The translations under genes and the position numbers were made by a program. A stretch of 63,966 bases of DNA, counting the filler, from Craspedostauros australis (lineage: Eukaryota), in assembly GCA_030167865.1 (NCBI GenBank). It is 6 parts of 6 records of this genome, joined end to end, with 100 filler letters (N's around TTAATTAATTAA, not from the genome) between each part and the next. Parts side by side here need not be neighbours in the genome. Positions count along the whole stretch, not along the records: positions 13,608 to 32,041 come from JALAGF010003465.1; 5 more parts are not named here. The stretch is one strand, 5' to 3'. Positions 1-63,966 of the stretch are shown here, one piece after another (positions within the stretch are counted from its first letter, which is position 1; each line of letters starts with the position of its first letter). Under the pieces are notes generated by a model. That model saw nothing but the letters and a program-made list of their open reading frames with translations. It made no database searches and was not told the DNA's origin.

Positions 1-640
1 AGTTGTTGGTTGCCAATTGCAGGAGGTATTCGAATCCCAGGCACGTCCCCCACACAGGCAGCGACGCATGAGGGGACATGGTTGATGCTTCTGTGTCGAC
101 GGACGACCCGTACGATGATGATGATACTGCATCCGTGCCTCGCAGGTGCTCGCTGGGCGATGCTGAACTTCCATGGGCAACGCCGTTGCCGTCATTGGCA
201 TCAGACACGATCATCTTCCACAAGATCTTCGCGGATTCCGGCACCGCGCTGGCACCACCAGGAAAGAGGACGCCGTCCACAATGTCGTAAAGATCCGCAA
301 TCATCTCGGGTGTCGCGTCGTAGGGAATGGCGATGCTGCGCGCACCACCCATCTCCAACCATTTGGGATACGAAGAAGCGATCTGTGTCACATTCCGACC
401 GATGTACGGCTGCGTGAGAATGCCGATGATGGGTGTGTCCAATGGCGAGTTCATCTGCAGCATGCCATCGCCTGCTTCCAGATCTGACCAGTGCGCAGGC
501 AATGCAGACAGCACCACCTCCTCTTGCTTTGCATGATGTGTTGCCTGGCCGAGTGCTGGTCCCCACAAGGATGCCATCAACAGCAGGGAGGCTGCAGCTG
601 TGGCTGTCGCGGGCAACGAGCATCGGCTCTTCATCATCAT
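1..640 (-). CDS. GGH: gamma-glutamyl hydrolase, 5' part, cut at contig edge (redundant copy of 16469-17863)
   Basis: 1-3501 is the reverse complement of 13608-17108; encodes PIIGILTQP, DGVLFPGG and PVWGTCLGFE. Confidence 0.85.
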   Translation of the reverse strand, partial: MMMKSRCSLPATATAAASLLLMASLWGPALGQATHHAKQEEVVLSALPAHWSDLEAGDGMLQMNSPLDTPIIGILTQPYIGRNVTQIASSYPKWLEMGGARSIAIPYDATPEMIADLYDIVDGVLFPGGASAVPESAKILWKMIVSDANDGNGVAHGSSASPSEHLRGTDAVSSSSYGSSVDTEASTMSPHASLPVWGTCLGFEYLLQLATNN

Positions 641-1386
641 GCTGTTGCTTCTGCTTCTGCTGGTGGTCGTCGTCGTCGTGGAATTCTGTTCGTGTCTCTT
701 GTGTTTGACCTTGGCGGTTGCTGATTGTGACAGAGTCATTCATCCAGCAGTGCATCAGGATCCTTGCTGCTGTTGTTGCCGCGACTGCCGCTCGAAGTCC
801 ACGATGGTTCGTCGCTGCTTCATCAATGTCAAAGAAGAGGGGAAGAGGGGAACGACAACAGAACGCTCCAGAACAAAAGAACGAAGTTTGTTGTCCTCCT
901 TTGTTCGGTCGGAGGCAGTCGGCAACCATCAGTCCGATGAGTCGATTTCCGTCATCATTCATGACTCGAAGGCATGAATGGATCAAGTCTGACACGGCCG
1001 TTACGGACATCACAATCTTTGCGGTGATGTGTGACAAGATACCTTTTCGTCTCTCCGACCTCTTCGTGCGAACAAGAGAGAGAGAAGGGAGGAACACAGG
1101 CGCGCAAGAGAGGACCGCATGTACGGGTCACATGCCCAGCAACCAGAGAGACAGAGAAAGCAAGAGCAACAACAAGATCGGCACCACTCAATTGGAGTGA
1201 CAGCATTCAACGTCGACGACTATCTCGTGGAACGAATACGACTAGGAAAAGCGGCATCGCAAGGGCAGAGCTGAAGCTTCAACAGTATTCGGCAGAGGGG
1301 AGGGAAGGCGCACGACAAGACCAACGCAGAAGCGCGGTCTGAGCAGAGCAAGCCACTCCAAGAACTAACACAAGGAAACAGCCATC

Positions 1387-1572
1387 ATGCCAAGCAACGA
1401 GGACGTTGAGAACATCGGCGAAGAGCAGCCAAGGGAGCAGCGCGAGGGGCAGCTATCGGGACGAGAATTGCGACAGCGACGTGAGAAACGGAATCTGTGC
1501 CTTGGAGTCGTCGCGATGGTCGTGGTTGGGATAGTTGCCGGGACGTTGCTGTACTACTTCCTGGTGGAGTAA
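1387..1572 (+). CDS. 61-aa putative tail-anchored membrane microprotein (copy 1)
   Basis: Charged N-terminus, basic patch RREKR, C-terminal hydrophobic helix LCLGVVAMVVVGIVAGTLLYYFLV; A/C-rich leader before the ATG; no recognised homolog. Confidence 0.4.
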   Translation: MPSNEDVENIGEEQPREQREGQLSGRELRQRREKRNLCLGVVAMVVVGIVAGTLLYYFLVE

Positions 1573-2490
1573 TGCTATGTCATGCGATGCTATGTTCTGC
1601 CCAACGGTCATCTGCATCGGATACTGGGCCAAGCAAGTTCGCAATCGAGTGGACCCGATGGACACTTTCCTTTGGGGATGGCGTGGTTTGCAGACCACAG
1701 CACGGCACGGCACAGCACGACACGGCATAGCATAGCATAGCATGAATCAGTTGACGCCGCGCCAATGATGTTCGCAGGAAAGCAACAGTTGAAACTGAGG
1801 AGCCAAACAACAATGGCATCACGTTCCCATGGATTGGGTTGGAATGCTCTGGGAAAGCGTCCGCTGGTGACCATGCGAAAGAATAGAAGCGCGGAGTGAA
1901 TTGATGGTAGGCCAGATCACTTTGAGCAGTATAACAGGCACGCACCAAGTCTGATTTGCTTCGTTGCTGTGCGATGGGCAAGGCGCCAAAAGGGTGATAT
2001 AAACGAAACCATCGGGGATGCAACGCACATTCCTGCGGTGATGCAAGTGCATGTAACAAGCAGCACACACTGAAACATGACACACTCAGCCAATGGACTT
2101 AGTGACGATTCAGTTTGGGTCGGTCTACGTACAAGTGTTCTCAAGTCCAGGACTGTCTCGGTCATCACATTCTCCCTTCTCGTCCCATTGCAGCGATGTG
2201 ACGTAGGAATTCTATGTACCTACGCGCCTATGTTTGCAGAGGAGTCCATCTGACTCCAAGCCACGCCGTGTCATGATGGAAATGCTATACGGGAATATTG
2301 CCGTCGCATTCGAGTACCATTCTCTCCAGAGAGTAGATCATTACTACAAATTTTAGTACTCACGTGATTATATATATGTATCGACAGAGGACCATTCTTC
2401 GCACGAGAAGTCACATCTCTCAGGCTCTTATTGCAGATGTGTCGATCATGTTCACATCCGTCCAGGCTCATCAGTCTTGTCCATCCTATT

Positions 2491-3946
2491 TCAAGGACAG
2501 CAAGATGTACCGAGCTCCTCATTGCACATTCCATCCGGAATGAATTCAGCATCTGCCATGGTGAATCCATCACACGTGCACGCCTTTTCGCCAACGCAAG
2601 CTTCTGCTCCGACAACTGCGCTGACGCCCTTGCATGCGAGATCACCGATACAGGAATTGCCGGTAACTATGGAACCGATCGAGTCGCATGCTTCTGCCCC
2701 AATGCAGGAGTTTTCTCCGACAAAGACAATTTCGCCATCTTTCGCCGGAGATGCGTTGGCGCATGCTCGCGCACCGATGCACGCGGATTCACCTGTGAAG
2801 GTGAACTTGGAATCGATGCAGCTTTGGTATCCGAGGCACGATGCTTGTCCGATGGTGGAGAGGCTCAACGATGAGCAGGCATCCTCGCCGAAGCAGGAAG
2901 ATTCGCTGACGGTGGCATTCTCCGACAAGCCCAGGCATGCACGTTTGCCATGGCATGCGAATTCAGCGACGATGACTCCGGGACCATTGAGGGATTGGCA
3001 GGATTGCTCACCGTGGCAAGAGTTGATGCTCACGAAGACATCGTTGCTTCCTGCACATGCTTGTGTGCCGAAGCAAGAGTGATTCAAGACCAAGGCTTCA
3101 GAGACCCCGGAGCAGGATTGATCGCCTGTGCAGGCATCGTTGAGGATGAAAGATCCCGTCTGCAGGTCGCTGCAGGCTCCTGTTCCCGTGCAGCTGAAGT
3201 TGCCGATGAAAGAATCGGACACGCTGAGGCAGGATTGGGTGTCGGAACAGCTGCCATTGACCACAGTCATGAACATGGATGTCATGCATGCCTGTGTGCC
3301 TTGGCAACTCTCCTCACCGACGGAGGACTGCACCATGTCTTGACAGGCTTGGACGCCGTTGCATCCAGAGCGGGCGGCGGCGCTGCCCTGCACGTTCTGG
3401 CATGCTGCAGCCCCGGTGCAGCTCAAGTCTTCGAAGCTCGCGGAGACGACATCGCTGCATGCGCCTTGTCCGCGGCAGGTGCGGTTGCCGATGGCGACCA
3501 ATGTGGCATCGTCGCAGGATTGCGGGCCGATACATGAACCGTCACCCACAAAGGCTTCGATGCGGTTGCAGCCGGCGTCAATGCAGGAGTTGGATCCGAT
3601 GATCCCACGCGCATCTTTGCAAGCGCCGCCGGAAGACCCAGGCCCAGAGATGCAGGACAGTGGCCCAATGAGCGTTTGGTTGATGCCGATACAAGCGTCT
3701 GGCCCATTGCAGGATCCAGGACTCACGAAGGATGGGTTCTTCGATGAACATCGCGAGGTCTTCGTCTGGCGTCGGTTCTTCCTGAAGCGACCGTGCGCTT
3801 GATTGTGGCCGAGTGTGGGCGATCAGTCTCTTGATGGATGGATGATCCGCAACTGCCTGTGTCAGCTGATGCGGTTATCCGCTGGCCAGTGGTGCTGTCA
3901 GGGACAGGGCAGCGGCAACCTGCAAAAGGTGAGATGAGAGTTTCAT
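2491..3946 (-). pseudogene. disrupted allele of the secreted Cys-rich repeat protein
   Basis: Compared with 9106-10938: CAA>TAA nonsense codon at 3875-3877 and a net 377-bp frameshifting deletion at 3736/3739. Confidence 0.85.
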
Positions 3947-4708
3947 GGTTGCTTGTTGTCTTATCGTCGTGCTCCTACTTGATACAAGATTGTATAGAAA
4001 TGATTGTGTGGACACGACAGTCCAAGCAGATGGATTCAACTTGGTGCACTTTGTTACTGACGACGACGAGCGGCATCGATGGTGGAATAGTGAGGTACAT
4101 CTCTGCCTGCTCGTATGGTATGGTGCATGTGCTGCAATCCAGGGAAAGCATCACGTTCCTCCACACCGCATCGCAGGGCATCGCGGCACCTTGAACGCAG
4201 TCGCTCAAAATCCCACGAACCAACGACGATCAGCTCTGAAATGTGAGCCTGTCACACCCTCATCATGGCCATCATCCGATAGTGACAAAGCGCGTGCCCG
4301 CCTTGCCAAATTCATCGGTTCTTGTGGGGCCAAATTCGTGCACTCACGCTTTCCATGTCTTCGTGTCTTTGTCGCGAAATTTGTGATGGTGCCAATTTTC
4401 TCGACCAACGGAAAAATGTGACAGGAATTGTTGCTGAATTTTGAGTCATGTATATCGAGTGACACAATGATGATGATCGACTACATGGATCAAGTTTGGC
4501 AAGTCAACTTGATGTCTCCAACCATAGAACCACATCCACCCATCAAGGAAAGGAGAGACAGCAACACAGAGATCATGCCACTCCACTCCACGCTGCTCAT
4601 GCTTGTAGCCGCACAGATACACACGTTGGACTCTTGCACAAAAGATCACTGGAGGCTGCGGAATGATCGATGAGGAGATCCGGTAACGATCAATGAGAGC
4701 GTGGTCTG

Positions 4709-6394
4709 ATGATGTTTGCTATCAATGCACATTCCCGGCAATGCATGCCACGGTTGGTCGAAGGCTTGAACTCCGTGGTGCTGCGGAAGCTGTCATCAAT
4801 CTCGGCAGCGAGAGCCGTGGGGCCTCGGTCACGATGCCTTGCCGTTGGTATAAACGGCGGTGAAGGTGTCGGAGGCCGCTTCTGCACAACCGGACCCCGT
4901 CGCACGTACTCCAGCCATCGAATCGCAGCGTTCTATGCAATGCCGGCGCTGCCAGAAAGAGCATCGCCTCTGGCATCGGACAGCACTACACTACGTCACA
5001 GCTCCATCAGCACAGCAAGTTTCCGGCTTGGTCACGGATTTCAAGCCAAAGTTAGGGAGATCGTGGAAGCGCCGTTCGTGGACAAACGGAGACAACGATG
5101 GTTTTCATCCGATCAACATCAAGCAAAGGATGCGAGAGACCTACCGTTGCGGTTGTCGCTGGTTGTATCCAGACTTGCCGGCGATGGCAACCTCAGCCGA
5201 AGGCAGGCGGAGTTGCAGATCCGACGTGGGAATGTGGCGGTCAATGGCAGGACCATCACATCGCCACAGTACGATTTGAATGCCGGTGTGCGATTTGGTG
5301 CCCCAGCCATCACGGAAGACGTCGGAGATGCTCTCCCAGATGTTCGCGGTGTTGAGGAATCAGCTATATCGGGTGCAAGTGCGAACGACCATGCAGGCAC
5401 GGCGGATAAAACGGAACAGGGCATGATTGAATCACAACACAATGATGCATCATCGAGAATCACGCTGGCTCTGAAAGGCAGGACGATAGTATCCGCCGAT
5501 TCCATTGGTGAGCTGATTGAACGATACCACGCGAAACAGCAGCAGCTGGCACAGGCGTCATCGTCAGCCTCTGTGCTTCTGGACGGTGCAGGCAGTACCG
5601 ATGCCCGTATCCGCGATGACGGTACTACCCCCAAAGTATGGGCGGCACACAAGACGAAGGGAGAGCTGGTGGCCCACCACGATCCGCTCGGACGACCGAC
5701 CCTCCTGGAGCGTTTGCAACGCGGAGGCTTGGGTCAGCACGAAGTGGGTGGACGGAACGTCACGCTGAAGCCCATCGGTCGACTCGACATGATGACGGAG
5801 GGATTGATTTTGCTCACCAACTGCGGCAAGTACGCACGCGAGATGGAGCTGCCGTCATCTCAGCTGCATCGCACCTACCGAGTGCGGGTCCACGGGAGGA
5901 TCACGCCGCAGAAGCTGGAACGGCTGCGCAGCGGCGGCATGTTCCGTTGGCAGGTTCCGAATGTTAGCGGCGATGGATACCAAACAGAACAGCAGTACTA
6001 CGCCCCAATGAAGGTCCAATTGGAAGCACCGCCCCGCGGAAGAGACGGCATCTTCAAGTTCCGAACGAACAACTGGATGCAGATTACGTGTCGCGAGGGA
6101 AAGAATCGACAAATCCGCAATGCGTTGGCCAGCCTGGGTTTGACGGTGACGCGGTTGATCCGCATTTCGTTTGGCGACTACCGGCTCCACTCGATACCAT
6201 CGGGGATGGTGATTCCAGTGCCGCACAAGCCCGTCCAGTCGCAAGCCCACCGAGGCAGGAAGAACTTCGACCAGCACGTCCTGCCGCGGCAACAGCAACG
6301 GAAACGCAAGGCAGAGGCTGAGAGGAGGAACGATGCTGGCAACGCAACTGCTGAAGGAGATGAGAACGGAGGTGTGCGGTGGTTGCAAGGTTAA
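4709..6394 (+). CDS. RsuA/RluB-family rRNA pseudouridine synthase with S4 domain, probably organelle-targeted (haplotype 1)
   Basis: S4-like LSRRQAELQIRRGNVAVNG, catalytic PIGRLDMMTEGLILLTN, REGKNRQIR, TRLIRISFG; Arg/Ser-rich N-terminal extension; exact start uncertain. Confidence 0.9.
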   Translation: MMFAINAHSRQCMPRLVEGLNSVVLRKLSSISAARAVGPRSRCLAVGINGGEGVGGRFCTTGPRRTYSSHRIAAFYAMPALPERASPLASDSTTLRHSSISTASFRLGHGFQAKVREIVEAPFVDKRRQRWFSSDQHQAKDARDLPLRLSLVVSRLAGDGNLSRRQAELQIRRGNVAVNGRTITSPQYDLNAGVRFGAPAITEDVGDALPDVRGVEESAISGASANDHAGTADKTEQGMIESQHNDASSRITLALKGRTIVSADSIGELIERYHAKQQQLAQASSSASVLLDGAGSTDARIRDDGTTPKVWAAHKTKGELVAHHDPLGRPTLLERLQRGGLGQHEVGGRNVTLKPIGRLDMMTEGLILLTNCGKYAREMELPSSQLHRTYRVRVHGRITPQKLERLRSGGMFRWQVPNVSGDGYQTEQQYYAPMKVQLEAPPRGRDGIFKFRTNNWMQITCREGKNRQIRNALASLGLTVTRLIRISFGDYRLHSIPSGMVIPVPHKPVQSQAHRGRKNFDQHVLPRQQQRKRKAEAERRNDAGNATAEGDENGGVRWLQG

Positions 6395-6515
6395 CTTCGT
6401 CTCAATAGCGATGCAAATTACTTGGACCAATGAAGGCTAGAGCCTCGTCTTTGCACACTGTTGAGGCATGGAACAGCAGTGCTTCCAGAAGAGGAATAGC
6501 AACCGTGGAGGAGAG

Positions 6516-6615
6516 NNNNNNNNNNNNNNNNNNNNNNNNNNNNNNNNNNNNNNNNNNNNTTAATTAATTAANNNNNNNNNNNNNNNNNNNNNNNNNNNNN
6601 NNNNNNNNNNNNNNN
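6516..6615. other. artificial contig linker
   Basis: 44N-TTAATTAATTAA-44N, which has stops in all six frames. Confidence 0.98.
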
Positions 6616-7255
6616 AGTTGTTGGTTGCCAATTGCAGGAGGTATTCGAATCCCAGGCACGTCCCCCACACAGGCAGCGACGCATGAGGGGACATGGTTGA
6701 TGCTTCTGTGTCGACGGACGACCCGTACGATGATGATGATACTGCATCCGTGCCTCGCAGGTGCTCGCTGGGCGATGCTGAACTTCCATGGGCAACGCCG
6801 TTGCCGTCATTGGCATCAGACACGATCATCTTCCACAAGATCTTCGCGGATTCCGGCACCGCGCTGGCACCACCAGGAAAGAGGACGCCGTCCACAATGT
6901 CGTAAAGATCCGCAATCATCTCGGGTGTCGCGTCGTAGGGAATGGCGATGCTGCGCGCACCACCCATCTCCAACCATTTGGGATACGAAGAAGCGATCTG
7001 TGTCACATTCCGACCGATGTACGGCTGCGTGAGAATGCCGATGATGGGTGTGTCCAATGGCGAGTTCATCTGCAGCATGCCATCGCCTGCTTCCAGATCT
7101 GACCAGTGCGCAGGCAATGCAGACAGCACCACCTCCTCTTGCTTTGCATGATGTGTTGCCTGGCCGAGTGCTGGTCCCCACAAGGATGCCATCAACAGCA
7201 GGGAGGCTGCAGCTGTGGCTGTCGCGGGCAACGAGCATCGGCTCTTCATCATCAT
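6616..7255 (-). CDS. GGH: gamma-glutamyl hydrolase, 5' part (redundant copy)
   Basis: Same sequence as 1-640 at offset 6615. Confidence 0.85.
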
Positions 7256-8001
7256 GCTGTTGCTTCTGCTTCTGCTGGTGGTCGTCGTCGTCGTGGAATT
7301 CTGTTCGTGTCTCTTGTGTTTGACCTTGGCGGTTGCTGATTGTGACAGAGTCATTCATCCAGCAGTGCATCAGGATCCTTGCTGCTGTTGTTGCCGCGAC
7401 TGCCGCTCGAAGTCCACGATGGTTCGTCGCTGCTTCATCAATGTCAAAGAAGAGGGGAAGAGGGGAACGACAACAGAACGCTCCAGAACAAAAGAACGAA
7501 GTTTGTTGTCCTCCTTTGTTCGGTCGGAGGCAGTCGGCAACCATCAGTCCGATGAGTCGATTTCCGTCATCATTCATGACTCGAAGGCATGAATGGATCA
7601 AGTCTGACACGGCCGTTACGGACATCACAATCTTTGCGGTGATGTGTGACAAGATACCTTTTCGTCTCTCCGACCTCTTCGTGCGAACAAGAGAGAGAGA
7701 AGGGAGGAACACAGGCGCGCAAGAGAGGACCGCATGTACGGGTCACATGCCCAGCAACCAGAGAGACAGAGAAAGCAAGAGCAACAACAAGATCGGCACC
7801 ACTCAATTGGAGTGACAGCATTCAACGTCGACGACTATCTCGTGGAACGAATACGACTAGGAAAAGCGGCATCGCAAGGGCAGAGCTGAAGCTTCAACAG
7901 TATTCGGCAGAGGGGAGGGAAGGCGCACGACAAGACCAACGCAGAAGCGCGGTCTGAGCAGAGCAAGCCACTCCAAGAACTAACACAAGGAAACAGCCAT
8001 C

Positions 8002-8187
8002 ATGCCAAGCAACGAGGACGTTGAGAACATCGGCGAAGAGCAGCCAAGGGAGCAGCGCGAGGGGCAGCTATCGGGACGAGAATTGCGACAGCGACGTGAG
8101 AAACGGAATCTGTGCCTTGGAGTCGTCGCGATGGTCGTGGTTGGGATAGTTGCCGGGACGTTGCTGTACTACTTCCTGGTGGAGTAA
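8002..8187 (+). CDS. 61-aa putative tail-anchored microprotein (copy 2)
   Basis: Identical translation to 1387-1572. Confidence 0.4.
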   Translation: MPSNEDVENIGEEQPREQREGQLSGRELRQRREKRNLCLGVVAMVVVGIVAGTLLYYFLVE

Positions 8188-9105
8188 TGCTATGTCATGC
8201 GATGCTATGTTCTGCCCAACGGTCATCTGCATCGGATACTGGGCCAAGCAAGTTCGCAATCGAGTGGACCCGATGGACACTTTCCTTTGGGGATGGCGTG
8301 GTTTGCAGACCACAGCACGGCACGGCACAGCACGACACGGCATAGCATAGCATAGCATGAATCAGTTGACGCCGCGCCAATGATGTTCGCAGGAAAGCAA
8401 CAGTTGAAACTGAGGAGCCAAACAACAATGGCATCACGTTCCCATGGATTGGGTTGGAATGCTCTGGGAAAGCGTCCGCTGGTGACCATGCGAAAGAATA
8501 GAAGCGCGGAGTGAATTGATGGTAGGCCAGATCACTTTGAGCAGTATAACAGGCACGCACCAAGTCTGATTTGCTTCGTTGCTGTGCGATGGGCAAGGCG
8601 CCAAAAGGGTGATATAAACGAAACCATCGGGGATGCAACGCACATTCCTGCGGTGATGCAAGTGCATGTAACAAGCAGCACACACTGAAACATGACACAC
8701 TCAGCCAATGGACTTAGTGACGATTCAGTTTGGGTCGGTCTACGTACAAGTGTTCTCAAGTCCAGGACTGTCTCGGTCATCACATTCTCCCTTCTCGTCC
8801 CATTGCAGCGATGTGACGTAGGAATTCTATGTACCTACGCGCCTATGTTTGCAGAGGAGTCCATCTGACTCCAAGCCACGCCGTGTCATGATGGAAATGC
8901 TATACGGGAATATTGCCGTCGCATTCGAGTACCATTCTCTCCAGAGAGTAGATCATTACTACAAATTTTAGTACTCACGTGATTATATATATGTATCGAC
9001 AGAGGACCATTCTTCGCACGAGAAGTCACATCTCTCAGGCTCTTATTGCAGATGTGTCGATCATGTTCACATCCGTCCAGGCTCATCAGTCTTGTCCATC
9101 CTATT

Positions 9106-10938
9106 TCAAGGACAGCAAGATGTACCGAGCTCCTCATTGCACATTCCATCCGGAATGAATTCAGCATCTGCCATGGTGAATCCATCACACGTGCACGCCT
9201 TTTCGCCAACGCAAGCTTCTGCTCCGACAACTGCGCTGACGCCCTTGCATGCGAGATCACCGATACAGGAATTGCCGGTAACTATGGAACCGATCGAGTC
9301 GCATGCTTCTGCCCCAATGCAGGAGTTTTCTCCGACAAAGACAATTTCGCCATCTTTCGCCGGAGATGCGTTGGCGCATGCTCGCGCACCGATGCACGCG
9401 GATTCACCTGTGAAGGTGAACTTGGAATCGATGCAGCTTTGGTATCCGAGGCACGATGCTTGTCCGATGGTGGAGAGGCTCAACGATGAGCAGGCATCCT
9501 CGCCGAAGCAGGAAGATTCGCTGACGGTGGCATTCTCCGACAAGCCCAGGCATGCACGTTTGCCATGGCATGCGAATTCAGCGACGATGACTCCGGGACC
9601 ATTGAGGGATTGGCAGGATTGCTCACCGTGGCAAGAGTTGATGCTCACGAAGACATCGTTGCTTCCTGCACATGCTTGTGTGCCGAAGCAAGAGTGATTC
9701 AAGACCAAGGCTTCAGAGACCCCGGAGCAGGATTGATCGCCTGTGCAGGCATCGTTGAGGATGAAAGATCCCGTCTGCAGGTCGCTGCAGGCTCCTGTTC
9801 CCGTGCAGCTGAAGTTGCCGATGAAAGAATCGGACACGCTGAGGCAGGATTGGGTGTCGGAACAGCTGCCATTGACCACAGTCATGAACATGGATGTCAT
9901 GCATGCCTGTGTGCCTTGGCAACTCTCCTCACCGACGGAGGACTGCACCATGTCTTGACAGGCTTGGACGCCGTTGCATCCAGAGCGGGCGGCGGCGCTG
10001 CCCTGCACGTTCTGGCATGCTGCAGCCCCGGTGCAGCTCAAGTCTTCGAAGCTCGCGGAGACGACATCGCTGCATGCGCCTTGTCCGCGGCAGGTGCGGT
10101 TGCCGATGGCGACCAAGGTGGCATCGTCGCAGGATTGCGGGCCAATACACGAACCGTCACCCACCAAGGCTTCGATGCGGTTGCAGCCGGCGTCAATGCA
10201 GGAGTTGGATCCGATGATCCCACGTGCATCCTTGCAAGCGCCGCCGGAAGACCCAGGCTCAGAGATGCAGGACAGTGGCCCAATGAGCGTTTGGTTGATG
10301 CCGATACAAGCGCCTGGTCCATTGCAGGATCCAGGACTCACGAAGGATGGGCTCGTGTCTTCGCACGCTGCTTCGTATGTACCGTCGCCATTGATTCCAC
10401 CGATGCAAGAGTGATCGCAGGAAATGGCCTGGGACAGTTCTGGGAACATGGGGGGCTCGATACGACCCATGCCACGATCGACCTCGTCAACATCTCCGTC
10501 GTCCTCCTTCATCGACTTGCCGGACTTTCCCGAGTCCCCGCTCTTGGACTGCTTGGGGGCCTTCGTCATGTCGTCGAAGGATGACTTCGGACTCTTGGAG
10601 CCCGCGATGGCCTTCGGAAGCTTGGTGCCCTCCTGCCCTGGATCGACCATTTCAGGTGACTTGGACGACTTCGTCCTCCGGTTGGAAACCGTGGAGACGT
10701 CATTGTTGAGGAAGAAAGGATGGCAGTTTCCTTCGATGAACATCGCGAGGTCTTCGTCTGGCGTCGGTTCTTCCTGAAGCGATCGTGCGCTTGATTGTGG
10801 CCGAGTGTGGGCGATCAGTCTCTTGATGGATGGATGATCCGCAACTGCCTGTGGCAGTTGCTGCGGTTGTCCGCTGGCCAGTGGTGCTGTCAGGGACAGG
10901 GCAGCGGCAACCTGCAAAAGGTGCGATGAGAGTTTCAT
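9106..10938 (-). CDS. secreted Cys-rich tandem-repeat protein (610 aa) with RXL site and KXXK-rich linker
   Basis: ATG at 10938 opens a signal peptide MKLSSHLLQVAAALSLTAPLASG; RSL at 10777-10785; KSSK/KSPK/KAPK/KQSK/KSGK/KSMK motifs; about 20 repeats of (S/A)CxGxx(A/S)C at 16-21 aa spacing. Confidence 0.85.
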   Translation of the reverse strand: MKLSSHLLQVAAALSLTAPLASGQPQQLPQAVADHPSIKRLIAHTRPQSSARSLQEEPTPDEDLAMFIEGNCHPFFLNNDVSTVSNRRTKSSKSPEMVDPGQEGTKLPKAIAGSKSPKSSFDDMTKAPKQSKSGDSGKSGKSMKEDDGDVDEVDRGMGRIEPPMFPELSQAISCDHSCIGGINGDGTYEAACEDTSPSFVSPGSCNGPGACIGINQTLIGPLSCISEPGSSGGACKDARGIIGSNSCIDAGCNRIEALVGDGSCIGPQSCDDATLVAIGNRTCRGQGACSDVVSASFEDLSCTGAAACQNVQGSAAARSGCNGVQACQDMVQSSVGEESCQGTQACMTSMFMTVVNGSCSDTQSCLSVSDSFIGNFSCTGTGACSDLQTGSFILNDACTGDQSCSGVSEALVLNHSCFGTQACAGSNDVFVSINSCHGEQSCQSLNGPGVIVAEFACHGKRACLGLSENATVSESSCFGEDACSSLSLSTIGQASCLGYQSCIDSKFTFTGESACIGARACANASPAKDGEIVFVGENSCIGAEACDSIGSIVTGNSCIGDLACKGVSAVVGAEACVGEKACTCDGFTMADAEFIPDGMCNEELGTSCCP

Positions 10939-11700
10939 GGTTGCTTGTTGTCTTATTGTCGTGCTCCTACTTGATACAAGATTGTATAGAAATGATTGTG
11001 AGGACACGAAAGTCCAAGCGGATGGATTCAACTTGGTGCGCTTTGTTGTTGACGACGACGAGCGGCATCGGTGGTGGAATAGTGAGGTACATCTCTGCCT
11101 GCTCGTATGGTATGGTGCATGTGCTGCAATCCAGGGAAAGCATCACGTTCCTCCACACCGCATCGCAGGGCATCGCGGCACCTTGAACGCAGTCGCTCAA
11201 AATCCCACGAACCAACGACGATCAGCTCTGAAATGTGAGCCTGTCACACCCTCATCATGGCCATCATCCGATAGTGACAAAGCGCGTGCCCGCCTTGCCA
11301 AATTCATCGGTTCTTGTGGGGCCAAATTCGTGCACTCACGCTTTCCATGTCTTCGTGTCTTTGTCGCGAAATTTGTGATGGTGCCAATTTTCTCGACCAA
11401 CGGAAAAATGTGACAGGAATTGTTGCTGAATTTTGAGTCATGTATATCGAGTGACACAATGATGATGATCGACTACATGGATCAAGTTTGGCAAGTCAAC
11501 TTGATGTCTCCAACCATAGAACCACATCCACCCATCAAGGAAAGGAGAGACAGCAACACAGAGATCATGCCACTCCACTCCACGCTGCTCATGCTTGTAG
11601 CCGCACAGATACACACGTTGGACTCTTGCACAAAAGATCACTGGAGGCTGCGGAATGATCGATGAGGAGATCCGGTAACGATCAATGAGAGCGTGGTCTG

Positions 11701-13386
11701 ATGATGTTTGCTATCAATGCACATTCCCGGCAATGCATGCCACGGTTGGTCGAAGGCTTGAACTCCGTGGTGCTGCGGAAGCTGTCATCAATCTCGGCAG
11801 CGAGAGCCGTGGGGCCTCGGTCACGATGCCTTGCCGTTGGTATAAACGGCGGTGAAGGTGTCGGAGGCCGCTTCTGCACAACCGGACCCCGTCGCACGTA
11901 CTCCAGCCATCGAATCGCAGCGTTCTATGCAATGCCGGCGCTGCCAGAAAGAGCATCGCCTCTGGCATCGGACAGCACTACACTACGTCACAGCTCCATC
12001 AGCACAGCAAGTTTCCGGCTTGGTCACGGATTTCAAGCCAAAGTTAGGGAGATCGTGGAAGCGCCGTTCGTGGACAAACGGAGACAACGATGGTTTTCAT
12101 CCGATCAACATCAAGCAAAGGATGCGAGAGACCTACCGTTGCGGTTGTCGCTGGTTGTATCCAGACTTGCCGGCGATGGCAACCTCAGCCGAAGGCAGGC
12201 GGAGTTGCAGATCCGACGTGGGAATGTGGCGGTCAATGGCAGGACCATCACATCGCCACAGTACGATTTGAATGCCGGTGTGCGATTTGGTGCCCCAGCC
12301 ATCACGGAAGACGTCGGAGATGCTCTCCCAGATGTTCGCGGTGTTGAGGAATCAGCTATATCGGGTGCAAGTGCGAACGACCATGCAGGCACGGCGGATA
12401 AAACGGAACAGGGCATGATTGAATCACAACACAATGATGCATCATCGAGAATCACGCTGGCTCTGAAAGGCAGGACGATAGTATCCGCCGATTCCATTGG
12501 TGAGCTGATTGAACGATACCACGCGAAACAGCAGCAGCTGGCACAGGCGTCATCGTCAGCCTCTGTGCTTCTGGACGGTGCAGGCAGTACCGATGCCCGT
12601 ATCCGCGATGACGGTACTACCCCCAAAGTATGGGCGGCACACAAGACGAAGGGAGAGCTGGTGGCCCACCACGATCCGCTCGGACGACCGACCCTCCTGG
12701 AGCGTTTGCAACGCGGAGGCTTGGGTCAGCACGAAGTGGGTGGACGGAACGTCACGCTGAAGCCCATCGGTCGACTCGACATGATGACGGAGGGATTGAT
12801 TTTGCTCACCAACTGCGGCAAGTACGCACGCGAGATGGAGCTGCCGTCATCTCAGCTGCATCGCACCTACCGAGTGCGGGTCCACGGGAGGATCACGCCG
12901 CAGAAGCTGGAACGGCTGCGCAGCGGCGGCATGTTCCGTTGGCAGGTTCCGAATGTTAGCGGCGATGGATACCAAACAGAACAGCAGTACTACGCCCCAA
13001 TGAAGGTCCAATTGGAAGCACCGCCCCGCGGAAGAGACGGCATCTTCAAGTTCCGAACGAACAACTGGATGCAGATTACGTGTCGCGAGGGAAAGAATCG
13101 ACAAATCCGCAATGCGTTGGCCAGCCTGGGTTTGACGGTGACGCGGTTGATCCGCATTTCGTTTGGCGACTACCGGCTCCACTCGATACCATCGGGGATG
13201 GTGATTCCAGTGCCGCACAAGCCCGTCCAGTCGCAAGCCCACCGAGGCAGGAAGAACTTCGACCAGCACGTCCTGCCGCGGCAACAGCAACGGAAACGCA
13301 AGGCAGAGGCTGAGAGGAGGAACGATGCTGGCAACGCAACTGCTGAAGGAGATGAGAACGGAGGTGTGCGGTGGTTGCAAGGTTAA
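11701..13386 (+). CDS. RsuA/RluB-family pseudouridine synthase (haplotype 2)
   Basis: Identical translation to 4709-6394. Confidence 0.9.
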   Translation: MMFAINAHSRQCMPRLVEGLNSVVLRKLSSISAARAVGPRSRCLAVGINGGEGVGGRFCTTGPRRTYSSHRIAAFYAMPALPERASPLASDSTTLRHSSISTASFRLGHGFQAKVREIVEAPFVDKRRQRWFSSDQHQAKDARDLPLRLSLVVSRLAGDGNLSRRQAELQIRRGNVAVNGRTITSPQYDLNAGVRFGAPAITEDVGDALPDVRGVEESAISGASANDHAGTADKTEQGMIESQHNDASSRITLALKGRTIVSADSIGELIERYHAKQQQLAQASSSASVLLDGAGSTDARIRDDGTTPKVWAAHKTKGELVAHHDPLGRPTLLERLQRGGLGQHEVGGRNVTLKPIGRLDMMTEGLILLTNCGKYAREMELPSSQLHRTYRVRVHGRITPQKLERLRSGGMFRWQVPNVSGDGYQTEQQYYAPMKVQLEAPPRGRDGIFKFRTNNWMQITCREGKNRQIRNALASLGLTVTRLIRISFGDYRLHSIPSGMVIPVPHKPVQSQAHRGRKNFDQHVLPRQQQRKRKAEAERRNDAGNATAEGDENGGVRWLQG

Positions 13387-13507
13387 CTTCGTCTCAATAG
13401 CGATGCAAATTACTTGGACCAATGAAGGCTAGAGCCTCGTCTTTGCACACTGTTGAGGCATGGAACAGCAGTGCTTCCAGAAGAGGAATAGCAACCGTGG
13501 AGGAGAG

Positions 13508-13607
13508 NNNNNNNNNNNNNNNNNNNNNNNNNNNNNNNNNNNNNNNNNNNNTTAATTAATTAANNNNNNNNNNNNNNNNNNNNNNNNNNNNNNNNNNNNN
13601 NNNNNNN
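13508..13607. other. artificial contig linker
   Basis: 44N-TTAATTAATTAA-44N. Confidence 0.98.
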
Positions 13608-14618
13608 TTGGTCGCCATCGGCAACCGCACCTGCCGCGGACAAGGCGCATGCAGCGATGTCGTCTCCGCGAGCTTCGAAGACTTGAGCTGCACCGGGGCT
13701 GCAGCATGCCAGAACGTGCAGGGCAGCGCCGCCGCCCGCTCTGGATGCAACGGCGTCCAAGCCTGTCAAGACATGGTGCAGTCCTCCGTCGGTGAGGAGA
13801 GTTGCCAAGGCACACAGGCATGCATGACATCCATGTTCATGACTGTGGTCAATGGCAGCTGTTCCGACACCCAATCCTGCCTCAGCGTGTCCGATTCTTT
13901 CATCGGCAACTTCAGCTGCACGGGAACAGGAGCCTGCAGCGACCTGCAGACGGGATCTTTCATCCTCAACGATGCCTGCACAGGCGATCAATCCTGCTCC
14001 GGGGTCTCTGAAGCCTTGGTCTTGAATCACTCTTGCTTCGGCACACAAGCATGTGCAGGAAGCAACGATGTCTTCGTGAGCATCAACTCTTGCCACGGTG
14101 AGCAATCCTGCCAATCCCTCAATGGTCCCGGAGTCATCGTCGCTGAATTCGCATGCCATGGCAAACGTGCATGCCTGGGCTTGTCGGAGAATGCCACCGT
14201 CAGCGAATCTTCCTGCTTCGGCGAGGATGCCTGCTCATCGTTGAGCCTCTCCACCATCGGACAAGCATCGTGCCTCGGATACCAAAGCTGCATCGATTCC
14301 AAGTTCACCTTCACAGGTGAATCCGCGTGCATCGGTGCGCGAGCATGCGCCAACGCATCTCCGGCGAAAGATGGCGAAATTGTCTTTGTCGGAGAAAACT
14401 CCTGCATTGGGGCAGAAGCATGCGACTCGATCGGTTCCATAGTTACCGGCAATTCCTGTATCGGTGATCTCGCATGCAAGGGCGTCAGCGCAGTTGTCGG
14501 AGCAGAAGCTTGCGTTGGCGAAAAGGCGTGCACGTGTGATGGATTCACCATGGCAGATGCTGAATTCATTCCGGATGGAATGTGCAATGAGGAGCTCGGT
14601 ACATCTTGCTGTCCTTGA
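13608..14618 (+). CDS. 3' part of the Cys-rich repeat protein (redundant copy, 5'-truncated by contig edge)
   Basis: Reverse complement of 2491-3501. Confidence 0.85.
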   Translation: MVAIGNRTCRGQGACSDVVSASFEDLSCTGAAACQNVQGSAAARSGCNGVQACQDMVQSSVGEESCQGTQACMTSMFMTVVNGSCSDTQSCLSVSDSFIGNFSCTGTGACSDLQTGSFILNDACTGDQSCSGVSEALVLNHSCFGTQACAGSNDVFVSINSCHGEQSCQSLNGPGVIVAEFACHGKRACLGLSENATVSESSCFGEDACSSLSLSTIGQASCLGYQSCIDSKFTFTGESACIGARACANASPAKDGEIVFVGENSCIGAEACDSIGSIVTGNSCIGDLACKGVSAVVGAEACVGEKACTCDGFTMADAEFIPDGMCNEELGTSCCP

Positions 14619-15536
14619 AATAGGATGGACAAGACTGATGAGCCTGGACGGATGTGAACATGATCGACACATCTGCAATAAGAGCCTGAGAGATGTGACT
14701 TCTCGTGCGAAGAATGGTCCTCTGTCGATACATATATATAATCACGTGAGTACTAAAATTTGTAGTAATGATCTACTCTCTGGAGAGAATGGTACTCGAA
14801 TGCGACGGCAATATTCCCGTATAGCATTTCCATCATGACACGGCGTGGCTTGGAGTCAGATGGACTCCTCTGCAAACATAGGCGCGTAGGTACATAGAAT
14901 TCCTACGTCACATCGCTGCAATGGGACGAGAAGGGAGAATGTGATGACCGAGACAGTCCTGGACTTGAGAACACTTGTACGTAGACCGACCCAAACTGAA
15001 TCGTCACTAAGTCCATTGGCTGAGTGTGTCATGTTTCAGTGTGTGCTGCTTGTTACATGCACTTGCATCACCGCAGGAATGTGCGTTGCATCCCCGATGG
15101 TTTCGTTTATATCACCCTTTTGGCGCCTTGCCCATCGCACAGCAACGAAGCAAATCAGACTTGGTGCGTGCCTGTTATACTGCTCAAAGTGATCTGGCCT
15201 ACCATCAATTCACTCCGCGCTTCTATTCTTTCGCATGGTCACCAGCGGACGCTTTCCCAGAGCATTCCAACCCAATCCATGGGAACGTGATGCCATTGTT
15301 GTTTGGCTCCTCAGTTTCAACTGTTGCTTTCCTGCGAACATCATTGGCGCGGCGTCAACTGATTCATGCTATGCTATGCTATGCCGTGTCGTGCTGTGCC
15401 GTGCCGTGCTGTGGTCTGCAAACCACGCCATCCCCAAAGGAAAGTGTCCATCGGGTCCACTCGATTGCGAACTTGCTTGGCCCAGTATCCGATGCAGATG
15501 ACCGTTGGGCAGAACATAGCATCGCATGACATAGCA

Positions 15537-15722
15537 TTACTCCACCAGGAAGTAGTACAGCAACGTCCCGGCAACTATCCCAACCACGACCATCGCGACG
15601 ACTCCAAGGCACAGATTCCGTTTCTCACGTCGCTGTCGCAATTCTCGTCCCGATAGCTGCCCCTCGCGCTGCTCCCTTGGCTGCTCTTCGCCGATGTTCT
15701 CAACGTCCTCGTTGCTTGGCAT
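15537..15722 (-). CDS. 61-aa putative tail-anchored microprotein (copy 3)
   Basis: Identical translation to 1387-1572. Confidence 0.4.
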   Translation of the reverse strand: MPSNEDVENIGEEQPREQREGQLSGRELRQRREKRNLCLGVVAMVVVGIVAGTLLYYFLVE

Positions 15723-16468
15723 GATGGCTGTTTCCTTGTGTTAGTTCTTGGAGTGGCTTGCTCTGCTCAGACCGCGCTTCTGCGTTGGTCTTGTCGTGCG
15801 CCTTCCCTCCCCTCTGCCGAATACTGTTGAAGCTTCAGCTCTGCCCTTGCGATGCCGCTTTTCCTAGTCGTATTCGTTCCACGAGATAGTCGTCGACGTT
15901 GAATGCTGTCACTCCAATTGAGTGGTGCCGATCTTGTTGTTGCTCTTGCTTTCTCTGTCTCTCTGGTTGCTGGGCATGTGACCCGTACATGCGGTCCTCT
16001 CTTGCGCGCCTGTGTTCCTCCCTTCTCTCTCTCTTGTTCGCACGAAGAGGTCGGAGAGACGAAAAGGTATCTTGTCACACATCACCGCAAAGATTGTGAT
16101 GTCCGTAACGGCCGTGTCAGACTTGATCCATTCATGCCTTCGAGTCATGAATGATGACGGAAATCGACTCATCGGACTGATGGTTGCCGACTGCCTCCGA
16201 CCGAACAAAGGAGGACAACAAACTTCGTTCTTTTGTTCTGGAGCGTTCTGTTGTCGTTCCCCTCTTCCCCTCTTCTTTGACATTGATGAAGCAGCGACGA
16301 ACCATCGTGGACTTCGAGCGGCAGTCGCGGCAACAACAGCAGCAAGGATCCTGATGCACTGCTGGATGAATGACTCTGTCACAATCAGCAACCGCCAAGG
16401 TCAAACACAAGAGACACGAACAGAATTCCACGACGACGACGACCACCAGCAGAAGCAGAAGCAACAGC

Positions 16469-17863
16469 ATGATGATGAAGAGCCGATGCTCGTTGCCCGC
16501 GACAGCCACAGCTGCAGCCTCCCTGCTGTTGATGGCATCCTTGTGGGGACCAGCACTCGGCCAGGCAACACATCATGCAAAGCAAGAGGAGGTGGTGCTG
16601 TCTGCATTGCCTGCGCACTGGTCAGATCTGGAAGCAGGCGATGGCATGCTGCAGATGAACTCGCCATTGGACACACCCATCATCGGCATTCTCACGCAGC
16701 CGTACATCGGTCGGAATGTGACACAGATCGCTTCTTCGTATCCCAAATGGTTGGAGATGGGTGGTGCGCGCAGCATCGCCATTCCCTACGACGCGACACC
16801 CGAGATGATTGCGGATCTTTACGACATTGTGGACGGCGTCCTCTTTCCTGGTGGTGCCAGCGCGGTGCCGGAATCCGCGAAGATCTTGTGGAAGATGATC
16901 GTGTCTGATGCCAATGACGGCAACGGCGTTGCCCATGGAAGTTCAGCATCGCCCAGCGAGCACCTGCGAGGCACGGATGCAGTATCATCATCATCGTACG
17001 GGTCGTCCGTCGACACAGAAGCATCAACCATGTCCCCTCATGCGTCGCTGCCTGTGTGGGGGACGTGCCTGGGATTCGAATACCTCCTGCAATTGGCAAC
17101 CAACAACTACATTGATATCCTCGAATCTGGCTTCGATTCGCACAACATTAGCCTGCCACTGGAGAATGTCAAGAAGCAGCTGCTGTACCGCAATGCCATC
17201 ACGTACAGCATCGTCACTAGATACAACGTCACAATGAATAGTCACCGTCAGGGTATCTCACCGAAGCGTTTTTTGGACACTCCGGATCTCACCAAGTACT
17301 GGATGATCACATCCACCAGCAAGGACCGGCAGGGACGCGAATTCGTCTCGACCATCGAACCCAACGACCCTCGCAGATTCCCGGTCTATGGCGTTCAATT
17401 CCATCCGGAGAAGAACGCCTTCGAAAACGGAAGGAACAAGGCAGATCCCAGCATTCCCTACCAAGCCATCGATCATTCGGCACGTGGTCTGGCTGCGGTG
17501 ACGATGGAACAGGTGCTGTACTTCACTGGGATTGTGCGCGCACATAAGCATAAACGCCGTCAGCAACGATCGCAAGAAACGTTGGACAAGATCGATCGTC
17601 TACAGCAGACGTCTCCATGGTTGTTCCGTCCCGTGTACCTGTACCCTACGCACCCCGACGTGTACTTTGAACAGATCTACGTCGTGCCGTTGGTAAGTGA
17701 ACTCGAGCAGAAAGCACCACCGAACAACGACGGCAATACTGCTTCCGGGCACACAGCGACTGCGGATATTGTCGCGGCCATGTCGTACTCCGAGATCATC
17801 GCGAGCGCTGCCCAGCGGTTTGTTGATGCTCTGCTCCTTGTGAAGATTCGTGCTGCATACTAG
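16469..17863 (+). CDS. GGH: gamma-glutamyl hydrolase (peptidase C26, class I glutamine amidotransferase fold)
   Basis: PIIGILTQP, SYPKWLEMGGAR, DGVLFPGG, nucleophile PVWGTCLGFE, YGVQFHPEK catalytic His; hydrophobic signal-like segment after MMMKS; upstream ATG 16370 is an alternative start. Confidence 0.92.
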   Translation: MMMKSRCSLPATATAAASLLLMASLWGPALGQATHHAKQEEVVLSALPAHWSDLEAGDGMLQMNSPLDTPIIGILTQPYIGRNVTQIASSYPKWLEMGGARSIAIPYDATPEMIADLYDIVDGVLFPGGASAVPESAKILWKMIVSDANDGNGVAHGSSASPSEHLRGTDAVSSSSYGSSVDTEASTMSPHASLPVWGTCLGFEYLLQLATNNYIDILESGFDSHNISLPLENVKKQLLYRNAITYSIVTRYNVTMNSHRQGISPKRFLDTPDLTKYWMITSTSKDRQGREFVSTIEPNDPRRFPVYGVQFHPEKNAFENGRNKADPSIPYQAIDHSARGLAAVTMEQVLYFTGIVRAHKHKRRQQRSQETLDKIDRLQQTSPWLFRPVYLYPTHPDVYFEQIYVVPLVSELEQKAPPNNDGNTASGHTATADIVAAMSYSEIIASAAQRFVDALLLVKIRAAY

Positions 17864-18198
17864 CAAGTGGAGCAGATCAACGCGGAGCACAGAACGTAGA
17901 AGCAGACTGGCAGATAGGAGAAGATCATGCACACCGCAGCATCAGGCAACACAAACTGACAGGACTACAAACAGCTGCTTGTCGGAAACAGATTAATGGC
18001 GAATAGTAGTGATTCGAAGAAGTACGCACGAGCTATTCCTCTGGTTTGCACCGTCCGAGCACTGTATCGATCGTTCCAAGTATCACTCTTTGCACTTCGC
18101 CCTTCATGTTTGGCTTCGCTCTCGGACTGAGCTTCTTCGTCAAGCGTAGAGTGCAGCAATCCCCGTCAGTGGAGTTGTGAGACATTGGCCGATGCTGT

Positions 18199-18555
18199 TG
18201 TTAAAATAGCGCGCTGCGGAATCGAACCACGGAGCCAGTCCACGCCTTGCATGAACACAAGAAATTAACGCTTATAACCCATGTCGCGACACCCTCCCTA
18301 ATTCTTGGATTCATGCCCTTGAGCCCCCTTATCATGAGGACCCCCCACACTCTATTTTTATACTGCCGCTGTAGGCAGTCGGCAAGTTTCGGGTGTTTCT
18401 GTGTGTTTTTGTAGCAGGGGTGGGTACCAGCCGACGGAATCGAACCTTAGGCCACGCTACCATGTTAAAATAGCGCGCTGCGGAATCGAACCACGGAGCC
18501 AGTCCACGCCTTGCATGAACACAAGAAATTAACGCTTATAACCCATGTCGCGACA
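18199..18555 (-). mobile_element. TRIM (miniature non-autonomous LTR retrotransposon), 357 bp
   Basis: Identical 93-bp TG...CA direct repeats at 18199-18291 and 18463-18555; flanking duplication TGCTGT at 18193-18198 and 18556-18561; minus-strand PBS TGGTAGCG at 18462-18455; PPT AGGGAGGG at 18299-18292; no ORF. Confidence 0.92.
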
Positions 18556-19544
18556 TGCTGTGACGCTGCGTACTGGAGAAACGGCGCGAAAGATGATTCT
18601 CGGCGATTGTATTCGACTTGGTCGTGGGATACTCATAGACTATGATGAAATGAACGACTTCCATTGCGAGTACGAGGAGACGACAACCACAAAACCAGAC
18701 AGGACACTACAAGAACACAACGGATCGGTCGACACGGAACCACGACATCCTCGAGCACGCTCGCATCAACGTACGCAAACACACTATTTGACAGAGCCAT
18801 ACGCTTTTCGATGGATGTGCTGCATGTCTCCACCCCCTGTATAATGTTGCGCAACAGCTTCCCTGATTGGGATGTACTATTCCATACGAGGACGGATGGA
18901 ACTCACTGATGGATCACGAGGATGCCGGAGATGAAGCAACAGGATATTGTTATGTGAATGCCAAAGACGGCAATGGCGACAATGGACAAAAATGGCGGTG
19001 GTCTTGCGCAATGGAGCATTTGGTAGATGATGCCAGCGTGGCCGTGCGAGTAAGCGACGAACACGAACAAACAAGCAAAGAGATTGGTCGGCATTCGCGG
19101 CTGGATTTGACACGCGGGTCTTCCCCTCGCACGCGCCCGCAGCGAGCAACGCGTAAAGGATCCATCGTCACTGCGCTACTTTCTCACAGTGATTCACTCT
19201 CAACTGACGTCCAGCAACTTCAGGAAGAGAGAGAGAGAGACGACCTTGAACAAAAATACATCGAAGGAATGAGGAGGCTGCTCTGTGATTACATTTGCAT
19301 TTTCGTAGCTTGAAGCAGAGTATGTACTCCACGTGCCTGCAATTGCAAACGAATGTCGATCCAGCTTGTCAGTCAAGGTACAAAGAGGATGGAGTTTCAG
19401 CTCTATTCTCTAACACCAGCAGTATCTGAAGTGCATTGCGCTGCATCATGCGATTCTCCTGCAAGTCTTCGTGTACAGTGCTCACTCACATGAACGAATA
19501 GTCATCGACTCGCACTGCTTTCCTCTCATCCATTCAACCAAATC

Positions 19545-21285
19545 GCGACGACGTGGGTAAAATACTCCTGCATACTCTGTGCTGGAATGTATTACTCGGA
19601 CTGCGGCCACCCTCAGATGGTTTTGGAGCATGCGAGCGGCATGTCACGAAAATGGCTTGACGGTAGTTCAAGCCTTAGTCCAATTGGGCGGACCTACCAT
19701 TTCTTCCAGCCCGGTAGATGAGTGGGAGGAGACGCCACTGTACTATGCGTGCGAATACAGAAGCAGGGACGTCGTTGAATACTTGTTGGAGTCTGATCGA
19801 ATTGATACCGATGCCAACGCCAAAACTTCGAGGGAGAGTCGCCTTTCCAGCGTGTGTTCCCACAAGGATGGAAGCAGGGACATTGTCGCGCATTTAGTTG
19901 AGTCGGATCGAACCCACATAGACATCAACATCCGAAATAGGATTGGCCAGACAGCGCTCCACCTTGCGTGTGAGGTTGGGAACAGCGACGCTGTTGCTTA
20001 CTTGATGAGCTGTGATCAAATCGTATCAAAGCGGAAGACAACAACGGCAACACGCTGGTTCGCTACGCTTGCTACCAAGAGGACAGGCACGTGCTTGAGT
20101 ACTTGGTCCAATCAAGTCATATCGATGTTCATGCGATCATCCACAGGCAGAAAAACACAGGCGATACGCCTTTTCGTGAGGCATGTCAGTTTGGAGGAGA
20201 GGATATCATTAACTTTGTTATGCAATCCGATAAGATCGGTATCGATGTCAATGGCAATACTCCATGCTATGCCATTTGTTGTCGCTTTTCGCAGACACGC
20301 GAATTGGAGGACTTGGCAGGGTCCAACCAATCGAACAGTGACAGTATCAGCGTCGGTATTGAAAATAGCATCAAGATTCAAAACAACGATAGTAATACAC
20401 CACTTCACATGCTGGGTTTGCATGGGCAACGCAACGTCATCAACGACATGCTCGATTCACCCATGACCGATACCAGCCTCTAGAAATCCAATACAGCGAA
20501 GGCGACACACCCCTCCACCTTGCTTTCGGCGTGGACAAGATCGTCGCATTCGACACTTCAGCGAGACTGTCTCACATCTTCGATTTCATCCAACAACAAG
20601 TTGTACCAACAACAAATCTTTGCGATCTCTGTCATCGAAACACCCGAAGTGTAGAAATGGACAATAGTCGACAGTTAATCCACAAGGCCAAGGCAATTGC
20701 AAACATCCAGAATCACAAGGGCAACACCTTCCTTCATCTCGCAGGCGAAAAAGGCAATGCTTCCATCCTTCGAAAGCTGATCGGGCATGGCTCACTGGAT
20801 GCAACACTTCAAAATAGCGAAGGTGACACGGCATTGCATTGCATTGCATTGCATTGCATTGCATTGCATTGTATAAGCGGGAGAAGGAGCAAGCACAAAC
20901 ACAATAGGAAGAGGAGAGGGGATAGAAGGAGTGTTGGCATCGTCCGCAACTACGTATGCGTGCAGGACGACAACGACGGCGCTGGTGCTGATCATGTCAC
21001 GACTCAACGGAGATGATGAAGGTGTTGGTCGAATCAAGCAACGTAAAGATTGAATTGAACATAGTGAGCAATGAAGAGGATACAGTGCTGCAGTGTGCGG
21101 TGAAGCACAATTGCCTGGAACTCGTTGAGCTCCTGGGGAGTTTGCATGTTGCTGACGCATGCATAGTACGAAACAAGAATGGCAGCAGTGCAGGGAAGGC
21201 AGCGCGGACGTTGCCACTTTTGCGGAATTTGCATGCGCAATCCTTCGTCGTGTTTCAGCTAATGGAATACTCTGCAACTGCATGA
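19545..21285 (+). pseudogene. degenerate ankyrin-repeat gene
   Basis: ETPLYYAC, GQTALHLAC, GDTPFREAC, NTPLHML, GDTPLHLA, GNTFLHLAG and GDTALHC motifs spread over several frames with stops; boundaries approximate. Confidence 0.75.
20831..20871. repeat. (GCATT)n pentanucleotide microsatellite
   Basis: About 8 tandem GCATT units inside the ankyrin pseudogene. Confidence 0.9.
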
Positions 21286-21970
21286 CTCGCACGACTCTCG
21301 AATACTACTCGATTCGAGTTGCCAAACGAGGAAGAGCCAACGCAACATTGCTGTGTACGGGACGGGACGGGACGGGACGTAAGCTTGCCGCCACGACGTT
21401 CCTTGTAGAGTACGGACATCCCTATTTCTCAAGGTTCATCACGCACGCTTCCGCTGCCACCACTCTACCATCAGCACCACCATGTGACCACCAACCAAGT
21501 TCATACGATCGACACGTACTTGCTCGCAGTCCATCCACAGTGCCATCAGCATACCAGCACCATCCTTCCAAGATGCTCTTCTTCTCTTTCCGTAATTCTT
21601 CTGTTAACTAAAGTAATCGAGTACTGCAACTTTCACCTGTTAATCTCAATCACATGCGATAGCCGGTGTGTGGTGTGTGAGACAACATCGTGTGTACGGT
21701 CATGACGAAGGTGGAGAACACTTCACTGCATGTCATACTTACAATGCCATTTCTGGTCGTCACTGCCAGACAAGTTCGCACTCAATTAACAACTGCTCAC
21801 GTACTTGTGTCGCAGACAATAAGTAACCAGATGGCATTTGTGCACGATGGAGACAGGAAAACTGGTTACTGTGACAAAACAATGACCAAAATTGCATACC
21901 GTTTGCGTCATCCAGTTTTGGCAGAAACGACACCCCGCAACTGTGGAGCATCGGTGCATCGGCGGAATAT

Positions 21971-23656
21971 CCACAAGGATTTTTCGTCGCACAAAAGTCG
22001 AAAAGTTGCGTCAGGACGCAACAGTCTCAGAAAATTTCGATTTCTTGCGTCAGGACGCAAACTGAGAATTAGCGTGGGAATTTAACACGATGAAAAAATT
22101 GTATCGACTAGTTGGACTGATGGCCTCAAAAACATCCTCCTCTTGTGCGGACTTCCTTCGTGTTATTTTCTGAGCTTGTTTCTCGTGTTGTTTTCGCGTA
22201 GTGTTCAGTGTTCTCTAGATCAAGCACATACTCTAGAGTATGCTGCCATTTACAGTGATCATGAGGATGCCAACTCTAGTTTGTTGGTACCATATTAGTA
22301 ATAGCACTACCACAACAGCATAAACATGGTGTTTTGTTTAGCTAGCCAGTGTCTTCATGTCTACTCGACTACGTGCATTTCTTCGTGTATCGATAGGACA
22401 TGCGGTCCTTTCCTTGCCTACTTCACATTGCGCAGTTCCTCTCCAGGGATCTTCACATGGAATCAGTGTCTCATTCATTCATTGTGAGGTGAGATGTGCA
22501 TCTTAGTTTGTGTTTGCATCTATTTTGCCTCCTTTTCCGTTGGGTCCAACCTCATTGCATGATCCAATCGAATCAAGATCGCCATCCGTGTGCTTATCTT
22601 TCAAGCAAAGATTGCTTGCTACATTGAGAAACATGAATGTATTAGTACTATCATGACTAAGAAGATGTACATATGTGATAGCAGGACGGCAATCGGATTC
22701 ACCCAGATTCTGCCCGCACGCATGACCGCTGCGAATGCAGCTGCTTTCCCACACATTTATTTCTGCCAACCAAAGGGATCTCACTTGACAACAGTACAGA
22801 TACATACTGGAAACACCGTCTGCTTCTATTGTTTGTATGCCTCATGTGGTCTTAGAATTGAACTCTGCACAGGAAGACCATCCATGCCTTCGTTGGTGCA
22901 AAATCTTGCGTGAGATTCTTGTTTGCGGCGGGGATGCGCCAAGTGTTGGAAGCCCAAACCTGGTATGCACAAGCTTGAGGACAATTGACAGAGCATTACA
23001 TTTTATTTGAAGCGATGTGGAATGCAAGAGAGCCTTGTACTTGCATGAAAACCAAGATTGTTGATGATCAATGTGCAGAGGCGAATTGTCGTGCAGAAGG
23101 CACGAACTATGTGCCCCAAACAGCACCACAGATAACACAGAGCTGATGGGTGAGCGGAAACACTCTTTTAACTGAGAAGGAGCGAAAATAAGCAGCAAAG
23201 CTGGCAAAGAGAATGGTAGTGTCACAACAGGAAGGAGGACAACGGAGCTGGATGCGAAATATCTGGCTCCTTTCCTCCTCTACGCAAGCAGGAGAGTATG
23301 GAAGAGGCGAAGAATGTGATTTACAACACATAGAATCACTAATGTATGGATTGCAACATTGAGAGAGTTGTTTCGATACTATTGTTGCTGGAAGTGGAGT
23401 GCAGATAAGATTTGCATCCATCAGTACAAAACAACACGGTAAAACACACAGTATTTGTCCAAAAGCACAGGCGACAAATGACGATATTGGACGATTTGTG
23501 GAGCGAGTGTTCGAGTGAGTCATATTATTTTGCGCCCCGTGTTAAATCTCCACGATAAAATCGATTTTGCGTCCTGACGCAAACTTATTTGGGGGTTGCG
23601 TCAGGACGCAAGAAAAGCCGTTTTTGCGTCCTGACGCAAGGGTTTTCTCCTTGTGG
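21971..23656. mobile_element. non-autonomous TIR DNA transposon, ~1.69 kb
   Basis: Termini CCACAAGGA / TCCTTGTGG flanked by ATAT at both sides (21967-21970, 23657-23660); five subterminal TTGCGTC-NN-GACGCAA palindromes; inner inverted match CGTGGGAATTTAACACG / CGTGTTAAATCTCCACG; AT-richer interior with no long ORF. Confidence 0.8.
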
Positions 23657-23983
23657 ATATGATCAAACTGTGATACGCGACTCTCGCACTTGTATTTGTG
23701 GGTCGTACGTATGTACCATGCGAGCTACTCGTACCACGCCTTTATCCCATTACATTGACGCCCACAGTACCCGCGTATGTTCAACCAGAATCTCCACACA
23801 CAGGCCAAAGGGTGACCTCTCGACAACCAAAAGTCAGACAAATGCAAAGACCAAAACGGAGTCCATCAAGGATCTGCTCACAAAAAGCAATTCGCAACAA
23901 CAAACAACCAAACATCAAACATCAAGCAACACGCAACACGCAACAAACCAAACCAAACCAAACCAACTACTCGTAAAACCAAT

Positions 23984-24790
23984 ATGAAGTTCACAACCTC
24001 CGCTCTCTCCCTCGTTTCCATCGTCTCCACGGTCATGACCACATCCATGTCCGCCATGCAAGTCTCCGCCGACGAGACAGGCACAGTTGCAGCACGCCGT
24101 ATGCTCCGTACCAGAGACCAAGCTGGCACTGTCGAAATGCGCGCGCAAGCGGCCACCAACAGACTGGCTGGGTTTGAGCAACGTCGCAGAGCAGCAGGGA
24201 ATATGGGAGGCCCATCCCCACCAGGAGCACAAATGTCGGTCGAGGCCCCCCCGAGTGGTAGTGACTGTGTTCTCGGGTCGTTGTGCAACGATGGCAGCCC
24301 GATTGCGTTGTTCCTCGCATACAATCCAAGCCCTTGTACTTCGAGCGTCAACTCCCAAGGGAACGAGTGGGTGTGCGAGGAAGGATCCAACTTCGACACC
24401 TGGATCGGTACCGCAACTGACTTTGGATCGACGGCCTACATCGTAATTGATGATGGCAATCTGACACCTACAATCGTGTACGAACAAGAAACGCAGGTTA
24501 CAACTTCCTTTTTCGTGAACGGCCCAACGGTTGATCCGGAGACTGGCACTTCGAACCCTTTGACACCAATCACTCGCGTGAAGATCTACGAGTCGAAGGA
24601 ACACAAGGATGTTGGTGCCGAACCAATCCAGGCCATCACGTTCCATACTTCCTGCAACACCAGCCTCAACCAAGGGCTCTTCGTCAATGACACCTTCGGA
24701 TCTGTCACCGTGCTGACCAGCGTCGGCGTCGAAAATAGCGCCAAATTCGGTGCAGGACTCCCATTCGGGCAGAACTGTTTTGCTCCATAG
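23984..24790 (+). CDS. secreted protein, 268 aa, with C-terminal FHTSC...D.FG domain
   Basis: Signal peptide MKFTTSALSLVSIVSTVMTTSMSAMQVSA, RML motif, ITFHTSCNTSLNQGLFVNDTFGSVTV resembling DUF7467 (from memory, not searched); CAA-rich 5' leader. Confidence 0.8.
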   Translation: MKFTTSALSLVSIVSTVMTTSMSAMQVSADETGTVAARRMLRTRDQAGTVEMRAQAATNRLAGFEQRRRAAGNMGGPSPPGAQMSVEAPPSGSDCVLGSLCNDGSPIALFLAYNPSPCTSSVNSQGNEWVCEEGSNFDTWIGTATDFGSTAYIVIDDGNLTPTIVYEQETQVTTSFFVNGPTVDPETGTSNPLTPITRVKIYESKEHKDVGAEPIQAITFHTSCNTSLNQGLFVNDTFGSVTVLTSVGVENSAKFGAGLPFGQNCFAP

Positions 24791-25668
24791 GCGTGATGTG
24801 TGGACATTGCAGGAATGCGCCCATCACATGTGGCCAACCACCCCCTGTTTCCGATTCAAATGGGCATGCCATGGCCGCGATGGCATGTGAAAGTGAATAC
24901 GATGCTCTACCCGAGTAGATGCATCCACCAAAGAGTAGTATACATTGTATTACATAATAATAGAATATTCATTAGGATTGCTACAGTTGAGGCATGAACG
25001 ACAGCCGAACGTCTCCCCTGCTGCGACCTGTACCAATGGCCATCCATCAAACGATGATGTTGTATGTTGCACTACCCTCTTCGAAGCACCCATTCAGATC
25101 TGCAACTAGCGACGAACCCTCCTCTGGAGAGTATTGCACAAATCGAGCTCGTACTGCTCTGCTCTACCCTGCGATCCACCGGATCGGCCTGGTACATGCA
25201 GCGGTTGTCGTTCGTGAAGGAGAGGACATGGGTGCTGTTGCTTTGGCCTCCGCATGTGGCAGCAACGATACAGATGCATTCACTGACTGGGCAATGTTTT
25301 GCAAAAATGATACACGGGCGACTCTGGAAAGTCGAAGTGTTCAGCAGCCATCGATACATCTCAGAGAGAGAGAGACTGTGATGATACAAGCAACTAATGT
25401 GTGTCAGTGGAGGACGATAACCACAAAATCAGCAAGAGCACGGCATCGTTCTTTCCCCAGTAAAATTTGCACCCAAGTTGATTTAACTGTCATTCGGAAC
25501 GACCTCTCCAAGTACAAGCTCGCGGACATGTTTGGAGGGCGTGGCATGGATCGCTCGGAGTTGCTGTGTGATATCCACGGACGATGAGCATACCCCGCCC
25601 CTGTATGCATCCCGATACTCTGAGAACATGATATAATGTAATAGTATGCTGAATACCATCAACGATCA

Positions 25669-28600
25669 TCAATCAAATTCCAATTTCCGTTTCCCCCCTG
25701 GCCTCTTGTCCTTTGTTGTGGTGCCTCCCATTACGGTAGCAAACAATGATCGTGGTTGCGTGCTCGTCGCTGGCGCTTGTTGCTGCGAAGCTGCCTCGCC
25801 CTCCTGCCTCGCGAAGTGGACTGGGTTGGCGGAATTGCTCAAAGTGTTCAGCGCCGCGATGGCTTCCAGATCATGCGCGCCCATCGATGCCGTTCCCAAC
25901 AACTCGGTGCTCAGCAGACTGTTCGTAGTTCCGTACAGCAAGGAGTTCTTCGAAGGAGAAAGCTGCAAGCCCACTGGCCTGTCAGTCGTCGCCGATGTCG
26001 CGCTGACCTTGTTACCCATACCAAGGTCGCCTGCGTTGATCGAAGACTGCTGCTGCTGATGTGTCTCCACTCCCATGATGGAGGCTTTTGAGTAGTTCGA
26101 CATGTCAAGGATTCCATTCAACCCCTCGCGCAGGATCGAATTGCCGTTCGGTGAGTACAAGCGGAGCGAGGCTGGCGAGTAGTCTGCGGTCGGCGTTAAC
26201 GCGAAACCAGTGCTGTCACCGCGAGCCGTCTTCGAAGGTGACTGAGTTCGTTTGGGTGATGAGAATGCATTCGCGGAGAACAAGTTCTCTGACGGCGTCG
26301 ATGGTGTAGCGAGAGTGGTGGCCGATGGTAGAGCAAAGCTGTTCGTCTGTCGCCGTTGTGGCGAGTCGAAGTGTCGAAACCCAGACCTGCCTCCGATCTT
26401 GTTGGGAAAGGCAGGTGATGTCGGCGTCTGCAATCGCCCGAGCAGACCCATGTCATCATCGTCGAGTGTGGCCTCCACTTCGAGTCTTGACCGTTTGCGT
26501 GCAGCGGTCACAGCGCCGCCGTGAGTTGTCTGGTCGTTATTGCCGCTGTTTCCGGCAAAAGCGGATCGGCTGTTGCTGTTGGCGCGTTCCAGGACATTGG
26601 CCAAGATGCCTTCAGAGCCGTACTTGGACACAGAGAGACCATCGATGGGTGGGAGGTTGGAAAGTCCAGCCGAAGCTTGCAGGTTGGAGAAGTTGAAGCT
26701 CAGGTTGCTGTTTGCCGACTGTCCGAGATCCAGAGCCATTGGCGGCGGGCCACCTGCGATGATGTTCTTGCTGCTAAGGTGGATGTCGTTGTCATCGTCC
26801 AGGAGCTTCTTCATGCAAGACAGCTGCGACAGCTCGGCACCGTCATCAGCAAGCATTTTCTCGATTTCCATCCTGGATCCCTCGGCTGGCGCATCGAAAC
26901 CTAATGGCGCATTTCTGACTGGCGTCGCTAGGTGTGCGGTGACGACTGGCGCAGCAAGCGCTGGCTTTGATGTTCTTTCGACCTTCATTCTCTTGGCTTT
27001 TGGGGCTGCAGTGACAGGCCTTGCAACAACTGATACCATCTTGGCCTTGGTCGTGACCGGCTGTGCCAATGGTACCATGTGCATTGTTGGCCGCTGTATC
27101 GGCGCGGACAGCTTAACTGCGTTCGCAACCCTATGTTTTGCTGCAGCGCCGCGCCTGGCAGGAACGGCTGCGGGAGCCTTCGTGTTTTTGACGATGCGTG
27201 CACTGGAGATCATGTCGACGAACTTGGCTGCTCGTGAGATGCGGCGGACCAGAACCTGATGCCGCTTTCGCAAATGCCCACGATCGCGGTGTGGGATGAG
27301 CCTCGCACCCAGCTCTGCCCACATGTTGCCCATGATGGGAATGGCCTTGAGAAGAGTCAAGTCTTCTTCCAACGACCACCGATGGACATTCAGAATGGCC
27401 GGTGGCGGCACTCGCACCAGTCCCGCTCGTTTCATCGCGTTTTCGTCAATGTCATCCACGGATTCCAACTTCGGTGTCGGCTCGAGCTTCCCGTTGGGAT
27501 CGATCCACACTCCGCGAGCACGGTACAACAAGAGACATAGCTTGGAGTATCGTTGCGATATGCCGTGGATGGTGCGATCTGGCAAAAAGCGATCCATAAT
27601 CAAAGTCCATTGCTTCTCGCCGTAAAGATTGACACCGCGCAGTACGAGGTTGTCTTCGGCGCTTGTGAAAAGGTTCTTGTTGCGCACGAGAAACATTTCT
27701 TCTGGCCTTGTGAGCGGCTTGCCGACAACGTGGTTTGGTCCCAGGAACTCTCTGATATCGCTGAAGTGCACCGAGAGAGGCTTTTGCAACGGCAGGAACG
27801 ACGATTCGATTGTGGCACCTGCCTTGCGCAGCAGGAAGTTGCAAGCTGCGCCAGGAGCTCCGTGAAGGACGCTGGGTTGCTGCAACTTGCGACGTACCGT
27901 GGACAAGGCTGATTTATCCACCGAAGCATCCAAGGTCCGCAACGTGTCAGCCAGATTGGCCAAGCCCGGGATGTTGAACACGGTGCGTTGGCCAGCCAGC
28001 GCAACCCTGTTGCCGGCGTGAGATTGGTTTCCATCGGCCGGTTGCGAGTGTTCTCGCAGGGTTTTGACGAATGCTGCGCGTGTGAGGCGTCGATTCGATG
28101 ACCTCGAGACGTCATGATTACCCCCGTTGTTCGCGTCCGACGCTTGAAACTGTGACAGCAGGCTCCTTCGTGGCTGGCAGTCGCTGGGCATGCGTTCTTC
28201 GGTACCGTGCTCGGCGAATGGTCCAAAACATGTGCGCGTGCTGTGCGGATAATTGTGCTGGTCGCCGTTGCTGTCGTCGTCCTGATCGTCTTCCAGTTGT
28301 ATGGCATACCGAATGGCATCTTTGCGGTGCTGTAATGAGGATAGCATTGAAAGTGTGAGATGAGATATGTATGAATGAGGAATTCTGCGACACAGCACAC
28401 CCAACGACAAAACAACGTACCTGCTCCAAGTCTTGCAACATGCCCACCGCCCCGTCAATGATCTCCGCCAGCTCATCGGCGCTCTCGGCACCGTAGATAC
28501 CATCGACGCTGCCTGGACCGGCCTGATTGAGCTTGAGAGGCGTGTCTGGCTTCTTGCACGATGCCGCATGCGCAGATCGGACGGCAAGAACGGACTGCTG

Positions 28601-30175
28601 CACGAGGAGTTGATAATGCAATCGCATCATTCTCTGCAACGATTGGGCTTGTGTTTGCGTGACCTTGTGACGACCAGCCTGGCGCTTGGCTTCGCGCAGA
28701 GGCGTGAGAGGCGATGCCACCATGGTCGGGGGCAGGTTCGTGGCCTTCCTCGGCGTCGACGCTGTCGAAGGGATTGACATGGTCCTGTTATTGCCTGCTG
28801 CGGTGATCGTGTGCGGTGGCATGTTTGGAGGTCTGGAATGTGGTGGAAATGGTGCAGGCGCTGCTATCGTCCCCAGATTAGGTCTGAGAGCTGCTGCCTT
28901 GGTTGCCAGCTGATTCGCTGCTGTGGTCGCGGAACCTCCAATGGAAGCGTGAGGATCGGCAATGACGGAACCCGCAGGTACACCCACACTGAGATGACGT
29001 TGCGCCTCCACCATCTGTTCCATGCTACTGCTGGTGCCAGGTATGGCCGTTCGGAATGGGTTGTGGGGCATCCCTGCGCCAGCTTGTCCCACCGGAAGCA
29101 TGCCTGATGCTGTTGTCGCCGCTGTTCCCAACTGTGACGATGCCCCTTTCGTGGCCTGGTGGTGCTGCTGGGTGAGGTTGCGCGACGCAGCCCTCGAAGG
29201 TTGTCTCGAGGGCGTGTGCTGTTGTTTGTTAAGCAACGTCGCGACTGCTGCCTCCAGATCCTCCTCCAGCAGACTCCCGAGCTCTTCCTCCAAGTCGTGC
29301 CAAAATGATTCATTCGCTGCTGTGCTGCTCCTTGCACTGCTGACACTCTGCGGCGTCGCGGGTGTTGGGATGGCGGCATGCGATGGTGTCGACGCTACCT
29401 GGTTCGCTTGCGCTGTGATGGTGCTTTTGGTGGTGGAGCTCGTTGCGTTCACAATAACGTTTACACTTCCATTGGCGCTGCTGGCAGTGCTATGAACGAT
29501 ACTGGTGTTGTTGTTGGTGGTGGTGGTGGTGGCGTTGACTGCACTGTGGTGCTGGGGTCGCGGATGCATCGTCGTGACAGGTCCAGTGGCTGTGGGAGAT
29601 ATCGGCAACGTGTGCTGATGTTGCGGCGGCTGCGGGTGTTGATGCGTGGCATGCTCTGCGTTGGAGTTGCCGTGCGCATCAAACGCGAGGTTTCCAGCAT
29701 CATCGTCATCATCTTCGTCATCATCGTCTGCATCATGCTCGTGCTCATCGAGTTGGTACTCCTCGTCATCGTCAATCTGCAGAATGGACTCATCAAAGCC
29801 CAGCGACTGCACGAATTGGACGTACTCCTCTTCCGTGGGCTCCTCCATTGCATTCGGTGTCTGCGCAGCTGGTGTGGTGGACTCCGCCTTCGTTTGAGTC
29901 GAAGACGACTGCGTTTGGCTTGTACTGCGTGCTTGTGTTATGGCCCGTGCTGCTGCTGTGGCTTCTCCTCTCGGCTTTCTCGTGTGCGGAGACGTGGCTG
30001 TTTGCGAGGGAGTCAGCGGGTTTGGGGAGACCTTTGTCGGGTTCAGTGGCTCCGAAGCAGGAGCACTCGCAGCCGCTGTTCTGCTCGCACTGTCATGTCC
30101 CTCAAGGTGATGCTGTGGCTTCGACTGCGCATTCGTGTGATGCTGCTGCTGCTGCTCCTGCTGTTGGCTATCCAT
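25669..30175 (-). CDS. GON4L/DUO3-like Myb/SANT nuclear protein, 2 exons (30175-28421, 28329-25669), ~1471 aa
   Basis: Phase-0 GT-AG intron joins ...QDLEQ to HRKDAIR in frame; Myb-like FTSAEDNLVLRGVNLYGEKQW and RWSLEEDLTLLKAI...W; EEEYVQFV and MRLHYQLLVQ blocks; C-terminal basic KRPGGKRK. Confidence 0.8.
28330..28420 (-). other. 91-nt spliceosomal intron
   Basis: GTACGT donor at 28420, TTACAG acceptor ending at 28330; removal fuses two long ORFs in frame. Confidence 0.85.
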
Positions 30176-31468
30176 TGCGATTGTATGGTATGGCACCAGC
30201 ACTTCCTTTGCCTTGCCTTCGCACCAACACAACGTCTATGCCCCTTGGTGGTCGTCCGTTCAATGAAGTCGAAGGTCTGTGCAGATGATCAGTGAATCAA
30301 TGCCTTCCTTGGTCTTGTGGCTCCTGCCGTTGGGTGTGATGTGCTTGTCTTGTTCCTTCGTTGGTCTCTTGTTGTTGCCTCCTTTCGTTCCTTTTTTCGT
30401 TCCGACACCACGAAGTCGATCAAGCAAAACACACGAAAATGGCGCGCGCTGAACCGTTATCTGTCGCCGAAATTTGAACTGTGGCGTTGACAACGGGTTG
30501 GTTTGAAAGTCTTTCTTGTGTTCGACGATGATGGTGATGTCGATGCTGGTGATGCTGGTGGTGTTGATGCTGTTGATGCCTTTCTGTTCTTGTCGCAGAT
30601 GAGATTACTTCCACCATCAACGTTGCTGCCGTTGATGATGGCGATGATCACGATGATGATGAGATAATCGTTGATGACGATGATGACGACCGTTGATGGT
30701 GTTGTTGGTGTTGGCAACGATGAAGTTGATGGAAATCGTCGCCCACACTCACAAAAGTGTTGCTTTCGACACTGAGCGCTGTCCGTGCGCCACAAGAAGC
30801 GAACGCAACCAAACCGAATTGCATCTCACCAATCAAAGTCAGCGGTTGTCCTCCAAGAGATTTTCGCCGATTGGTTTTGTCGGTCGGCGCGATTCAGCGA
30901 GCACCCTGCTTTTATTATTATATTCATGTGTGAATACAATGATGAATCAACGCATGCTCGATCAAATTCGATGTGTCTTGAAAAGGAGGAAATTCATTAA
31001 CCAGCCCTTTTGAAGTGCCGATTTGCATCAACCAGCCTGTTTTTTGTGACTTAAAGCATCAACACGTCCAAATGTCGATGCGACGTCCTATCGACAAAGA
31101 GGTTTCGCATCGACTTCCAAGGTTAGCGCATAAATGTAGACTACCTGTAACATGCACAAAAAGTACAATCCACATCATACATGATTGCCACACTAGTCAT
31201 ATAATGCAAGTAAATAGTCCATCCGAATATATGACGTCCAGTGAAGGGAATTAATGCCTACTTTAGTCGTAGATATGCGCATAATCCATCCGTTTGCTCC
31301 GATTCTTTGCGCCTTGGATCGTGCTCTGACCAAATGTATCATCGAGTGGCTCCATACAAATGCACTGCATCCATCTGAGCATGCAAAACAACAGGCTGAC
31401 GAGCCATAACATAAATTACATCCAACATAGCAAACACAACAATCACATCAAACTGTTCAACAACCAGC

Positions 31469-32041
31469 ATGTCCAGCAACAGCAAATCATTCATCACCCT
31501 TGCAAAGGGAGCGGAAAAGGAAGGAGTGGACTTCATTCATGTTTGCGCGGCTGTATTGTCGCACAGCTTGTCTGTTGGTGCNGGATACATTCAAAAGAAG
31601 AGGTCAGGCGATGCAATCAAGCTCGTGTGCTCTGTTTCTACTGACTGTCCCTTCGACTGCCGTGCTCGTCTCTTGNNGAATGGCAAAGGGGTCCGCATCA
31701 CGCACTTCGTTGGCCATGCTTGTCAGGGCACATGCACCCGCAAGAAAAGCTACAAAACTGCCGTCTTGGACGAGATGACTGACATCACTGGGAAGTATCA
31801 AGTTCCTGCTGCAGGTGGACGTCAGCAACTGGGCAACATGATCAAGAACGAATTGCCCATCACGCTGAAAAAGGGGCAGCTCTACAATATCATCAGGGAC
31901 AAAGGAGTTACAATCGAGAAGCACTTGGCCGAGTGCAAATTGATTCGGTCCTACATTGGTGCTGTGGCTGAGAAAGACAGTGGAGGAGCGTACAAGGTTG
32001 ACATTGGTCCAGTCCAAGGTGACATCAATGGTGACGATGGA
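31469..32041 (+). mobile_element. Mutator/MULE-like transposase N-terminal fragment, cut at contig edge
   Basis: LVCSVSTDCPFDCRAR...VRITHFVGHAC matches the C-x-C...H-x-C MuDR-type zinc-binding pattern; AT-rich upstream; DDE domain not visible. Confidence 0.55.
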
Positions 32042-32141
32042 NNNNNNNNNNNNNNNNNNNNNNNNNNNNNNNNNNNNNNNNNNNNTTAATTAATTAANNN
32101 NNNNNNNNNNNNNNNNNNNNNNNNNNNNNNNNNNNNNNNNN
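32042..32141. other. artificial contig linker
   Basis: 44N-TTAATTAATTAA-44N. Confidence 0.98.
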
Positions 32142-32209
32142 CCCCCCCCACGCTAGCGTAAGCTAGCGGAAAGAATCGACTCTGTCGTAACAGAGAGGAC
32201 GGGTAACCG

Positions 32210-35200
32210 TCAACCTCCGACATAAAACGGCCTAACCCGACCCATGATGAGGTCGGTATGTCGATGGAACAAGACAATCGACGTCTGTTTGGTGCACACG
32301 TCCGACGCATTCAGATCCGAAGCCACGTCCGCGATGAGTATGAGATCACGCTCCACCCAGTCGCAGACTGCAAACGTGCGAATGTCGATGTGCCTTGAGT
32401 TCTTCGTGGGCTGGCTGGCATTCGCCATCATCCGAGCTCCCCTGTTATCCTCGTAAAGAAGCGTGGCGTGCTGTTGGGGCACGCCAATTTCGTCGAGGAT
32501 TGAGCGGAGCCAGAGTGCCATCCTGCCAGCATCGCTGGCCGCAACAAACTCGGCCTCAGAGCTGCTGAGAGCAATGGTAGGCTGGATCCGAGTCTTCCAA
32601 GCAATGGCAGCGCCGCCAAAGAGATATACGATGCCAGTGGTCGACCGCCGGTGGCGCGTGTCGGAGCCCCAATCCGCGTCAACGTACCCGTACAAGGACG
32701 ACGCCTGTATGGTGTCTTGGTCAGCCACCTGGTGCGACTTGTCAGCAGAAGGGGACATTCGTCGCGGATCAGGAACCTGAGGTAGCTGCAGAACCGGCTG
32801 TGCACGCCAGTAGGTGATGCCATGTGTGCGAGTAGCAGCCACATACCGAAAGAGATATTTCACAGCCTCGTAGTGGATTCTGGCAGGGTTGATGGAGAAC
32901 TGACTGAGCTTGACAACCGGAAAGGAGATGTCAGGTCTGCATGACACCATCGCCCAGATGAGTTCACCGATAGCCTGCCGATAGCTGAAAAATTCAGACT
33001 GAAGTGCAGCACGCTCGCCATCGTCATCAGGACCCACACCTTGGTCAAGCTTGCGGATATACCCACTGTCAGACCGCATGGGAAGGCGTTGCGATGACCT
33101 CAGGTCACTCCAATCGTGGCGTGCCAGCACTTTGTTGATATACGTAGTGCAATGGACAGTGATGTGATGGCGCCCCTGCGTAAGGTCCAGGCCATTGTAG
33201 TGAGAGAAAATGCCATGACGTGTGATAGGTTGACGCAGCCGTTGATCGAGCATGTCGCAAAAGACTTGGAACGAATGTTCCATTGCCGTCGCAACAGCAA
33301 AGTCGTCCACTTGCCGTAGGACGTAGAGCTTGTGCCCATCAATGGACCCAGTGTATAGGCACGGAGCATGAGTGGTGGCAGCAAACCCCATCTCCTTGAG
33401 CATCCCATTAACGTGGAGACTCCACTGTCGAGGTGCTTCCGGGTGGCCCTGCAAGTTCTTGAGAACAGGCACCACTGCATTGCGGCCAAGGTGAACCCCA
33501 TGTTTGTGTTGCCACCAGCTGCGAAAGGGAGCATCCGCACGCATGTAGTACCGCTGAGCACTGGCGGGTGCCTCTGCAAAAGCATTCGCAACATCCGCAC
33601 CAAAGACAAGGAGCCCTTGAATAGCAGCAATTGCCACCAGGAGCCTGAATTCGGTGAGATCAGGTGTCGCCGCATAAGTATGGCCAAACACTCGGACGCT
33701 GCCGCCGCGGGTGGATCCGTCGCAAACTGCTCGAGCCTTCTTGCGATTGTTCTCGTGCGTTTTGACCACGTAGACCCAGACCCAATTGAAGATGGCAGCA
33801 TCGCGCGGCGCGTCAACAGGAGTCCCAAACATGCCTTGATGATGATACTGATCCAACTGCTTGAACTCAGCCTGTTGCCATTCCTCCCAGTCATCACGTT
33901 GAAGGAGCATTCGGCGGCTCAGCTTGGGAGCTGCATGCACCTGATTCGCCGCAGGCTGCACATCATCAAGAATCCCGCGAATATGCCGGAGCTGATCAAA
34001 GTACAGCTGAGGGACCCCTCGCTGCGACAGCGCATTGCGCACCTCATCAAAGGCGAAGATGGCGTCGCACTGAGTCAAGCCACCCTTACGAGCATTGGCC
34101 ACAGCGAGAGCGAGGTCTTCCATGGTGTGCACCGGGCTGTCATGGAACTGCAGCAGATGCGCATTCCGCATGCGAGTGCGCCAGCGAGGAATGCGCGCAG
34201 CTTTGGACCCTGGACGGCACCGCACCAGCTGCAGACGGCCGCGAGCGTCATCGTAGGAAAACTCCAAGCCAGCCGTGTCATCGTCGCCGGTGATGTCGAT
34301 GGTCTGAGCAAAAGCAAGGTCGAACGGATCACCTGCCATGACAACAATGTCCGAACTGGGCGATGCCGGAATAGAACAGGCAGCAGCCGCAGCATGGATA
34401 TCATCTGTGTCGCGAGTGATGGACTCGATGCACTCAAGAGGTAGACTGGTGCGACCTGGTTCATGTTTGTCCGGTACCTTGACACCATCAGACTCGACTT
34501 CCATCTCGAAGCCAAGCTCGAAGAGCAATTGAGGTCCAGGTGGGCGCTCAGTGGAAGAGAAGTGAGCCTCGTCAAAGACGATGTTGCCCGCAGTCTTGAT
34601 CCGTCCTGAGTCCAGGTCGTAGTACTCATGAAGCGATGGAGTAGCTGTGTGCCCCACAAATATGCCATCATAAGTGTGCACATCCAGCTTGGCTGCGGGA
34701 TACCCAGGTTTGCGAACCGTCACACGTGATCCAAACACCCGCAAGTGACTGACGTCGGGCTTCACACCATGTTGGAGCTCGTAGGGTGTAGCGTCGATGG
34801 ATTTGTGCCACAAGCGGTTCTTGATATACACGGCATGTACAAGAGCTCTGGCCCAGAAGCGCGGATGAAGTCCAGAGGAGTACAGCAGCGCTCGAGTCAT
34901 GACACCAAAGGTGCGGTTGAGACGTTCCACCTTGCCGTTCATCCACGAGCAGCCAGCACCGGTGGGTTCGAGGTTGTACCCAGCAGACTGTACAATCTCT
35001 TGGAACGCACTGGACCGAGCGAGTTCTCCACCGGTGTCGACTCGCACCGCACGGTGACCATCGCGCCGCCCAAAGTCGCGCAAGAGCTTCGAAAAGATGT
35101 CCACAGGCGGCGACCGATCCTTGGTGGGGAATACCCACGTGTACCGAGTGTATGCATCTGTCACCAACAGGTAGGATGTGAATCCCTCCAACGACTGGAC

Positions 35201-36160
35201 CACACGATGATGCTTGGCGCTGCCTCGAGACGAAGACCGACCATATCGGGGACCAGAAGACCGCATGAACCCAAAATCCGCATGGAAACGGGCACCAGCG
35301 ACGGCCACCACATCAGGATCGTTGGGCCCATGCGCTGCCTTTTGCCGCTGCGCCTGACTGCAAGCAGTGCAATGACGCATGGGATGAGCACCTTGGGACA
35401 GCCGCGAAGGTAACCCAGTGCAGTGCTTGGGCAACTGAGCAAGCTGCTGCATGCCAGAATGACCCAGCCGCATATGCCAAAGTTCAGCACGCAGTGCAGG
35501 TGAAGATCCTTGCAGCGCAAACGCCGTGGGAGCACGGACACCACCATCATCGAAGAAGTAGAGGCCATTGTGCTGTCGCATGGTAGCGGACACAGGTGCA
35601 CCAGGTCCACAAAAGGTGATGGTGGCATCGTGCAGACCACAGCTGAGAACAAAGCGCTCGAAGTCGTTGTCAGTCTGTCGGACGACCGCCTGAGGCGAAA
35701 TGAGCGTAGTGGACAGCCCAGGGCAGTACATGGCCTCAACGTGGATGACCCCACCATCATCATTGGGGACGTAGATGACGCCACCCCCAGGGCATGTCAT
35801 GCACGGCGACCCAGCATTGGCAGCGGCGAGCAGCACAGGCTGGGCATACTCCCGGTACCGGCTGATGATGGACCGCTCAGGCGTGGCGCTGACGTTGGCG
35901 CCAACATCGCACTGTCCAGGACCGCCACCAGGATCCCACGCACGCTCAGGACCACTCGAATGCCGGGCAGAGTGGACGCGACACGCATGTGCAATGGCAA
36001 CGCTGGCCATCTTGATTGGCGGAACGCCAGCGTAAGCAGGTATGGTAAGCGCGGACACCCCACCAGAGTGATGGCCTGCATGTGCCCCGCTGCGACGATG
36101 CATGAGAGAACGCCGTTCATCAGGAGATGCATCTACTCCTGACCGGCGGACCAAAAATCC
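32210..36160 (-). CDS. pol: Pol polyprotein (protease, integrase, RT, RNase H), in the -1 frame relative to gag
   Basis: PR CDVGAN; IN HMRLGH...CTAC, HADFG, VDTGGE, NGKVERLNR; RT KARAVCDG, ADVANAF, LRQVDDF; RH YVDADWG, SSEAEF, YEDNRGA, RHIDIR. Confidence 0.95.
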   Translation of the reverse strand, partial: GFLVRRSGVDASPDERRSLMHRRSGAHAGHHSGGVSALTIPAYAGVPPIKMASVAIAHACRVHSARHSSGPERAWDPGGGPGQCDVGANVSATPERSIISRYREYAQPVLLAAANAGSPCMTCPGGGVIYVPNDDGGVIHVEAMYCPGLSTTLISPQAVVRQTDNDFERFVLSCGLHDATITFCGPGAPVSATMRQHNGLYFFDDGGVRAPTAFALQGSSPALRAELWHMRLGHSGMQQLAQLPKHCTGLPSRLSQGAHPMRHCTACSQAQRQKAAHGPNDPDVVAVAGARFHADFGFMRSSGPRYGRSSSRGSAKHHRVVQSLEGFTSYLLVTDAYTRYTWVFPTKDRSPPVDIFSKLLRDFGRRDGHRAVRVDTGGELARSSAFQEIVQSAGYNLEPTGAGCSWMNGKVERLNRTFGVMTRALLYSSGLHPRFWARALVHAVYIKNRLWHKSIDATPYELQHGVKPDVSHLRVFGSRVTVRKPGYPAAKLDVHTYDGIFVGHTATPSLHEYYDLDSGRIKTAGNIVFDEAHFSSTERPPGPQLLFELGFEMEVESDGVKVPDKHEPGRTSLPLECIESITRDTDDIHAAAAACSIPASPSSDIVVMAGDPFDLAFAQTIDITGDDDTAGLEFSYDDARGRLQLVRCRPGSKAARIPRWRTRMRNAHLLQFHDSPVHTMEDLALAVANARKGGLTQCDAIFAFDEVRNALSQRGVPQLYFDQLRHIRGILDDVQPAANQVHAAPKLSRRMLLQRDDWEEWQQAEFKQLDQYHHQGMFGTPVDAPRDAAIFNWVWVYVVKTHENNRKKARAVCDGSTRGGSVRVFGHTYAATPDLTEFRLLVAIAAIQGLLVFGADVANAFAEAPASAQRYYMRADAPFRSWWQHKHGVHLGRNAVVPVLKNLQGHPEAPRQWSLHVNGMLKEMGFAATTHAPCLYTGSIDGHKLYVLRQVDDFAVATAMEHSFQVFCDMLDQRLRQPITRHGIFSHYNGLDLTQGRHHITVHCTTYINKVLARHDWSDLRSSQRLPMRSDSGYIRKLDQGVGPDDDGERAALQSEFFSYRQAIGELIWAMVSCRPDISFPVVKLSQFSINPARIHYEAVKYLFRYVAATRTHGITYWRAQPVLQLPQVPDPRRMSPSADKSHQVADQDTIQASSLYGYVDADWGSDTRHRRSTTGIVYLFGGAAIAWKTRIQPTIALSSSEAEFVAASDAGRMALWLRSILDEIGVPQQHATLLYEDNRGARMMANASQPTKNSRHIDIRTFAVCDWVERDLILIADVASDLNASDVCTKQTSIVLFHRHTDLIMGRVRPFYVGG
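36097..36160 (-). promoter_or_regulatory. putative -1 programmed ribosomal frameshift signal (slippery site plus pseudoknot)
   Basis: G_GAT_TTT in the gag frame, 6-nt spacer, stem GCCG-GTCAGGAG / CTCCTGAT-GAA-CGGC, loop GATGCAT complementary to downstream ATGCATC; same layout at 62786-62849. Confidence 0.8.
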
Positions 36161-37839
36161 AGGTCGAGCGAATGAACGACGTCATCGGACACCAGAAGAT
36201 CCTCAACTCGGGCGTCCTCAACAGTGCCGAAGCGCTGGATGGCACGAGCAGTAGACTTGAACTTGTCAGGGCCAAAGTGTTCGCGGTAGCTCTCGCGAAT
36301 GCGCCGGGCATCGTCAGGATGGTCGGCCACATACTGGATGAGGTGAGCAGTGCGCCCAAACATCTTGCACGTGGCGGCCCGGTGGCCCATAGAGCAGCAC
36401 GCCTCGCAGTATGCACCCGGATCAGGCTTGTAGAACGCATGGCGTGGGCGCTCAGGGCGTTGGCCACGTCCACCATCGCGCGGAGCCCGTTGGGACCGGG
36501 TTTGAGCACGATGAGCAAGTGGTTGCACGCCAGATCCAGGAGGATCCGGAATCTCCTGAGCAAGCTGCTCAATGTGGAGATTGAACGGCAAGGACTTGGG
36601 CGAGGTCACGGAGCGAATGGCCGTGCGGTAGTGATCAAGGGAGTACCCATGAGACCGGAGCTCCTCAAGGAAGAGACGGCTGACCTCCATGTCGGTCACC
36701 GTACGGTGAAAAACGAGTCCTTCCACATGCTGGAACCCAAGGAGGCGAGTGGCAAACTCAGACACAGACCCCTCGAAGGTGGGATGCTTGTGGACCTGAG
36801 ATTGCACCTGGTCGAACGCCCCAGCAAGGATCTTGTGCAGGAACATGTACGCCGACAGCTGGTGGGGAAGAACACCAAAACTGCCAGCATACTTGAGCTG
36901 CAAGCCGGCATGGCTGGAATTGATGACGCCATCAGCTTGAAGCTTGACAACGAGCTTGGAGTTCATCTCGAAGACGCGGCGACCCACCACATTGCCAGGG
37001 ATGACCGACAGATGGGGTCGGAAGAGATCCAAGGGGCAGACGTGGAGATCGACGCAGAGAGCCGCTGCCTGGAACTGAGCATACCACTGGAAGACTCGAT
37101 GCGGATCGTCATCCACAAGCTTCAGCGCCCACTTATCCCAAGTCTGTTGGGCGCCGTACTCAAGGCGATCAAGAGAAGGGCCAATGTGGTAGGTGTCATG
37201 GCGGCGGAGCGACGGACTGGCATTGGCAAGGCCGTAGGGAACTCCAGATGCCGTGATGTAGTCGAAGTCCTCGCCCCCAGCAGCACACCACTCAGGAGCA
37301 TCACCAGCGGCAGGAGACGTCGAAGACTCAGGCACGCGAGGAGCATCCGAGGGCAGCGCGTCGACACCATCAGTAGGCGTAGCAGGTGTCATCTCACCCT
37401 CTAGCACCACTGGGAGCGCGTCACCGCCGTCACGGGCACGGTCATCGCCACTGGCACGGTCGTCGTCAGTAGGAGTAGGCGGAGTGCTTGTCGCAGGGGC
37501 GCGGCGGCCCTGGGATGGAGCGAACGCCTCAGGAATTACACGCTCCTTGCGAAGGAAGGACCGAAACACCCGTGGGGTGATCTCGCCGGCCCAACCATCC
37601 GAATCGGCATGCAGCACGTACCACGCGCGAAGTTTCCACATGCCACGGATGCGAACCCCATCATCGTCGCCCCACGCAAGCATGCGCTGATGGAAGAGGT
37701 CATCGGGGGAGTCGAGAAGATCGCACAGCTCGCCGTCAGTGGCAAGACCAAGGGCCTCGAGCATGGAGTCGAACCAACGCCAACCGAGCCGCTTCGAGAT
37801 GGTGTGAGCATCAGAAAGCACGTCGTCGTCGGAGGTCAT
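36133..37839 (-). CDS. gag: Gag of the Copia element (568 aa)
   Basis: Zinc knuckle CEACCSMGHRAATC (CX2CX4HX4C); lies directly upstream of pol; homologous to the ORF at 62822-63966. Confidence 0.9.
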   Translation of the reverse strand: MTSDDDVLSDAHTISKRLGWRWFDSMLEALGLATDGELCDLLDSPDDLFHQRMLAWGDDDGVRIRGMWKLRAWYVLHADSDGWAGEITPRVFRSFLRKERVIPEAFAPSQGRRAPATSTPPTPTDDDRASGDDRARDGGDALPVVLEGEMTPATPTDGVDALPSDAPRVPESSTSPAAGDAPEWCAAGGEDFDYITASGVPYGLANASPSLRRHDTYHIGPSLDRLEYGAQQTWDKWALKLVDDDPHRVFQWYAQFQAAALCVDLHVCPLDLFRPHLSVIPGNVVGRRVFEMNSKLVVKLQADGVINSSHAGLQLKYAGSFGVLPHQLSAYMFLHKILAGAFDQVQSQVHKHPTFEGSVSEFATRLLGFQHVEGLVFHRTVTDMEVSRLFLEELRSHGYSLDHYRTAIRSVTSPKSLPFNLHIEQLAQEIPDPPGSGVQPLAHRAQTRSQRAPRDGGRGQRPERPRHAFYKPDPGAYCEACCSMGHRAATCKMFGRTAHLIQYVADHPDDARRIRESYREHFGPDKFKSTARAIQRFGTVEDARVEDLLVSDDVVHSLDLDFWSAGQE

Positions 37840-37978
37840 GTTGGAGCGAAGCGAAGGGAAGAGGAGAAGGGGCAGGGAAGAGATACCACTGAGTGTAAGG
37901 GAATGGAACGTCCTTGAACACAAAGCGCGAGGAGAGGAGAGCGCGAAAGGCTATAACCTGTCAGTATCTGAGGGGAAC

Positions 37979-38000
37979 TGTGTGTGTGTGTGTGTGTGTG
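37979..38000. repeat. (TG)n microsatellite
   Basis: About 11 TG units. Confidence 0.9.
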
Positions 38001-38117
38001 GATGATTACTAATGTGATTTATGACCGGAAGGGACGATCTCTTCTGTGCTGTCCTGTGATTGCCACGGCGTCTGTCATCGTCCGTGGGCAGTATGCCAAC
38101 AGAGACATCAAAAGAGG

Positions 38118-39812
38118 ATGATTGGCGCCATCTGCATCGCGTGCATGGTGGTGGCAACGAACTCACTGTCATCACCATCCCCATCATCCCTGTCATCCCC
38201 ACTCCAGCGCAGAAGCATTAGCATCAGTAGAAACAGCAGCAATAGGAGTGGGAGTGGAAATGAGAGTCGCCAACCAATACGGAAGGTCGCAGTCATCGAT
38301 GGTGGCATCGCCGGTCTCTCCTTGGCGCATGCCTTCGAAAACAACAACGGCAACGATGCACACATCATTGATGTGAAATGCTTCGATGCGAGACCAGAAT
38401 TGGACGTCATCGCAGGTGCGGGTGTGCAGCTCAACGGTGGCATGGCGGCATGGCAACATGGCAGTGCTGAAGCAGATCTATCCGTCCCTGTCCCCGTCAC
38501 TGTAGCGTGCAGCATACAGCATACAGCGTGCGGTGACCGATGGCGCGCTGCCGTTGACGACCGTGCGATCCAAGACCACCAGCTAGATCTCATCCAACGA
38601 GGAGGTCCAGCTGCTGCACTTCAATCTCAGACAGATGATCATGGATGCGAAGTGACGCCACGACGAAAGCGCTGATCCAGGAGGAAGGCGAGGTCATGGC
38701 GTACCATCCTCCATCATTCGAGGAGAGTTGCAGGAGGTGCTGCTGGAGAAGCTGAAGACGACACCCGTGCATCTTGGCAAGCAGGTGATGAATGTGGAAT
38801 ATGAAAAGACGGAGGCGTGAGATGCCATCCATCTTTCGTTTGAAGATGGAACGAGAGGAGGGCCGTACTGGTACGACATGGTGGTGGGCTGCGATGGTGC
38901 CAACAGCGTCGTGAAGCAGTACATCAACGGCGATGCGCGGTCGTCATCAGACAATCAACGCAATTCGGTGGTTGTGTACTCTGGCATCCGCATCCGGTAC
39001 GCCATCCAGGATGTCGCCAAAGAGGACAGCGATAGTAGCAGCGGCAGCACCAGCGACGACGGAACGAACACAATAGCACAAGATTCCGTCCTGCAGCAAC
39101 ACTTTGGCAACTGCGCCTACTGCCTCGCTGGAAACTGCGGTAATGGTATCAAGCGCGGCACCACCCGATGCTGTCCCATCATCTTCCGCAATGCCTTGCC
39201 CTTCTCCAAGCCCGCCATCAGCAAGGATGATGAGAATGTCACTTGGAAGGCATGATCCGAGGCCGAACGCATCCAGCAACAGATGCGACAGCAGATCGAT
39301 GATGCCAAGATCCCAACACACACCACAAGGCCCATCATCTATCGACTCATGGGTAATGCCGATCGCTTCTTCACGTTGGGGATCTACCTCCACAATCCGT
39401 TTGCGCGATGGACCAAGGTGATGGTGGCCACCAGCGGAAATCGCAACCGCAATGGAGGCACCGGCGCACGCCATGCCACAGTTTCTTGGACAGGACACCA
39501 ATCAATCCATCCAAGACGCCTACTGTTAGGCCAACGCCATCCAGCAGTACACCATGCAGTACAATGAACAAGCCAATGGTGGGAACAGCCTCCAAGACAT
39601 CCTGCAGACAGAATACAAGGACAAGCGATGGTCCACCACCATGGACATCATGGGCATCACGACCACCACAGCCAAGGCTGATTGGTCTGCTGGGATACCT
39701 GGAGGCCTCATCGGGACCGTTGACCAAGTTCCGGGACGTGTCCTTCTTCATCGTGGACAAGACGGGTGTTGCGAAGAAGATCTTTCTGGATGCTGCCGTT
39801 CGGAGGATATGA
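38118..39812 (+). pseudogene. FAD-dependent monooxygenase (aromatic hydroxylase / zeaxanthin epoxidase-like) pseudogene
   Basis: KVAVIDGGIAGLSLA (damaged GxGxxG), GAGVQL, YDMVVGCDGANSVVK and HAMPQFLGQDTNQSIQDAY in different frames, with stops and frameshifts. Confidence 0.75.
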
Positions 39813-39968
39813 GAATGTGTGGAAGAGTGCGAAATCGCGCTGTGATGCAGGTAGATTATGTGGACGGCTTTCGCTTGTTGGTGATGGACCAACCATACTC
39901 GAACGATCTAGACATTCCATGCTTCTCACCTACCACAACACACAATCTCAATCACAAGCAAACACATG

Positions 39969-40004
<36 letters not shown>

Positions 40005-42655
40005 CCTCCCAATCACCCAACCATCTCCCTTGTTCCATCCTACTCGTACAACAATACACTCACATGCACCAGAGTATCAATACTGTCTTCATGCGCTGTT
40101 CTAATTACTTGACGACCAGAGTACTCCAAGGCCATCCAGGATCGCATCAATCGTCGATGTGCCTTTCTTTTCCACACCGCAAGCAGAAGCATCATCAACT
40201 CGGACGAGCCGATCCTCTCTCTTGTCATCCCACGCCCGTTTCAAAGCCTCGCTGCCCTGCAACAGAACGTTGAAAGTCTCGCTCATGGGATCCATTGTAC
40301 CGATTAGACCCAATAGACCCATTTCCGCCATTTCAGCCATTCTACTCCGATGTTTGCTTGTTCTCATCAGCATCTCTCCAAACAGGGCCAGTGGCTGCGA
40401 CCATGTTGGAAGGGAACACAACACTGCTCTCACCTTGTTGCGATGATTTCGCCGCAAGATACGTTCAACAAGCGCATTGTACGAATGGGCATATTTGTCA
40501 GGCGGGCGTGGTCGAATGTGGAGATAGGTGAGTTGGGTAGTCTGCTCCAAGGCTTGCCGAAGTGCTTCCATTTGTGCCGAGAAGGTCTCGGGCGGAACCT
40601 CAAACATGCTGGGATCCGTTGAGTGATAGTATGTGAGAGATGGCAAGCTCTTGTTTCCCAGAAGCGATATCAATGCGTCGAACCTTGTCATCTGCGCTTG
40701 TCGCGATGATCCGTCCCAAAGATTGTAAACCCTGAGCTTCTTCAGGTGTGATGCATCTGAAAGGAGTTGGATGATCTGGTCGATTTCTTGTGAGCAGGTT
40801 CGTTGTCTGTTGTAGTTCCGATCGAACTTCATGTAGAGCTTGTTGATGCGCTTGTTTGACTGGAATAGCTTTGCCAAGCTTTCGCAAGTGACACGGGTGC
40901 GGAAAAAGGAGACTTCGGTGATACTGCAATTGTTTGGAGACAGCCATCTCCACAAATCAACGCCCTCATCGGCGAGCTTGCATTCACTGAACACAACGTA
41001 TTTCGAATTTTGGGAGATGTTGAACATGAGCTTGTCACAATCAACAAGATCACATGAATTCAAATCCACACGATGTGTCACAAGAGGGATATCGTGGAGC
41101 TGCTTCGTCTCCACGAAGTATTGAGTCAATTGGATGCTGTCGCCGAATGGAGATTTGAGTGGATGTTTGGCAGCCAATCGGAGAACGAAGCGAATGGCTT
41201 GCTTGTCTTCCTCTCCCAATTGGTCATCGCTGCCGAATTCCAGCTTCAGGGATCGAATATACATCCACCCGCAGCCCCAGGGAAGCGAACCCTTCAGTAG
41301 AACATGAGGTGACAAAGCAACGCGCTTGTGCCGCTTCATCGATTCCAAGTCATAAAAAGTGAATCCTGCTTCGATGGCCATGTCCCAATATTCCACCCGC
41401 TTGGGTGTGACACTGTAACAGTCGATCTGCTGTCTTGGATTTCTCTGCACATTGAACATGGCCTTCCGGACCAAGCATTTCTGATGGAGCTGTTTCCAGA
41501 AAGTCTTGAAGTCTGGATCATGATCGCTGTTGGTATTGGTGTTGGTGACAGCATCCATGTTGCGGTTCATCCTTTTCTTGTCGTTGCTGATTGTTACGGC
41601 TGCTGGTGATTGTTACTGATGATGATTGTTGCTGTTGCTGATTGCTGCTGTTGCTGATTGCTGCTGTTGGTGGTACAATCGTACGAGTAGAGTAGGTAAA
41701 GCAGGTAGAGTATGCAGTCCTAAATCAGTTGCGCTTGGATGGCGATTGTGAGTTCATCTGCTCACGTTTGCTGTCCTCCATTTCATGATCCTGTGCATTC
41801 ATCACGATGCAACGTGTCGTCAGCCAACACGCCTGCATGGACTTGCGCAGTTCCATCACTGCGTATGGTGTATGGTGTATGGGCTTGGGTGGTGTGGTGT
41901 AGTGTGGTATGGCCGTGGACAGCCACATCATGATCCGAAGCTGGCAAGCTCGCTCGCTCGCACGATACGACCTTCGATGATGCCCAACTTGGCCACGCTG
42001 TGCAGTTGTGCCTCTTCATGTGATACCATAGATCGTGTAAGATGAGTAGGCACATCCCTCTGTGATGGTCTTGGGAGAGTCCACCACGATACCACTCCGA
42101 TCGATACAGTTCTTCGGCTGTTGGATGTCATCGAACGAATGCGATGGGCAGATCCACGATGTGAGAAATCCACGATGTGGGGAATCCGCCACGATGACTT
42201 CTTTGGTGGATATCAGAGGCGTTTCTCGTGTTTTGTGGAGAGGATGATAACGATGATGCTGTCATGATACTGTCATGGGTGATGTGTCTCTTGAGCTGGC
42301 TGCTGTCTCTGTCTCTGCTCTTGGAGAGATCGTTCTTCTCCTTCATTGTGGGCTGCCTTGATTGGTTCTCTTGTCCACAACAATTCGGCAGATCCTTCTC
42401 TTCAACGGTGTGGATTGCAATTCTTCAAGTTCTCTGGTCAGCCAAGCGCAGGGGCAGGAGTGTTGCTCGTTGGTAGGGTCGATGATCGTGGGTGCAGATC
42501 GTATTATAGTCGTACGTGTGGTATACTCTCCATGCGCATTGCTTTGGCTTTGTCTGTGATGGTCATTGGGCTTCGTCTCCTCTTCCTCACCAACCACACG
42601 TTTCCCATCGTGGAAGATCGCGCGCTTGTGGTTCTTCGTTTGTTGGCAGAATTTC
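38925..42655. repeat. left arm of a ~3.7 kb diverged inverted duplication (partner 51305-54970)
   Basis: Collinear reverse-complement similarity across the monooxygenase remnant, (TCAA)n tract, LRR-like gene and its upstream region; ends approximate. Confidence 0.9.
40101..41570 (-). CDS. LRR/RNI-like protein of unknown function, paralog A (489 aa)
   Basis: Intact ORF conserved with paralog B; LxxLxL-like units (INKLYM, LKKLRV, LPSLTY, LTYLHI) and a C-terminal ILRRN motif. Confidence 0.7.
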   Translation of the reverse strand: MNRNMDAVTNTNTNSDHDPDFKTFWKQLHQKCLVRKAMFNVQRNPRQQIDCYSVTPKRVEYWDMAIEAGFTFYDLESMKRHKRVALSPHVLLKGSLPWGCGWMYIRSLKLEFGSDDQLGEEDKQAIRFVLRLAAKHPLKSPFGDSIQLTQYFVETKQLHDIPLVTHRVDLNSCDLVDCDKLMFNISQNSKYVVFSECKLADEGVDLWRWLSPNNCSITEVSFFRTRVTCESLAKLFQSNKRINKLYMKFDRNYNRQRTCSQEIDQIIQLLSDASHLKKLRVYNLWDGSSRQAQMTRFDALISLLGNKSLPSLTYYHSTDPSMFEVPPETFSAQMEALRQALEQTTQLTYLHIRPRPPDKYAHSYNALVERILRRNHRNKVRAVLCSLPTWSQPLALFGEMLMRTSKHRSRMAEMAEMGLLGLIGTMDPMSETFNVLLQGSEALKRAWDDKREDRLVRVDDASACGVEKKGTSTIDAILDGLGVLWSSSN

Positions 42656-42988
42656 TTGTGTGTTCGACCTTTTCAGTCGTATTCATGACTGAAGCTCACC
42701 CTGTTTGACTCACTCGACCAATCAAGAAGTTCTCAAAACATCGATCCGAATCCTCGAGGACGACACGAAACACGATCAGAAATCATTTCGACATCTCCGC
42801 ACACGATCATCGTAGTAGTGCGGGAACAAGCGCTTGAGGGAGGGAGACACACAAAGAGGTCGCCATCTCCGCCCTTGAAGAATAACAGATTGAAGGTGTC
42901 ATCAGGAACCGTCTGTATCCGCGATACCCAACACCATTGCGTCCACAGAAACCACGAGAGAAAACAAAGAAGAGGTAGAGAAGGAAAG

Positions 42989-44428
42989 ATGTTGCTGAGA
43001 GTGCGATCAAACGTTGGCGTGTGGCGCGTGGATGGTCTGGACGAGAAGACGTCGACCATGGAGACGGTGCTGCAGCAGATAGCGCAGACCAGACCTCACG
43101 TGGAGTACGAAGCCTCGGGGATGTGCGAGGATCCTGGCTGCAAGAAGTCTCTGGATACGACCAAGGCCCTCGCAGAGCTGGGGCTGCGCCATGGCAGCAT
43201 GGTGCACTGCCGCGTGGACCCGTCGTCTTGCGCCGAGAACAAGGTGGGCGACGACGATGCCGCAGCCGCAGGTTCCGCAGCCATGGACACAGCAGCCGTA
43301 GCGGAAGAAGCGCCAGGCAGCAGGGCCAACATGAAGCGCGTCATCGACAAGGACGGCTCCATCAAGCTGGTCGCGACGTCCGACCCACGCGCGCCCGCAG
43401 ACGACCGTGGATTCCGAAAAGGCAAGATGGCGCTGCGCGACATGAAGATGGCATGGACGCTCAACGAATTCATGGCTCTGGACGCGCAGTACAACTTCAA
43501 GATCAAGCGGCAGGAGGAGGCCGTCTGCTCCAAGGTCTCGCTGGACACGGCAGCCGTGGGGAACTTCCAGTCGTACGTGCAGCGTTTCGCATTCTCGCGC
43601 AACATGATGGGCTTTCTGTACGGCCGGTTCGAAGAAGACAAGGAGACGGGAAAGCAGAAGACCATCGTCGAGGCGATTTACGAACCGCCGCAGCAGGTCG
43701 ACAAGGAATCGGCGGAGGGATTCATGCTGCTGGAGGACCCGTTGGAGGAGGCGGTCGACAAGATCGCGCACATGTGCGGCATGCGGAAGGTCGGCTGGAT
43801 CCTGGGGCATGAGCCGCGGCACGATCAGGAAGGCCTCGTGCTGACATCGGCGGAGATCCTCATGGCGGCAGAATTTCAACTGGAAGCCGCTGAGGGTGTG
43901 GAGGAGACGCCGTTCTGCACCGTCCGAGTCACGAGAGGGGCAGACGGCAATGTCGCGGCCGACGCCTTCCAAGTCAGCCAGCAATGCATGGCGATGGTCG
44001 CGGAGGAGGCACTGGAGGTGGACGGCTCGGATCTCAAGGCGTGCAAGGTCAACGACACATTCACCGCCATCCAGGAAGGCAAGGAATCCAAGACCGTCGA
44101 CAACAACTTCTTCCTCTGCGTCGTGCCCATCAACCAGCACACGTCAGAAACATTCGTCACGCAATTCCCAAAGATGCACAGAGAGCTCGATGACCGAACA
44201 CCGTCCCACGATGAGCTCAAGCGCCAGCTGTCCAAGAGCGGCTCGTCGGGATGGAACTTCATCGATCTCCTGTCCGACTTCAACCTGCTCATCTACCTCA
44301 GCAAGTTCCTCGATGTGGATGCGGACATGCCCAAGATCACCCAATCGGTCGTCGATCGCGATGTACCGTTGGATGATGGATACAAGATCATCATTGCCAG
44401 CATGGCAGGGATCGATAATGCGTACTAG
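42989..44428 (+). CDS. NPL4: nuclear protein localization 4 homolog (Cdc48/p97 cofactor)
   Basis: N-terminal ubiquitin-like MLLRVRS..GVWRV; MPN-like MGFLYGRF, VEAIYEPPQ, KVGWI, AFQVSQQC, DFNLLIYL; ATG 42989 preferred over the upstream GTG. Confidence 0.9.
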   Translation: MLLRVRSNVGVWRVDGLDEKTSTMETVLQQIAQTRPHVEYEASGMCEDPGCKKSLDTTKALAELGLRHGSMVHCRVDPSSCAENKVGDDDAAAAGSAAMDTAAVAEEAPGSRANMKRVIDKDGSIKLVATSDPRAPADDRGFRKGKMALRDMKMAWTLNEFMALDAQYNFKIKRQEEAVCSKVSLDTAAVGNFQSYVQRFAFSRNMMGFLYGRFEEDKETGKQKTIVEAIYEPPQQVDKESAEGFMLLEDPLEEAVDKIAHMCGMRKVGWILGHEPRHDQEGLVLTSAEILMAAEFQLEAAEGVEETPFCTVRVTRGADGNVAADAFQVSQQCMAMVAEEALEVDGSDLKACKVNDTFTAIQEGKESKTVDNNFFLCVVPINQHTSETFVTQFPKMHRELDDRTPSHDELKRQLSKSGSSGWNFIDLLSDFNLLIYLSKFLDVDADMPKITQSVVDRDVPLDDGYKIIIASMAGIDNAY

Positions 44429-44823
44429 CGAGTTGAGTACAACAGAATTGAGCATTCGAAAGAGCACCATTACACGAGCATCACTTCGATCGTACTCGTC
44501 AAGTACGATACTCTTCCACACGACGAGTCCTACATGGATACTCACTCACACGCCATCAGTCATAAGGCAGCTTCCCTTTCCTTCCGGTTCAGCACAAAAA
44601 CATGCAGCGTGCCACACTCGCATTCGCAGTACAACCGTGTCTTGTCTGTGTTGAACATGAACACATAAAATCTATTCCGTACTCTACTCTACCCGTACTC
44701 TCGTATGCATGACGGTGATGTAATCATTCTGAGTCGTACGCAAGCGCGCCAATCGTTTCTTTCTGCGTGTACGAGGATGCATAGCAGATAACTCCGCGCA
44801 CATACTCGTATGACACAGGCTAT

Positions 44824-47445
44824 TTACACTCCGGGAACACCGGAGGAGGTCGCCGATCGCTTGTGCCTGCCTCCTCTGCGCGACGAATCGCCGAGCGCGC
44901 CATAGACGCCAGCGTTGCTGAAGGATTGCAGGATGGCCGATTGGTTGCTCATGGTGCGGTGCCTTGTCCTCGGCGCGTTCTTCGCCACCCAGTCCAGCAA
45001 TTCCGCACGTTCCCTGCGCAGCTCATCATCCGACATGGTTGGGTCGAATCCGAGGGCCTGAACACGTCGCGTCCGCATGTAGGGACCGTGCAGGCGGAAG
45101 TTCGCCGTACCACGCCGGACCCTCACCAGCGCACCTGCCTCGTTGGCTTGCAGAACGGCAGGGTTGACGAAGGGCTGGTCCAGCAAGAACTCGTGGGTGT
45201 CGGTGCCATCCAGCATCTCGTGCACGAAGGTCTCCTCGGGCCTTGGCGGCTCCTCTTCGCCCGCACCTTCCACCTTCGTCCATTCCAGCAAACGCCGGAT
45301 GTACTTGAAGGAGAAGACGAGGTTGAACAGGGTGCCACCGACCAGCAGGGTGAACCAGTACCAGTAGAGTGCTGTCTTGAATGACCCGCCGTCGGGGAAG
45401 TTGGAAAAGGCGTTCACGGCACCTCTATACGCCTGGACGGCGTTGGTGTGTGAGAGGACCGGGAAGCAGAAGGCGATGTGCGCCGGTCCGAATGGCTTGA
45501 GGCGGAACTTCTCCCATCGCACCAGCAAGGAATGCACGCCCGCCACGAATGCCAACAACGCCAGCACCATCATGGTGTGCGACGCGTGCATGTAGTACTT
45601 CGACATCCACCGATGGTACGAGGTCCGTAGTTCTTCGTCGTCCTCCATCATCATCTCCTTCGAACGCGTCGGCTGCGCGATCAGTGTCATGCAGTAGAGG
45701 GTGATGCTCGGTGCGCTCAGTGTGATCCATGCCACAGGAGCGGCAATCTTCCTGTTGACAGCGACCCGCACGGTGCTGACGAAGAAGATGGTCACGAAGT
45801 ACACCACGGTGATGCCCAGCAAAATCAACCCCGGAGTTGGATAGTACAACCACGTCTTGATGGCGGCGTAACCGAGGCCGACCGTGTTTGGGAACCATCC
45901 CGGATCTGGCCAGAGCCTGTATTGGAAGATTGCCATGTACAGGAAACGTACGGACAGGATCAGGTGAATGGTCGACGTGATCAGAACGACCGCTTCGCCG
46001 ATGTCTCCCCTGCCCGCGAACGCGCAGATGGTGGCGACGCAGACCACTCCGACCGGCGTGGACGTTGTTGGGTTGCTGAGTTCGTCGGCCACCACCCTCC
46101 ATGCCAGGACCACCTTAAGCATGAAGGCGACGCAGCACATGCCGGCAAAGTAGGAACAGAATGTGTGGAAGGTGTACGCGATGCGGTACAGGTCCTGCGT
46201 CGTGTCGCATTCGAAGCATCCTGGGAATTCGGGGAAGGTGCACCGATCCGAGTTGAAATGCGTCGGCGCGCAGAAGTCGGTCATCTCCTCCATATATTTG
46301 AACCAAACCGATCCCATCGTAACCCAGGACAACCCCATCGCACCGACCGTGAGAGGCAGGTTGGCGATGAAGCATTCCAACCAGGCGAGGGCGGAGACGA
46401 TGCCTTCGAACGTTGGCTGCAGAACGGCTTCGTACAACGATTGCCCCCACGCGGAAATCGGCGACGATGCCTCGTGCTCCATGGCAATGTGCTCTGCCTC
46501 CAGCTCGGCCTTCCATTTCGCCATCAAGGTCTCGCGTTCCCGTTCCAGCTCGTCCATGTATTCGCGGATGAAATCGTTCTTCTCCTTTTCGGATGGAGGG
46601 ATGCTGCGGTCCAGCACGTTGCAGAGCTTGGAGCGGATGCCTTCCTTCGTCTCTTCGAATTCTTTCTTTTGCTGGTCTTCGTATTCTTCAAATCGTTGCA
46701 ACCGCTGCTTGTGAAGGACCGACGAGCTGGCGCTGTCCATGGACAGCAGCGACAATTCGGACATGTCATCCGACGACGATCGGAAATGGGCCAACGATGG
46801 CAGATTCGTCCGCACGACGCTGCCAGGTGTGGCAGGAGACTTCAGCGGATCGACCTGCACGTACTTGTTCTCATCGATCGACTCCAGCCTCTTGCGTGAC
46901 ATCATGTTCGGTGATGCCCACGCCACCTTGTTGGGATGCGAGAATGTGGATGGATGCGGCATGGGATTGCCGTGCTGATCGACCGGTCCCGTGGCCGCAA
47001 CTGACGGAGAGGCTGCTTTGGGCGGCGACGGCACCTTGGGACTCTGATGCATCAAGAATTGCTGGTTGCGCTCGTGAAAGTCCTTGCGCGCGTCATCGAG
47101 GCTGCGTTGTCTGTTCTGCCTTTGAACCGCCGGCGGCTTCCCCATGGGGCTGTTGGTCGTGGTTGCAGTCGCCGCAGAACCACGGAAGAGGCCACCGACA
47201 GGAAAGTCACCACCTGACCAGGAAGCCCTCTTCTGTCGGTTGTCCGTCTTGAACAAGACCTTGGACGGTGTTCCATCCACGTCGCTGGTGTCATTTCGAT
47301 TGTCTTGCATCGGCGCTGGCGTTGGCGTGGTCGTAGTCGTTGTTGTAATCGCATTTGATGTTGTGGCTGACGTCGTCATTGGTATCGTCTTTGGTGACGA
47401 TGGCGCTACCGTCGAAGTTGTTGGGTTGTCTAGATCCGAATCCAT
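44824..47445 (-). CDS. SLAC1/TDT-family anion or dicarboxylate transporter with long N-terminal extension
   Basis: About 10 hydrophobic helices, PGWFPNTVG, AWITLSAPSITL, FGPAHIAFCFP; Ser/Pro-rich and coiled-coil N-terminus. Confidence 0.8.
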   Translation of the reverse strand: MDSDLDNPTTSTVAPSSPKTIPMTTSATTSNAITTTTTTTPTPAPMQDNRNDTSDVDGTPSKVLFKTDNRQKRASWSGGDFPVGGLFRGSAATATTTNSPMGKPPAVQRQNRQRSLDDARKDFHERNQQFLMHQSPKVPSPPKAASPSVAATGPVDQHGNPMPHPSTFSHPNKVAWASPNMMSRKRLESIDENKYVQVDPLKSPATPGSVVRTNLPSLAHFRSSSDDMSELSLLSMDSASSSVLHKQRLQRFEEYEDQQKKEFEETKEGIRSKLCNVLDRSIPPSEKEKNDFIREYMDELERERETLMAKWKAELEAEHIAMEHEASSPISAWGQSLYEAVLQPTFEGIVSALAWLECFIANLPLTVGAMGLSWVTMGSVWFKYMEEMTDFCAPTHFNSDRCTFPEFPGCFECDTTQDLYRIAYTFHTFCSYFAGMCCVAFMLKVVLAWRVVADELSNPTTSTPVGVVCVATICAFAGRGDIGEAVVLITSTIHLILSVRFLYMAIFQYRLWPDPGWFPNTVGLGYAAIKTWLYYPTPGLILLGITVVYFVTIFFVSTVRVAVNRKIAAPVAWITLSAPSITLYCMTLIAQPTRSKEMMMEDDEELRTSYHRWMSKYYMHASHTMMVLALLAFVAGVHSLLVRWEKFRLKPFGPAHIAFCFPVLSHTNAVQAYRGAVNAFSNFPDGGSFKTALYWYWFTLLVGGTLFNLVFSFKYIRRLLEWTKVEGAGEEEPPRPEETFVHEMLDGTDTHEFLLDQPFVNPAVLQANEAGALVRVRRGTANFRLHGPYMRTRRVQALGFDPTMSDDELRRERAELLDWVAKNAPRTRHRTMSNQSAILQSFSNAGVYGALGDSSRRGGRHKRSATSSGVPGV

Positions 47446-48418
47446 CGTGTTGATTCTCCTCTGCTTGCGAAGCTACTCTTGGTTCTATTGGGTTGAGATA
47501 GGCGGATCACAGTGGCCAGAGTGCTGATGATGCTCGAGGCAGTGATGATTTTATGACCGTTCAGTCCACCAAGCAGTCGTTCACGTTGACGCTGACGTTC
47601 ACCTCTTGATGTCTGCGTCGAGCACGTATGGTATGGCGTACCCCAGTTGGTTCCTACTCGTACTGTGGTGCGCGAATGCAGATGCACAGGTATCCAGTGA
47701 TGCAAGCCCTCCGTCACATGCGTTCTTGCGATTCTCCTTCAACTCCTTCCTCTTGTACTCGTTTGCATGCACCGCACGCAGAGCTCGCACCGTAGAGGAC
47801 CCAACCCTTGAAACAACTGCCGGAGCATTCCTTGTGGACGTAACGATCACCTCGCTGCGCATTTATGACGGAGGAGGAAGCAACCCCAGGCACTCCTCCA
47901 CACGGCAGCGCTCTCTTGATCAAATCCGACTCCACACATACTCGTTCTCATGCGAGCCGCTGCTGACGCTTGTCACATCGAGACACCATCCGAGATGTGC
48001 GATCTGCACTTTCACCTCCGGCCGCGCAGAAGGCACCGGCAACAATCATAGATTCAAACGCGGAACGCGACAAAAATCGCGGCGATCTTCGGGAGTTTGA
48101 CGCGTTTTGGGATTGTGGGAAAGACACCTTGGAAATATGGTACCATGACATGGTATCTCGTGAATGTTGCCAAGAAAAGGCCGTACTAAAATTATATACT
48201 GTATTTATGGTATATTTACTACAACAAGATCGAAACACTTCGATGATCGACACGAAAACGCGGAAACAATGACAACACACACTGTGTGGAGGATTGCCAT
48301 GACACAAACCACAAAACAGAGATCATCAAGACCTCCCACAACATTGGGGACATCCACGTCGTCAGGGGTATCACCACCAACAGTCACGCAGACCGAATCG
48401 CACGCTACCTGCGCGACA

Positions 48419-50869
48419 ATGCAGGAAGCATCAAGCGCAGAAAAGCCGGAGAAGGAGAAGGAAGCTCCGAAAGATGAGGAAGGTCTTCTGCTGGAGTACG
48501 ATGTCATCATCTGCGGGACTGGCCTCGTGCAATCCATCCTGGCATCGGCCTTGGCGAGGGCAGGCAAGACTGTGCTGCATTGCGATGCTGCCGATCACTA
48601 CGGTGAATTGGACGCCGTGTGGACGTATCCCTATCTGCACGATTACAACGGCCTTCAAACGAAGACAGTGACGCAGCCATCCACAAGCGTCGGAGATGGT
48701 GATGTTGGTGTCCAAGCGAATCGCGATGCGGCCCAGTTCTCCACAATCGAGCTGGCAATGGATGGAACGAGACAGTCGCTCCAGTTGCATTCGTCAGCCA
48801 CCACAACAACGTTCCCGTTCGTCAAGAATTCAAAGGTCGTGACGCATTATGGGGCTGGAACGGTGGAGAGAGTGGAGAGTGCACCGAGTGATGCTGTGCA
48901 AAAGTTGAGCATCTCCTTGGATGATTGGAGGCTTGAAAATGGATCATCCCCAACACTCCAGGCTTGCGTTGCCGGTGATCCGGATTCGGCCGCTGCAAAT
49001 GGCAGCATAGCGTCCAAACAATCGTTGGAAGCGCGCAAACTCCTCAGCAATCCGCTCATGAGATATTTCGCGCTGGACGCATCGCCCGTGCTCGTCTTCT
49101 CTGCGGGCCGTGCTGTGCAGGGCATGCTGGCAAGCGGCGTTGCGGAGTACTTGGAGTTCAAAGCCTTGCAGGGGCTCTACTGGCTGGATCAGAAGGATGG
49201 TGGCAAGAAGACAGCCAGCAAGCCAGCTGCGTCATCCTCAGAGTACCAAATGTGGCGAGTGCCCTGTTCGAAGAGCGACATCTTCAAGACCAAGCTCTTG
49301 GCGCCGCTTGACAAGCGTCGGTTGATGAAGTTCATCCAGCTCACGATGGATTACGCTACGAGTCAGTCTGTGCAGGAGGAAGTGGCAGCGGCCAAGTCAA
49401 ACGATGATAAAACAGGCACAGCGGATGGATTGCCAGAAGGGGCCAACGGCAGCACTGCCACCGAGGTCGACGAATCGACGGCCCAGCAGGTGCAAAGCCT
49501 CAACGAGCGCCACTTGAATCAAGGCAGATCGTTGGCGCGGCCACAGAACAAGGCGGTTGCCACGGATGAGCTGGAGAAGCTGCAGGGGATGATTGCAGAT
49601 GGGAAGTTGGATTTGGAGACGTACTTGACGCAGCAGAAGCTCTCACCTCGGTTGCGCGGTCTTGTGCGACATGCATTGGCACTGGAAACCACGACGCAGA
49701 GCAAGAGCCTGTTGAACGGGATGAATCAGCTCCGCCATCACATACAGTCGTTGGGGAGGTACGGAACCACGGCATTCCTCGTTCCCATGTATGGCAGCGG
49801 CGAGCTCTCGCAGGCGTTCTGTCGTTCTGCGGCGGTGTTTGGTGCCACGTACTTGTTGCGACGTGCACCGCTCAGGGTCTTGCTTCATAATCAAGCCGAC
49901 GAGGATGGTGCAAAACCAAGTGCCGTGACGAAGAAACGCGTCCATTCTGTTCGCATCAAGAATGACACGTTCGACTTTGACTCGGGCAAACATGTTAGCG
50001 CTGGCGATCCACAGTCTCCAGAACGTGAGCAATCGAAAGATGTTCGCTGCTCGCATGTCATCATCGATCGAGGTTCACTGCAAAGCAACGCATCATCTAC
50101 GAGTGTGCATGGCACTGCAGCTGCATCACAGCGCACATTGCGCCGCATATCCATAGTCAACGGGAAATTGTTGGACGATGACGGCGACGATAGCAAAGAA
50201 CAGCGACACCTGCTGATCATTCCACCAGGCGTGCTGGGAAATCCGTACGCCGTGCACTGCATGCTGATGGATCATTCCGTTCAGGTGGCTCCCGTCGGCT
50301 GCACCGTGATGCACCTTACGACCACCATCGACGTTGCGGCAACTGACGATGCCAGCACTGCAGATGGAGCAGGGAGCGAGGACTCCATGGACAGGATGCT
50401 CGAGAAGGTCACGAAGGTTATTTTGGAGACAAGCAGCAACGCTAGCGGTGAACCGATTGACGAGATCTACCACACGTCATTTAGCTTTGAATCGCCATCA
50501 TCATCCAGCATGGCATCCACTAGGAGAGATGCCAATGATGCAGGCAATGATGCAGGAGAGGAGGAGAACGAAGCCTCAGGTGTTCACTACTGTTCTCGCG
50601 CCACGCAAGCCATCACGGCCGGTGTAGCGTTCGAACAAGCCGAGAAGATCTTCCGAACCATCTGCCCTGGCTTGGAATTTCTAGGTCTTTCGGAGAAGAT
50701 GGACACCATCGTCAAGGAGCGGGTGGGAGATCGGTCGGTGGACGATGATGATGAACGCAACATGCTGGATAGCGCTGTAAGCATGATCGATGAGGCCAAC
50801 AGCAGCAGCAAAACTGAGACTGCGCCCTCGCCAGGCGAGAGCGGTGCTGGTGCAAGCATTGCGGTATGA
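48419..50869 (+). CDS. Rab escort protein (REP, GDI superfamily)
   Basis: YDVIICGTGLVQSILASALARAGKTVLHCD..HYG, YLEFK, VPCSKSDIF, SLGRYG, PMYGSGELSQAFCR..AVFG; long inserts favour REP over GDI; start uncertain. Confidence 0.9.
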   Translation: MQEASSAEKPEKEKEAPKDEEGLLLEYDVIICGTGLVQSILASALARAGKTVLHCDAADHYGELDAVWTYPYLHDYNGLQTKTVTQPSTSVGDGDVGVQANRDAAQFSTIELAMDGTRQSLQLHSSATTTTFPFVKNSKVVTHYGAGTVERVESAPSDAVQKLSISLDDWRLENGSSPTLQACVAGDPDSAAANGSIASKQSLEARKLLSNPLMRYFALDASPVLVFSAGRAVQGMLASGVAEYLEFKALQGLYWLDQKDGGKKTASKPAASSSEYQMWRVPCSKSDIFKTKLLAPLDKRRLMKFIQLTMDYATSQSVQEEVAAAKSNDDKTGTADGLPEGANGSTATEVDESTAQQVQSLNERHLNQGRSLARPQNKAVATDELEKLQGMIADGKLDLETYLTQQKLSPRLRGLVRHALALETTTQSKSLLNGMNQLRHHIQSLGRYGTTAFLVPMYGSGELSQAFCRSAAVFGATYLLRRAPLRVLLHNQADEDGAKPSAVTKKRVHSVRIKNDTFDFDSGKHVSAGDPQSPEREQSKDVRCSHVIIDRGSLQSNASSTSVHGTAAASQRTLRRISIVNGKLLDDDGDDSKEQRHLLIIPPGVLGNPYAVHCMLMDHSVQVAPVGCTVMHLTTTIDVAATDDASTADGAGSEDSMDRMLEKVTKVILETSSNASGEPIDEIYHTSFSFESPSSSSMASTRRDANDAGNDAGEEENEASGVHYCSRATQAITAGVAFEQAEKIFRTICPGLEFLGLSEKMDTIVKERVGDRSVDDDDERNMLDSAVSMIDEANSSSKTETAPSPGESGAGASIAV

Positions 50870-52308
50870 CCCAATCAGCACAAGAAAAGGGAGAAGGAGA
50901 GAAGCTTCGACAGCCATGTATTACATATCACATTTTATTTACCTACCCTCTACTGCCTGCCAACCAAGATACTTATTTTCGGGCGAAAATGTGAAGAGTC
51001 GTGTGCCTGCCATAGTATGTGCCACAACTTCTCGCACTGGTAGACCTCATGCGGTATGTCCTACTATCTTTCATTTGTTACATTCTCCTCGTATTACGAG
51101 TAGGTTTGAATGGTGTGGTGTGTGGAACTCATCAGTTGCAGCGCGTACTAACTATGAGCGCACTCCTGCTGTCGCCGATTACCGCCAACGGCAGATGACC
51201 GCGAAACCGATAGCGAGTACGCCTCTAGTCTTGAATGCAAGTCTATTCAGGTTCGAGTCCTGAGTGCTCTTCGGAGTTGAGTCGTCCCAAGATGTCTTTC
51301 CGACGAAATTCCGTGGACAAACGAAGAACCAAAAGTGCGCAATCTTCCACGATGGGAAACGTGTGGTTGGTGAGGAAGAGGAGACGAAGCCCAATGACCA
51401 TCACAGACAAAGCCAAAGCAATGCGCATGGAGAGTATACCACACGTACGACTATAATACGATCTGCACCCACGATCATCGACCCTACCAACGAGCAACAC
51501 TCCTGCCCCTGCGCTTGGCTGACCAGAGAACTTGAAGAATTGCAATCCACACCGTTGAAGAGAAGGATCTGCCGAATTGTTGTGGACAAGAGAACCAATC
51601 AAGGCAGCCCACAACAAAGGAGAAGAACGATCTCTCCAAGAGCAGAGACAGAGAGAGGGAGAGAGAGCAGCATCACCATAGTAGCATCATCGTTATCGTC
51701 CTCTCCACAAAACACGAGAAACGCCTCTGATTTCCACCGAAGAAGTCATCGTGGGTGGATTCGTCACATTGTGGATTCGCTCACCGCATTCGTTCGATCA
51801 CATCCAACTTCCGAAGAACTGTATCGATCGGAGTGGTATCGTGGTTGACTCCCCCAAGACCATCACAGAGGGATGTGCCTACTCATGTTGCACAAACAAT
51901 GGTATCACATGAAGAGGCACAACTGCACAGCGTGACCAAATCGGGCACCATTGAAGGTCGTATCGTGCGAGCGAGCGAGCTAGCTGGCCTGCTTCGGATC
52001 ATGATGTGGCTGTCCACGGTCGCACCATACTATACCATACGCCGTGGTGGAACTGCGCAAGTCCATGCAGGCGTGATCACTGACGACACGTTGTTTCGTG
52101 ATCAATGCACGGGATCATGGAATGGAGGACATCAAGCTCGAGCAGACGAACTCACAATCGCCATCCAAGCGCAACTGATTTGGGACCACATACTCTGCCT
52201 GCTCTACCTGCTCTACTCGTACGATTGTACCACCAACAGCAGCAATCAGCAACAGCAACAATCACTAGCAGCCGTGACAATAACAACAACAGCGACAACA
52301 AGAAAAGG

Positions 52309-53763
52309 ATGAACCACAACATGGATGTTGTCGCCAACACCAATACCAACAGCGATCATGATCCAGACTTCAAGACTTTCTGGAAACAACTCCATCGGAA
52401 ATGGTGGATCCCGAAGACTGTGTTCAATGTGCAGAGTCATCCAAGACAGCAGATTTACTGCTACAGTGTCACACCCAAGCGGATGGAACACTGGGACATG
52501 GCCATCGAAGCAGGATTCACCTTTGCTGACTTGAAATCGATGAAGCGGCGGCACAAGCACGTTGCTTTATCACCTCATGTTCTACTGAGCTATTTTTTTC
52601 GCAGGGGCTGCAGGCGGATGCGTATTGGATCCCTTTATCTGAACTTCGGCAGCGATGACCAATTCGGAGAGGAAGACAAGCAAGCCATTCGCTTCGTACT
52701 CCGATTGGCTGCTGAACATCCACCCAAGTCTTCATTCGACCAATTCATCCACTTGCCTCAACGCTTCGTGGAGATGAAGCAGCTCCACGATATCCCTCTT
52801 GTGACACATCGTGTGGATTTGTATTCATGTGATCTTGTTGATTGTGACAAGCTCATGTTCAACATCTCCCAAAATTCGAAGTGGGTTAAGTTTGATTCCT
52901 GTAAGCTCGCCAATGGGGGCGCTGATTTGTGGAGATGGCTGTCTCCAAACAATTGCAGTGTCACCGAAGTATCCTTTTTCCGCACCGGTGTCACTTGCAA
53001 TAGCTTGGCAAAGCTATTCCAGTCAAACAAGCGCATCAACAAGCTCAACATCAGTTTCGATCAGGCCAACCGCGCCCAACACATCCACTCACAAGAAATC
53101 GACCAGATCATCCAACTCCTTTCCGATGCATCACACCTGAAGATGCTCAGTGTTTCCGGTGTTTGGGATGGATCATCGCGACAAGAGCAGATGACAAGGT
53201 TCGACACATTGATATCGCTCCTGGGAAACAAGACCTTGTCATCTCTGGCATGTGATGCCTTTGGTGCTCCCAGAATGTTTGAAGTTCCGCCTGAGACCCT
53301 CTCGGCACAAATGGAAGCACTTCAGCAAGCCTTGGAGCAGACTACCCAACTCACCTACCTCCACATTCGACCACGCCCGCCTGACGAACATGTCCATTCG
53401 TACAATGCGCTTGTTGAACGTATCTTGCGGCGAAATCATCGCAACAAGGTGAGAGCAGTTCTGTGTTCCCTTCCGACATGGTCACGGCCACTGGCTCTGT
53501 TCGGAGAGATGCTGATGAGAACAAGCAAACATCGGAGTAGAATGGCTGAAATGGGTCTAATGGGTACAATGGATCCCATGAGCGAGACTTTCCATCTTCT
53601 GTTGCAGGGCAGTGAGACGTTGAAACAGACGTGGGATGACAATAGAGAGGATCGGCTCGTCCGAGTTGATGATGCTTCTGCTTGTTGTGTGAAAACGAAA
53701 GGCACATCGATGATTGATGCGATCCTGGATGGCCTTGGAGTACGCTGGTCGTCGAGTAATTAG
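52309..53763 (+). CDS. LRR/RNI-like protein of unknown function, paralog B (484 aa)
   Basis: Full-length homolog of 40101-41570; the ATG at 52309 aligns with the paralog start. Confidence 0.7.
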   Translation: MNHNMDVVANTNTNSDHDPDFKTFWKQLHRKWWIPKTVFNVQSHPRQQIYCYSVTPKRMEHWDMAIEAGFTFADLKSMKRRHKHVALSPHVLLSYFFRRGCRRMRIGSLYLNFGSDDQFGEEDKQAIRFVLRLAAEHPPKSSFDQFIHLPQRFVEMKQLHDIPLVTHRVDLYSCDLVDCDKLMFNISQNSKWVKFDSCKLANGGADLWRWLSPNNCSVTEVSFFRTGVTCNSLAKLFQSNKRINKLNISFDQANRAQHIHSQEIDQIIQLLSDASHLKMLSVSGVWDGSSRQEQMTRFDTLISLLGNKTLSSLACDAFGAPRMFEVPPETLSAQMEALQQALEQTTQLTYLHIRPRPPDEHVHSYNALVERILRRNHRNKVRAVLCSLPTWSRPLALFGEMLMRTSKHRSRMAEMGLMGTMDPMSETFHLLLQGSETLKQTWDDNREDRLVRVDDASACCVKTKGTSMIDAILDGLGVRWSSSN

Positions 53764-53859
53764 AACAACGCATGGAGACAGTATTGATACTCTGGTGCAT
53801 GTGAGTGTATTGTTGTAGGTGTAGGATGGAACAAGGGAGATGGTTGGGTGATTGATCAG

Positions 53860-53895
<36 letters not shown>

Positions 53896-54057
53896 GAGGT
53901 GTTCGTCTGTGATTGTGATTGCGATTGTGTGTTGTGGTAGGTGAGAAGCATGGAATGTCTAGATCGTTCGAGTATGGCTGGTCCATCAACAACAAGCGAA
54001 AGCCGTCCACATAATCTACCTGCATCACAGCGCGATTTCGCACTCTTCCACACATTC

Positions 54058-54970
54058 TCATATCCTCAGAACAGCAGCACCCAGAACGGTCTTCTTCGCA
54101 AAGCCCGTCTTGTCCATGATGAAGAAGAACACATCCCGGAACTTGGCCAACGGCCACAACGAGGACTCCAGGTATCCCAGCAGACCAACCTCGGCCGTGA
54201 TATCCATGATGGTCGCGATGGTGGGCCATCACTTGTCCTTGTAATCTATCTGCAGGATGTCTTCGAGGCTGATCCCGCCATTGGCTTGTCCATTGTACTG
54301 CATGGTGTACCGCTGAATGGCGTTGCCCAGACAATAAGCGTCTTCGATGGCCTGATTAGTGTCCTGTCCAAGAAACTGTGGTATGGCGTGCGCTGGTGCC
54401 TCCATTGCGGTTGCGGTTGCGGTTGCCGTTGGTGGCCACCATCGCCTTGGCCCGTCGCGCAAAGGGATTTTGGAAGTCGATCCCCAACTCGAAGAGACGA
54501 TCGGCATTGTCGATGAGTCGATCGATGATGGGCCTGATGGTGTCCATGGGGATCTTGGCATCTTCGATCTGCTGTCACATCTGTTGCTGGACGTGCTCGG
54601 TCTCGGATCATGCCTATCAAGGGACGCTCTCGTCATTCGTGCTGGCGGTGGGCTTGGAGAAGGGGGAAGGTGTTGCGGAAGATGATGAAGCAGCCTCTCA
54701 TGGTATCACGCTTGATGCCGCTACCATGGTTGATGTTGTCGTCGTTGCCGGTGAGGCAGTAGGCACAGTTGCCAAAGTATTGCTGCAGGATGGGATCTTG
54801 TTCCATTGTGTTCGTTTGGTCGCCGCTACTTCTGCTGCTACTACTCCCGCTGCTACTGTCGCTGTCCTCTTTGGCGACATCCTGAATGGCGTGCCGGATG
54901 CGGATGCCAGAGTACACAGCCACCGAATTGCGTTTGTTGCCTGCTGAAGACCGCACATTGCCATCACCAC
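54058..54970 (-). pseudogene. FAD monooxygenase pseudogene, 3' part (inverted copy)
   Basis: VYSGIRIRHAI and HAIPQFLGQDTNQAIEDAYCL, with frameshifts. Confidence 0.7.
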
Positions 54971-55070
54971 NNNNNNNNNNNNNNNNNNNNNNNNNNNNNN
55001 NNNNNNNNNNNNNNTTAATTAATTAANNNNNNNNNNNNNNNNNNNNNNNNNNNNNNNNNNNNNNNNNNNN
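54971..55070. other. artificial contig linker
   Basis: 44N-TTAATTAATTAA-44N. Confidence 0.98.
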
Positions 55071-56490
55071 TGTTCAATCGGAAGTGCAGACGCAACAGTC
55101 GCAGATTAATGTTCCGATGTCAATGGTACTGTAAATGTAAAATGTAACTGTAATTGTCTATCCAACGGTGGAGGATCTTCAATGCATTCACCAATGGGTC
55201 GCTGGGACATCTTCATTTGCTGAAGTCCGGTTGTTGGTTTGTTTGTGGTGTTGGCATGGCACGTTTGGGTTGATGTGCCATTGAGACGTGTATGTAGAGT
55301 TGTTCGTATTTGTGTTTTCGCTGTCCGTTTTGTTCATTCACTCTCGTGTTCGCTTTCTCTGTTTCGTGTCTTTATGTATATTCTACCGCTACTTTCAAAG
55401 TTGTGCTGTCTCTCGATCCGTGTTGTTTGCTCGGTGTTTTAAATGTCACAGCGGATAGTCCGTTCTCGTCACGCGAAGAACGTGGGTTACGAGTACGAAT
55501 AGAAGGCTCTGAAGCATAATTATTGTGACCTGTCAAACATGTCGTAGTGAGTGATCATGGTGTCGTGACGTTTGGAATGACAAGCCCCTCTGATAGTATT
55601 TATGCTTGAGGCATGGGTATTGGATTCAAACAAGATGCGTCCAAGGTGTCACTCAAAGACGGAGAAATGCAAAGAGAATGCGACATGGTTTTCAGTAGCA
55701 AACAGAACGAAGCGTCGGTGGAATGGAGATATTTTCTGCTTGTGTCTGGATTGTTTTGGATTGTCTTGGAACCTCCGTGTTCTGTACGCAGGCAATCCAG
55801 TCTCACTTTCTTTTCCGTGTTGTTGTTGTTGTTGCTGTTGTTGTTGTCGTGATCGCTGTCGCGTGAGTTGTTCGTCCTTGGTGTGGGCGAGAGCGTAAGT
55901 ACGTACGAGTGTTCATCAGCGTGGAGTGGTCTTACGAGCCATGTAACTTGTGCTGCTGTGGTCGTTTTCGTTTTTGTTGTCGTTGTCATGGTTTTCCCTG
56001 TCCGTGAAACTACAGTTGTTGGCCTGGCGGTGTTACGAGCATTGGCTTGGGTGGCCGACAAGACGACAGAGAAGAGCGAAACAAGAAGAGAAACTTGGAT
56101 CCCCATGAGAAACCAGGGACGTTCGTTGATGTTGTTCTTGTTGTCGTTGGCGCTAGCATTGCTTTTCGCCTGACGTAGGTGTGCGTGACCCAACGAAGTG
56201 ACATCCCGCTGGTCGTTGTGCATGAATAGCCACCCTCTGCCAATACTTTGCACGACACAATGCAGACAGACAGAGAGAGCGTACATACCAATACGTAGCA
56301 ATACTCAGCGCTAATCAACACATACCTTCAAATACTTGAAGGATACCTCCAACAACAACCGACAGTCGGAGCTTCGCCTCATCTATCTCTCACAATTTTA
56401 ACAGGATCAACCGAATCACAACAACCACACAGTAACACACAACGTTCTAACAACAACTCCAGATCGCACGACAACAACAACAACGCAAAG

Positions 56491-57405
56491 ATGGTTCGCA
56501 ACGATTCTCACCAACACCAAGCACGTCCCATATCGCTCTCACTTGCACTTGCGATCGCCATCGCCGACTCGGACTCTGGCCGTTCTGAGCATTCAACTGT
56601 CTCCGTTATCCCAAAGAATGGCAGGAAGTCGCCGACATCATCCAAGAGACGTCCTCTCGATCCACCATCCGACCTTCCGTTGCCATCTGCCAGACATGGC
56701 TATGCCGACTATGATGTCAGCGTGGATGCCAGCGTGGATGCCAACGATAGCAACAAGGAGAATGACGGTGATGGCAACGCCAACAATGGCCTCCGAAGCA
56801 GCATGAAGAAAGCCACCAGCATCAGCATCAACGCTGTTGACAACATCATCACTAGCAACAACAAAAGCAGAAAGAGCAAGAGCAGCAACAAGAAGCAGAA
56901 GAAGCGAAGGAACGTCACTTTCTACTCATCCGTGCGAGTGAAGACAATGCCGCGATACGCAATGGTCGATGGCGAGAGCAGCGTTGATGTTGACAGCAGC
57001 ACCAACGCCGAGACCCACGGTGACAATGCCGAGCAAGCTGAGGGCAGCAACAACAGCAGTCGCTGCGTTGCTCATGACATTTGGTACACCAAGCCAGAGC
57101 TCAAAGGGCTGCGACGCGATGCGAGGGAGACCGTCATGATGATGCACAAAGACGAGCTTCCTTACGACACGCATGAGTACTGCCGACGCGGATTGGAGAT
57201 CCAGCTGCCAGCGAGAGCCGAGCAGAGGAAGTTGGTGCGCCAGACCGCCAGAGATGTCGTGCTGGAAAAGCAGGAGCAGCTGCGCAAGGACTCCATCGTG
57301 GATGAAGATGCGATTGCTGATGTCTACACTGAATCAACGATCATGTCGCAGGTCACCGCGCAGCACATTGGCATGATGGATCACAGAGATGCCTGGATGC
57401 AGTGA
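56491..57405 (+). CDS. VxF/WY/RGLE-motif protein of unknown function (304 aa)
   Basis: KKRRNVTFYSSVRV, IWYTKPEL, YCRRGLE, VLEKQEQ, IADVY; CAA-rich leader. Confidence 0.75.
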   Translation: MVRNDSHQHQARPISLSLALAIAIADSDSGRSEHSTVSVIPKNGRKSPTSSKRRPLDPPSDLPLPSARHGYADYDVSVDASVDANDSNKENDGDGNANNGLRSSMKKATSISINAVDNIITSNNKSRKSKSSNKKQKKRRNVTFYSSVRVKTMPRYAMVDGESSVDVDSSTNAETHGDNAEQAEGSNNSSRCVAHDIWYTKPELKGLRRDARETVMMMHKDELPYDTHEYCRRGLEIQLPARAEQRKLVRQTARDVVLEKQEQLRKDSIVDEDAIADVYTESTIMSQVTAQHIGMMDHRDAWMQ

Positions 57406-57424
57406 ACGGCGAACGAAAAGAGAG

Positions 57425-57427
<3 letters not shown>

Positions 57428-57459
<32 letters not shown>
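57428..57459. repeat. (GA)n microsatellite
   Basis: About 15 GA units directly after the stop codon. Confidence 0.9.
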
Positions 57460-57463
<4 letters not shown>

Positions 57464-59711
57464 GGGCCGCTGAGGCGAGATCGTTGACCGGTCAAACCAA
57501 TTCTCAACATCTCGTTCATGCATCGGGCGAAGCAAGCGATTCAAAGTACACAACACATTCGTGGGGAAGTGAATGGTGCTCCACTGGTGGTGCGATGCCA
57601 GTAGTGTTAACAAAGCAACAGCTCTCTCTATCTAGATTAAGAATGCTATGCTACCTTATCTCTGCTCCAATCTGTTCTTCTTTGCTCTCCCCCTCTCGCT
57701 CAGGAGAGAGAGACGACAAATGATGAAAGGAACAACGCCTGCATTGTTGGTATCCCTCTTGCGCTCGAACCCGCGCTCGTGCTCGCACTACGTTTGCATC
57801 TGCACTTGCATTGGCATGAGTGCCAACCACATCACAAAGCAACGAGCATTGGTGTGACGGAAGATCGATCACCAAGTGGCGAAGGAACAAACTACAGCTG
57901 TCCGTTTGGATAGTCGCAACGATGTGAAGTTGATTCGCCACCGGGTTGTTGAGGTTTGTTGTGGGTCTGGGTTCCATGTTGGCGATTGGGGAAGGTGCCA
58001 AAAGCCGATTTTGGTTCTCAACTCTCACCGTGATTGATCATAAGCCTCGTTACATTTCTCCGTGATCAACCTTGCCATGGATGTTGATCGTCGTTTCGCA
58101 TACGTTCAACGTGTTTTGTATGTTTGGGCCTTAGCTATGACCGTCTGCGTGGGTTCGTACTCGTATTCGTGCTCTTCATGTTTGAGTTGTTGGAATGTCC
58201 CCAATGATGTACATCGAGCACTCGGGATTAGCAGCCGCATGTCTCCCCTTCTTTTTCTCGACCCGCTCATCTTTTCGTTCACCACCTCCTTCGTCTCTCT
58301 CGCTTTCGAAATGGGATTTCCCAAACTTGCGAAGACAACTCGCAACTGCACCTGCACCTGCAGCTGTACCTTTGGCCGCACCGGCAGTTCAGCCGTTCAA
58401 GCCGTTCTCCCCGGTTTCAATTTGACGAGGTGAACGAATCGTACGTACTCTTCCTCACGCCCTCGTGCCGGCGTGAAACACGCGCGAGAGTCAAGAGATG
58501 GAGGCACGGAAGATGGCTGGTTGAGGCGACGCAGCTGAGCATCTGGCGATAAAGGATGGAGATGGAAGAGCCGAAAGTCGTTGCACATCAGGATGGTGCT
58601 GCAACAGAAATTCAACGCGAAGTGACTTGTCCAACATACAGCGTCCATCGCAAACGGAACATGACGATCATCTGCTGTCGTCTCGGCATCATTTTTCGAG
58701 GGACTTGCGACTACATCTCTCGCTCTTTCTCGTACTTCGATGACGGTGTCACAATTCATACATGCCCGATTCGACATGGGCGGCATAAACAGGAGCAGCA
58801 ATAGATGCACAAAAGGTCGCATCGTTTCATAAACGCGATGGTCTCTTTCCGAATTGTGCCTTAACTGCTGCAGTCGACTTCATCATTATCATTCAATCAT
58901 CGTTCCCATGAGGATGACGGCGAAATCACTCTCTCCATCCACATCGAGAGAGAGAGAGAGACCTGATCATCTGATGATTGCGACGGCACACGGTTCCCAC
59001 CAATTGGACGATGACGCTGCAGAAAGTCCGTTCTGCACAAGTGCGCCTCGTGGTCCAACTCGTTTCCGTTTCCACACTTTTCGATACCCCAAATCACCAA
59101 CCAACACCAAACACCACAGCGCCGAAACCAAATCAAAGGGTCAACAGGGATGCAACACGACACAACGCAACGCACAAACAAGCCAAGAGGACTCACTCTA
59201 CTATATTCGACAACATCCCGACTCGACGTTGGTATCATGATGAAGCCGAAAAGGCGGCCAGGTATTGTTCGCTCGCATCGATTCGCCCTGTTTCCGAAAA
59301 GTGACTTCCATGCTCTACTCTATTCCACGCAAAGTAGAGCGGAGGATGGTAAGTCCACTTGCGTGCGGCATGATGCAATGCTGTATCTATTTCCCCGTCA
59401 AAGCCAAATGGTATCCACAATGACAAGGCCAATCAAGTCCGAGCAAAATGGTCCAGATTGAGCAGCTTCACGCCGCTCTGATCGCGTGATATTTCACCCC
59501 TCACACACCTCTCAGTTCCTATCTCCAGCATCGCTCAAGCGGCAATTACAATCATGTCCACATCAACCGCCGACATCTGCTACTTTGGTCATAATTCTGC
59601 ATCATCGCCATCATCACCATCATCGGCCTTCTCGGAAGCAGGCACACACGCACGCACACAACCGTACTCGTACGGCAATTGATAACACTTCCAACACTCA
59701 AAGCCAGCACC

Positions 59712-60359
59712 ATGACCGTCTCGAGACACGCCAGCGTTGTGCAAGTGTTCCTCAACAATGTCGCCTCCGGCAACATGACGAACATGATCAATGGACAGAT
59801 GAAGCGCGAGTATCCGCAAGAACCCAGATCGAATTCCAAAGGCACCATCGACACGTCGGAGCATTCCACAATGACGGCCGATGGCACGAAGCACGAGGAC
59901 AACGCCAATGGCGACAGCACACACATCACGTGCCCGTCGCCAACGCCGGAGCGGCCCGTCTCCATCACGTTCAAACCCTCTGTTCGCGTCCGGGTCATCC
60001 CGAGCCATCGCGAACTCACGCCGCAGGAGACCGACGCCGTTTGGTTCACCGAAAAGGAGCTGGCTGACATTCGCAAGCAGGCTCGGCTGATGGTCAGCAT
60101 GGCCAACCGCGGAAGGATGGAGGAGGACGATCCGCGTTTGCTTGGTCTCGGGTGCCGCACCGTGAAGGGACAGCGCAGGAAGCGCGATCTGAGACACAAA
60201 GCCTGGGATGCCGTGCTGGAGGAGCAGGACTGGCAGTTGAGCGAAGAGACGAGCGACCCGGAGCTGATCTCGATGGCGTACCTGACGATTTCGGCGGAGG
60301 CCCGAAGCGATGCGTTCCACGCAGGACGGCGGCAGTGGCATAGTGCGAAATACTTGTGA
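59712..60359 (+). CDS. second VxF/WY/RGLE-family protein (215 aa)
   Basis: SITFKPSVRVRVI, VWFTEKEL, LLGLG, AVLEEQ, ISMAY; same motif order as 56491-57405. Confidence 0.72.
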   Translation: MTVSRHASVVQVFLNNVASGNMTNMINGQMKREYPQEPRSNSKGTIDTSEHSTMTADGTKHEDNANGDSTHITCPSPTPERPVSITFKPSVRVRVIPSHRELTPQETDAVWFTEKELADIRKQARLMVSMANRGRMEEDDPRLLGLGCRTVKGQRRKRDLRHKAWDAVLEEQDWQLSEETSDPELISMAYLTISAEARSDAFHAGRRQWHSAKYL

Positions 60360-62337
60360 ATCGGAGGAGGGTGCGCGTACCGTGGCTATTGTAATATATC
60401 TAGAGATAGCATGGTCGCTACCAATGGAGGAGGTGATCTCCACGATGGCTGTTTGTTCATGCTTTGGTCTATGTTATTGTGTCGTACTGGGTAAAGAAAT
60501 CATTGTTTCCGTCTGTCCACCGACCGTGTGATCAAGAGTGTCCGAGATAATAAGAATGGACTTTTATTTCGCCAGGAATGATCAAGACAACTATGGAAAG
60601 GGGCGCTGCGGGACGTACCAAATGACAGGAAGACAGGAGCTGGGGCTGACGATGTTGTTCAGCTTGCGTTCGGCCAGAGGCTGAATCAACTCGAAGATGA
60701 AGAGCGACAGGGTGGCGCACCGAGAATACGACCTCCAGGTCGCAGTTGATGCACTCACGATAACACTAGTTGTGGAGTGTTTTTTGAGTTTTACTCGTGA
60801 TGAGTCGTGATAAAGTAGACTAAAATAGAGCACATCCAAAACCATCCAAACAACTGCTTATGATGTTATATCTCAACACCACACCATTTAAAACTAAAAC
60901 TAGACAGTGCATTCGGACGCTTGGCTATCGTTTATTCCGAATATCAAAGTTAAATTTGTATGAACTTTATTTTTAATGTCCTTTTGGCTTGCTGTCTGTC
61001 AGGTGGTGGGTGCGAAAAATTCTCGATGGCACCATGCTGCCCTACCTTCAGCACCCATGATCATCATTATCATCCCTGACATTTTCACAATCTGCGCATC
61101 ACATTGGCTCCGGATACCCCCCATCTATCCACTCCAGGAAGGACAGGCAAATCTGGGCGCATTGGATATCCCAAAGGCTCCCTGCACTGAAACGCAGAAA
61201 TTTCGAACACCCGATTCCGACACGGATGCCGTTCGTATTTGGATCCGTATCTCGTCGATACGATCCTTGCAGCTCCTCCACATGCCCCTCGTGCGTTCCC
61301 ACATTCTCTGTCGACACACTGATGTGTTCAGAATGGGTGGGGCGCCCATACCTCCAAAGGTACATCTCCATGTGATGATGCCATCATGCTGTTTTTCCGA
61401 CACCCCAAAAAAACCATTTTTTGTGCATCCCAGGCTGCAGCCTCTTCCAGAGCTTTGATTTGTCCGACGCTTCAGGAACCGATCCCTGAGTTAATTCGGA
61501 ACACATCTTGAATGGGTGGCTTGGCGATCTGGGTGACTTGTCAATGGCACCCATCACCAGCGAAGTCACGTGATGTGTCCGCTGCCACCCACCAAAAAAC
61601 TCCTGCCCTCGGCTTGGTTCTTGCGGAGGGCACCTTCCAGGCCACCCCCGACCCTCAAACTTCGTGTGCATCTTCATCGTATCCTCTTGGATGCGTCTTG
61701 CCCATCAATAGTCATTGGAATGGCCTGTGCATTCCAGGCAGAGACCATATCCAACGAGCAGATGTTCCTCCGAATCGTGTCGCTTGCGCGTGGGCCTGCC
61801 ACGACCCCAAATCAACCACTCCGGCATCCCCCTCTCGCTCATCCACCAATCTTTACATGGCGGTTCCGCCTATGCCCTCGGATCTTGCACTGGACCGCTG
61901 GCTGTCGCAGTGCCGATGATGCCGTTCGACGGCGCTTGAGGAGTTTTGTTGTGTTTCTCCATTGTCGTGTTGTTGTGTTGTGTTTGGTGTTCTCAAACAG
62001 TTTTTGCTGTTGGGGGCCATGGAGATTAACCACAATTCTACCGAATGTGCCCATCAATGAGAACACTTTGCGAGTCCCGAATTGCGCCTCCATTCCACAA
62101 CAACAAAACTGACCTCACAAAATGGACAACGGAAACATTGCACATCTGGGACGACCTGCTGTTGATTCTCTGTTGCTTGTAGCCACTGATTGTACAACAA
62201 TGTAGAATGACTGTGACTGTCCACATGGGAGAGAGCGGACGACACAATGCACCTTGTGACCATCCAATGTTGCCCATGCCCCCTGTGACGCGCTGCGCCG
62301 TGCTGTGCTTCGATGGCTGATGATGCGGTGCGCTGTG

Positions 62338-62437
62338 NNNNNNNNNNNNNNNNNNNNNNNNNNNNNNNNNNNNNNNNNNNNTTAATTAATTAANNNNNNN
62401 NNNNNNNNNNNNNNNNNNNNNNNNNNNNNNNNNNNNN
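62338..62437. other. artificial contig linker
   Basis: 44N-TTAATTAATTAA-44N. Confidence 0.98.
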
Positions 62438-62849
62438 AAAGATGCGCGCCGCCACCACATGATATCCGCATGTACCCTTCTCCCGGGCACTCCATAGCAG
62501 GCGAAGACGAGTCCGCTGCCTCAAGGCTGGAAGGAGTAGTAAACGCGGTATAGTCACTGAGGAGACGCGCATGTGGAGTCGCGCAAACGTTGGCACCTAG
62601 ATCACACTGACCGTGAATTCGTTGGCGCCATTCGCTGTCGCGAGACCCTGCAAGTGCATTTGCACGGAGCGGGACCGTCGTTGACGTCATGAAACGATCC
62701 GGCTCTGTGAACTGCACTTGGGTTGAGGCAGTTTGTAGCGGAGATGCAACGCTGGTGTGCGTGCCTGTTTGCATCCCGCATGGGCGAGCAACGGGTAGTA
62801 GCCGTTCACCGGAGAGCTGCTCTACTTCCGGCCGGCAAGAACAAAATCC
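62438..62849 (-). CDS. pol: Pol N-terminus (protease), -1 frame, truncated by contig edge
   Basis: Frame is open from GGA TTT TGT... through GQCDLGANVCAT. Confidence 0.85.
62786..62849 (-). promoter_or_regulatory. putative -1 frameshift signal, second copy
   Basis: G_GAT_TTT, 6-nt spacer, GCCG-GCCGGA / TCCGGT-GAA-CGGC stem, loop GAGCA complementary to downstream TGCTC. Confidence 0.8.
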
Positions 62850-63966
62850 TGGAAAAGGATCTGCGCTGTACGCTCGTCGTCGCTGCTGTTGTCGCCGTCA
62901 TCGCTCAATGAGTCACGTCCATGATGGACAAGAGCGACAGCCCTGGCAACTGTGCTTGCACGCTCGCTGGAGTAGACCTCCTTGTACGTCTTGAGAACCT
63001 TCGCAGCAAGGTCAGGTTCGGACTCGCGGAGCTCAGCGAAACGCAGATCGCGTGCCCATGGAAGGCAGCTGCGCGCATGATGTCCCTTGCGGTGGCACGC
63101 GGAGCAGAATGCATCCTTGTCCGGTTGATAAAACTCGGACCGCTTGCGCTCGCCACGCTTGCCATCGCCACCAGACTTCCCAGACGAACGTGTTTGCACA
63201 CGGTGGCCAATATTGGACGTTGAGGCAGTGGGATCTCCTCTGATGGTACGGGCAAGAGCCGACACGTGTAGGTGAGGGGGCACGCGCTTGTTGCCTGGCA
63301 CCAGGGACAGAGACGTGATGTGGTGTTCCACAGGCATGTGGTGAGAGCGAAGACCTTCGAGGAATCGGCGGGATAGCTCCACATCAGTGATCGTGCGACG
63401 GTGAACGACGCTCTCGGTTTGTTGGAATTCCAACAACGCCGTGGCGAACTTGATGACGTCTTGCGAATCGCCATACTCAGGCGCTTGGCTCACGGTGTTG
63501 GCAACACGCATGTATGCGTCCGAGAGCACTTGATGAAGGAAAAGGAAGGATGACAGATGGTGTGGCGACATGCCGAAAGTCCCAGAATAGAATAGGGAGA
63601 TGGCAGGGTCGTCCAGATCGAGGATGTCCTTCTGTTGCAACTTCTTGTTCAGCCACTCGCCGGCACGGATGACACGTTCACGTGGAGCGTTGCGCGGAAT
63701 GATGGAGCACTGCGGACTGAACGCGGAAAGCGGACAGATGTGGATGTCCACACCAGCAGCCTCGGCTTGGAGTTGTGTGTACCACTTGAGTACTCCAGCG
63801 GGCGCGTCCCCAGCAAGCTTCAGCTCCCAGCGCTGCCAGTATCCAATGGCGGCATACGAGGGCTCTGTGACCATGGGAACCTCCTTGAAGTGGAAATGAG
63901 GGAGGACTGCAGGGTTGTTGCGGGCCATGGCGTAGGTAAGGCCAGAGCCGGTGATGAAGTCGACGG
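62822..63966 (-). CDS. gag: Gag, 5'-truncated by the window end
   Basis: Zinc knuckle CSACHRKGHHARSC; frame is open upstream of ATG 63928 (VDFITGSGLTYA aligns with FDYITASGVPYG of element 1). Confidence 0.9.
   Translation of the reverse strand, partial: VDFITGSGLTYAMARNNPAVLPHFHFKEVPMVTEPSYAAIGYWQRWELKLAGDAPAGVLKWYTQLQAEAAGVDIHICPLSAFSPQCSIIPRNAPRERVIRAGEWLNKKLQQKDILDLDDPAISLFYSGTFGMSPHHLSSFLFLHQVLSDAYMRVANTVSQAPEYGDSQDVIKFATALLEFQQTESVVHRRTITDVELSRRFLEGLRSHHMPVEHHITSLSLVPGNKRVPPHLHVSALARTIRGDPTASTSNIGHRVQTRSSGKSGGDGKRGERKRSEFYQPDKDAFCSACHRKGHHARSCLPWARDLRFAELRESEPDLAAKVLKTYKEVYSSERASTVARAVALVHHGRDSLSDDGDNSSDDERTAQILFQDFVLAGRK

Follow-up and report, generated by a model that had tools for sequence, protein, structure and literature searches.

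What primes reverse transcription of a short non-coding LTR element in Craspedostauros australis whose LTRs each carry a stretch that resembles a tRNA? Known primers of LTR retroelements are a host tRNA, a tRNA half or, as in Tf1, the transcript's own 5′ end; the Tf1 primer is the first 11 bases of its own transcript, cut by the element's own RNase H. The element studied here lies in a joined stretch of 63,966 nucleotides from assembly GCA_030167865.1, fillers included (hereafter the window). The original prediction placed a tRNA-like Pol III module inside both LTRs of this TRIM and regarded it as a possible tRNA analogue of Cassandra. Priming was listed there as one of several roles, but the pairing between the module and the element's own PBS was missed, and it is this pairing that forms the subject of the present analysis.

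Results and discussion

Repeat search and copy comparison delimited a non-coding TRIM of 357 bp on the minus strand of the window (18199..18555), which we named family A. Its 93-bp LTRs, the 5′ LTR with TG...CA ends (18463..18555, minus strand) and the 3′ LTR (18199..18291, minus strand), are 100% identical direct repeats enclosing an internal part of 171 bp. The PBS, TGGTAGCGTG (18453..18462, minus strand), opens with TGG and abuts the terminal CA of the LTR, while a polypurine tract precedes the 3′ LTR (18292..18305, minus strand). A 6-bp target-site duplication flanks the whole (left copy 18193..18198, right copy 18556..18561). The window copy thus has the size (less than 1 kb), the two LTRs and the lack of coding capacity of a TRIM, and family A as a whole has the PBS, polypurine tract, target-site duplication and dispersed copies. 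Its neighbours are a peptidase C26 gene on one side and an ankyrin frame on the other, and no empty insertion site was found within the window.

A genome search returned 24 family A matches, corresponding to 13 two-LTR loci, 7 single-LTR loci, 3 second hits in the same loci and 1 chimera. The 6-bp duplication was present in all 13 two-LTR loci (one reads 8, inside a TC repeat) and was exact in 2 of the 7 single-LTR loci. Copies are 92–100% identical, and family A is a young, recently mobile element. Four of the solo LTRs, in L019, L020, L022 and L023 (about 1501-1594), have the same flanks and are one old insertion amplified within another repeat. Behind the module, intact copies have TTTTA, whereas TTTTG stands in these four, in the solo LTR of L016 and in the chimera; TTTTG is also what most host tRNA terminators show. 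The first ten bases of the A LTR (18546-18555 and 18282-18291) form a perfect palindrome, lacking in the two other families described below, which by its sequence might be a dimerisation or integrase signal. An internal hairpin common to families A and B, with one compensatory pair change (18363..18378, minus strand), is a candidate packaging signal.

The module string quoted in the original prediction was found in both LTRs. We delimited it as 40 nt on the minus strand at 18471..18510 (5′ LTR) and at 18207..18246 (3′ LTR, where neither PBS nor downstream B box stands behind it). Specifically, the family A module comprises a 6-bp acceptor, a 9-nt linker carrying an A-box-like TGG.CT.G, a 4-bp T-stem with a 7-nt loop and a discriminator A (18471 in the 5′ copy), followed directly by TTTT (18467..18470 in the 5′ LTR and 18203..18206 in the 3′ LTR, minus strand). 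A G.G mismatch occupies tRNA position 7:66 and the anticodon arm is absent. The T-loop 11-mer has B-box sequence (18482..18492 in the 5′ module and 18218..18228 in the 3′ module, minus strand). As predicted, this 11-mer, GGTTCGATTCC, occurs exactly three times in the window (18228-18218, 18446-18436 and 18492-18482, minus strand), two of these being the same LTR copy. When one mismatch is allowed the window count rises to 6, whereas shuffled sequences average 1.09 and none of 100 gets as far as 6. The 11-mer is unchanged in 28 of the 30 family A LTRs tallied (altered in 2) and the 3′ acceptor strand is altered in none; because the copies are so nearly identical, this conservation is a weak test of selection.

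The predicted arrangement of T-arm and acceptor is there, but ARAGORN made no tRNA call in the window and the best Rfam match was a T-arm fragment of tmRNA scoring 16.7 bits against a gathering score of 70; the Rfam search of the window gave no 5S rRNA match up to E 10. Folding of the isolated 40-nt module yields the acceptor-like stem (mean pair probability 0.88), which is missing from the whole-LTR fold of the window copy (P 0.01). Neither the module (z = +0.94, 41-nt L002 copy) nor the whole window LTR (z = +1.11) is unusually stable compared with shuffles.

Two further families were available for comparison, neither of them found via module-PBS pairing. Family B, which came to light through locus L014, is a 364-bp TRIM with 97-bp LTRs (L089 1501-1864; L090 883-1246). 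Among its 12 matches, 2 copies are intact and 1 is damaged, the others including the chimera and solo LTRs; in its module a small GGU-loop hairpin replaces the D arm, and the T4 run is absent. Family C, found with a pattern that places a B box ahead of a PBS, is a 594-bp TRIM with 182-bp LTRs, a 5-bp duplication and a B box inside U5 (L100 1362-1955), and its 9 matches include 1 full copy and solo LTRs. A 5-bp duplication was seen in 4 of 5 family C loci, as against 6 bp in A and B, and family C was probably moved by a different autonomous element. The internal parts of A and B are homologous (alignment score 51 against a shuffle mean of −43, sd 12), so these two families are not independent, whereas the similarity of A to C, a family with one full copy, is at most marginal (score −33, shuffle maximum −29). 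All three modules have the same layout, with a 6-bp acceptor, the G.G mismatch, a discriminator A and TGG.CT.G at +5; the loop of the C module, TGCAATC, is not a B box. A search for more families (B box behind a PBS) gave 22 matches, of which 6 loci belonged to neither A nor B and showed no direct repeats. A metagenome scan returned 5 loci, none with LTRs and some being phage-like tRNA clusters, and a viral-contig scan with the shared internal motif gave no match.

The layout of the Pol III signals separates the T-loop from the putative promoter. A B box starts 64–68 nt after the module start (+65 in A, +68 in B, +64 in C), behind the PBS in A and B, where it exists only with the 5′ LTR, and inside the LTR in C; in the window copy it is the third 11-mer (18436..18446, minus strand). 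Its distance from the A-like motif is 60 (A), 63 (B) and 59 nt (C), compared with 42–59 nt in host tRNAs, while the T-loop copies lie merely 14 and 18 nt from that motif, which is itself weak in family A. As tRNA-like spacing is found only there, the post-PBS copy is the likely TFIIIC box. The LTR 11-mer, predicted to be a B box, has the sequence of one, but its short spacing and the non-B-box loop of family C make it more likely a structural T-loop. In turn, the first run of four or more T behind host tRNA genes was T4 in 21 of 38 copies checked, five or more T in 15 and absent within 25 nt in 2, and in three host Ser genes T4 directly follows the discriminator, as it does in family A. By this comparison the T4 after the family A module appears to be a host-type terminator, possibly a leaky one, in keeping with the predicted Pol III link and tRNA mimicry. 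On the sense strand, T4 occurs in A at the LTR ends only, not at all in B and once in C, 40 nt after the module.

The 3′ end of the module, extended by CCA, pairs with the PBS of its own family over 10 bp in A (one G.U), 9 bp in B and 14 bp in C. Predicted duplex energies are −17.8 (A), −22.1 (B) and −29.8 kcal/mol (C), against −15.6, −19.9 and −17.7 kcal/mol for the best host tRNA on each PBS, whose best anchored runs are 8 (A), 7 (B) and 8 bp (C). The own module therefore ranks first by energy and by anchored run in all three families among 41 candidates (38 host tRNA ends and 3 modules), the host set being incomplete at 39 distinct 3′ ends, many of them organellar; its margin over the best host tRNA is merely about 2 kcal/mol in A and B. 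A crude estimate of the chance of such runs beyond TGG is 0.002 (A), 0.004 (B) and 0.00002 (C), assuming uniform bases and with A and B not independent. The pairing is in tRNA register, the discriminator A lying opposite PBS position 4 when counted from the T-loop, yet CCA is encoded behind the discriminator in none of the families (TTT in A, TGT in B, GAT in C). Between A and B, acceptor positions 2 and 3 differ on both strands and in the PBS. Overall, acceptor 5′ strand, acceptor 3′ strand and PBS match three ways in all three families, and the module-PBS complementarity changes in step across them. In C the pairing extends beyond the acceptor to 3 nt of the T-stem 3′ strand; a PBS that merely copied the 5′ acceptor strand would lack this, and we count it in favour of a self-encoded primer. 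Among 13 A-type elements the PBS is identical in 11, altered in one at position 11 (outside the paired stretch) and, in the chimera, carries a G.U-compatible change at position 7. A lasting G.U pair in PBS-A is allowed by the precedent of Ty1 and Ty3, whose short PBS is not copied from the primer, as stated in excerpts of PMC5371799.

Complementarity to host tRNA-iMet, proposed as a check in the original prediction, amounted to 7 Watson-Crick pairs between its 3′ end and PBS-A, so that the own module with 10 bp fits better; at least 3 gene copies of this tRNA were seen, among 20 of 30 matches. An iMet guessed to end in the complement of PBS-A had no match, the real host iMet end being different. 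We also searched by pattern for a host tRNA end that would pair fully with a PBS, G.U allowed. For A/B this gave 7 matches (control 6), and scanning 4 of the loci, representing all 3 distinct matched sequences, gave no tRNA; for C, the 10 matches were 9 C LTRs and 1 non-tRNA. These patterns require GGTTCRA-type loops and the assembly is fragmented, such that a matching host tRNA could escape them.

The best reading of these observations, to which we give about an even chance, combines Pol III transcription with a self-encoded, CCA-tailed primer of reverse transcription. TFIIIC would bind the short A-like motif of the module together with the downstream B box, and Pol III would start near the module start of the 5′ LTR. 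A stop at T4 would release a pre-tRNA-like RNA of about 44 nt, whereas read-through would give the genomic RNA. The mimic would be trimmed by host RNase Z, plus RNase P if a leader is present, and tailed by the CCA-adding enzyme, as for mascRNA; the predicted primer RNAs, non-templated CCA included, measure 43, 47 and 51 nt. The tailed RNA would then anneal to the PBS, its CCA reading the TGG, inside a particle of an autonomous element whose reverse transcriptase would extend it. In the read-through RNA the 5′ module would meanwhile pair with the PBS as a fold-back that protects this module from trimming, until the tailed primer takes its place. Against a self-encoded primer stand the absence of a T4 run in B, the position of C's T4 40 nt downstream, and the size of the module, which is far smaller than mascRNA and one acceptor pair short.

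The fold-back itself may offer another account. In read-through RNA the pairing of module and PBS in cis is predicted with P 0.95-0.99 for families A and B, and with about 0.7 for C, and it could by itself select for the complementarity. The element would then be a Helenus-like TRIM whose module is a degenerate tRNA-derived piece of a Pol III promoter, with the 3′ strand pairing to the PBS in cis so as to shield the RNA or time initiation, and with a host tRNA priming through a short match. Such a scheme, the main rival reading though rather unlikely in our view, agrees with the high probability of the cis hairpin in A and B, with a PBS that retains TGG like that of any tRNA-primed element, with the 7-8-bp anchored runs available from host tRNAs, with the conserved Pol III spacing, and with the match of Helenus PBSs to host tRNAs in excerpts of Kojima 2024 (PMC10886601). 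It leaves the tRNA register, the 6-bp acceptor and the kept discriminator A without a need, and it demands three different host tRNAs, none of which fits fully in the incomplete host set. Moreover, the C module lies 58 nt from its PBS and the match nevertheless ends exactly at the discriminator. With the cost of the cis fold-back charged, net binding of host iMet is +6.5 kcal/mol on A, that is, the host primer would be blocked, and +2.0 on B. The same charge bears on the self-encoded primer: CCA adds 4.3 (A), 4.6 (B) and 7.6 kcal/mol (C) to binding by the own module, and its net trans binding, as modelled, would be marginal in A (−1.7 kcal/mol), unfavourable in B (+1.8, counting 9 anchored pairs only) and strong in C (−12.9).

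An origin as a relic is improbable. Capture of part of a tRNA or SINE, together with a short tandem duplication, would here have produced module and PBS region, their complementarity being a by-product and the module at most a promoter. The stretch after the LTR in A and B does look like the module's 5′ part repeated in shortened form, with the acceptor 5′ strand ahead of the box, and folding is no better than shuffles in A (z +0.94) and C (z +0.23). However, the differences between A and B would require parallel changes at three sites, the T-stem pairing of C would not be produced, and the CCA register and the constant box position of +64 to +68 would go unexplained. Least probable is bipartite priming by tRNA-iMet as in Ty1/Ty3, the alternative raised in the original prediction, with 7 bp at the PBS and the iMet T-arm on the boxes: it draws on the 7 Watson-Crick pairs with PBS-A and on a T-arm that comes second among 39, level with tRNA-Arg at −19.7 kcal/mol, on the A LTR box, and is possible for family A alone, but across the three families the T-arm ranks 2, 5, 7, 26 and 22 of 39 for the five boxes (the last three being those of B and C), the boxes stand in tRNA sense rather than antisense so that any T-arm pairs with them, iMet makes only 5 bp with PBS-B and 4 Watson-Crick pairs with PBS-C (6 bp including G.U), and the module-PBS covariation is unexplained.

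A chimera of families A and B is a further point in favour of the self-encoded primer. Locus L014 (1154-1603; G000 C6500:8783-9232) joins A and B head-to-head with U3 ends at both termini. It is a single insertion, bounded by one 6-bp duplication, that combines an A LTR with PBS positions 1-10 and antisense B; the B part runs from within the 3′ module to the first base of the 5′ LTR, and the join is in PBS register. This structure suggests particle sharing between the two families, with the end of a B module annealing to an A PBS and being extended there. The junction is A-like at PBS position 6 and neither A- nor B-like at position 7, and because these positions are not B-like, L014 does not prove a CCA-tailed B primer. 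Template switching of B plus-strand DNA, guided by 3-4 nt of homology, fits equally well. The chimera is known from the assembly alone; one contig-only run, of uncertain kind, contained A and B pieces and no contig spanning the L014 junction.

No autonomous partner was found: a search with the exact PBS-A directly after CA gave 13 matches, 11 of them TRIM copies and 2 without LTR context. A 640-base contig (run X1 record 4) has another polypurine tract fused to the first 30 A-LTR bases (compare L014 1574-1603) and perhaps represents a sister or autonomous element missing from the assembly, where that combination was absent (11 of 11 matches were family A; 0 of 199 loci). The window itself contains a Copia element (32150-37990, minus strand) with separate gag-like and pol frames, an RVT_2 match, a seemingly very short upstream LTR and a downstream end lost in an N gap. 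The PBS of this Copia, GGTTATAGCC, is similar to the host iMet anticodon loop read as complement, as in half-tRNA priming, and is an anticodon-loop type unlike PBS-A. Together with tRNAs of plastid and mitochondrion type, this Copia PBS points to a probable diatom host. A supplement to Maumus 2009 (PMC2806351) lists target duplications of diatom Copia groups that may bear on the partner.

Elsewhere in the window, positions 1-17900 contain a three-gene block two to three times, once inverted, around N gaps. The block consists of peptidase C26, a Cys-rich repeat protein and a pseudouridine-synthase-like frame, the last two named by eye, and its repeats reflect either segmental duplication or redundancy of the assembly. 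A leucine-rich-repeat-like frame, also named by eye, is present in two diverged copies of opposite orientation, at 40101-41612 (minus strand) and 52102-53763 (plus strand).

Relation to known systems

The predicted tRNA analogue of Cassandra stands as tRNA mimicry but is not new as a type: TRIMs with tRNA-derived LTR sequence have already been published as Helenus/TRIMp3 (Kojima 2024, PMC10886601). As described in excerpts of that paper, Helenus shares with family A the short non-coding LTR element with PBS, polypurine tract and target duplication, LTRs that both hold a GGTTC-bearing tRNA-like sequence, transcription presumed to be by Pol III, and a size range (311-1263 bp) that includes 357 bp. 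Family A has the box B (GGTTC) of Helenus, though in a module too short for ARAGORN or the Rfam tRNA model. Box A (TRGCY...YGG) does not stand at tRNA spacing from the LTR box B, the distance in A being 14 nt. According to the same excerpts, the Helenus PBS matches a host tRNA and is not complementary to the tRNA-like sequence, and a home-made tRNA primer was considered and rejected on that ground; here the own module is complementary to the PBS and is its best match in all three families, no host tRNA fitting fully in the incomplete host set. The families described here also differ from Helenus, as excerpted, in having no anticodon arm, a promoter-spaced B box downstream of the module, and, in A and B, duplications of 6 bp rather than 4-5 bp (5 bp in 4 of 5 C loci). 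Hosts named for Helenus in those excerpts are fungi, animals and one plant, and six diatom or stramenopile words had no match in one supplement of PMC10886601. The element works like TRIMp3 but is not filed under Helenus because PBS, box spacing and duplication length differ.

Cassandra and Ajax, the 5S-derived TRIMs in excerpts of PMC10886601, likewise carry small-RNA-derived Pol III signals in the LTR, but such 5S-derived boxes are absent here. For Cassandra, transcription starts and ends inside the modules of the two LTRs, which we only propose for family A; the primer of Ajax is host tRNA-Leu (excerpts of PMC10886601). The self-priming retrotransposons Tf1 and sushi are tRNA-independent (excerpts of PMC5371799), and as in these the primer would come from the element's own RNA. 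Unlike in Tf1/sushi, the PBS matches the module 3′ end and not the putative transcript 5′ end, and a non-encoded CCA and host tRNA enzymes would be needed. Ty1 and Ty3 use host tRNA-iMet and complementary boxes (excerpts of PMC5371799), whereas the boxes here are in tRNA sense. A model for maturation of the module is offered by mascRNA/menRNA, small tRNA mimics with acceptor, T stem-loop and reduced D loop, on which RNase P, RNase Z and the CCA enzyme act (excerpts of PMC11693755). This is a likeness of working only, with no homology claimed: in those excerpts the mimics derive by cleavage from long non-coding RNAs of vertebrates, retain a stem equivalent to the anticodon stem and play no part in priming. 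In literature that largely excludes subscription journals, we found no paper on a self-encoded tRNA-like primer and no relevant title on diatom TRIMs or PBSs.

Conclusions

We propose, with confidence evenly balanced between belief and doubt, that a group of LTR retrotransposons encodes in each LTR a minimal, anticodon-less tRNA, which would be matured and CCA-tailed by host tRNA-processing enzymes and used as a private primer of reverse transcription, module and PBS co-evolving like key and lock. If, instead, the module serves in cis fold-back and a host tRNA primes, the finding would amount to less: TRIMp3 elements in a host group new for them, with a promoter split in an unusual way. If the proposal of a self-encoded primer is true, priming by a host tRNA and self-priming of the Tf1 type would be joined by a third route, and its RNAs would be among the smallest natural substrates of tRNA 3′ processing (40-48 nt). 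The element would thereby be freed from the host tRNA pool and escape control exerted via tRNA supply or tRNA fragments.

Follow-up and report, generated by a model that had tools for sequence, protein, structure and literature searches.

Shift sites of the G_GA type are used by dianthoviruses, umbraviruses and others, and the site of pea enation mosaic virus RNA 2 reads G_GAU_UUU_UGG_UAG (Atkins et al. 2016, PMC5009743). In the sections of this review that deal with -1 signals, spacers are typically given as 5-9 nt and the pseudoknot of infectious bronchitis virus is stated to need a minimum of 11 bp in stem 1. The survey of Gao et al. 2003, as summarised in the same source, placed pol at -1 in 28 of 51 animal elements, mostly from Drosophila (PMC5009743). 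As regards Ty1/Copia elements, the relevant parts of three papers describe a +1 shift in Ty1, splicing in copia and plant elements, a single ORF in Ty5 and frameshifting in Drosophila 1731 (PMC5580714, PMC5009743, PMC5443660). The Ty1/Copia-like elements of diatoms are termed CoDi elements (Maumus et al. 2009, PMC2806351). No report of a -1 signal in diatom Copia elements was found in the papers searched, among which only Maumus et al. 2009 deals with the gag/pol boundary of such elements and those on GalEa and CoDi elements offered nothing on recoding; an earlier listing in Gao et al. 2003, or in the additional file of Maumus et al. that gives ORF1 and ORF2 for each family, is possible.

The window analyzed here is a stretch of 63,966 nucleotides, linkers included, from Craspedostauros australis (GCA_030167865.1), assembled from parts of six records. 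It contains a Ty1/Copia-type LTR retrotransposon, designated element 1, at the gag/pol junction of which there is probably, judging from comparison of related sequences, a programmed -1 ribosomal frameshift cassette. In an ORF scan of the minus strand, the gag frame extended over 37950..36133 and a 1323-codon ORF over 36181..32210 in the -1 frame, with an overlap of 49 nt, which bears out the claim of an earlier note on this DNA that pol continues in that frame. The features of the element were as follows.

36133..37839, minus strand: gag coding sequence of 568 codons, with ATG 37839-37837 as start and TAG 36135-36133 as stop
36408-36367, minus strand: gag zinc knuckle motif CX2CX4HX4C
32210..36181, minus strand: pol ORF of 1323 stop-free codons, in the -1 frame
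35911-35894, minus strand: protease-like motif CDVGAN of pol
35476-35360, minus strand: integrase HH..CC motif of pol
pol residues 789-1026, minus strand: reverse transcriptase (RT) by Pfam match (RVT_2)
32305-32288, minus strand: terminal RNase H motif of pol
32142..32150, minus strand: candidate polypurine tract (T followed by G8) at the contig end, 60 nt beyond the stop of pol
37882..37888, minus strand: primer-binding-site-like TGGTATC, 43 nt upstream of the gag ATG

Pfam matches in pol followed the Copia order (gag_pre-integrs at residues 229-277, rve at 335-403, SH3_retrovirus at 471-541 and RVT_2 at 789-1026), the rve (19 bits) and gag_pre-integrs (28.3 bits) matches being below Pfam cut-offs, and this order agrees with the Ty1/Copia identity proposed earlier. 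The nine closest pol homologues (44-52% identity) were pol-only proteins of 1231-1393 aa, one of them a marine-eukaryote transcript, and the CD.GAN motif farther upstream was kept in eight of nine aligned proteins that extended that far. The gag product had no match in Pfam, a word search for its homologues returned none, and a protein cluster search gave only unnamed or zf-CCHC clusters; tblastn detected homologues in element 2, a second element of the window (38% identity, E 1e-81), and in metagenome loci L001, L002 and L003 (26-29% identity, E about 1e-28). The diatom host was likewise supported, by an NPL4 gene adjoining element 1, the best named relatives of which (57-65% identity) were from the pennate diatoms Cylindrotheca, Pseudo-nitzschia, Nitzschia, Amphora and Seminavis. 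No 3' LTR is present because the contig ends at the G8 run, directly after which comes the linker 32042-32141. Searches at three settings and blastn of the flanking sequences disclosed neither an LTR pair nor a direct repeat around element 1, and a scan of the window for tRNA genes that might match a primer returned 0. The TGGTATC sequence resembles initiator-tRNA primer sites, and a 5' LTR should lie just upstream of it.

At the 3' end of gag, the sequence CTG GAT TTT TGG TCC GCC GGT CAG GAG TAG was read on the minus strand exactly as the earlier note had reported, and the heptamer, the 6-nt spacer, the bulged stem 1 and the gag stop in its loop were all recovered, together with a candidate stem 2, at the following positions.

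36154..36160, minus strand: slippery heptamer G_GAU_UUU, in the gag frame
36148..36153, minus strand: spacer, 6 nt
36112..36147, minus strand: stem 1 stem-loop, 12 bp, bulged, predicted hairpin energy -16.4 kcal/mol
36147-36136, minus strand: 5' arm of stem 1, pairing with 36126-36119 and 36115-36112
36118-36116, minus strand: GAA bulge on the 3' arm side of stem 1
36135-36127, minus strand: loop of stem 1, 9 nt, containing the gag stop
36133-36127 with 36103-36097, minus strand: candidate stem 2, 7 Watson-Crick pairs, 8 nt past stem 1
36111-36104, minus strand: connecting loop of the candidate pseudoknot, 8 nt

The heptamer is not of the canonical X_XXY_YYZ form, and the Asp-tRNA would face GGA after the slip. 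In the proposed mechanism, most ribosomes would stop at UAG 36135-36133 to give Gag (568 aa). A minority would pause while Asp-tRNA occupies GAU and Phe-tRNA occupies UUU, the mRNA entrance then being at the 12-bp bulged stem 6 nt downstream, and both tRNAs would slip back by one base, to GGA and UUU. Decoding would resume in the pol frame from TTG 36154-36152 (...LDLDF and then LVRRSG...), yielding a Gag-Pol fusion about 1876 aa long that includes protease, integrase, RT and RNase H. Both elements of this genome would, in addition, pair the last 7 bases of the loop 8 nt downstream, and so have a pseudoknot of the H type in which stem 1 is long. That the ribosome slips here, how efficiently it does so and what part this plays in the Gag:Pol ratio are inferred.

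Among described signals, those of Tombusviridae and luteoviruses (red clover necrotic mosaic virus, pea enation mosaic virus RNA 2 and barley yellow dwarf virus) share G_GAU_UUU with this cassette, and the earlier description of the site as virus-like and present in dianthoviruses agrees with the account of such sites in PMC5009743. The site of element 1 (G_GAU_UUU_UGG) matches that of pea enation mosaic virus RNA 2 as far as the UGG codon, and three of the metagenome loci (L001, L002 and L011) have a stop one codon past the site, as does the viral RNA. The likeness includes a stem-loop 6 nt downstream with an unpaired stretch on its 3' side. In the viral signals as described in that source, however, an internal loop of 6 nt pairs over a distance of about 4 kb with a loop farther downstream, whereas the bulge here is of 3 nt (GAA; ACA in L002), and the viruses are plus-strand RNA viruses whereas the host of the present cassette is a reverse-transcribing retrotransposon. 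A long-distance contact made by the 3-nt bulge was considered and dropped, the bulge being too short.

Beside the long stem 1 type of knot found in infectious bronchitis virus, for which at least 11 pairs are needed, stem 1 of element 1 has 12 pairs, and its 6-nt spacer, short first loop (2 nt) and candidate 7-bp stem 2 would also fit. It differs from the viral signal in its 3-nt stem 1 bulge, in having G_GAU_UUU and not U_UUA_AAC, and in that a candidate pseudoknot was noted in only 2, perhaps 3, of 7 related cassettes. In a minimal version of the infectious bronchitis virus knot, a connecting loop of 8 nt is reported to suffice. Features shared with retroviruses and animal LTR retrotransposons, as summarised in PMC5009743, are a pol frame at -1, a short overlap, a heptamer near the end of gag and the presumed purpose, an excess of Gag over Gag-Pol. 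Most of the -1 elements in the survey of Gao et al. are reportedly of the Ty3/gypsy type. Other Ty1/Copia elements share the class, the domain order and the problem of the Gag:Pol ratio with element 1, but in the parts of PMC5580714, PMC5009743 and PMC5443660 that concern them no -1 heptamer with a conserved stem or knot is described. Similarly, CoDi elements are diatom Copia elements with ORF1 (gag) upstream of ORF2 (polyprotein), as here, and the main text of PMC2806351 describes neither a shift site nor an RNA structure for them.

Folding of the element 1 sequence by itself was of little discriminating value. Thus, the minimum-energy fold predicted by RNAfold for 36160-36090 was stem 1, but the energy of this 71-nt fold was not significant (z = -1.19, with 25 of 200 shuffles folding equally well). 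In a 161-nt context (z = -0.83) the minimum-energy fold differed; five stem 1 pairs were kept while the 3' arm paired instead with upstream bases near 36180-36168. The case for frameshifting is therefore a comparative one, and it is from comparison with relatives rather than from the single sequence that the cassette is judged to exceed chance.

What the sequences show directly is the arrangement of the frames, a heptamer that is conserved, its spacing from the stem and helices that covary. Only seven cassettes were compared, those of elements 1 and 2 and of metagenome loci L001, L002, L003, L009 and L011, of which L009 and L011 resemble each other. In the five metagenome relatives with a contig that spanned the junction (pol 39-48% identical), gag was upstream and pol at -1 in every case, and the gag/pol overlap was 16 to 34 nt where a gag stop was present; in L009, in which TAC replaces TAG, the gag frame is without a stop close to the site. 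A -1 pol ORF that overlapped gag and lacked a conserved start codon was noted at all seven junctions. The heptamer was in the gag frame in 7/7 cassettes and the spacer was 6 nt in each. Six of the heptamers (elements 1 and 2, L001, L002, L003 and L009) were G_GAU_UUU, and that of L011 was the canonical A_AAU_UUU, a double change by which slipperiness is kept.

Exact cassette segments were aligned, because MAFFT placed the 3' arms of L009 and L011 wrongly when given junction windows of 101 nt. In six sequences, 69 of 72 stem 1 cells were paired and 6 of 12 pairs were changed on both sides, a result matched by none of 500 shuffles on any of five measures, while slid controls were 17-67% paired. 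The stem 1 helix was also predicted independently by RNAalifold from the six sequences. In the alignment of all seven sequences, which favours the structure because it was fitted to the model, 80 of 84 cells were paired and 7 of 12 pairs were compensatory. Predicted hairpin energies were modest, from -8.3 to -16.4 kcal/mol. The 3' arm of the stem also encodes a semi-conserved pol-frame peptide, D/N-E-R, so that part of the sequence conservation may be protein coding. An alignment of gag/pol junctions, a check that the earlier note had called for in diatom Copia elements and that was made here with five metagenome loci and element 2, disclosed compensatory changes in stem 1, and the occurrence of the -1 arrangement, heptamer, spacer and bulged stem in 5/5 relatives and in element 2 supported its view of a lineage-wide signal as opposed to a mutation in a dead copy.

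Element 2 came to light through a covariance model built from six cassettes, from the training set of which it was absent. In 163,549 bases searched on both strands, the model had one further full-length match (29.9 bits, E 2.7e-5), at the gag stop of element 2, where pol is again at -1. The corresponding features were as follows.

62786..62849, minus strand: whole cassette, from the covariance model
62849-62843, minus strand: heptamer G_GAU_UUU, from the covariance model and the sequence
62842-62837, minus strand: spacer, 6 nt
62836-62825 with 62815-62808 and 62804-62801, minus strand: stem 1, from the covariance model
62807-62805, minus strand: GAA bulge
62824-62822, minus strand: gag stop TAG, within the stem 1 loop
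62822-62816 with 62792-62786, minus strand: candidate stem 2, connecting loop 8 nt
62822..63964, minus strand: partial gag, 38% identical to that of element 1, running past the window end
62438..62897, minus strand: beginning of pol, in the -1 frame, carrying protease-like CDLGAN and cut by the linker 62338-62437

One relative, L004 (33-39% identity), has neither a cassette nor a match to the model, and its frame is open over the 357 nt that precede the protease region. A protein scan of viral contigs found no relative, and among prokaryote genome contigs there were 30 loci with similarity confined to the integrase core (23-41% identity), all in bacterial records. A DNA pattern search of viral contigs gave at least 117 stretches in phage-type contigs, which were treated as chance matches since the pattern was too loose.

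The pseudoknot proposed in the earlier note fared less uniformly than stem 1. The complementarity between loop and downstream sequence was as described, and it was supported in both elements of this window but absent in 4/7 cassettes. Elements 1 and 2, although their gag proteins are only 38% identical, have stem 2 in the same place and with identical dimensions (2 nt, 7 bp, 0 nt and 8 nt); 14 of 14 cells were paired, and of the 7 pairs four differed between the elements in both bases and one in a single base, whereas slid controls over all helices were 29-55% paired. Loop-downstream duplexes of equal stability arose in 1.1% of 1000 shuffles for element 1 and 0.4% of 1000 for element 2 (fractions of 0.011 and 0.004). 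These results run counter to the view, which we consider possible but the less likely one, that the -1 shift is driven by the bulged stem-loop by itself and that the 7-bp complementarity of element 1 is unformed or irrelevant. Simple stem-loops suffice for some -1 signals, for example that of HIV-1, and here the stem-loop is the sole structural part conserved in 7/7 cassettes. In agreement with that view, loop-downstream pairing in L011, L003, L001 and L002 was not beyond chance (shuffle fractions 0.45-0.93), the hairpin loop of L002 is only 4 nt, and a helix at least as long as stem 2 of element 1 (7 or more pairs with G-U counted) was given by 5.4% of shuffles of that sequence alone. L009 offered two competing options for loop-downstream pairing. 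Support for the predicted pseudoknot is thus limited to the two elements of this genome and, given a real frameshift, we think it reasonably probable that the knot forms and matters in element 1.

Production of pol from a spliced mRNA, by internal initiation or by reinitiation is very unlikely, even though Drosophila copia and plant Ty1/Copia elements are described as regulating Gag and Pol by splicing in the relevant part of PMC5580714. The earlier statement that pol lacks a start ATG was correct only in part, inasmuch as an in-frame ATG, a candidate start for such initiation, is present at pol codon 27 (36103-36101), within the 3' arm of stem 2. This ATG is not conserved, however, and in L001 and L002 there is no Met among the first 50 pol-frame codons. 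In every relative, moreover, the pol frame is open upstream exactly to the heptamer region, which would be needless for internal initiation, and neither initiation nor splicing would explain why the heptamer is conserved, the spacer constant and the stem covarying.

More doubtful again is the idea that the structure serves RNA packaging or dimerization and that its position at the gag/pol boundary is incidental. Retroelement RNAs do carry packaging and dimerization signals, and the loop of element 1 contains a palindrome, ATGCAT, that could form a kissing dimer. The palindrome is absent in element 2 and in all relatives, and the palindromic loop was dropped as a dimerization site for want of conservation. 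The fixed 6-nt distance from the heptamer in 7/7 cassettes, which a translational role alone explains, also argues against packaging or dimerization.

Slippage of a polymerase on the U run, with RNA polymerase or reverse transcriptase adding or dropping a base to produce some in-frame templates, is exceedingly unlikely. Retrotransposon U6 cassettes slip in vitro with reverse transcriptase according to the part of PMC5737552 that describes them, and element 1 has U5, but relatives have only U4. The stimulating stem in that account is adjacent on the 5' side, whereas the structure here lies 6 nt on the 3' side, which is ribosomal geometry, and the change from G_GAU to A_AAU in L011 fits re-pairing of tRNA and not polymerase slippage. 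Least credible of all is a chance indel in a dead copy without recoding, perhaps in the T5 run at the site or from assembly, for although element 1 lies at a contig edge among small contigs and no LTR pair is demonstrable, the comparative data weigh heavily against it: the same -1 arrangement and heptamer occur in five independent metagenome relatives and in element 2, four of those six others carry T4 and not T5, and both ORFs are otherwise stop-free over 568 and 1323 codons.

Apart from the seven junctions with a probable -1 frameshift, a different arrangement was noted in more distant relatives, which have an in-frame UGA-CGG and a long stem, suggestive of readthrough. In a sister branch that carries a dUTPase, UGA-CGG is accompanied by a 17-bp extended stem that starts right after the stop. 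It is conceivable, though on present sequences doubtful, that one diatom Copia clade has switched its mode of recoding at a homologous gag/pol junction, with -1 frameshifting in one branch and UGA-CGG readthrough in the other; on that reading, the -1 branch may have elaborated its bulged stem into a pseudoknot in this genome. The form of both recoding signals suggests a closer likeness to those of plant and insect RNA viruses than to those of other Copia elements. If true, a switch of this kind would suggest that retroelements and RNA viruses of protists have recoding modules that are interchangeable, or that they have converged on them.

A -1 slip at a slippery site followed by folded RNA is best known from viruses and seldom described for Copia-type elements. 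The strategies usually given for the Gag:Pol ratio in Copia elements are a single ORF, splicing, protein turnover and a +1 shift, to which the putative -1 cassette would add a fifth. With one heptamer, a fixed spacer and a stem, and with or without a pseudoknot, the seven cassettes constitute a compact natural test set for recoding, and a sister lineage that apparently uses readthrough at the same junction bears on whether stimulators are interchangeable between recoding types. Gene callers split such elements into "pol-only" proteins that start at an arbitrary Met, and modelling of the fusion would improve both the annotation of diatom transposons and estimates of their activity.

The retroelement on the minus strand of the window (element 1) was found to be intact in both of its ORFs.

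37839 (ATG) to 36135-36133 (TAG), minus strand: gag ORF, 568 codons
36408-36367, minus strand: CX2CX4HX4C zinc knuckle in gag
36181..32210, minus strand: pol ORF, 1323 codons, -1 frame, 49-nt overlap with gag
36160-36154, minus strand: slippery heptamer G_GAU_UUU in the gag frame, followed by a 6-nt spacer

Pfam domains of pol were, in sequence, gag_pre-integrs, rve, SH3_retrovirus and RVT_2 (the rve and gag_pre-integrs matches being under Pfam curated cut-offs), which is the Ty1/Copia order. The protease site is likely represented by a conserved CD.GAN motif some 90 residues into pol. Repeat searches of the window found no LTR pair around the element; a G8 run occurs 60 bases 3' of the pol stop and is followed by a scaffold linker (44 N, TTAATTAATTAA, 44 N). 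The closest named relatives of the adjoining NPL4 gene were from Cylindrotheca, Pseudo-nitzschia, Nitzschia, Amphora and Seminavis (57-65% identity), which identifies the host, by sequence similarity, as a diatom. A 72-nt inverted match (87.5% identity) was noted between 38929-39000, upstream of element 1, and 54891-54962, at the far end of that contig piece.

All parts of the proposed frameshift cassette listed in the earlier note were located at 36160-36097 of the minus strand. Stem 1 comprises 12 pairs (four outer and eight inner, one of the latter G-U); a GAA bulge interrupts its 3' arm, and its 9-nt loop contains the gag stop. Stem 2 joins loop positions 36133-36127 to 36103-36097, 8 nt beyond stem 1, by seven Watson-Crick pairs. 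Stem 1 was the minimum-energy fold of a 71-nt piece (RNAfold). On this single sequence the cassette fold was not significant (z = -1.19, with 25 of 200 shuffles folding equally well), and in a 161-nt context another fold was preferred (z -0.83). The energy of the loop-downstream duplex was matched by 1.1% of 1000 shuffles and its helix length, with G-U counted, by 5.4%. The segment just 5' of the heptamer (36168-36180, minus strand) has complementarity to the 3' arm of stem 1 and adjacent bases, a pairing preferred in the 161-nt fold, and the resulting helix may be competing or attenuating.

Gag homologues of element 1 were not found by word search. Pol homologues were numerous, and the best nine (44-52% identity across at least 90% of the query), one of them a marine-eukaryote transcript, were proteins of 1231-1393 aa that consisted of pol alone. 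When metagenome contigs were scanned under protein guidance, 97 relatives emerged and 80 of them were retained. Five of these loci (L001, L002, L003, L009 and L011; pol 39-48% identical to that of element 1) spanned the gag/pol junction; L007 and L014 begin downstream of it and are uninformative on this point. Every spanning locus carried gag upstream and pol in the -1 frame, and the gag ORFs of L001, L002 and L003 were homologous to element 1 gag (26-29% identity, E about 1e-28). In L003:1-3717, a pol end and a non-coding stretch precede gag and the start of pol, an order suggestive of elements in tandem or of circular assembly of an LTR element.

A heptamer was present in the gag frame at every junction, being G_GAU_UUU in L001, L002, L003 and L009 and the canonical A_AAU_UUU in L011, a two-base change that keeps slipperiness. 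The spacer was 6 nt in all cassettes aligned. The gag stop was one codon past the heptamer in L001, L002 and L011 and in or at the stem in element 1 and L003; L009 had TAC where other cassettes have TAG. No cassette was present in L004 (33-39% identity), whose frame remained open over the 357 nt preceding the protease region; not all relatives, therefore, have the signal.

Conservation of stem 1 was evident from an alignment of the element 1 cassette with those of the five spanning loci, in which the pairs were specified beforehand. Of 72 cells, 69 were paired, both sides had changed in 6 of the 12 pairs, and on none of five measures did any of 500 shuffles equal the real alignment. When the 3' partner was displaced by 1-3 columns, pairing fell to 17-67%, and RNAalifold, unprompted, returned the same 12 pairs. 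Hairpin energies alone were modest (-8.3 to -16.4 kcal/mol).

An independent instance of the cassette was obtained with a covariance model built from these six sequences and run on both strands of the window and L001-L025 (163,549 bases). Besides the training sequences, the output contained one more full-length match, at 62849-62801 of the minus strand (29.9 bits, E 2.7e-5), the next-ranked match having an E of 0.82. It lies in a second, partial Copia element (element 2).

62786-63964, minus strand: cassette and partial gag of element 2; covariance-model match not in the training set

The match falls exactly at the end of the partial gag ORF (63964..62822), with G_GAU_UUU in the gag frame, the gag stop in the loop position that it occupies in element 1, and a -1-frame ORF with CDLGAN downstream. 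Element 2 is truncated on both sides, by the end of the window and, 460 nt into pol, by a scaffold linker. The two elements share only 38% identity in gag (E 1e-81), which places element 2 in a different family. With element 2 included, 80 of 84 stem 1 cells were paired and 7 of 12 pairs were compensatory, although this seven-sequence alignment had been fitted to the covariance model and is biased towards the structure. The proposal that the -1 signal belongs to the lineage was supported by pol at -1, a heptamer in the gag frame, a 6-nt spacer and the bulged stem in all five spanning relatives and element 2.

The H-type pseudoknot claimed in the earlier note fared less evenly. Loop pairing compared, for each cassette, with 1000 shuffles of the 45 nt 3' of the stem stood out in element 1 (shuffle fraction 0.011) and element 2 (0.004). 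L009 gave 0.015 with two competing partners at other distances, while within the 45 nt tested L011, L003, L001 and L002 paired no better than shuffles (0.45-0.93); the L002 loop has only 4 nt. Elements 1 and 2 have a common geometry of two unpaired loop bases, seven pairs that take up the rest of the loop and eight connecting bases. In their gapless alignment all 14 stem 2 cells were paired; of the seven pairs, two were invariant, one differed on a single side and four differed on both. For all three helices together, slid controls were 29-55% paired and 7 of 500 shuffles attained the observed values. Protein coding does not explain the stem 2 match, since the pol-frame peptides across it differ between the two elements. 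Because of these shuffle fractions, the common geometry and the covariation, a pseudoknot is rather likely in the elements of this genome; the comparison does not indicate a feature of the whole lineage.

The anatomy of the cassette fits tandem -1 slippage, from which we infer the slip itself, its rate and a regulatory role. Asp-tRNA and Phe-tRNA, bound to GAU_UUU, would shift to pairing with GGA_UUU as the ribosome encounters the structure 6 nt downstream. The predicted products would be a 568-aa Gag and, with its junction at ...LDLDF/LVRRSG..., a Gag-Pol fusion of about 1876 aa. The earlier note's description of G_GAU_UUU as a viral -1 site agrees with passages of Atkins et al. 2016 (PMC5009743), which state that G_GA-type sites are functional in dianthoviruses, umbraviruses and others and that in pea enation mosaic virus RNA 2 (G_GAU_UUU_UGG_UAG) the nearby stop is functionally important. 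The same passages give typical spacers as 5-9 nt and put the minimum length of stem 1 in the infectious bronchitis virus knot at 11 bp.

Among other explanations, production of pol from a spliced mRNA has precedent in Drosophila copia and plant Copia elements (passages of PMC5580714) but leaves the heptamer, spacing and covarying stem unexplained. Internal initiation could draw on an in-frame ATG at pol codon 27 (36103-36101), contrary to the earlier note, which had seen none at the pol start; this codon has no counterpart in relatives, and initiation at a conserved ATG is thus unavailable, while openness of the pol frame back to the heptamer would be unexplained. Polymerase slippage, according to passages of PMC5737552, depends on runs longer than this U run and on a stem located at the opposite side of the motif. 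An ATGCAT palindrome lies in both stem 2 arms of element 1 (36128-36133 and 36098-36103, minus strand), and each arm could self-pair between two RNA molecules; a role of the loop in packaging or dimerisation fails, however, since the palindrome is not kept in element 2 or relatives. Retention of the arrangement across seven elements, four with U4 instead of U5, in practice rules out a chance indel.

A different junction was noted in L005, L006, L008, L010, L015, L023 and the degenerate L017 (pol 30-38% identity), in which gag and pol share a frame and are separated by a single UGA.

L005:3417-3500: UGA and stem region
L006:3281-3364: UGA and stem region
L008:3437-3520: UGA and stem region
L023:3060-3143: UGA and stem region
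L010:1503-1586: UGA and stem region
L015:3210-3293: UGA and stem region

The stop context was UGA_CGG in five of these six aligned loci, UGA_UGG in L010, and TGA_CAA (near 2508) in L017. RNAalifold predicted for the six a 17-pair extended stem that starts one base past the stop, with five pairs compensatory, and these loci probably form a sister lineage that uses programmed readthrough of the stop codon. The post-site pol-frame peptide (RSG...) and surrounding bases resemble those of the frameshift lineage over a short stretch. In the L006 pol (L006:3284-8155), integrase and RT are separated by a dUTPase domain (PF00692, E 5e-34), which several database relatives of 1424-1743 aa also have.

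Five identical linkers (44 N, TTAATTAATTAA, 44 N; 6516-6615, 13508-13607, 32042-32141, 54971-55070 and 62338-62437) mark the window as a chain of small contigs, and both Copia elements lie at contig ends, as expected of assembly-breaking repeats. The first two pieces are mutually repeated (1-300 with 6616-6915 and 3739-4038 with 10731-11030, 97-100% identity), each contain ORFs of 308 and 565 aa and probably represent haplotigs or a contig duplication. A 93-nt direct repeat without mismatches occupies 18199-18291 and 18463-18555, 264 nt apart. ARAGORN called no tRNA genes in the whole window.

The -1 frameshift mechanism itself is textbook and not new, being classical at gag/pol of retroviruses and many animal LTR elements (Gao et al. 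2003, as summarised in passages of PMC5009743). For Copia-type elements, passages of PMC5009743 and PMC5580714 describe single ORFs, splicing, Ty5 protein turnover and the Ty1 +1 shift, and PMC5443660 refers to frameshifting in Drosophila 1731, its direction unstated there. Passages of the main text of Maumus et al. (PMC2806351), section 18 included, contain neither a shift site nor a structure. A full-text search gave no paper joining copia, ribosomal frameshifting, pseudoknot and slippery site, and a full-text search on diatom retrotransposons and ribosomal frameshifting gave nothing that appeared relevant. Conserved use of the -1 shift in a diatom Copia lineage, at a site like those of plant viruses, thus appears to be undescribed in the literature searched.

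Follow-up and report, generated by a model that had tools for sequence, protein, structure and literature searches.

The end of the window, the 63,966-nt stretch of Craspedostauros australis DNA that was analyzed as a whole, carries two overlapping open frames of a putative retroelement copy, E2. Both are read from the minus strand. The gag frame (62822..63964) has 380 codons, is open to the window end, and closes with a TAG at 62824-62822. Its product contains a CCHC knuckle-like C..C....H....C. The pol frame (62438..62897) lies at -1, is open from its upstream stop to the contig end, and encodes a protease-like D-L-G-A at 62603-62592. A further copy, E1, is also found on the minus strand. 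It is made up of a gag frame of 605 codons, stop to stop (36133..37950), and a pol frame of 1323 codons (32210..36181), again at -1 relative to gag. The downstream frame overlaps the upstream frame in both copies, opening at 62897 in E2 and at 36181 in E1. The gag/pol overlap measures 76 nt in E2 and 49 nt in E1, and the heptamer GGATTTT is within both.

Assembly context

The window is composed of six small contigs chained together, and neighborhood across the joiners is therefore meaningless. The joiners are all-frame stop linkers with the layout N44-TTAATTAATTAA-N44 and are located at 6516-6615, 13508-13607, 32042-32141, 54971-55070, and 62338-62437. The last of these, which has no strand and is outside the element, ends the E2 contig about 400 nt past the shift site. 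Because of this joiner, the loss of E2 pol similarity is attributed to the end of the assembly. Truncation of E2 was considered and rejected, as the similarity stops at the contig joiner. The E1 contig ends 70 nt beyond the pol stop, at the joiner at 32042-32141.

Contigs 1 (1-6515) and 2 (6616-13507) are 99.4-99.8% identical over about 6.5 kb, and both share 3501 nt (100% identity) with the reversed start of contig 3 (13608-17108). This overlap points to assembly redundancy or haplotigs. These contigs code for a DUF7640-repeat protein and a pseudouridine synthase-like protein. Long open frames at 42689-44428, 48164-50869, 25669-28626, and 16370-17863 were assigned to NPL4, GDP dissociation inhibitor, Myb, and glutamine amidotransferase/peptidase C26. 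Since such long uninterrupted frames carry ordinary eukaryotic domains, the contigs come from an intron-poor eukaryote.

Identity of the elements

The pol product of E1 contains the Pfam domains gag_pre-integrs (residues 229-277), rve (335-403), SH3_retrovirus (471-541), and RVT_2 (789-1026). RVT_2 and SH3_retrovirus score above the Pfam cut-offs; gag_pre-integrs (28.3 bits) and rve (19 bits) score below them. A protease-like D-V-G-A region is located near residue 90. E1 has the PR-IN-RT order that characterizes Ty1/copia elements, and the protease-like start is readable in E2. No Pfam family was found at E 0.01 for the Gag of E1 or of E2. An alignment of 20 Gag sequences shows little or no variation at C286, C289, H294, and C299, which identifies a CCHC knuckle.

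E1 and E2 have a Gag identity of 38% over 344 aa. Their pol N-termini align over 151 columns (142 E1 residues, 138 E2 residues) with 30% identity and have the protease-like motif GQCD(V/L)GANV in common. The alignment of GQCDLGANV (E2) with GQCDVGANV (E1) upholds the original prediction that the -1 frame is open into the protease. The two copies had also been described as independent, with divergent Gag proteins. This agrees with the low Gag identity and with their location on separate contigs, which have no nucleotide-level match at E 1e-20. Since the contigs lack such a match, E1 and E2 are regarded as old, independent copies and not as a recent duplication. Both loci are probably the places where gag meets pol in Ty1/copia-like LTR retrotransposons of a single family, and the 64-nt cassette would be their programmed -1 frameshift signal.

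Layout of the cassette

Near the end of gag, the E2 minus strand reads CAG GAT TTT GTT CTT GCC GGC CGG AAG TAG. The slippery heptamer G_GAU_UUU (62843..62849; this and all following E2 and E1 parts on the minus strand) is in the gag phase, as CAG GAT TTT. It is followed by the 6-nt spacer GTTCTT (62837..62842), which differs from the TGGTCC of E1. The 5' strand of stem 1 (62825..62836) is composed of a GCCG base and the upper part GCCGGAAG. Its 3' strand (62801..62815) consists of TCTCCGGT, a GAA bulge, and CGGC. Stem 1 of E2 is thus predicted to have 12 bp with the GAA bulge, and the gag TAG sits in its loop. The 5' strand of the predicted stem 2, GAGCAGC (62816..62822), is within this loop, and its first G is the final base of the gag TAG. 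A linker of 8 nt (loop 3, 62793..62800) lies between stem 1 and the 3' strand of stem 2, GTTGCTC (62786..62792); its length is the same in E1. The loop-tail helix of E2 has 7 bp, GAGCAGC/GUUGCUC, with one G.U included. In full, positions 62849-62786 read GGATTTT GTTCTT GCCG GCCGGAAG TAGAGCAGC TCTCCGGT GAA CGGC TACTACCC GTTGCTC.

The E1 cassette is located at 36097..36160, with the heptamer GGATTTT at 36160-36154 and the TAG at 36135-36133. Stem 1 is formed by 36147-36136 and 36126-36112, and stem 2 would be formed by 36133-36127 and 36103-36097. Positions 36160-36097 read GGATTTT TGGTCC GCCG GTCAGGAG TAGATGCAT CTCCTGAT GAA CGGC GTTCTCTC ATGCATC, and the heptamer context is G_GAU_UUU_UGG. The first ATG of the E1 pol frame falls within the stem 2 tail, and no conserved start codon is common to the pol frames of E1 and E2. 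An ATGCAT palindrome is present in both stem 2 strands of E1 (36127-36132 and 36098-36103) and in neither strand of E2.

The sequence quoted in the original prediction matches the window exactly. The gapless alignment of the copies bears out the heptamer, phase, 6-nt spacer, GCCG/CGGC base, GAA bulge, and stop position that they were said to share. The predicted upper stem of E2, GCCGGA/TCCGGT, was reproduced, as was the loop-tail pairing GAGCA/TGCTC, which extends to 7 bp.

The heptamer alone is not distinctive. GGATTTT is found at 7 sites in the window, where 6.4 are expected, and the other sites considered (4207, 11199, 35273, 21977, and 54465) are not cassettes. A stem-1 covariance model matches only E1 and E2, and the next best match has 13 bits (E 0.15). 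A search of the whole window against Rfam gave no match at the gathering score, and no match at E<=10 was obtained in 62700-62900.

Covariation between the two copies

The 80-nt stretches of E1 and E2 align without gaps and are identical in 44 of 80 columns. The identical columns are clustered in the heptamer, GCCGG, TAGA, and TGAACGGC; the spacer, upper stem, loop, and linker differ. In the structure model, stem 1 pairs columns 14-25 with 35-42 and 46-49, leaving the GAA bulge at 43-45, and stem 2 pairs columns 28-34 with 58-64. All 19 pairs are formed in E1 and 18 of 19 in E2, that is, 37 of 38 pair cells (97.4%). The exception is column pair 24-36, where a one-sided change leaves an unpaired A x C in the upper stem of E2. 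Seven pairs are changed on both sides, three are changed on one side, and nine are unchanged. The double changes are divided between stem 1 (3 pairs) and stem 2 (4 pairs), so the claim of compensatory changes in both helices stands. Stem 2 is paired at 7 of 7 positions in both copies, with four pairs double-changed and one single-changed.

Several controls were applied to this result. When the 3' partners were slid by 1-3 columns, 29-55% of cells were paired and 0-2 double changes were seen, versus 97.4% and 7 for the true register. In a shuffle control, 2 of 500 arrangements reached the observed value, a figure that is near the floor of the control and is not a probability, because a two-row shuffle only swaps partners. 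For an empirical null, the two gag genes were codon-aligned (48% nucleotide identity), and the MFE structure of every window of one copy was transplanted onto the other. The transplanted structures keep 45-46% of their pairs on average. None of 1445 windows of 65 nt with at least 15 pairs keeps at least 85% of its pairs (maximum 82%), and none of 590 windows of 40 nt with at least 11 pairs does so. Among small structures of 8-9 pairs, 14 of 1471 windows keep at least 85%. At least three double changes are found in 120 of 787 gag windows; double-change counts alone do not discriminate at such divergence, so it is the share of retained pairs that carries the weight.

Translated in the pol frame, the region of the stem 2 tail gives RRSLMHRR in one copy and RLLPVARP in the other. 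Because these overlying peptides differ, protein constraint does not explain the pairing of stem 2. No DNA of relatives was confirmed in the contigs scanned, and the covariation thus rests on two DNA sequences, from which it is suggestive and short of statistically decisive.

Predicted folding

In both copies, MFE folding yields stem 1, whose ensemble frequency is 0.68-0.75. The 36-nt hairpin of E1 has a predicted energy of -16.4 kcal/mol (z -3.6), and 0 of 200 shuffles are as good. That of E2 has -16.1 kcal/mol (z -2.0), with 8 of 200 shuffles as good. The 81-nt folds have z values of +0.14 (E1) and -0.53 (E2), unexceptional for their G+C-rich composition. The 51-nt stretch of E2 has a z of -0.54, and 56 of 200 shuffles are as good.

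The pairing of the loop was assessed by a duplex search of 9 nt of loop against the 61 nt after stem 1. The best loop-to-downstream duplex is at the same offset in both copies, with -9.3 kcal/mol in E1 and -10.7 kcal/mol in E2. Shuffles give a duplex as good anywhere in the 61 nt in 41 of 1000 cases for E1 and 14 of 1000 for E2. In the MFE fold of E2, stem 1 gains three pairs and a bulged C. Because the extended stem takes bases that stem 2 needs, the hairpin and the pseudoknot are expected to compete in E2.

Relatives of the Gag proteins

A search of 1.84 billion proteins with a profile of the two Gag C-terminal halves retrieved 70 cluster representatives (E<=0.001). The C-termini of these proteins gave an indirect, protein-level version of the wider alignment that the original prediction named as a test. 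The relatives are clusters at 50% identity and are available as proteins only. Fused gag-pol relatives that keep the motif, named in the original prediction as evidence against it, were looked for, and 0 of 70 representatives is a Gag-Pol fusion. In 22 of 70, the C-terminus consists of DF followed by 0-8 residues, and one more has NF at this place. As background, 2.2% of the 10-residue windows inside these proteins contain DF. The residue before DF allows an NNG codon in 21 of 22 cases; the background, taken from the preceding 39 positions, is 68%, with 32% of residues unable to do so. At the protein level, this fits G_GAU_UUU in the relatives, and it is no proof. The DF tail could be a protein-level motif in itself.

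The tail of E1 is DFWSAGQE and that of E2 is DFVLAGRK. The five closest representatives (P0001-P0004 and P0012) read DF-xx-AG-(Q/H), and together with E1 and E2 the group reads DF-xx-AG-(Q/R/H). In this DFxxAG group, the two spacer residues vary freely, and all 7 of 7 sequences imply GCNGGNC. The position of the stop is not strictly fixed in the closest five, since it is found 5 to 7 codons after DF. Three other relatives have the ending DFxSPG.

Other endings were also observed. In eleven relatives (one with NF), a single codon separates DF from the stop, and in two more the protein ends with DF itself; together they are P0005-P0011, P0020, P0022, P0024, P0031, P0036, and P0070. A further 17 of 70, mostly more distant, have no DF tail, and in every one of them the stop follows a final ...E (P0014, P0019, P0029, P0034, P0039-P0041, P0047, P0055, P0056, P0058, P0059, and P0061-P0065). 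The ...E ending may mark a sister group with its own conserved context for the stop or for recoding.

One close relative stems from a marine protist transcriptome, which indicates that the Gag family is transcribed somewhere. Others come from ENA, JGI, and Logan assemblies. The Atlas gave a weak lead to Bacillariophyta (score 0.90). A word-indexed protein search with E1 Gag 230-605 and E1 Pol 1-330 gave no match at E 0.001.

DNA of the relatives was sought in three sets of contigs. With the two Gag alignments, 158 and 27 pattern stretches were found in metagenome contigs and 79 and 45 in viral contigs, none of which was confirmed as the DNA of relatives. A Gag alignment gave 24 pattern stretches in genome contigs, and the E1 pol query gave 2 stretches in viral contigs; again, 0 were confirmed. 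The cassette pattern itself was found at four loci in viral contigs of 29-186 kb (L001-L004). These were rejected as chance because the contigs have no gag/pol similarity (tblastn, E 1).

A tentative reading, held at slightly less than even weight, is that a large, mostly undescribed clade of marine protist copia-like elements uses G_GAU_UUU throughout, with at least three downstream architectures: the DFxxAG pseudoknot, DFxSPG, and a stop one codon after the shift site. If this is true, a single non-classical heptamer has stayed constant through exchanges of its stimulator. The clade would then be a natural series for asking what kind of stimulator a heptamer with a weak P site requires.

Proposed mechanism and alternative readings

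The usual spacer between a slippery site and its structure is about 5-9 nt. In E1 and E2, the 6-nt spacer is followed by the predicted stem 1 and stem 2. The heptamer does not follow the classical X_XXY_YYZ pattern: only the A-site codon of G_GAU_UUU is slippery, and P-site re-pairing from GAU to GGA is poor. It would nevertheless work like a -1 site, because it is documented as a non-classical one in two papers (PMC5009743, PMC11050907).

A ribosome translating gag would arrive at G_GAU_UUU with GAU in the P site and UUU in the A site. Six nucleotides downstream, it would meet an H-type pseudoknot. Stem 1 of this pseudoknot would be made up of 4 bp, the GAA bulge, and 6-8 bp, and loop 1 would have 2-4 nt. 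The 7 bp of stem 2 would join the hairpin loop, beginning with the final base of the gag stop, to a segment that lies 8 nt past stem 1. The resistance of the structure would cause a fraction of ribosomes to slip by -1, with UUU re-pairing to UUU in the A site and GAU to GGA in the P site. Slipped ribosomes would read on through protease, integrase, and reverse transcriptase and generate a Gag-Pol fusion. The remaining ribosomes would end at the UAG about 15 nt downstream and release Gag alone, and the share of slippage would set the Gag:Gag-Pol ratio. We infer the slippage, its efficiency, and the formation of stem 2. Transcriptional slippage on the T run is thought unlikely, because the run has only 4-5 T.

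It is possible that the -1 signal is real and that its stimulator is the bulged hairpin alone, with stem 2 coincidental or transient. Stem 1 by itself is the stable, dominant predicted fold (ensemble frequency 0.68-0.75), its MFE extension in E2 occupies bases that stem 2 would use, and the stem 2 duplexes are modest, being equaled somewhere in the 61 nt by 41 and 14 of 1000 shuffles. Against this, stem 2 is paired at 7 of 7 positions in both copies and at the same offset after an 8-nt linker, four of its pairs have changed on both sides and one on one side, and the pol-frame peptide over it is not conserved. A stimulator reduced to stem 1 is accordingly judged rather improbable. A function other than frameshifting is given still less weight and is considered very unlikely. 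The structure would then serve packaging, dimerization, or a pause in RT or termination, and Pol would be made via splicing or internal initiation. Some copia-type elements do use splicing rather than recoding, and the AUGCAU palindrome means that the E1 loop could in principle pair with the same loop of a second RNA. The loop of E2 is not palindromic, however. In addition, the structure begins exactly 6 nt past an in-phase heptamer inside a short gag/pol overlap in both copies, the first pol ATG of E1 falls within the tail of stem 2, and the copies have no conserved start in common.

The reading with the smallest probability, which is disfavored and hardly credible, holds that there is no selected signal. 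E1 and E2 would then be two decayed, out-of-frame copies whose motifs were inherited or arose by chance. The chance frequency of the heptamer (7 found, 6.4 expected) and the fact that E2 is not traceable beyond 62438 are compatible with it. Decay is at odds with four reading frames that are all open where readable. Nucleotide identity elsewhere is about 48%, yet there is no indel in the cassette and 18-19 of 19 pairs hold. Among the 70 Gag relatives, moreover, 22 have retained the DF tail and none is fused. With good confidence, then, the E1/E2 cassette is a real, selected -1 frameshift cassette, from which the frameshifting itself is inferred.

Significance

Frameshifting at -1 at the gag-pol junction of a retroelement is already known, and the E1/E2 cassette is ordinary in kind. 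General knowledge of frameshifting is unchanged by it. The additions are modest: a virus-type G_GAU_UUU in an element of copia order, a compact, bulged predicted pseudoknot of 51 nt that encloses a stop codon, and the conservation of a DF tail in a broad marine clade. The cassette is a testable -1 signal for a protist copia-like family and comes with a natural pair of compensatory variants. For annotators, the gag and pol of E1/E2-type elements should be treated as one expression unit and not as broken genes. The conserved DF tail is a protein-level marker for finding this Gag family in metagenomes and transcriptomes.

Comparison with known systems

The cassette resembles the gag-pol -1 signals of LTR retrotransposons and retroviruses in its -1 pol overlap, in a shift site few codons before the gag stop, and in a 6-nt spacer followed by a stable predicted structure. 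It differs from them in its heptamer, which is G_GAU_UUU and not a classical X_XXY_YYZ. According to one review, a 2003 survey found pol in the -1 frame in 28 of 51 animal LTR elements, and the yeast elements Ty1-Ty4 use +1 frameshifting (PMC5009743). Unlike Ty1, the element described here, with its Ty1/copia order in E1, has pol in -1.

The closest parallels to the heptamer are viral. In the same review, G_GAU_UUU_UGG_UAG is given as the -1 site that pea enation mosaic virus 2 uses, and the stop close by is said to be important (PMC5009743). An abstract on Fusarium oxysporum virus 1 calls G_GAU_UUU a typical -1 slippery motif (PMC11050907). The heptamer of pea enation mosaic virus 2 is identical to that of E1 and E2 (PMC5009743), and E1 also has G_GAU_UUU_UGG. 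The stop of this virus, as given in the review, is one codon after the shift site, as it is in 11 of 22 DF-tailed Gag relatives. In E1 and E2, by contrast, the stop is about 5 codons past the heptamer and inside the loop of the stimulator. Unlike the G_GAU_UUU sites of plus-strand and dsRNA viruses, that of E1 and E2 is in a DNA-integrated retroelement. The stimulator in E1 and E2 is a predicted local pseudoknot. A search of a literature collection for G_GAU_UUU in a retrotransposon or gag context listed no description of such an element, and an earlier tabulation is possible.

The predicted fold can be compared with the pseudoknot of the coronavirus IBV type. In this type, stem 1 is about 11-12 bp long and stem 2 is 6-7 bp long; loop 1 is short, and loop 3 may shrink to about 8 nt. 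In the cassette, stem 1 would have 12 bp (with the bulge), loop 1 would have 2-4 nt, stem 2 would have 7 bp, and loop 3 would have 8 nt. The GAA bulge and the stop codon inside the knot set the cassette apart from the IBV type, and there is no sequence relation between them. The diatom CoDi elements (Maumus et al.) likewise have the Ty1/copia domain order and a marine protist setting.
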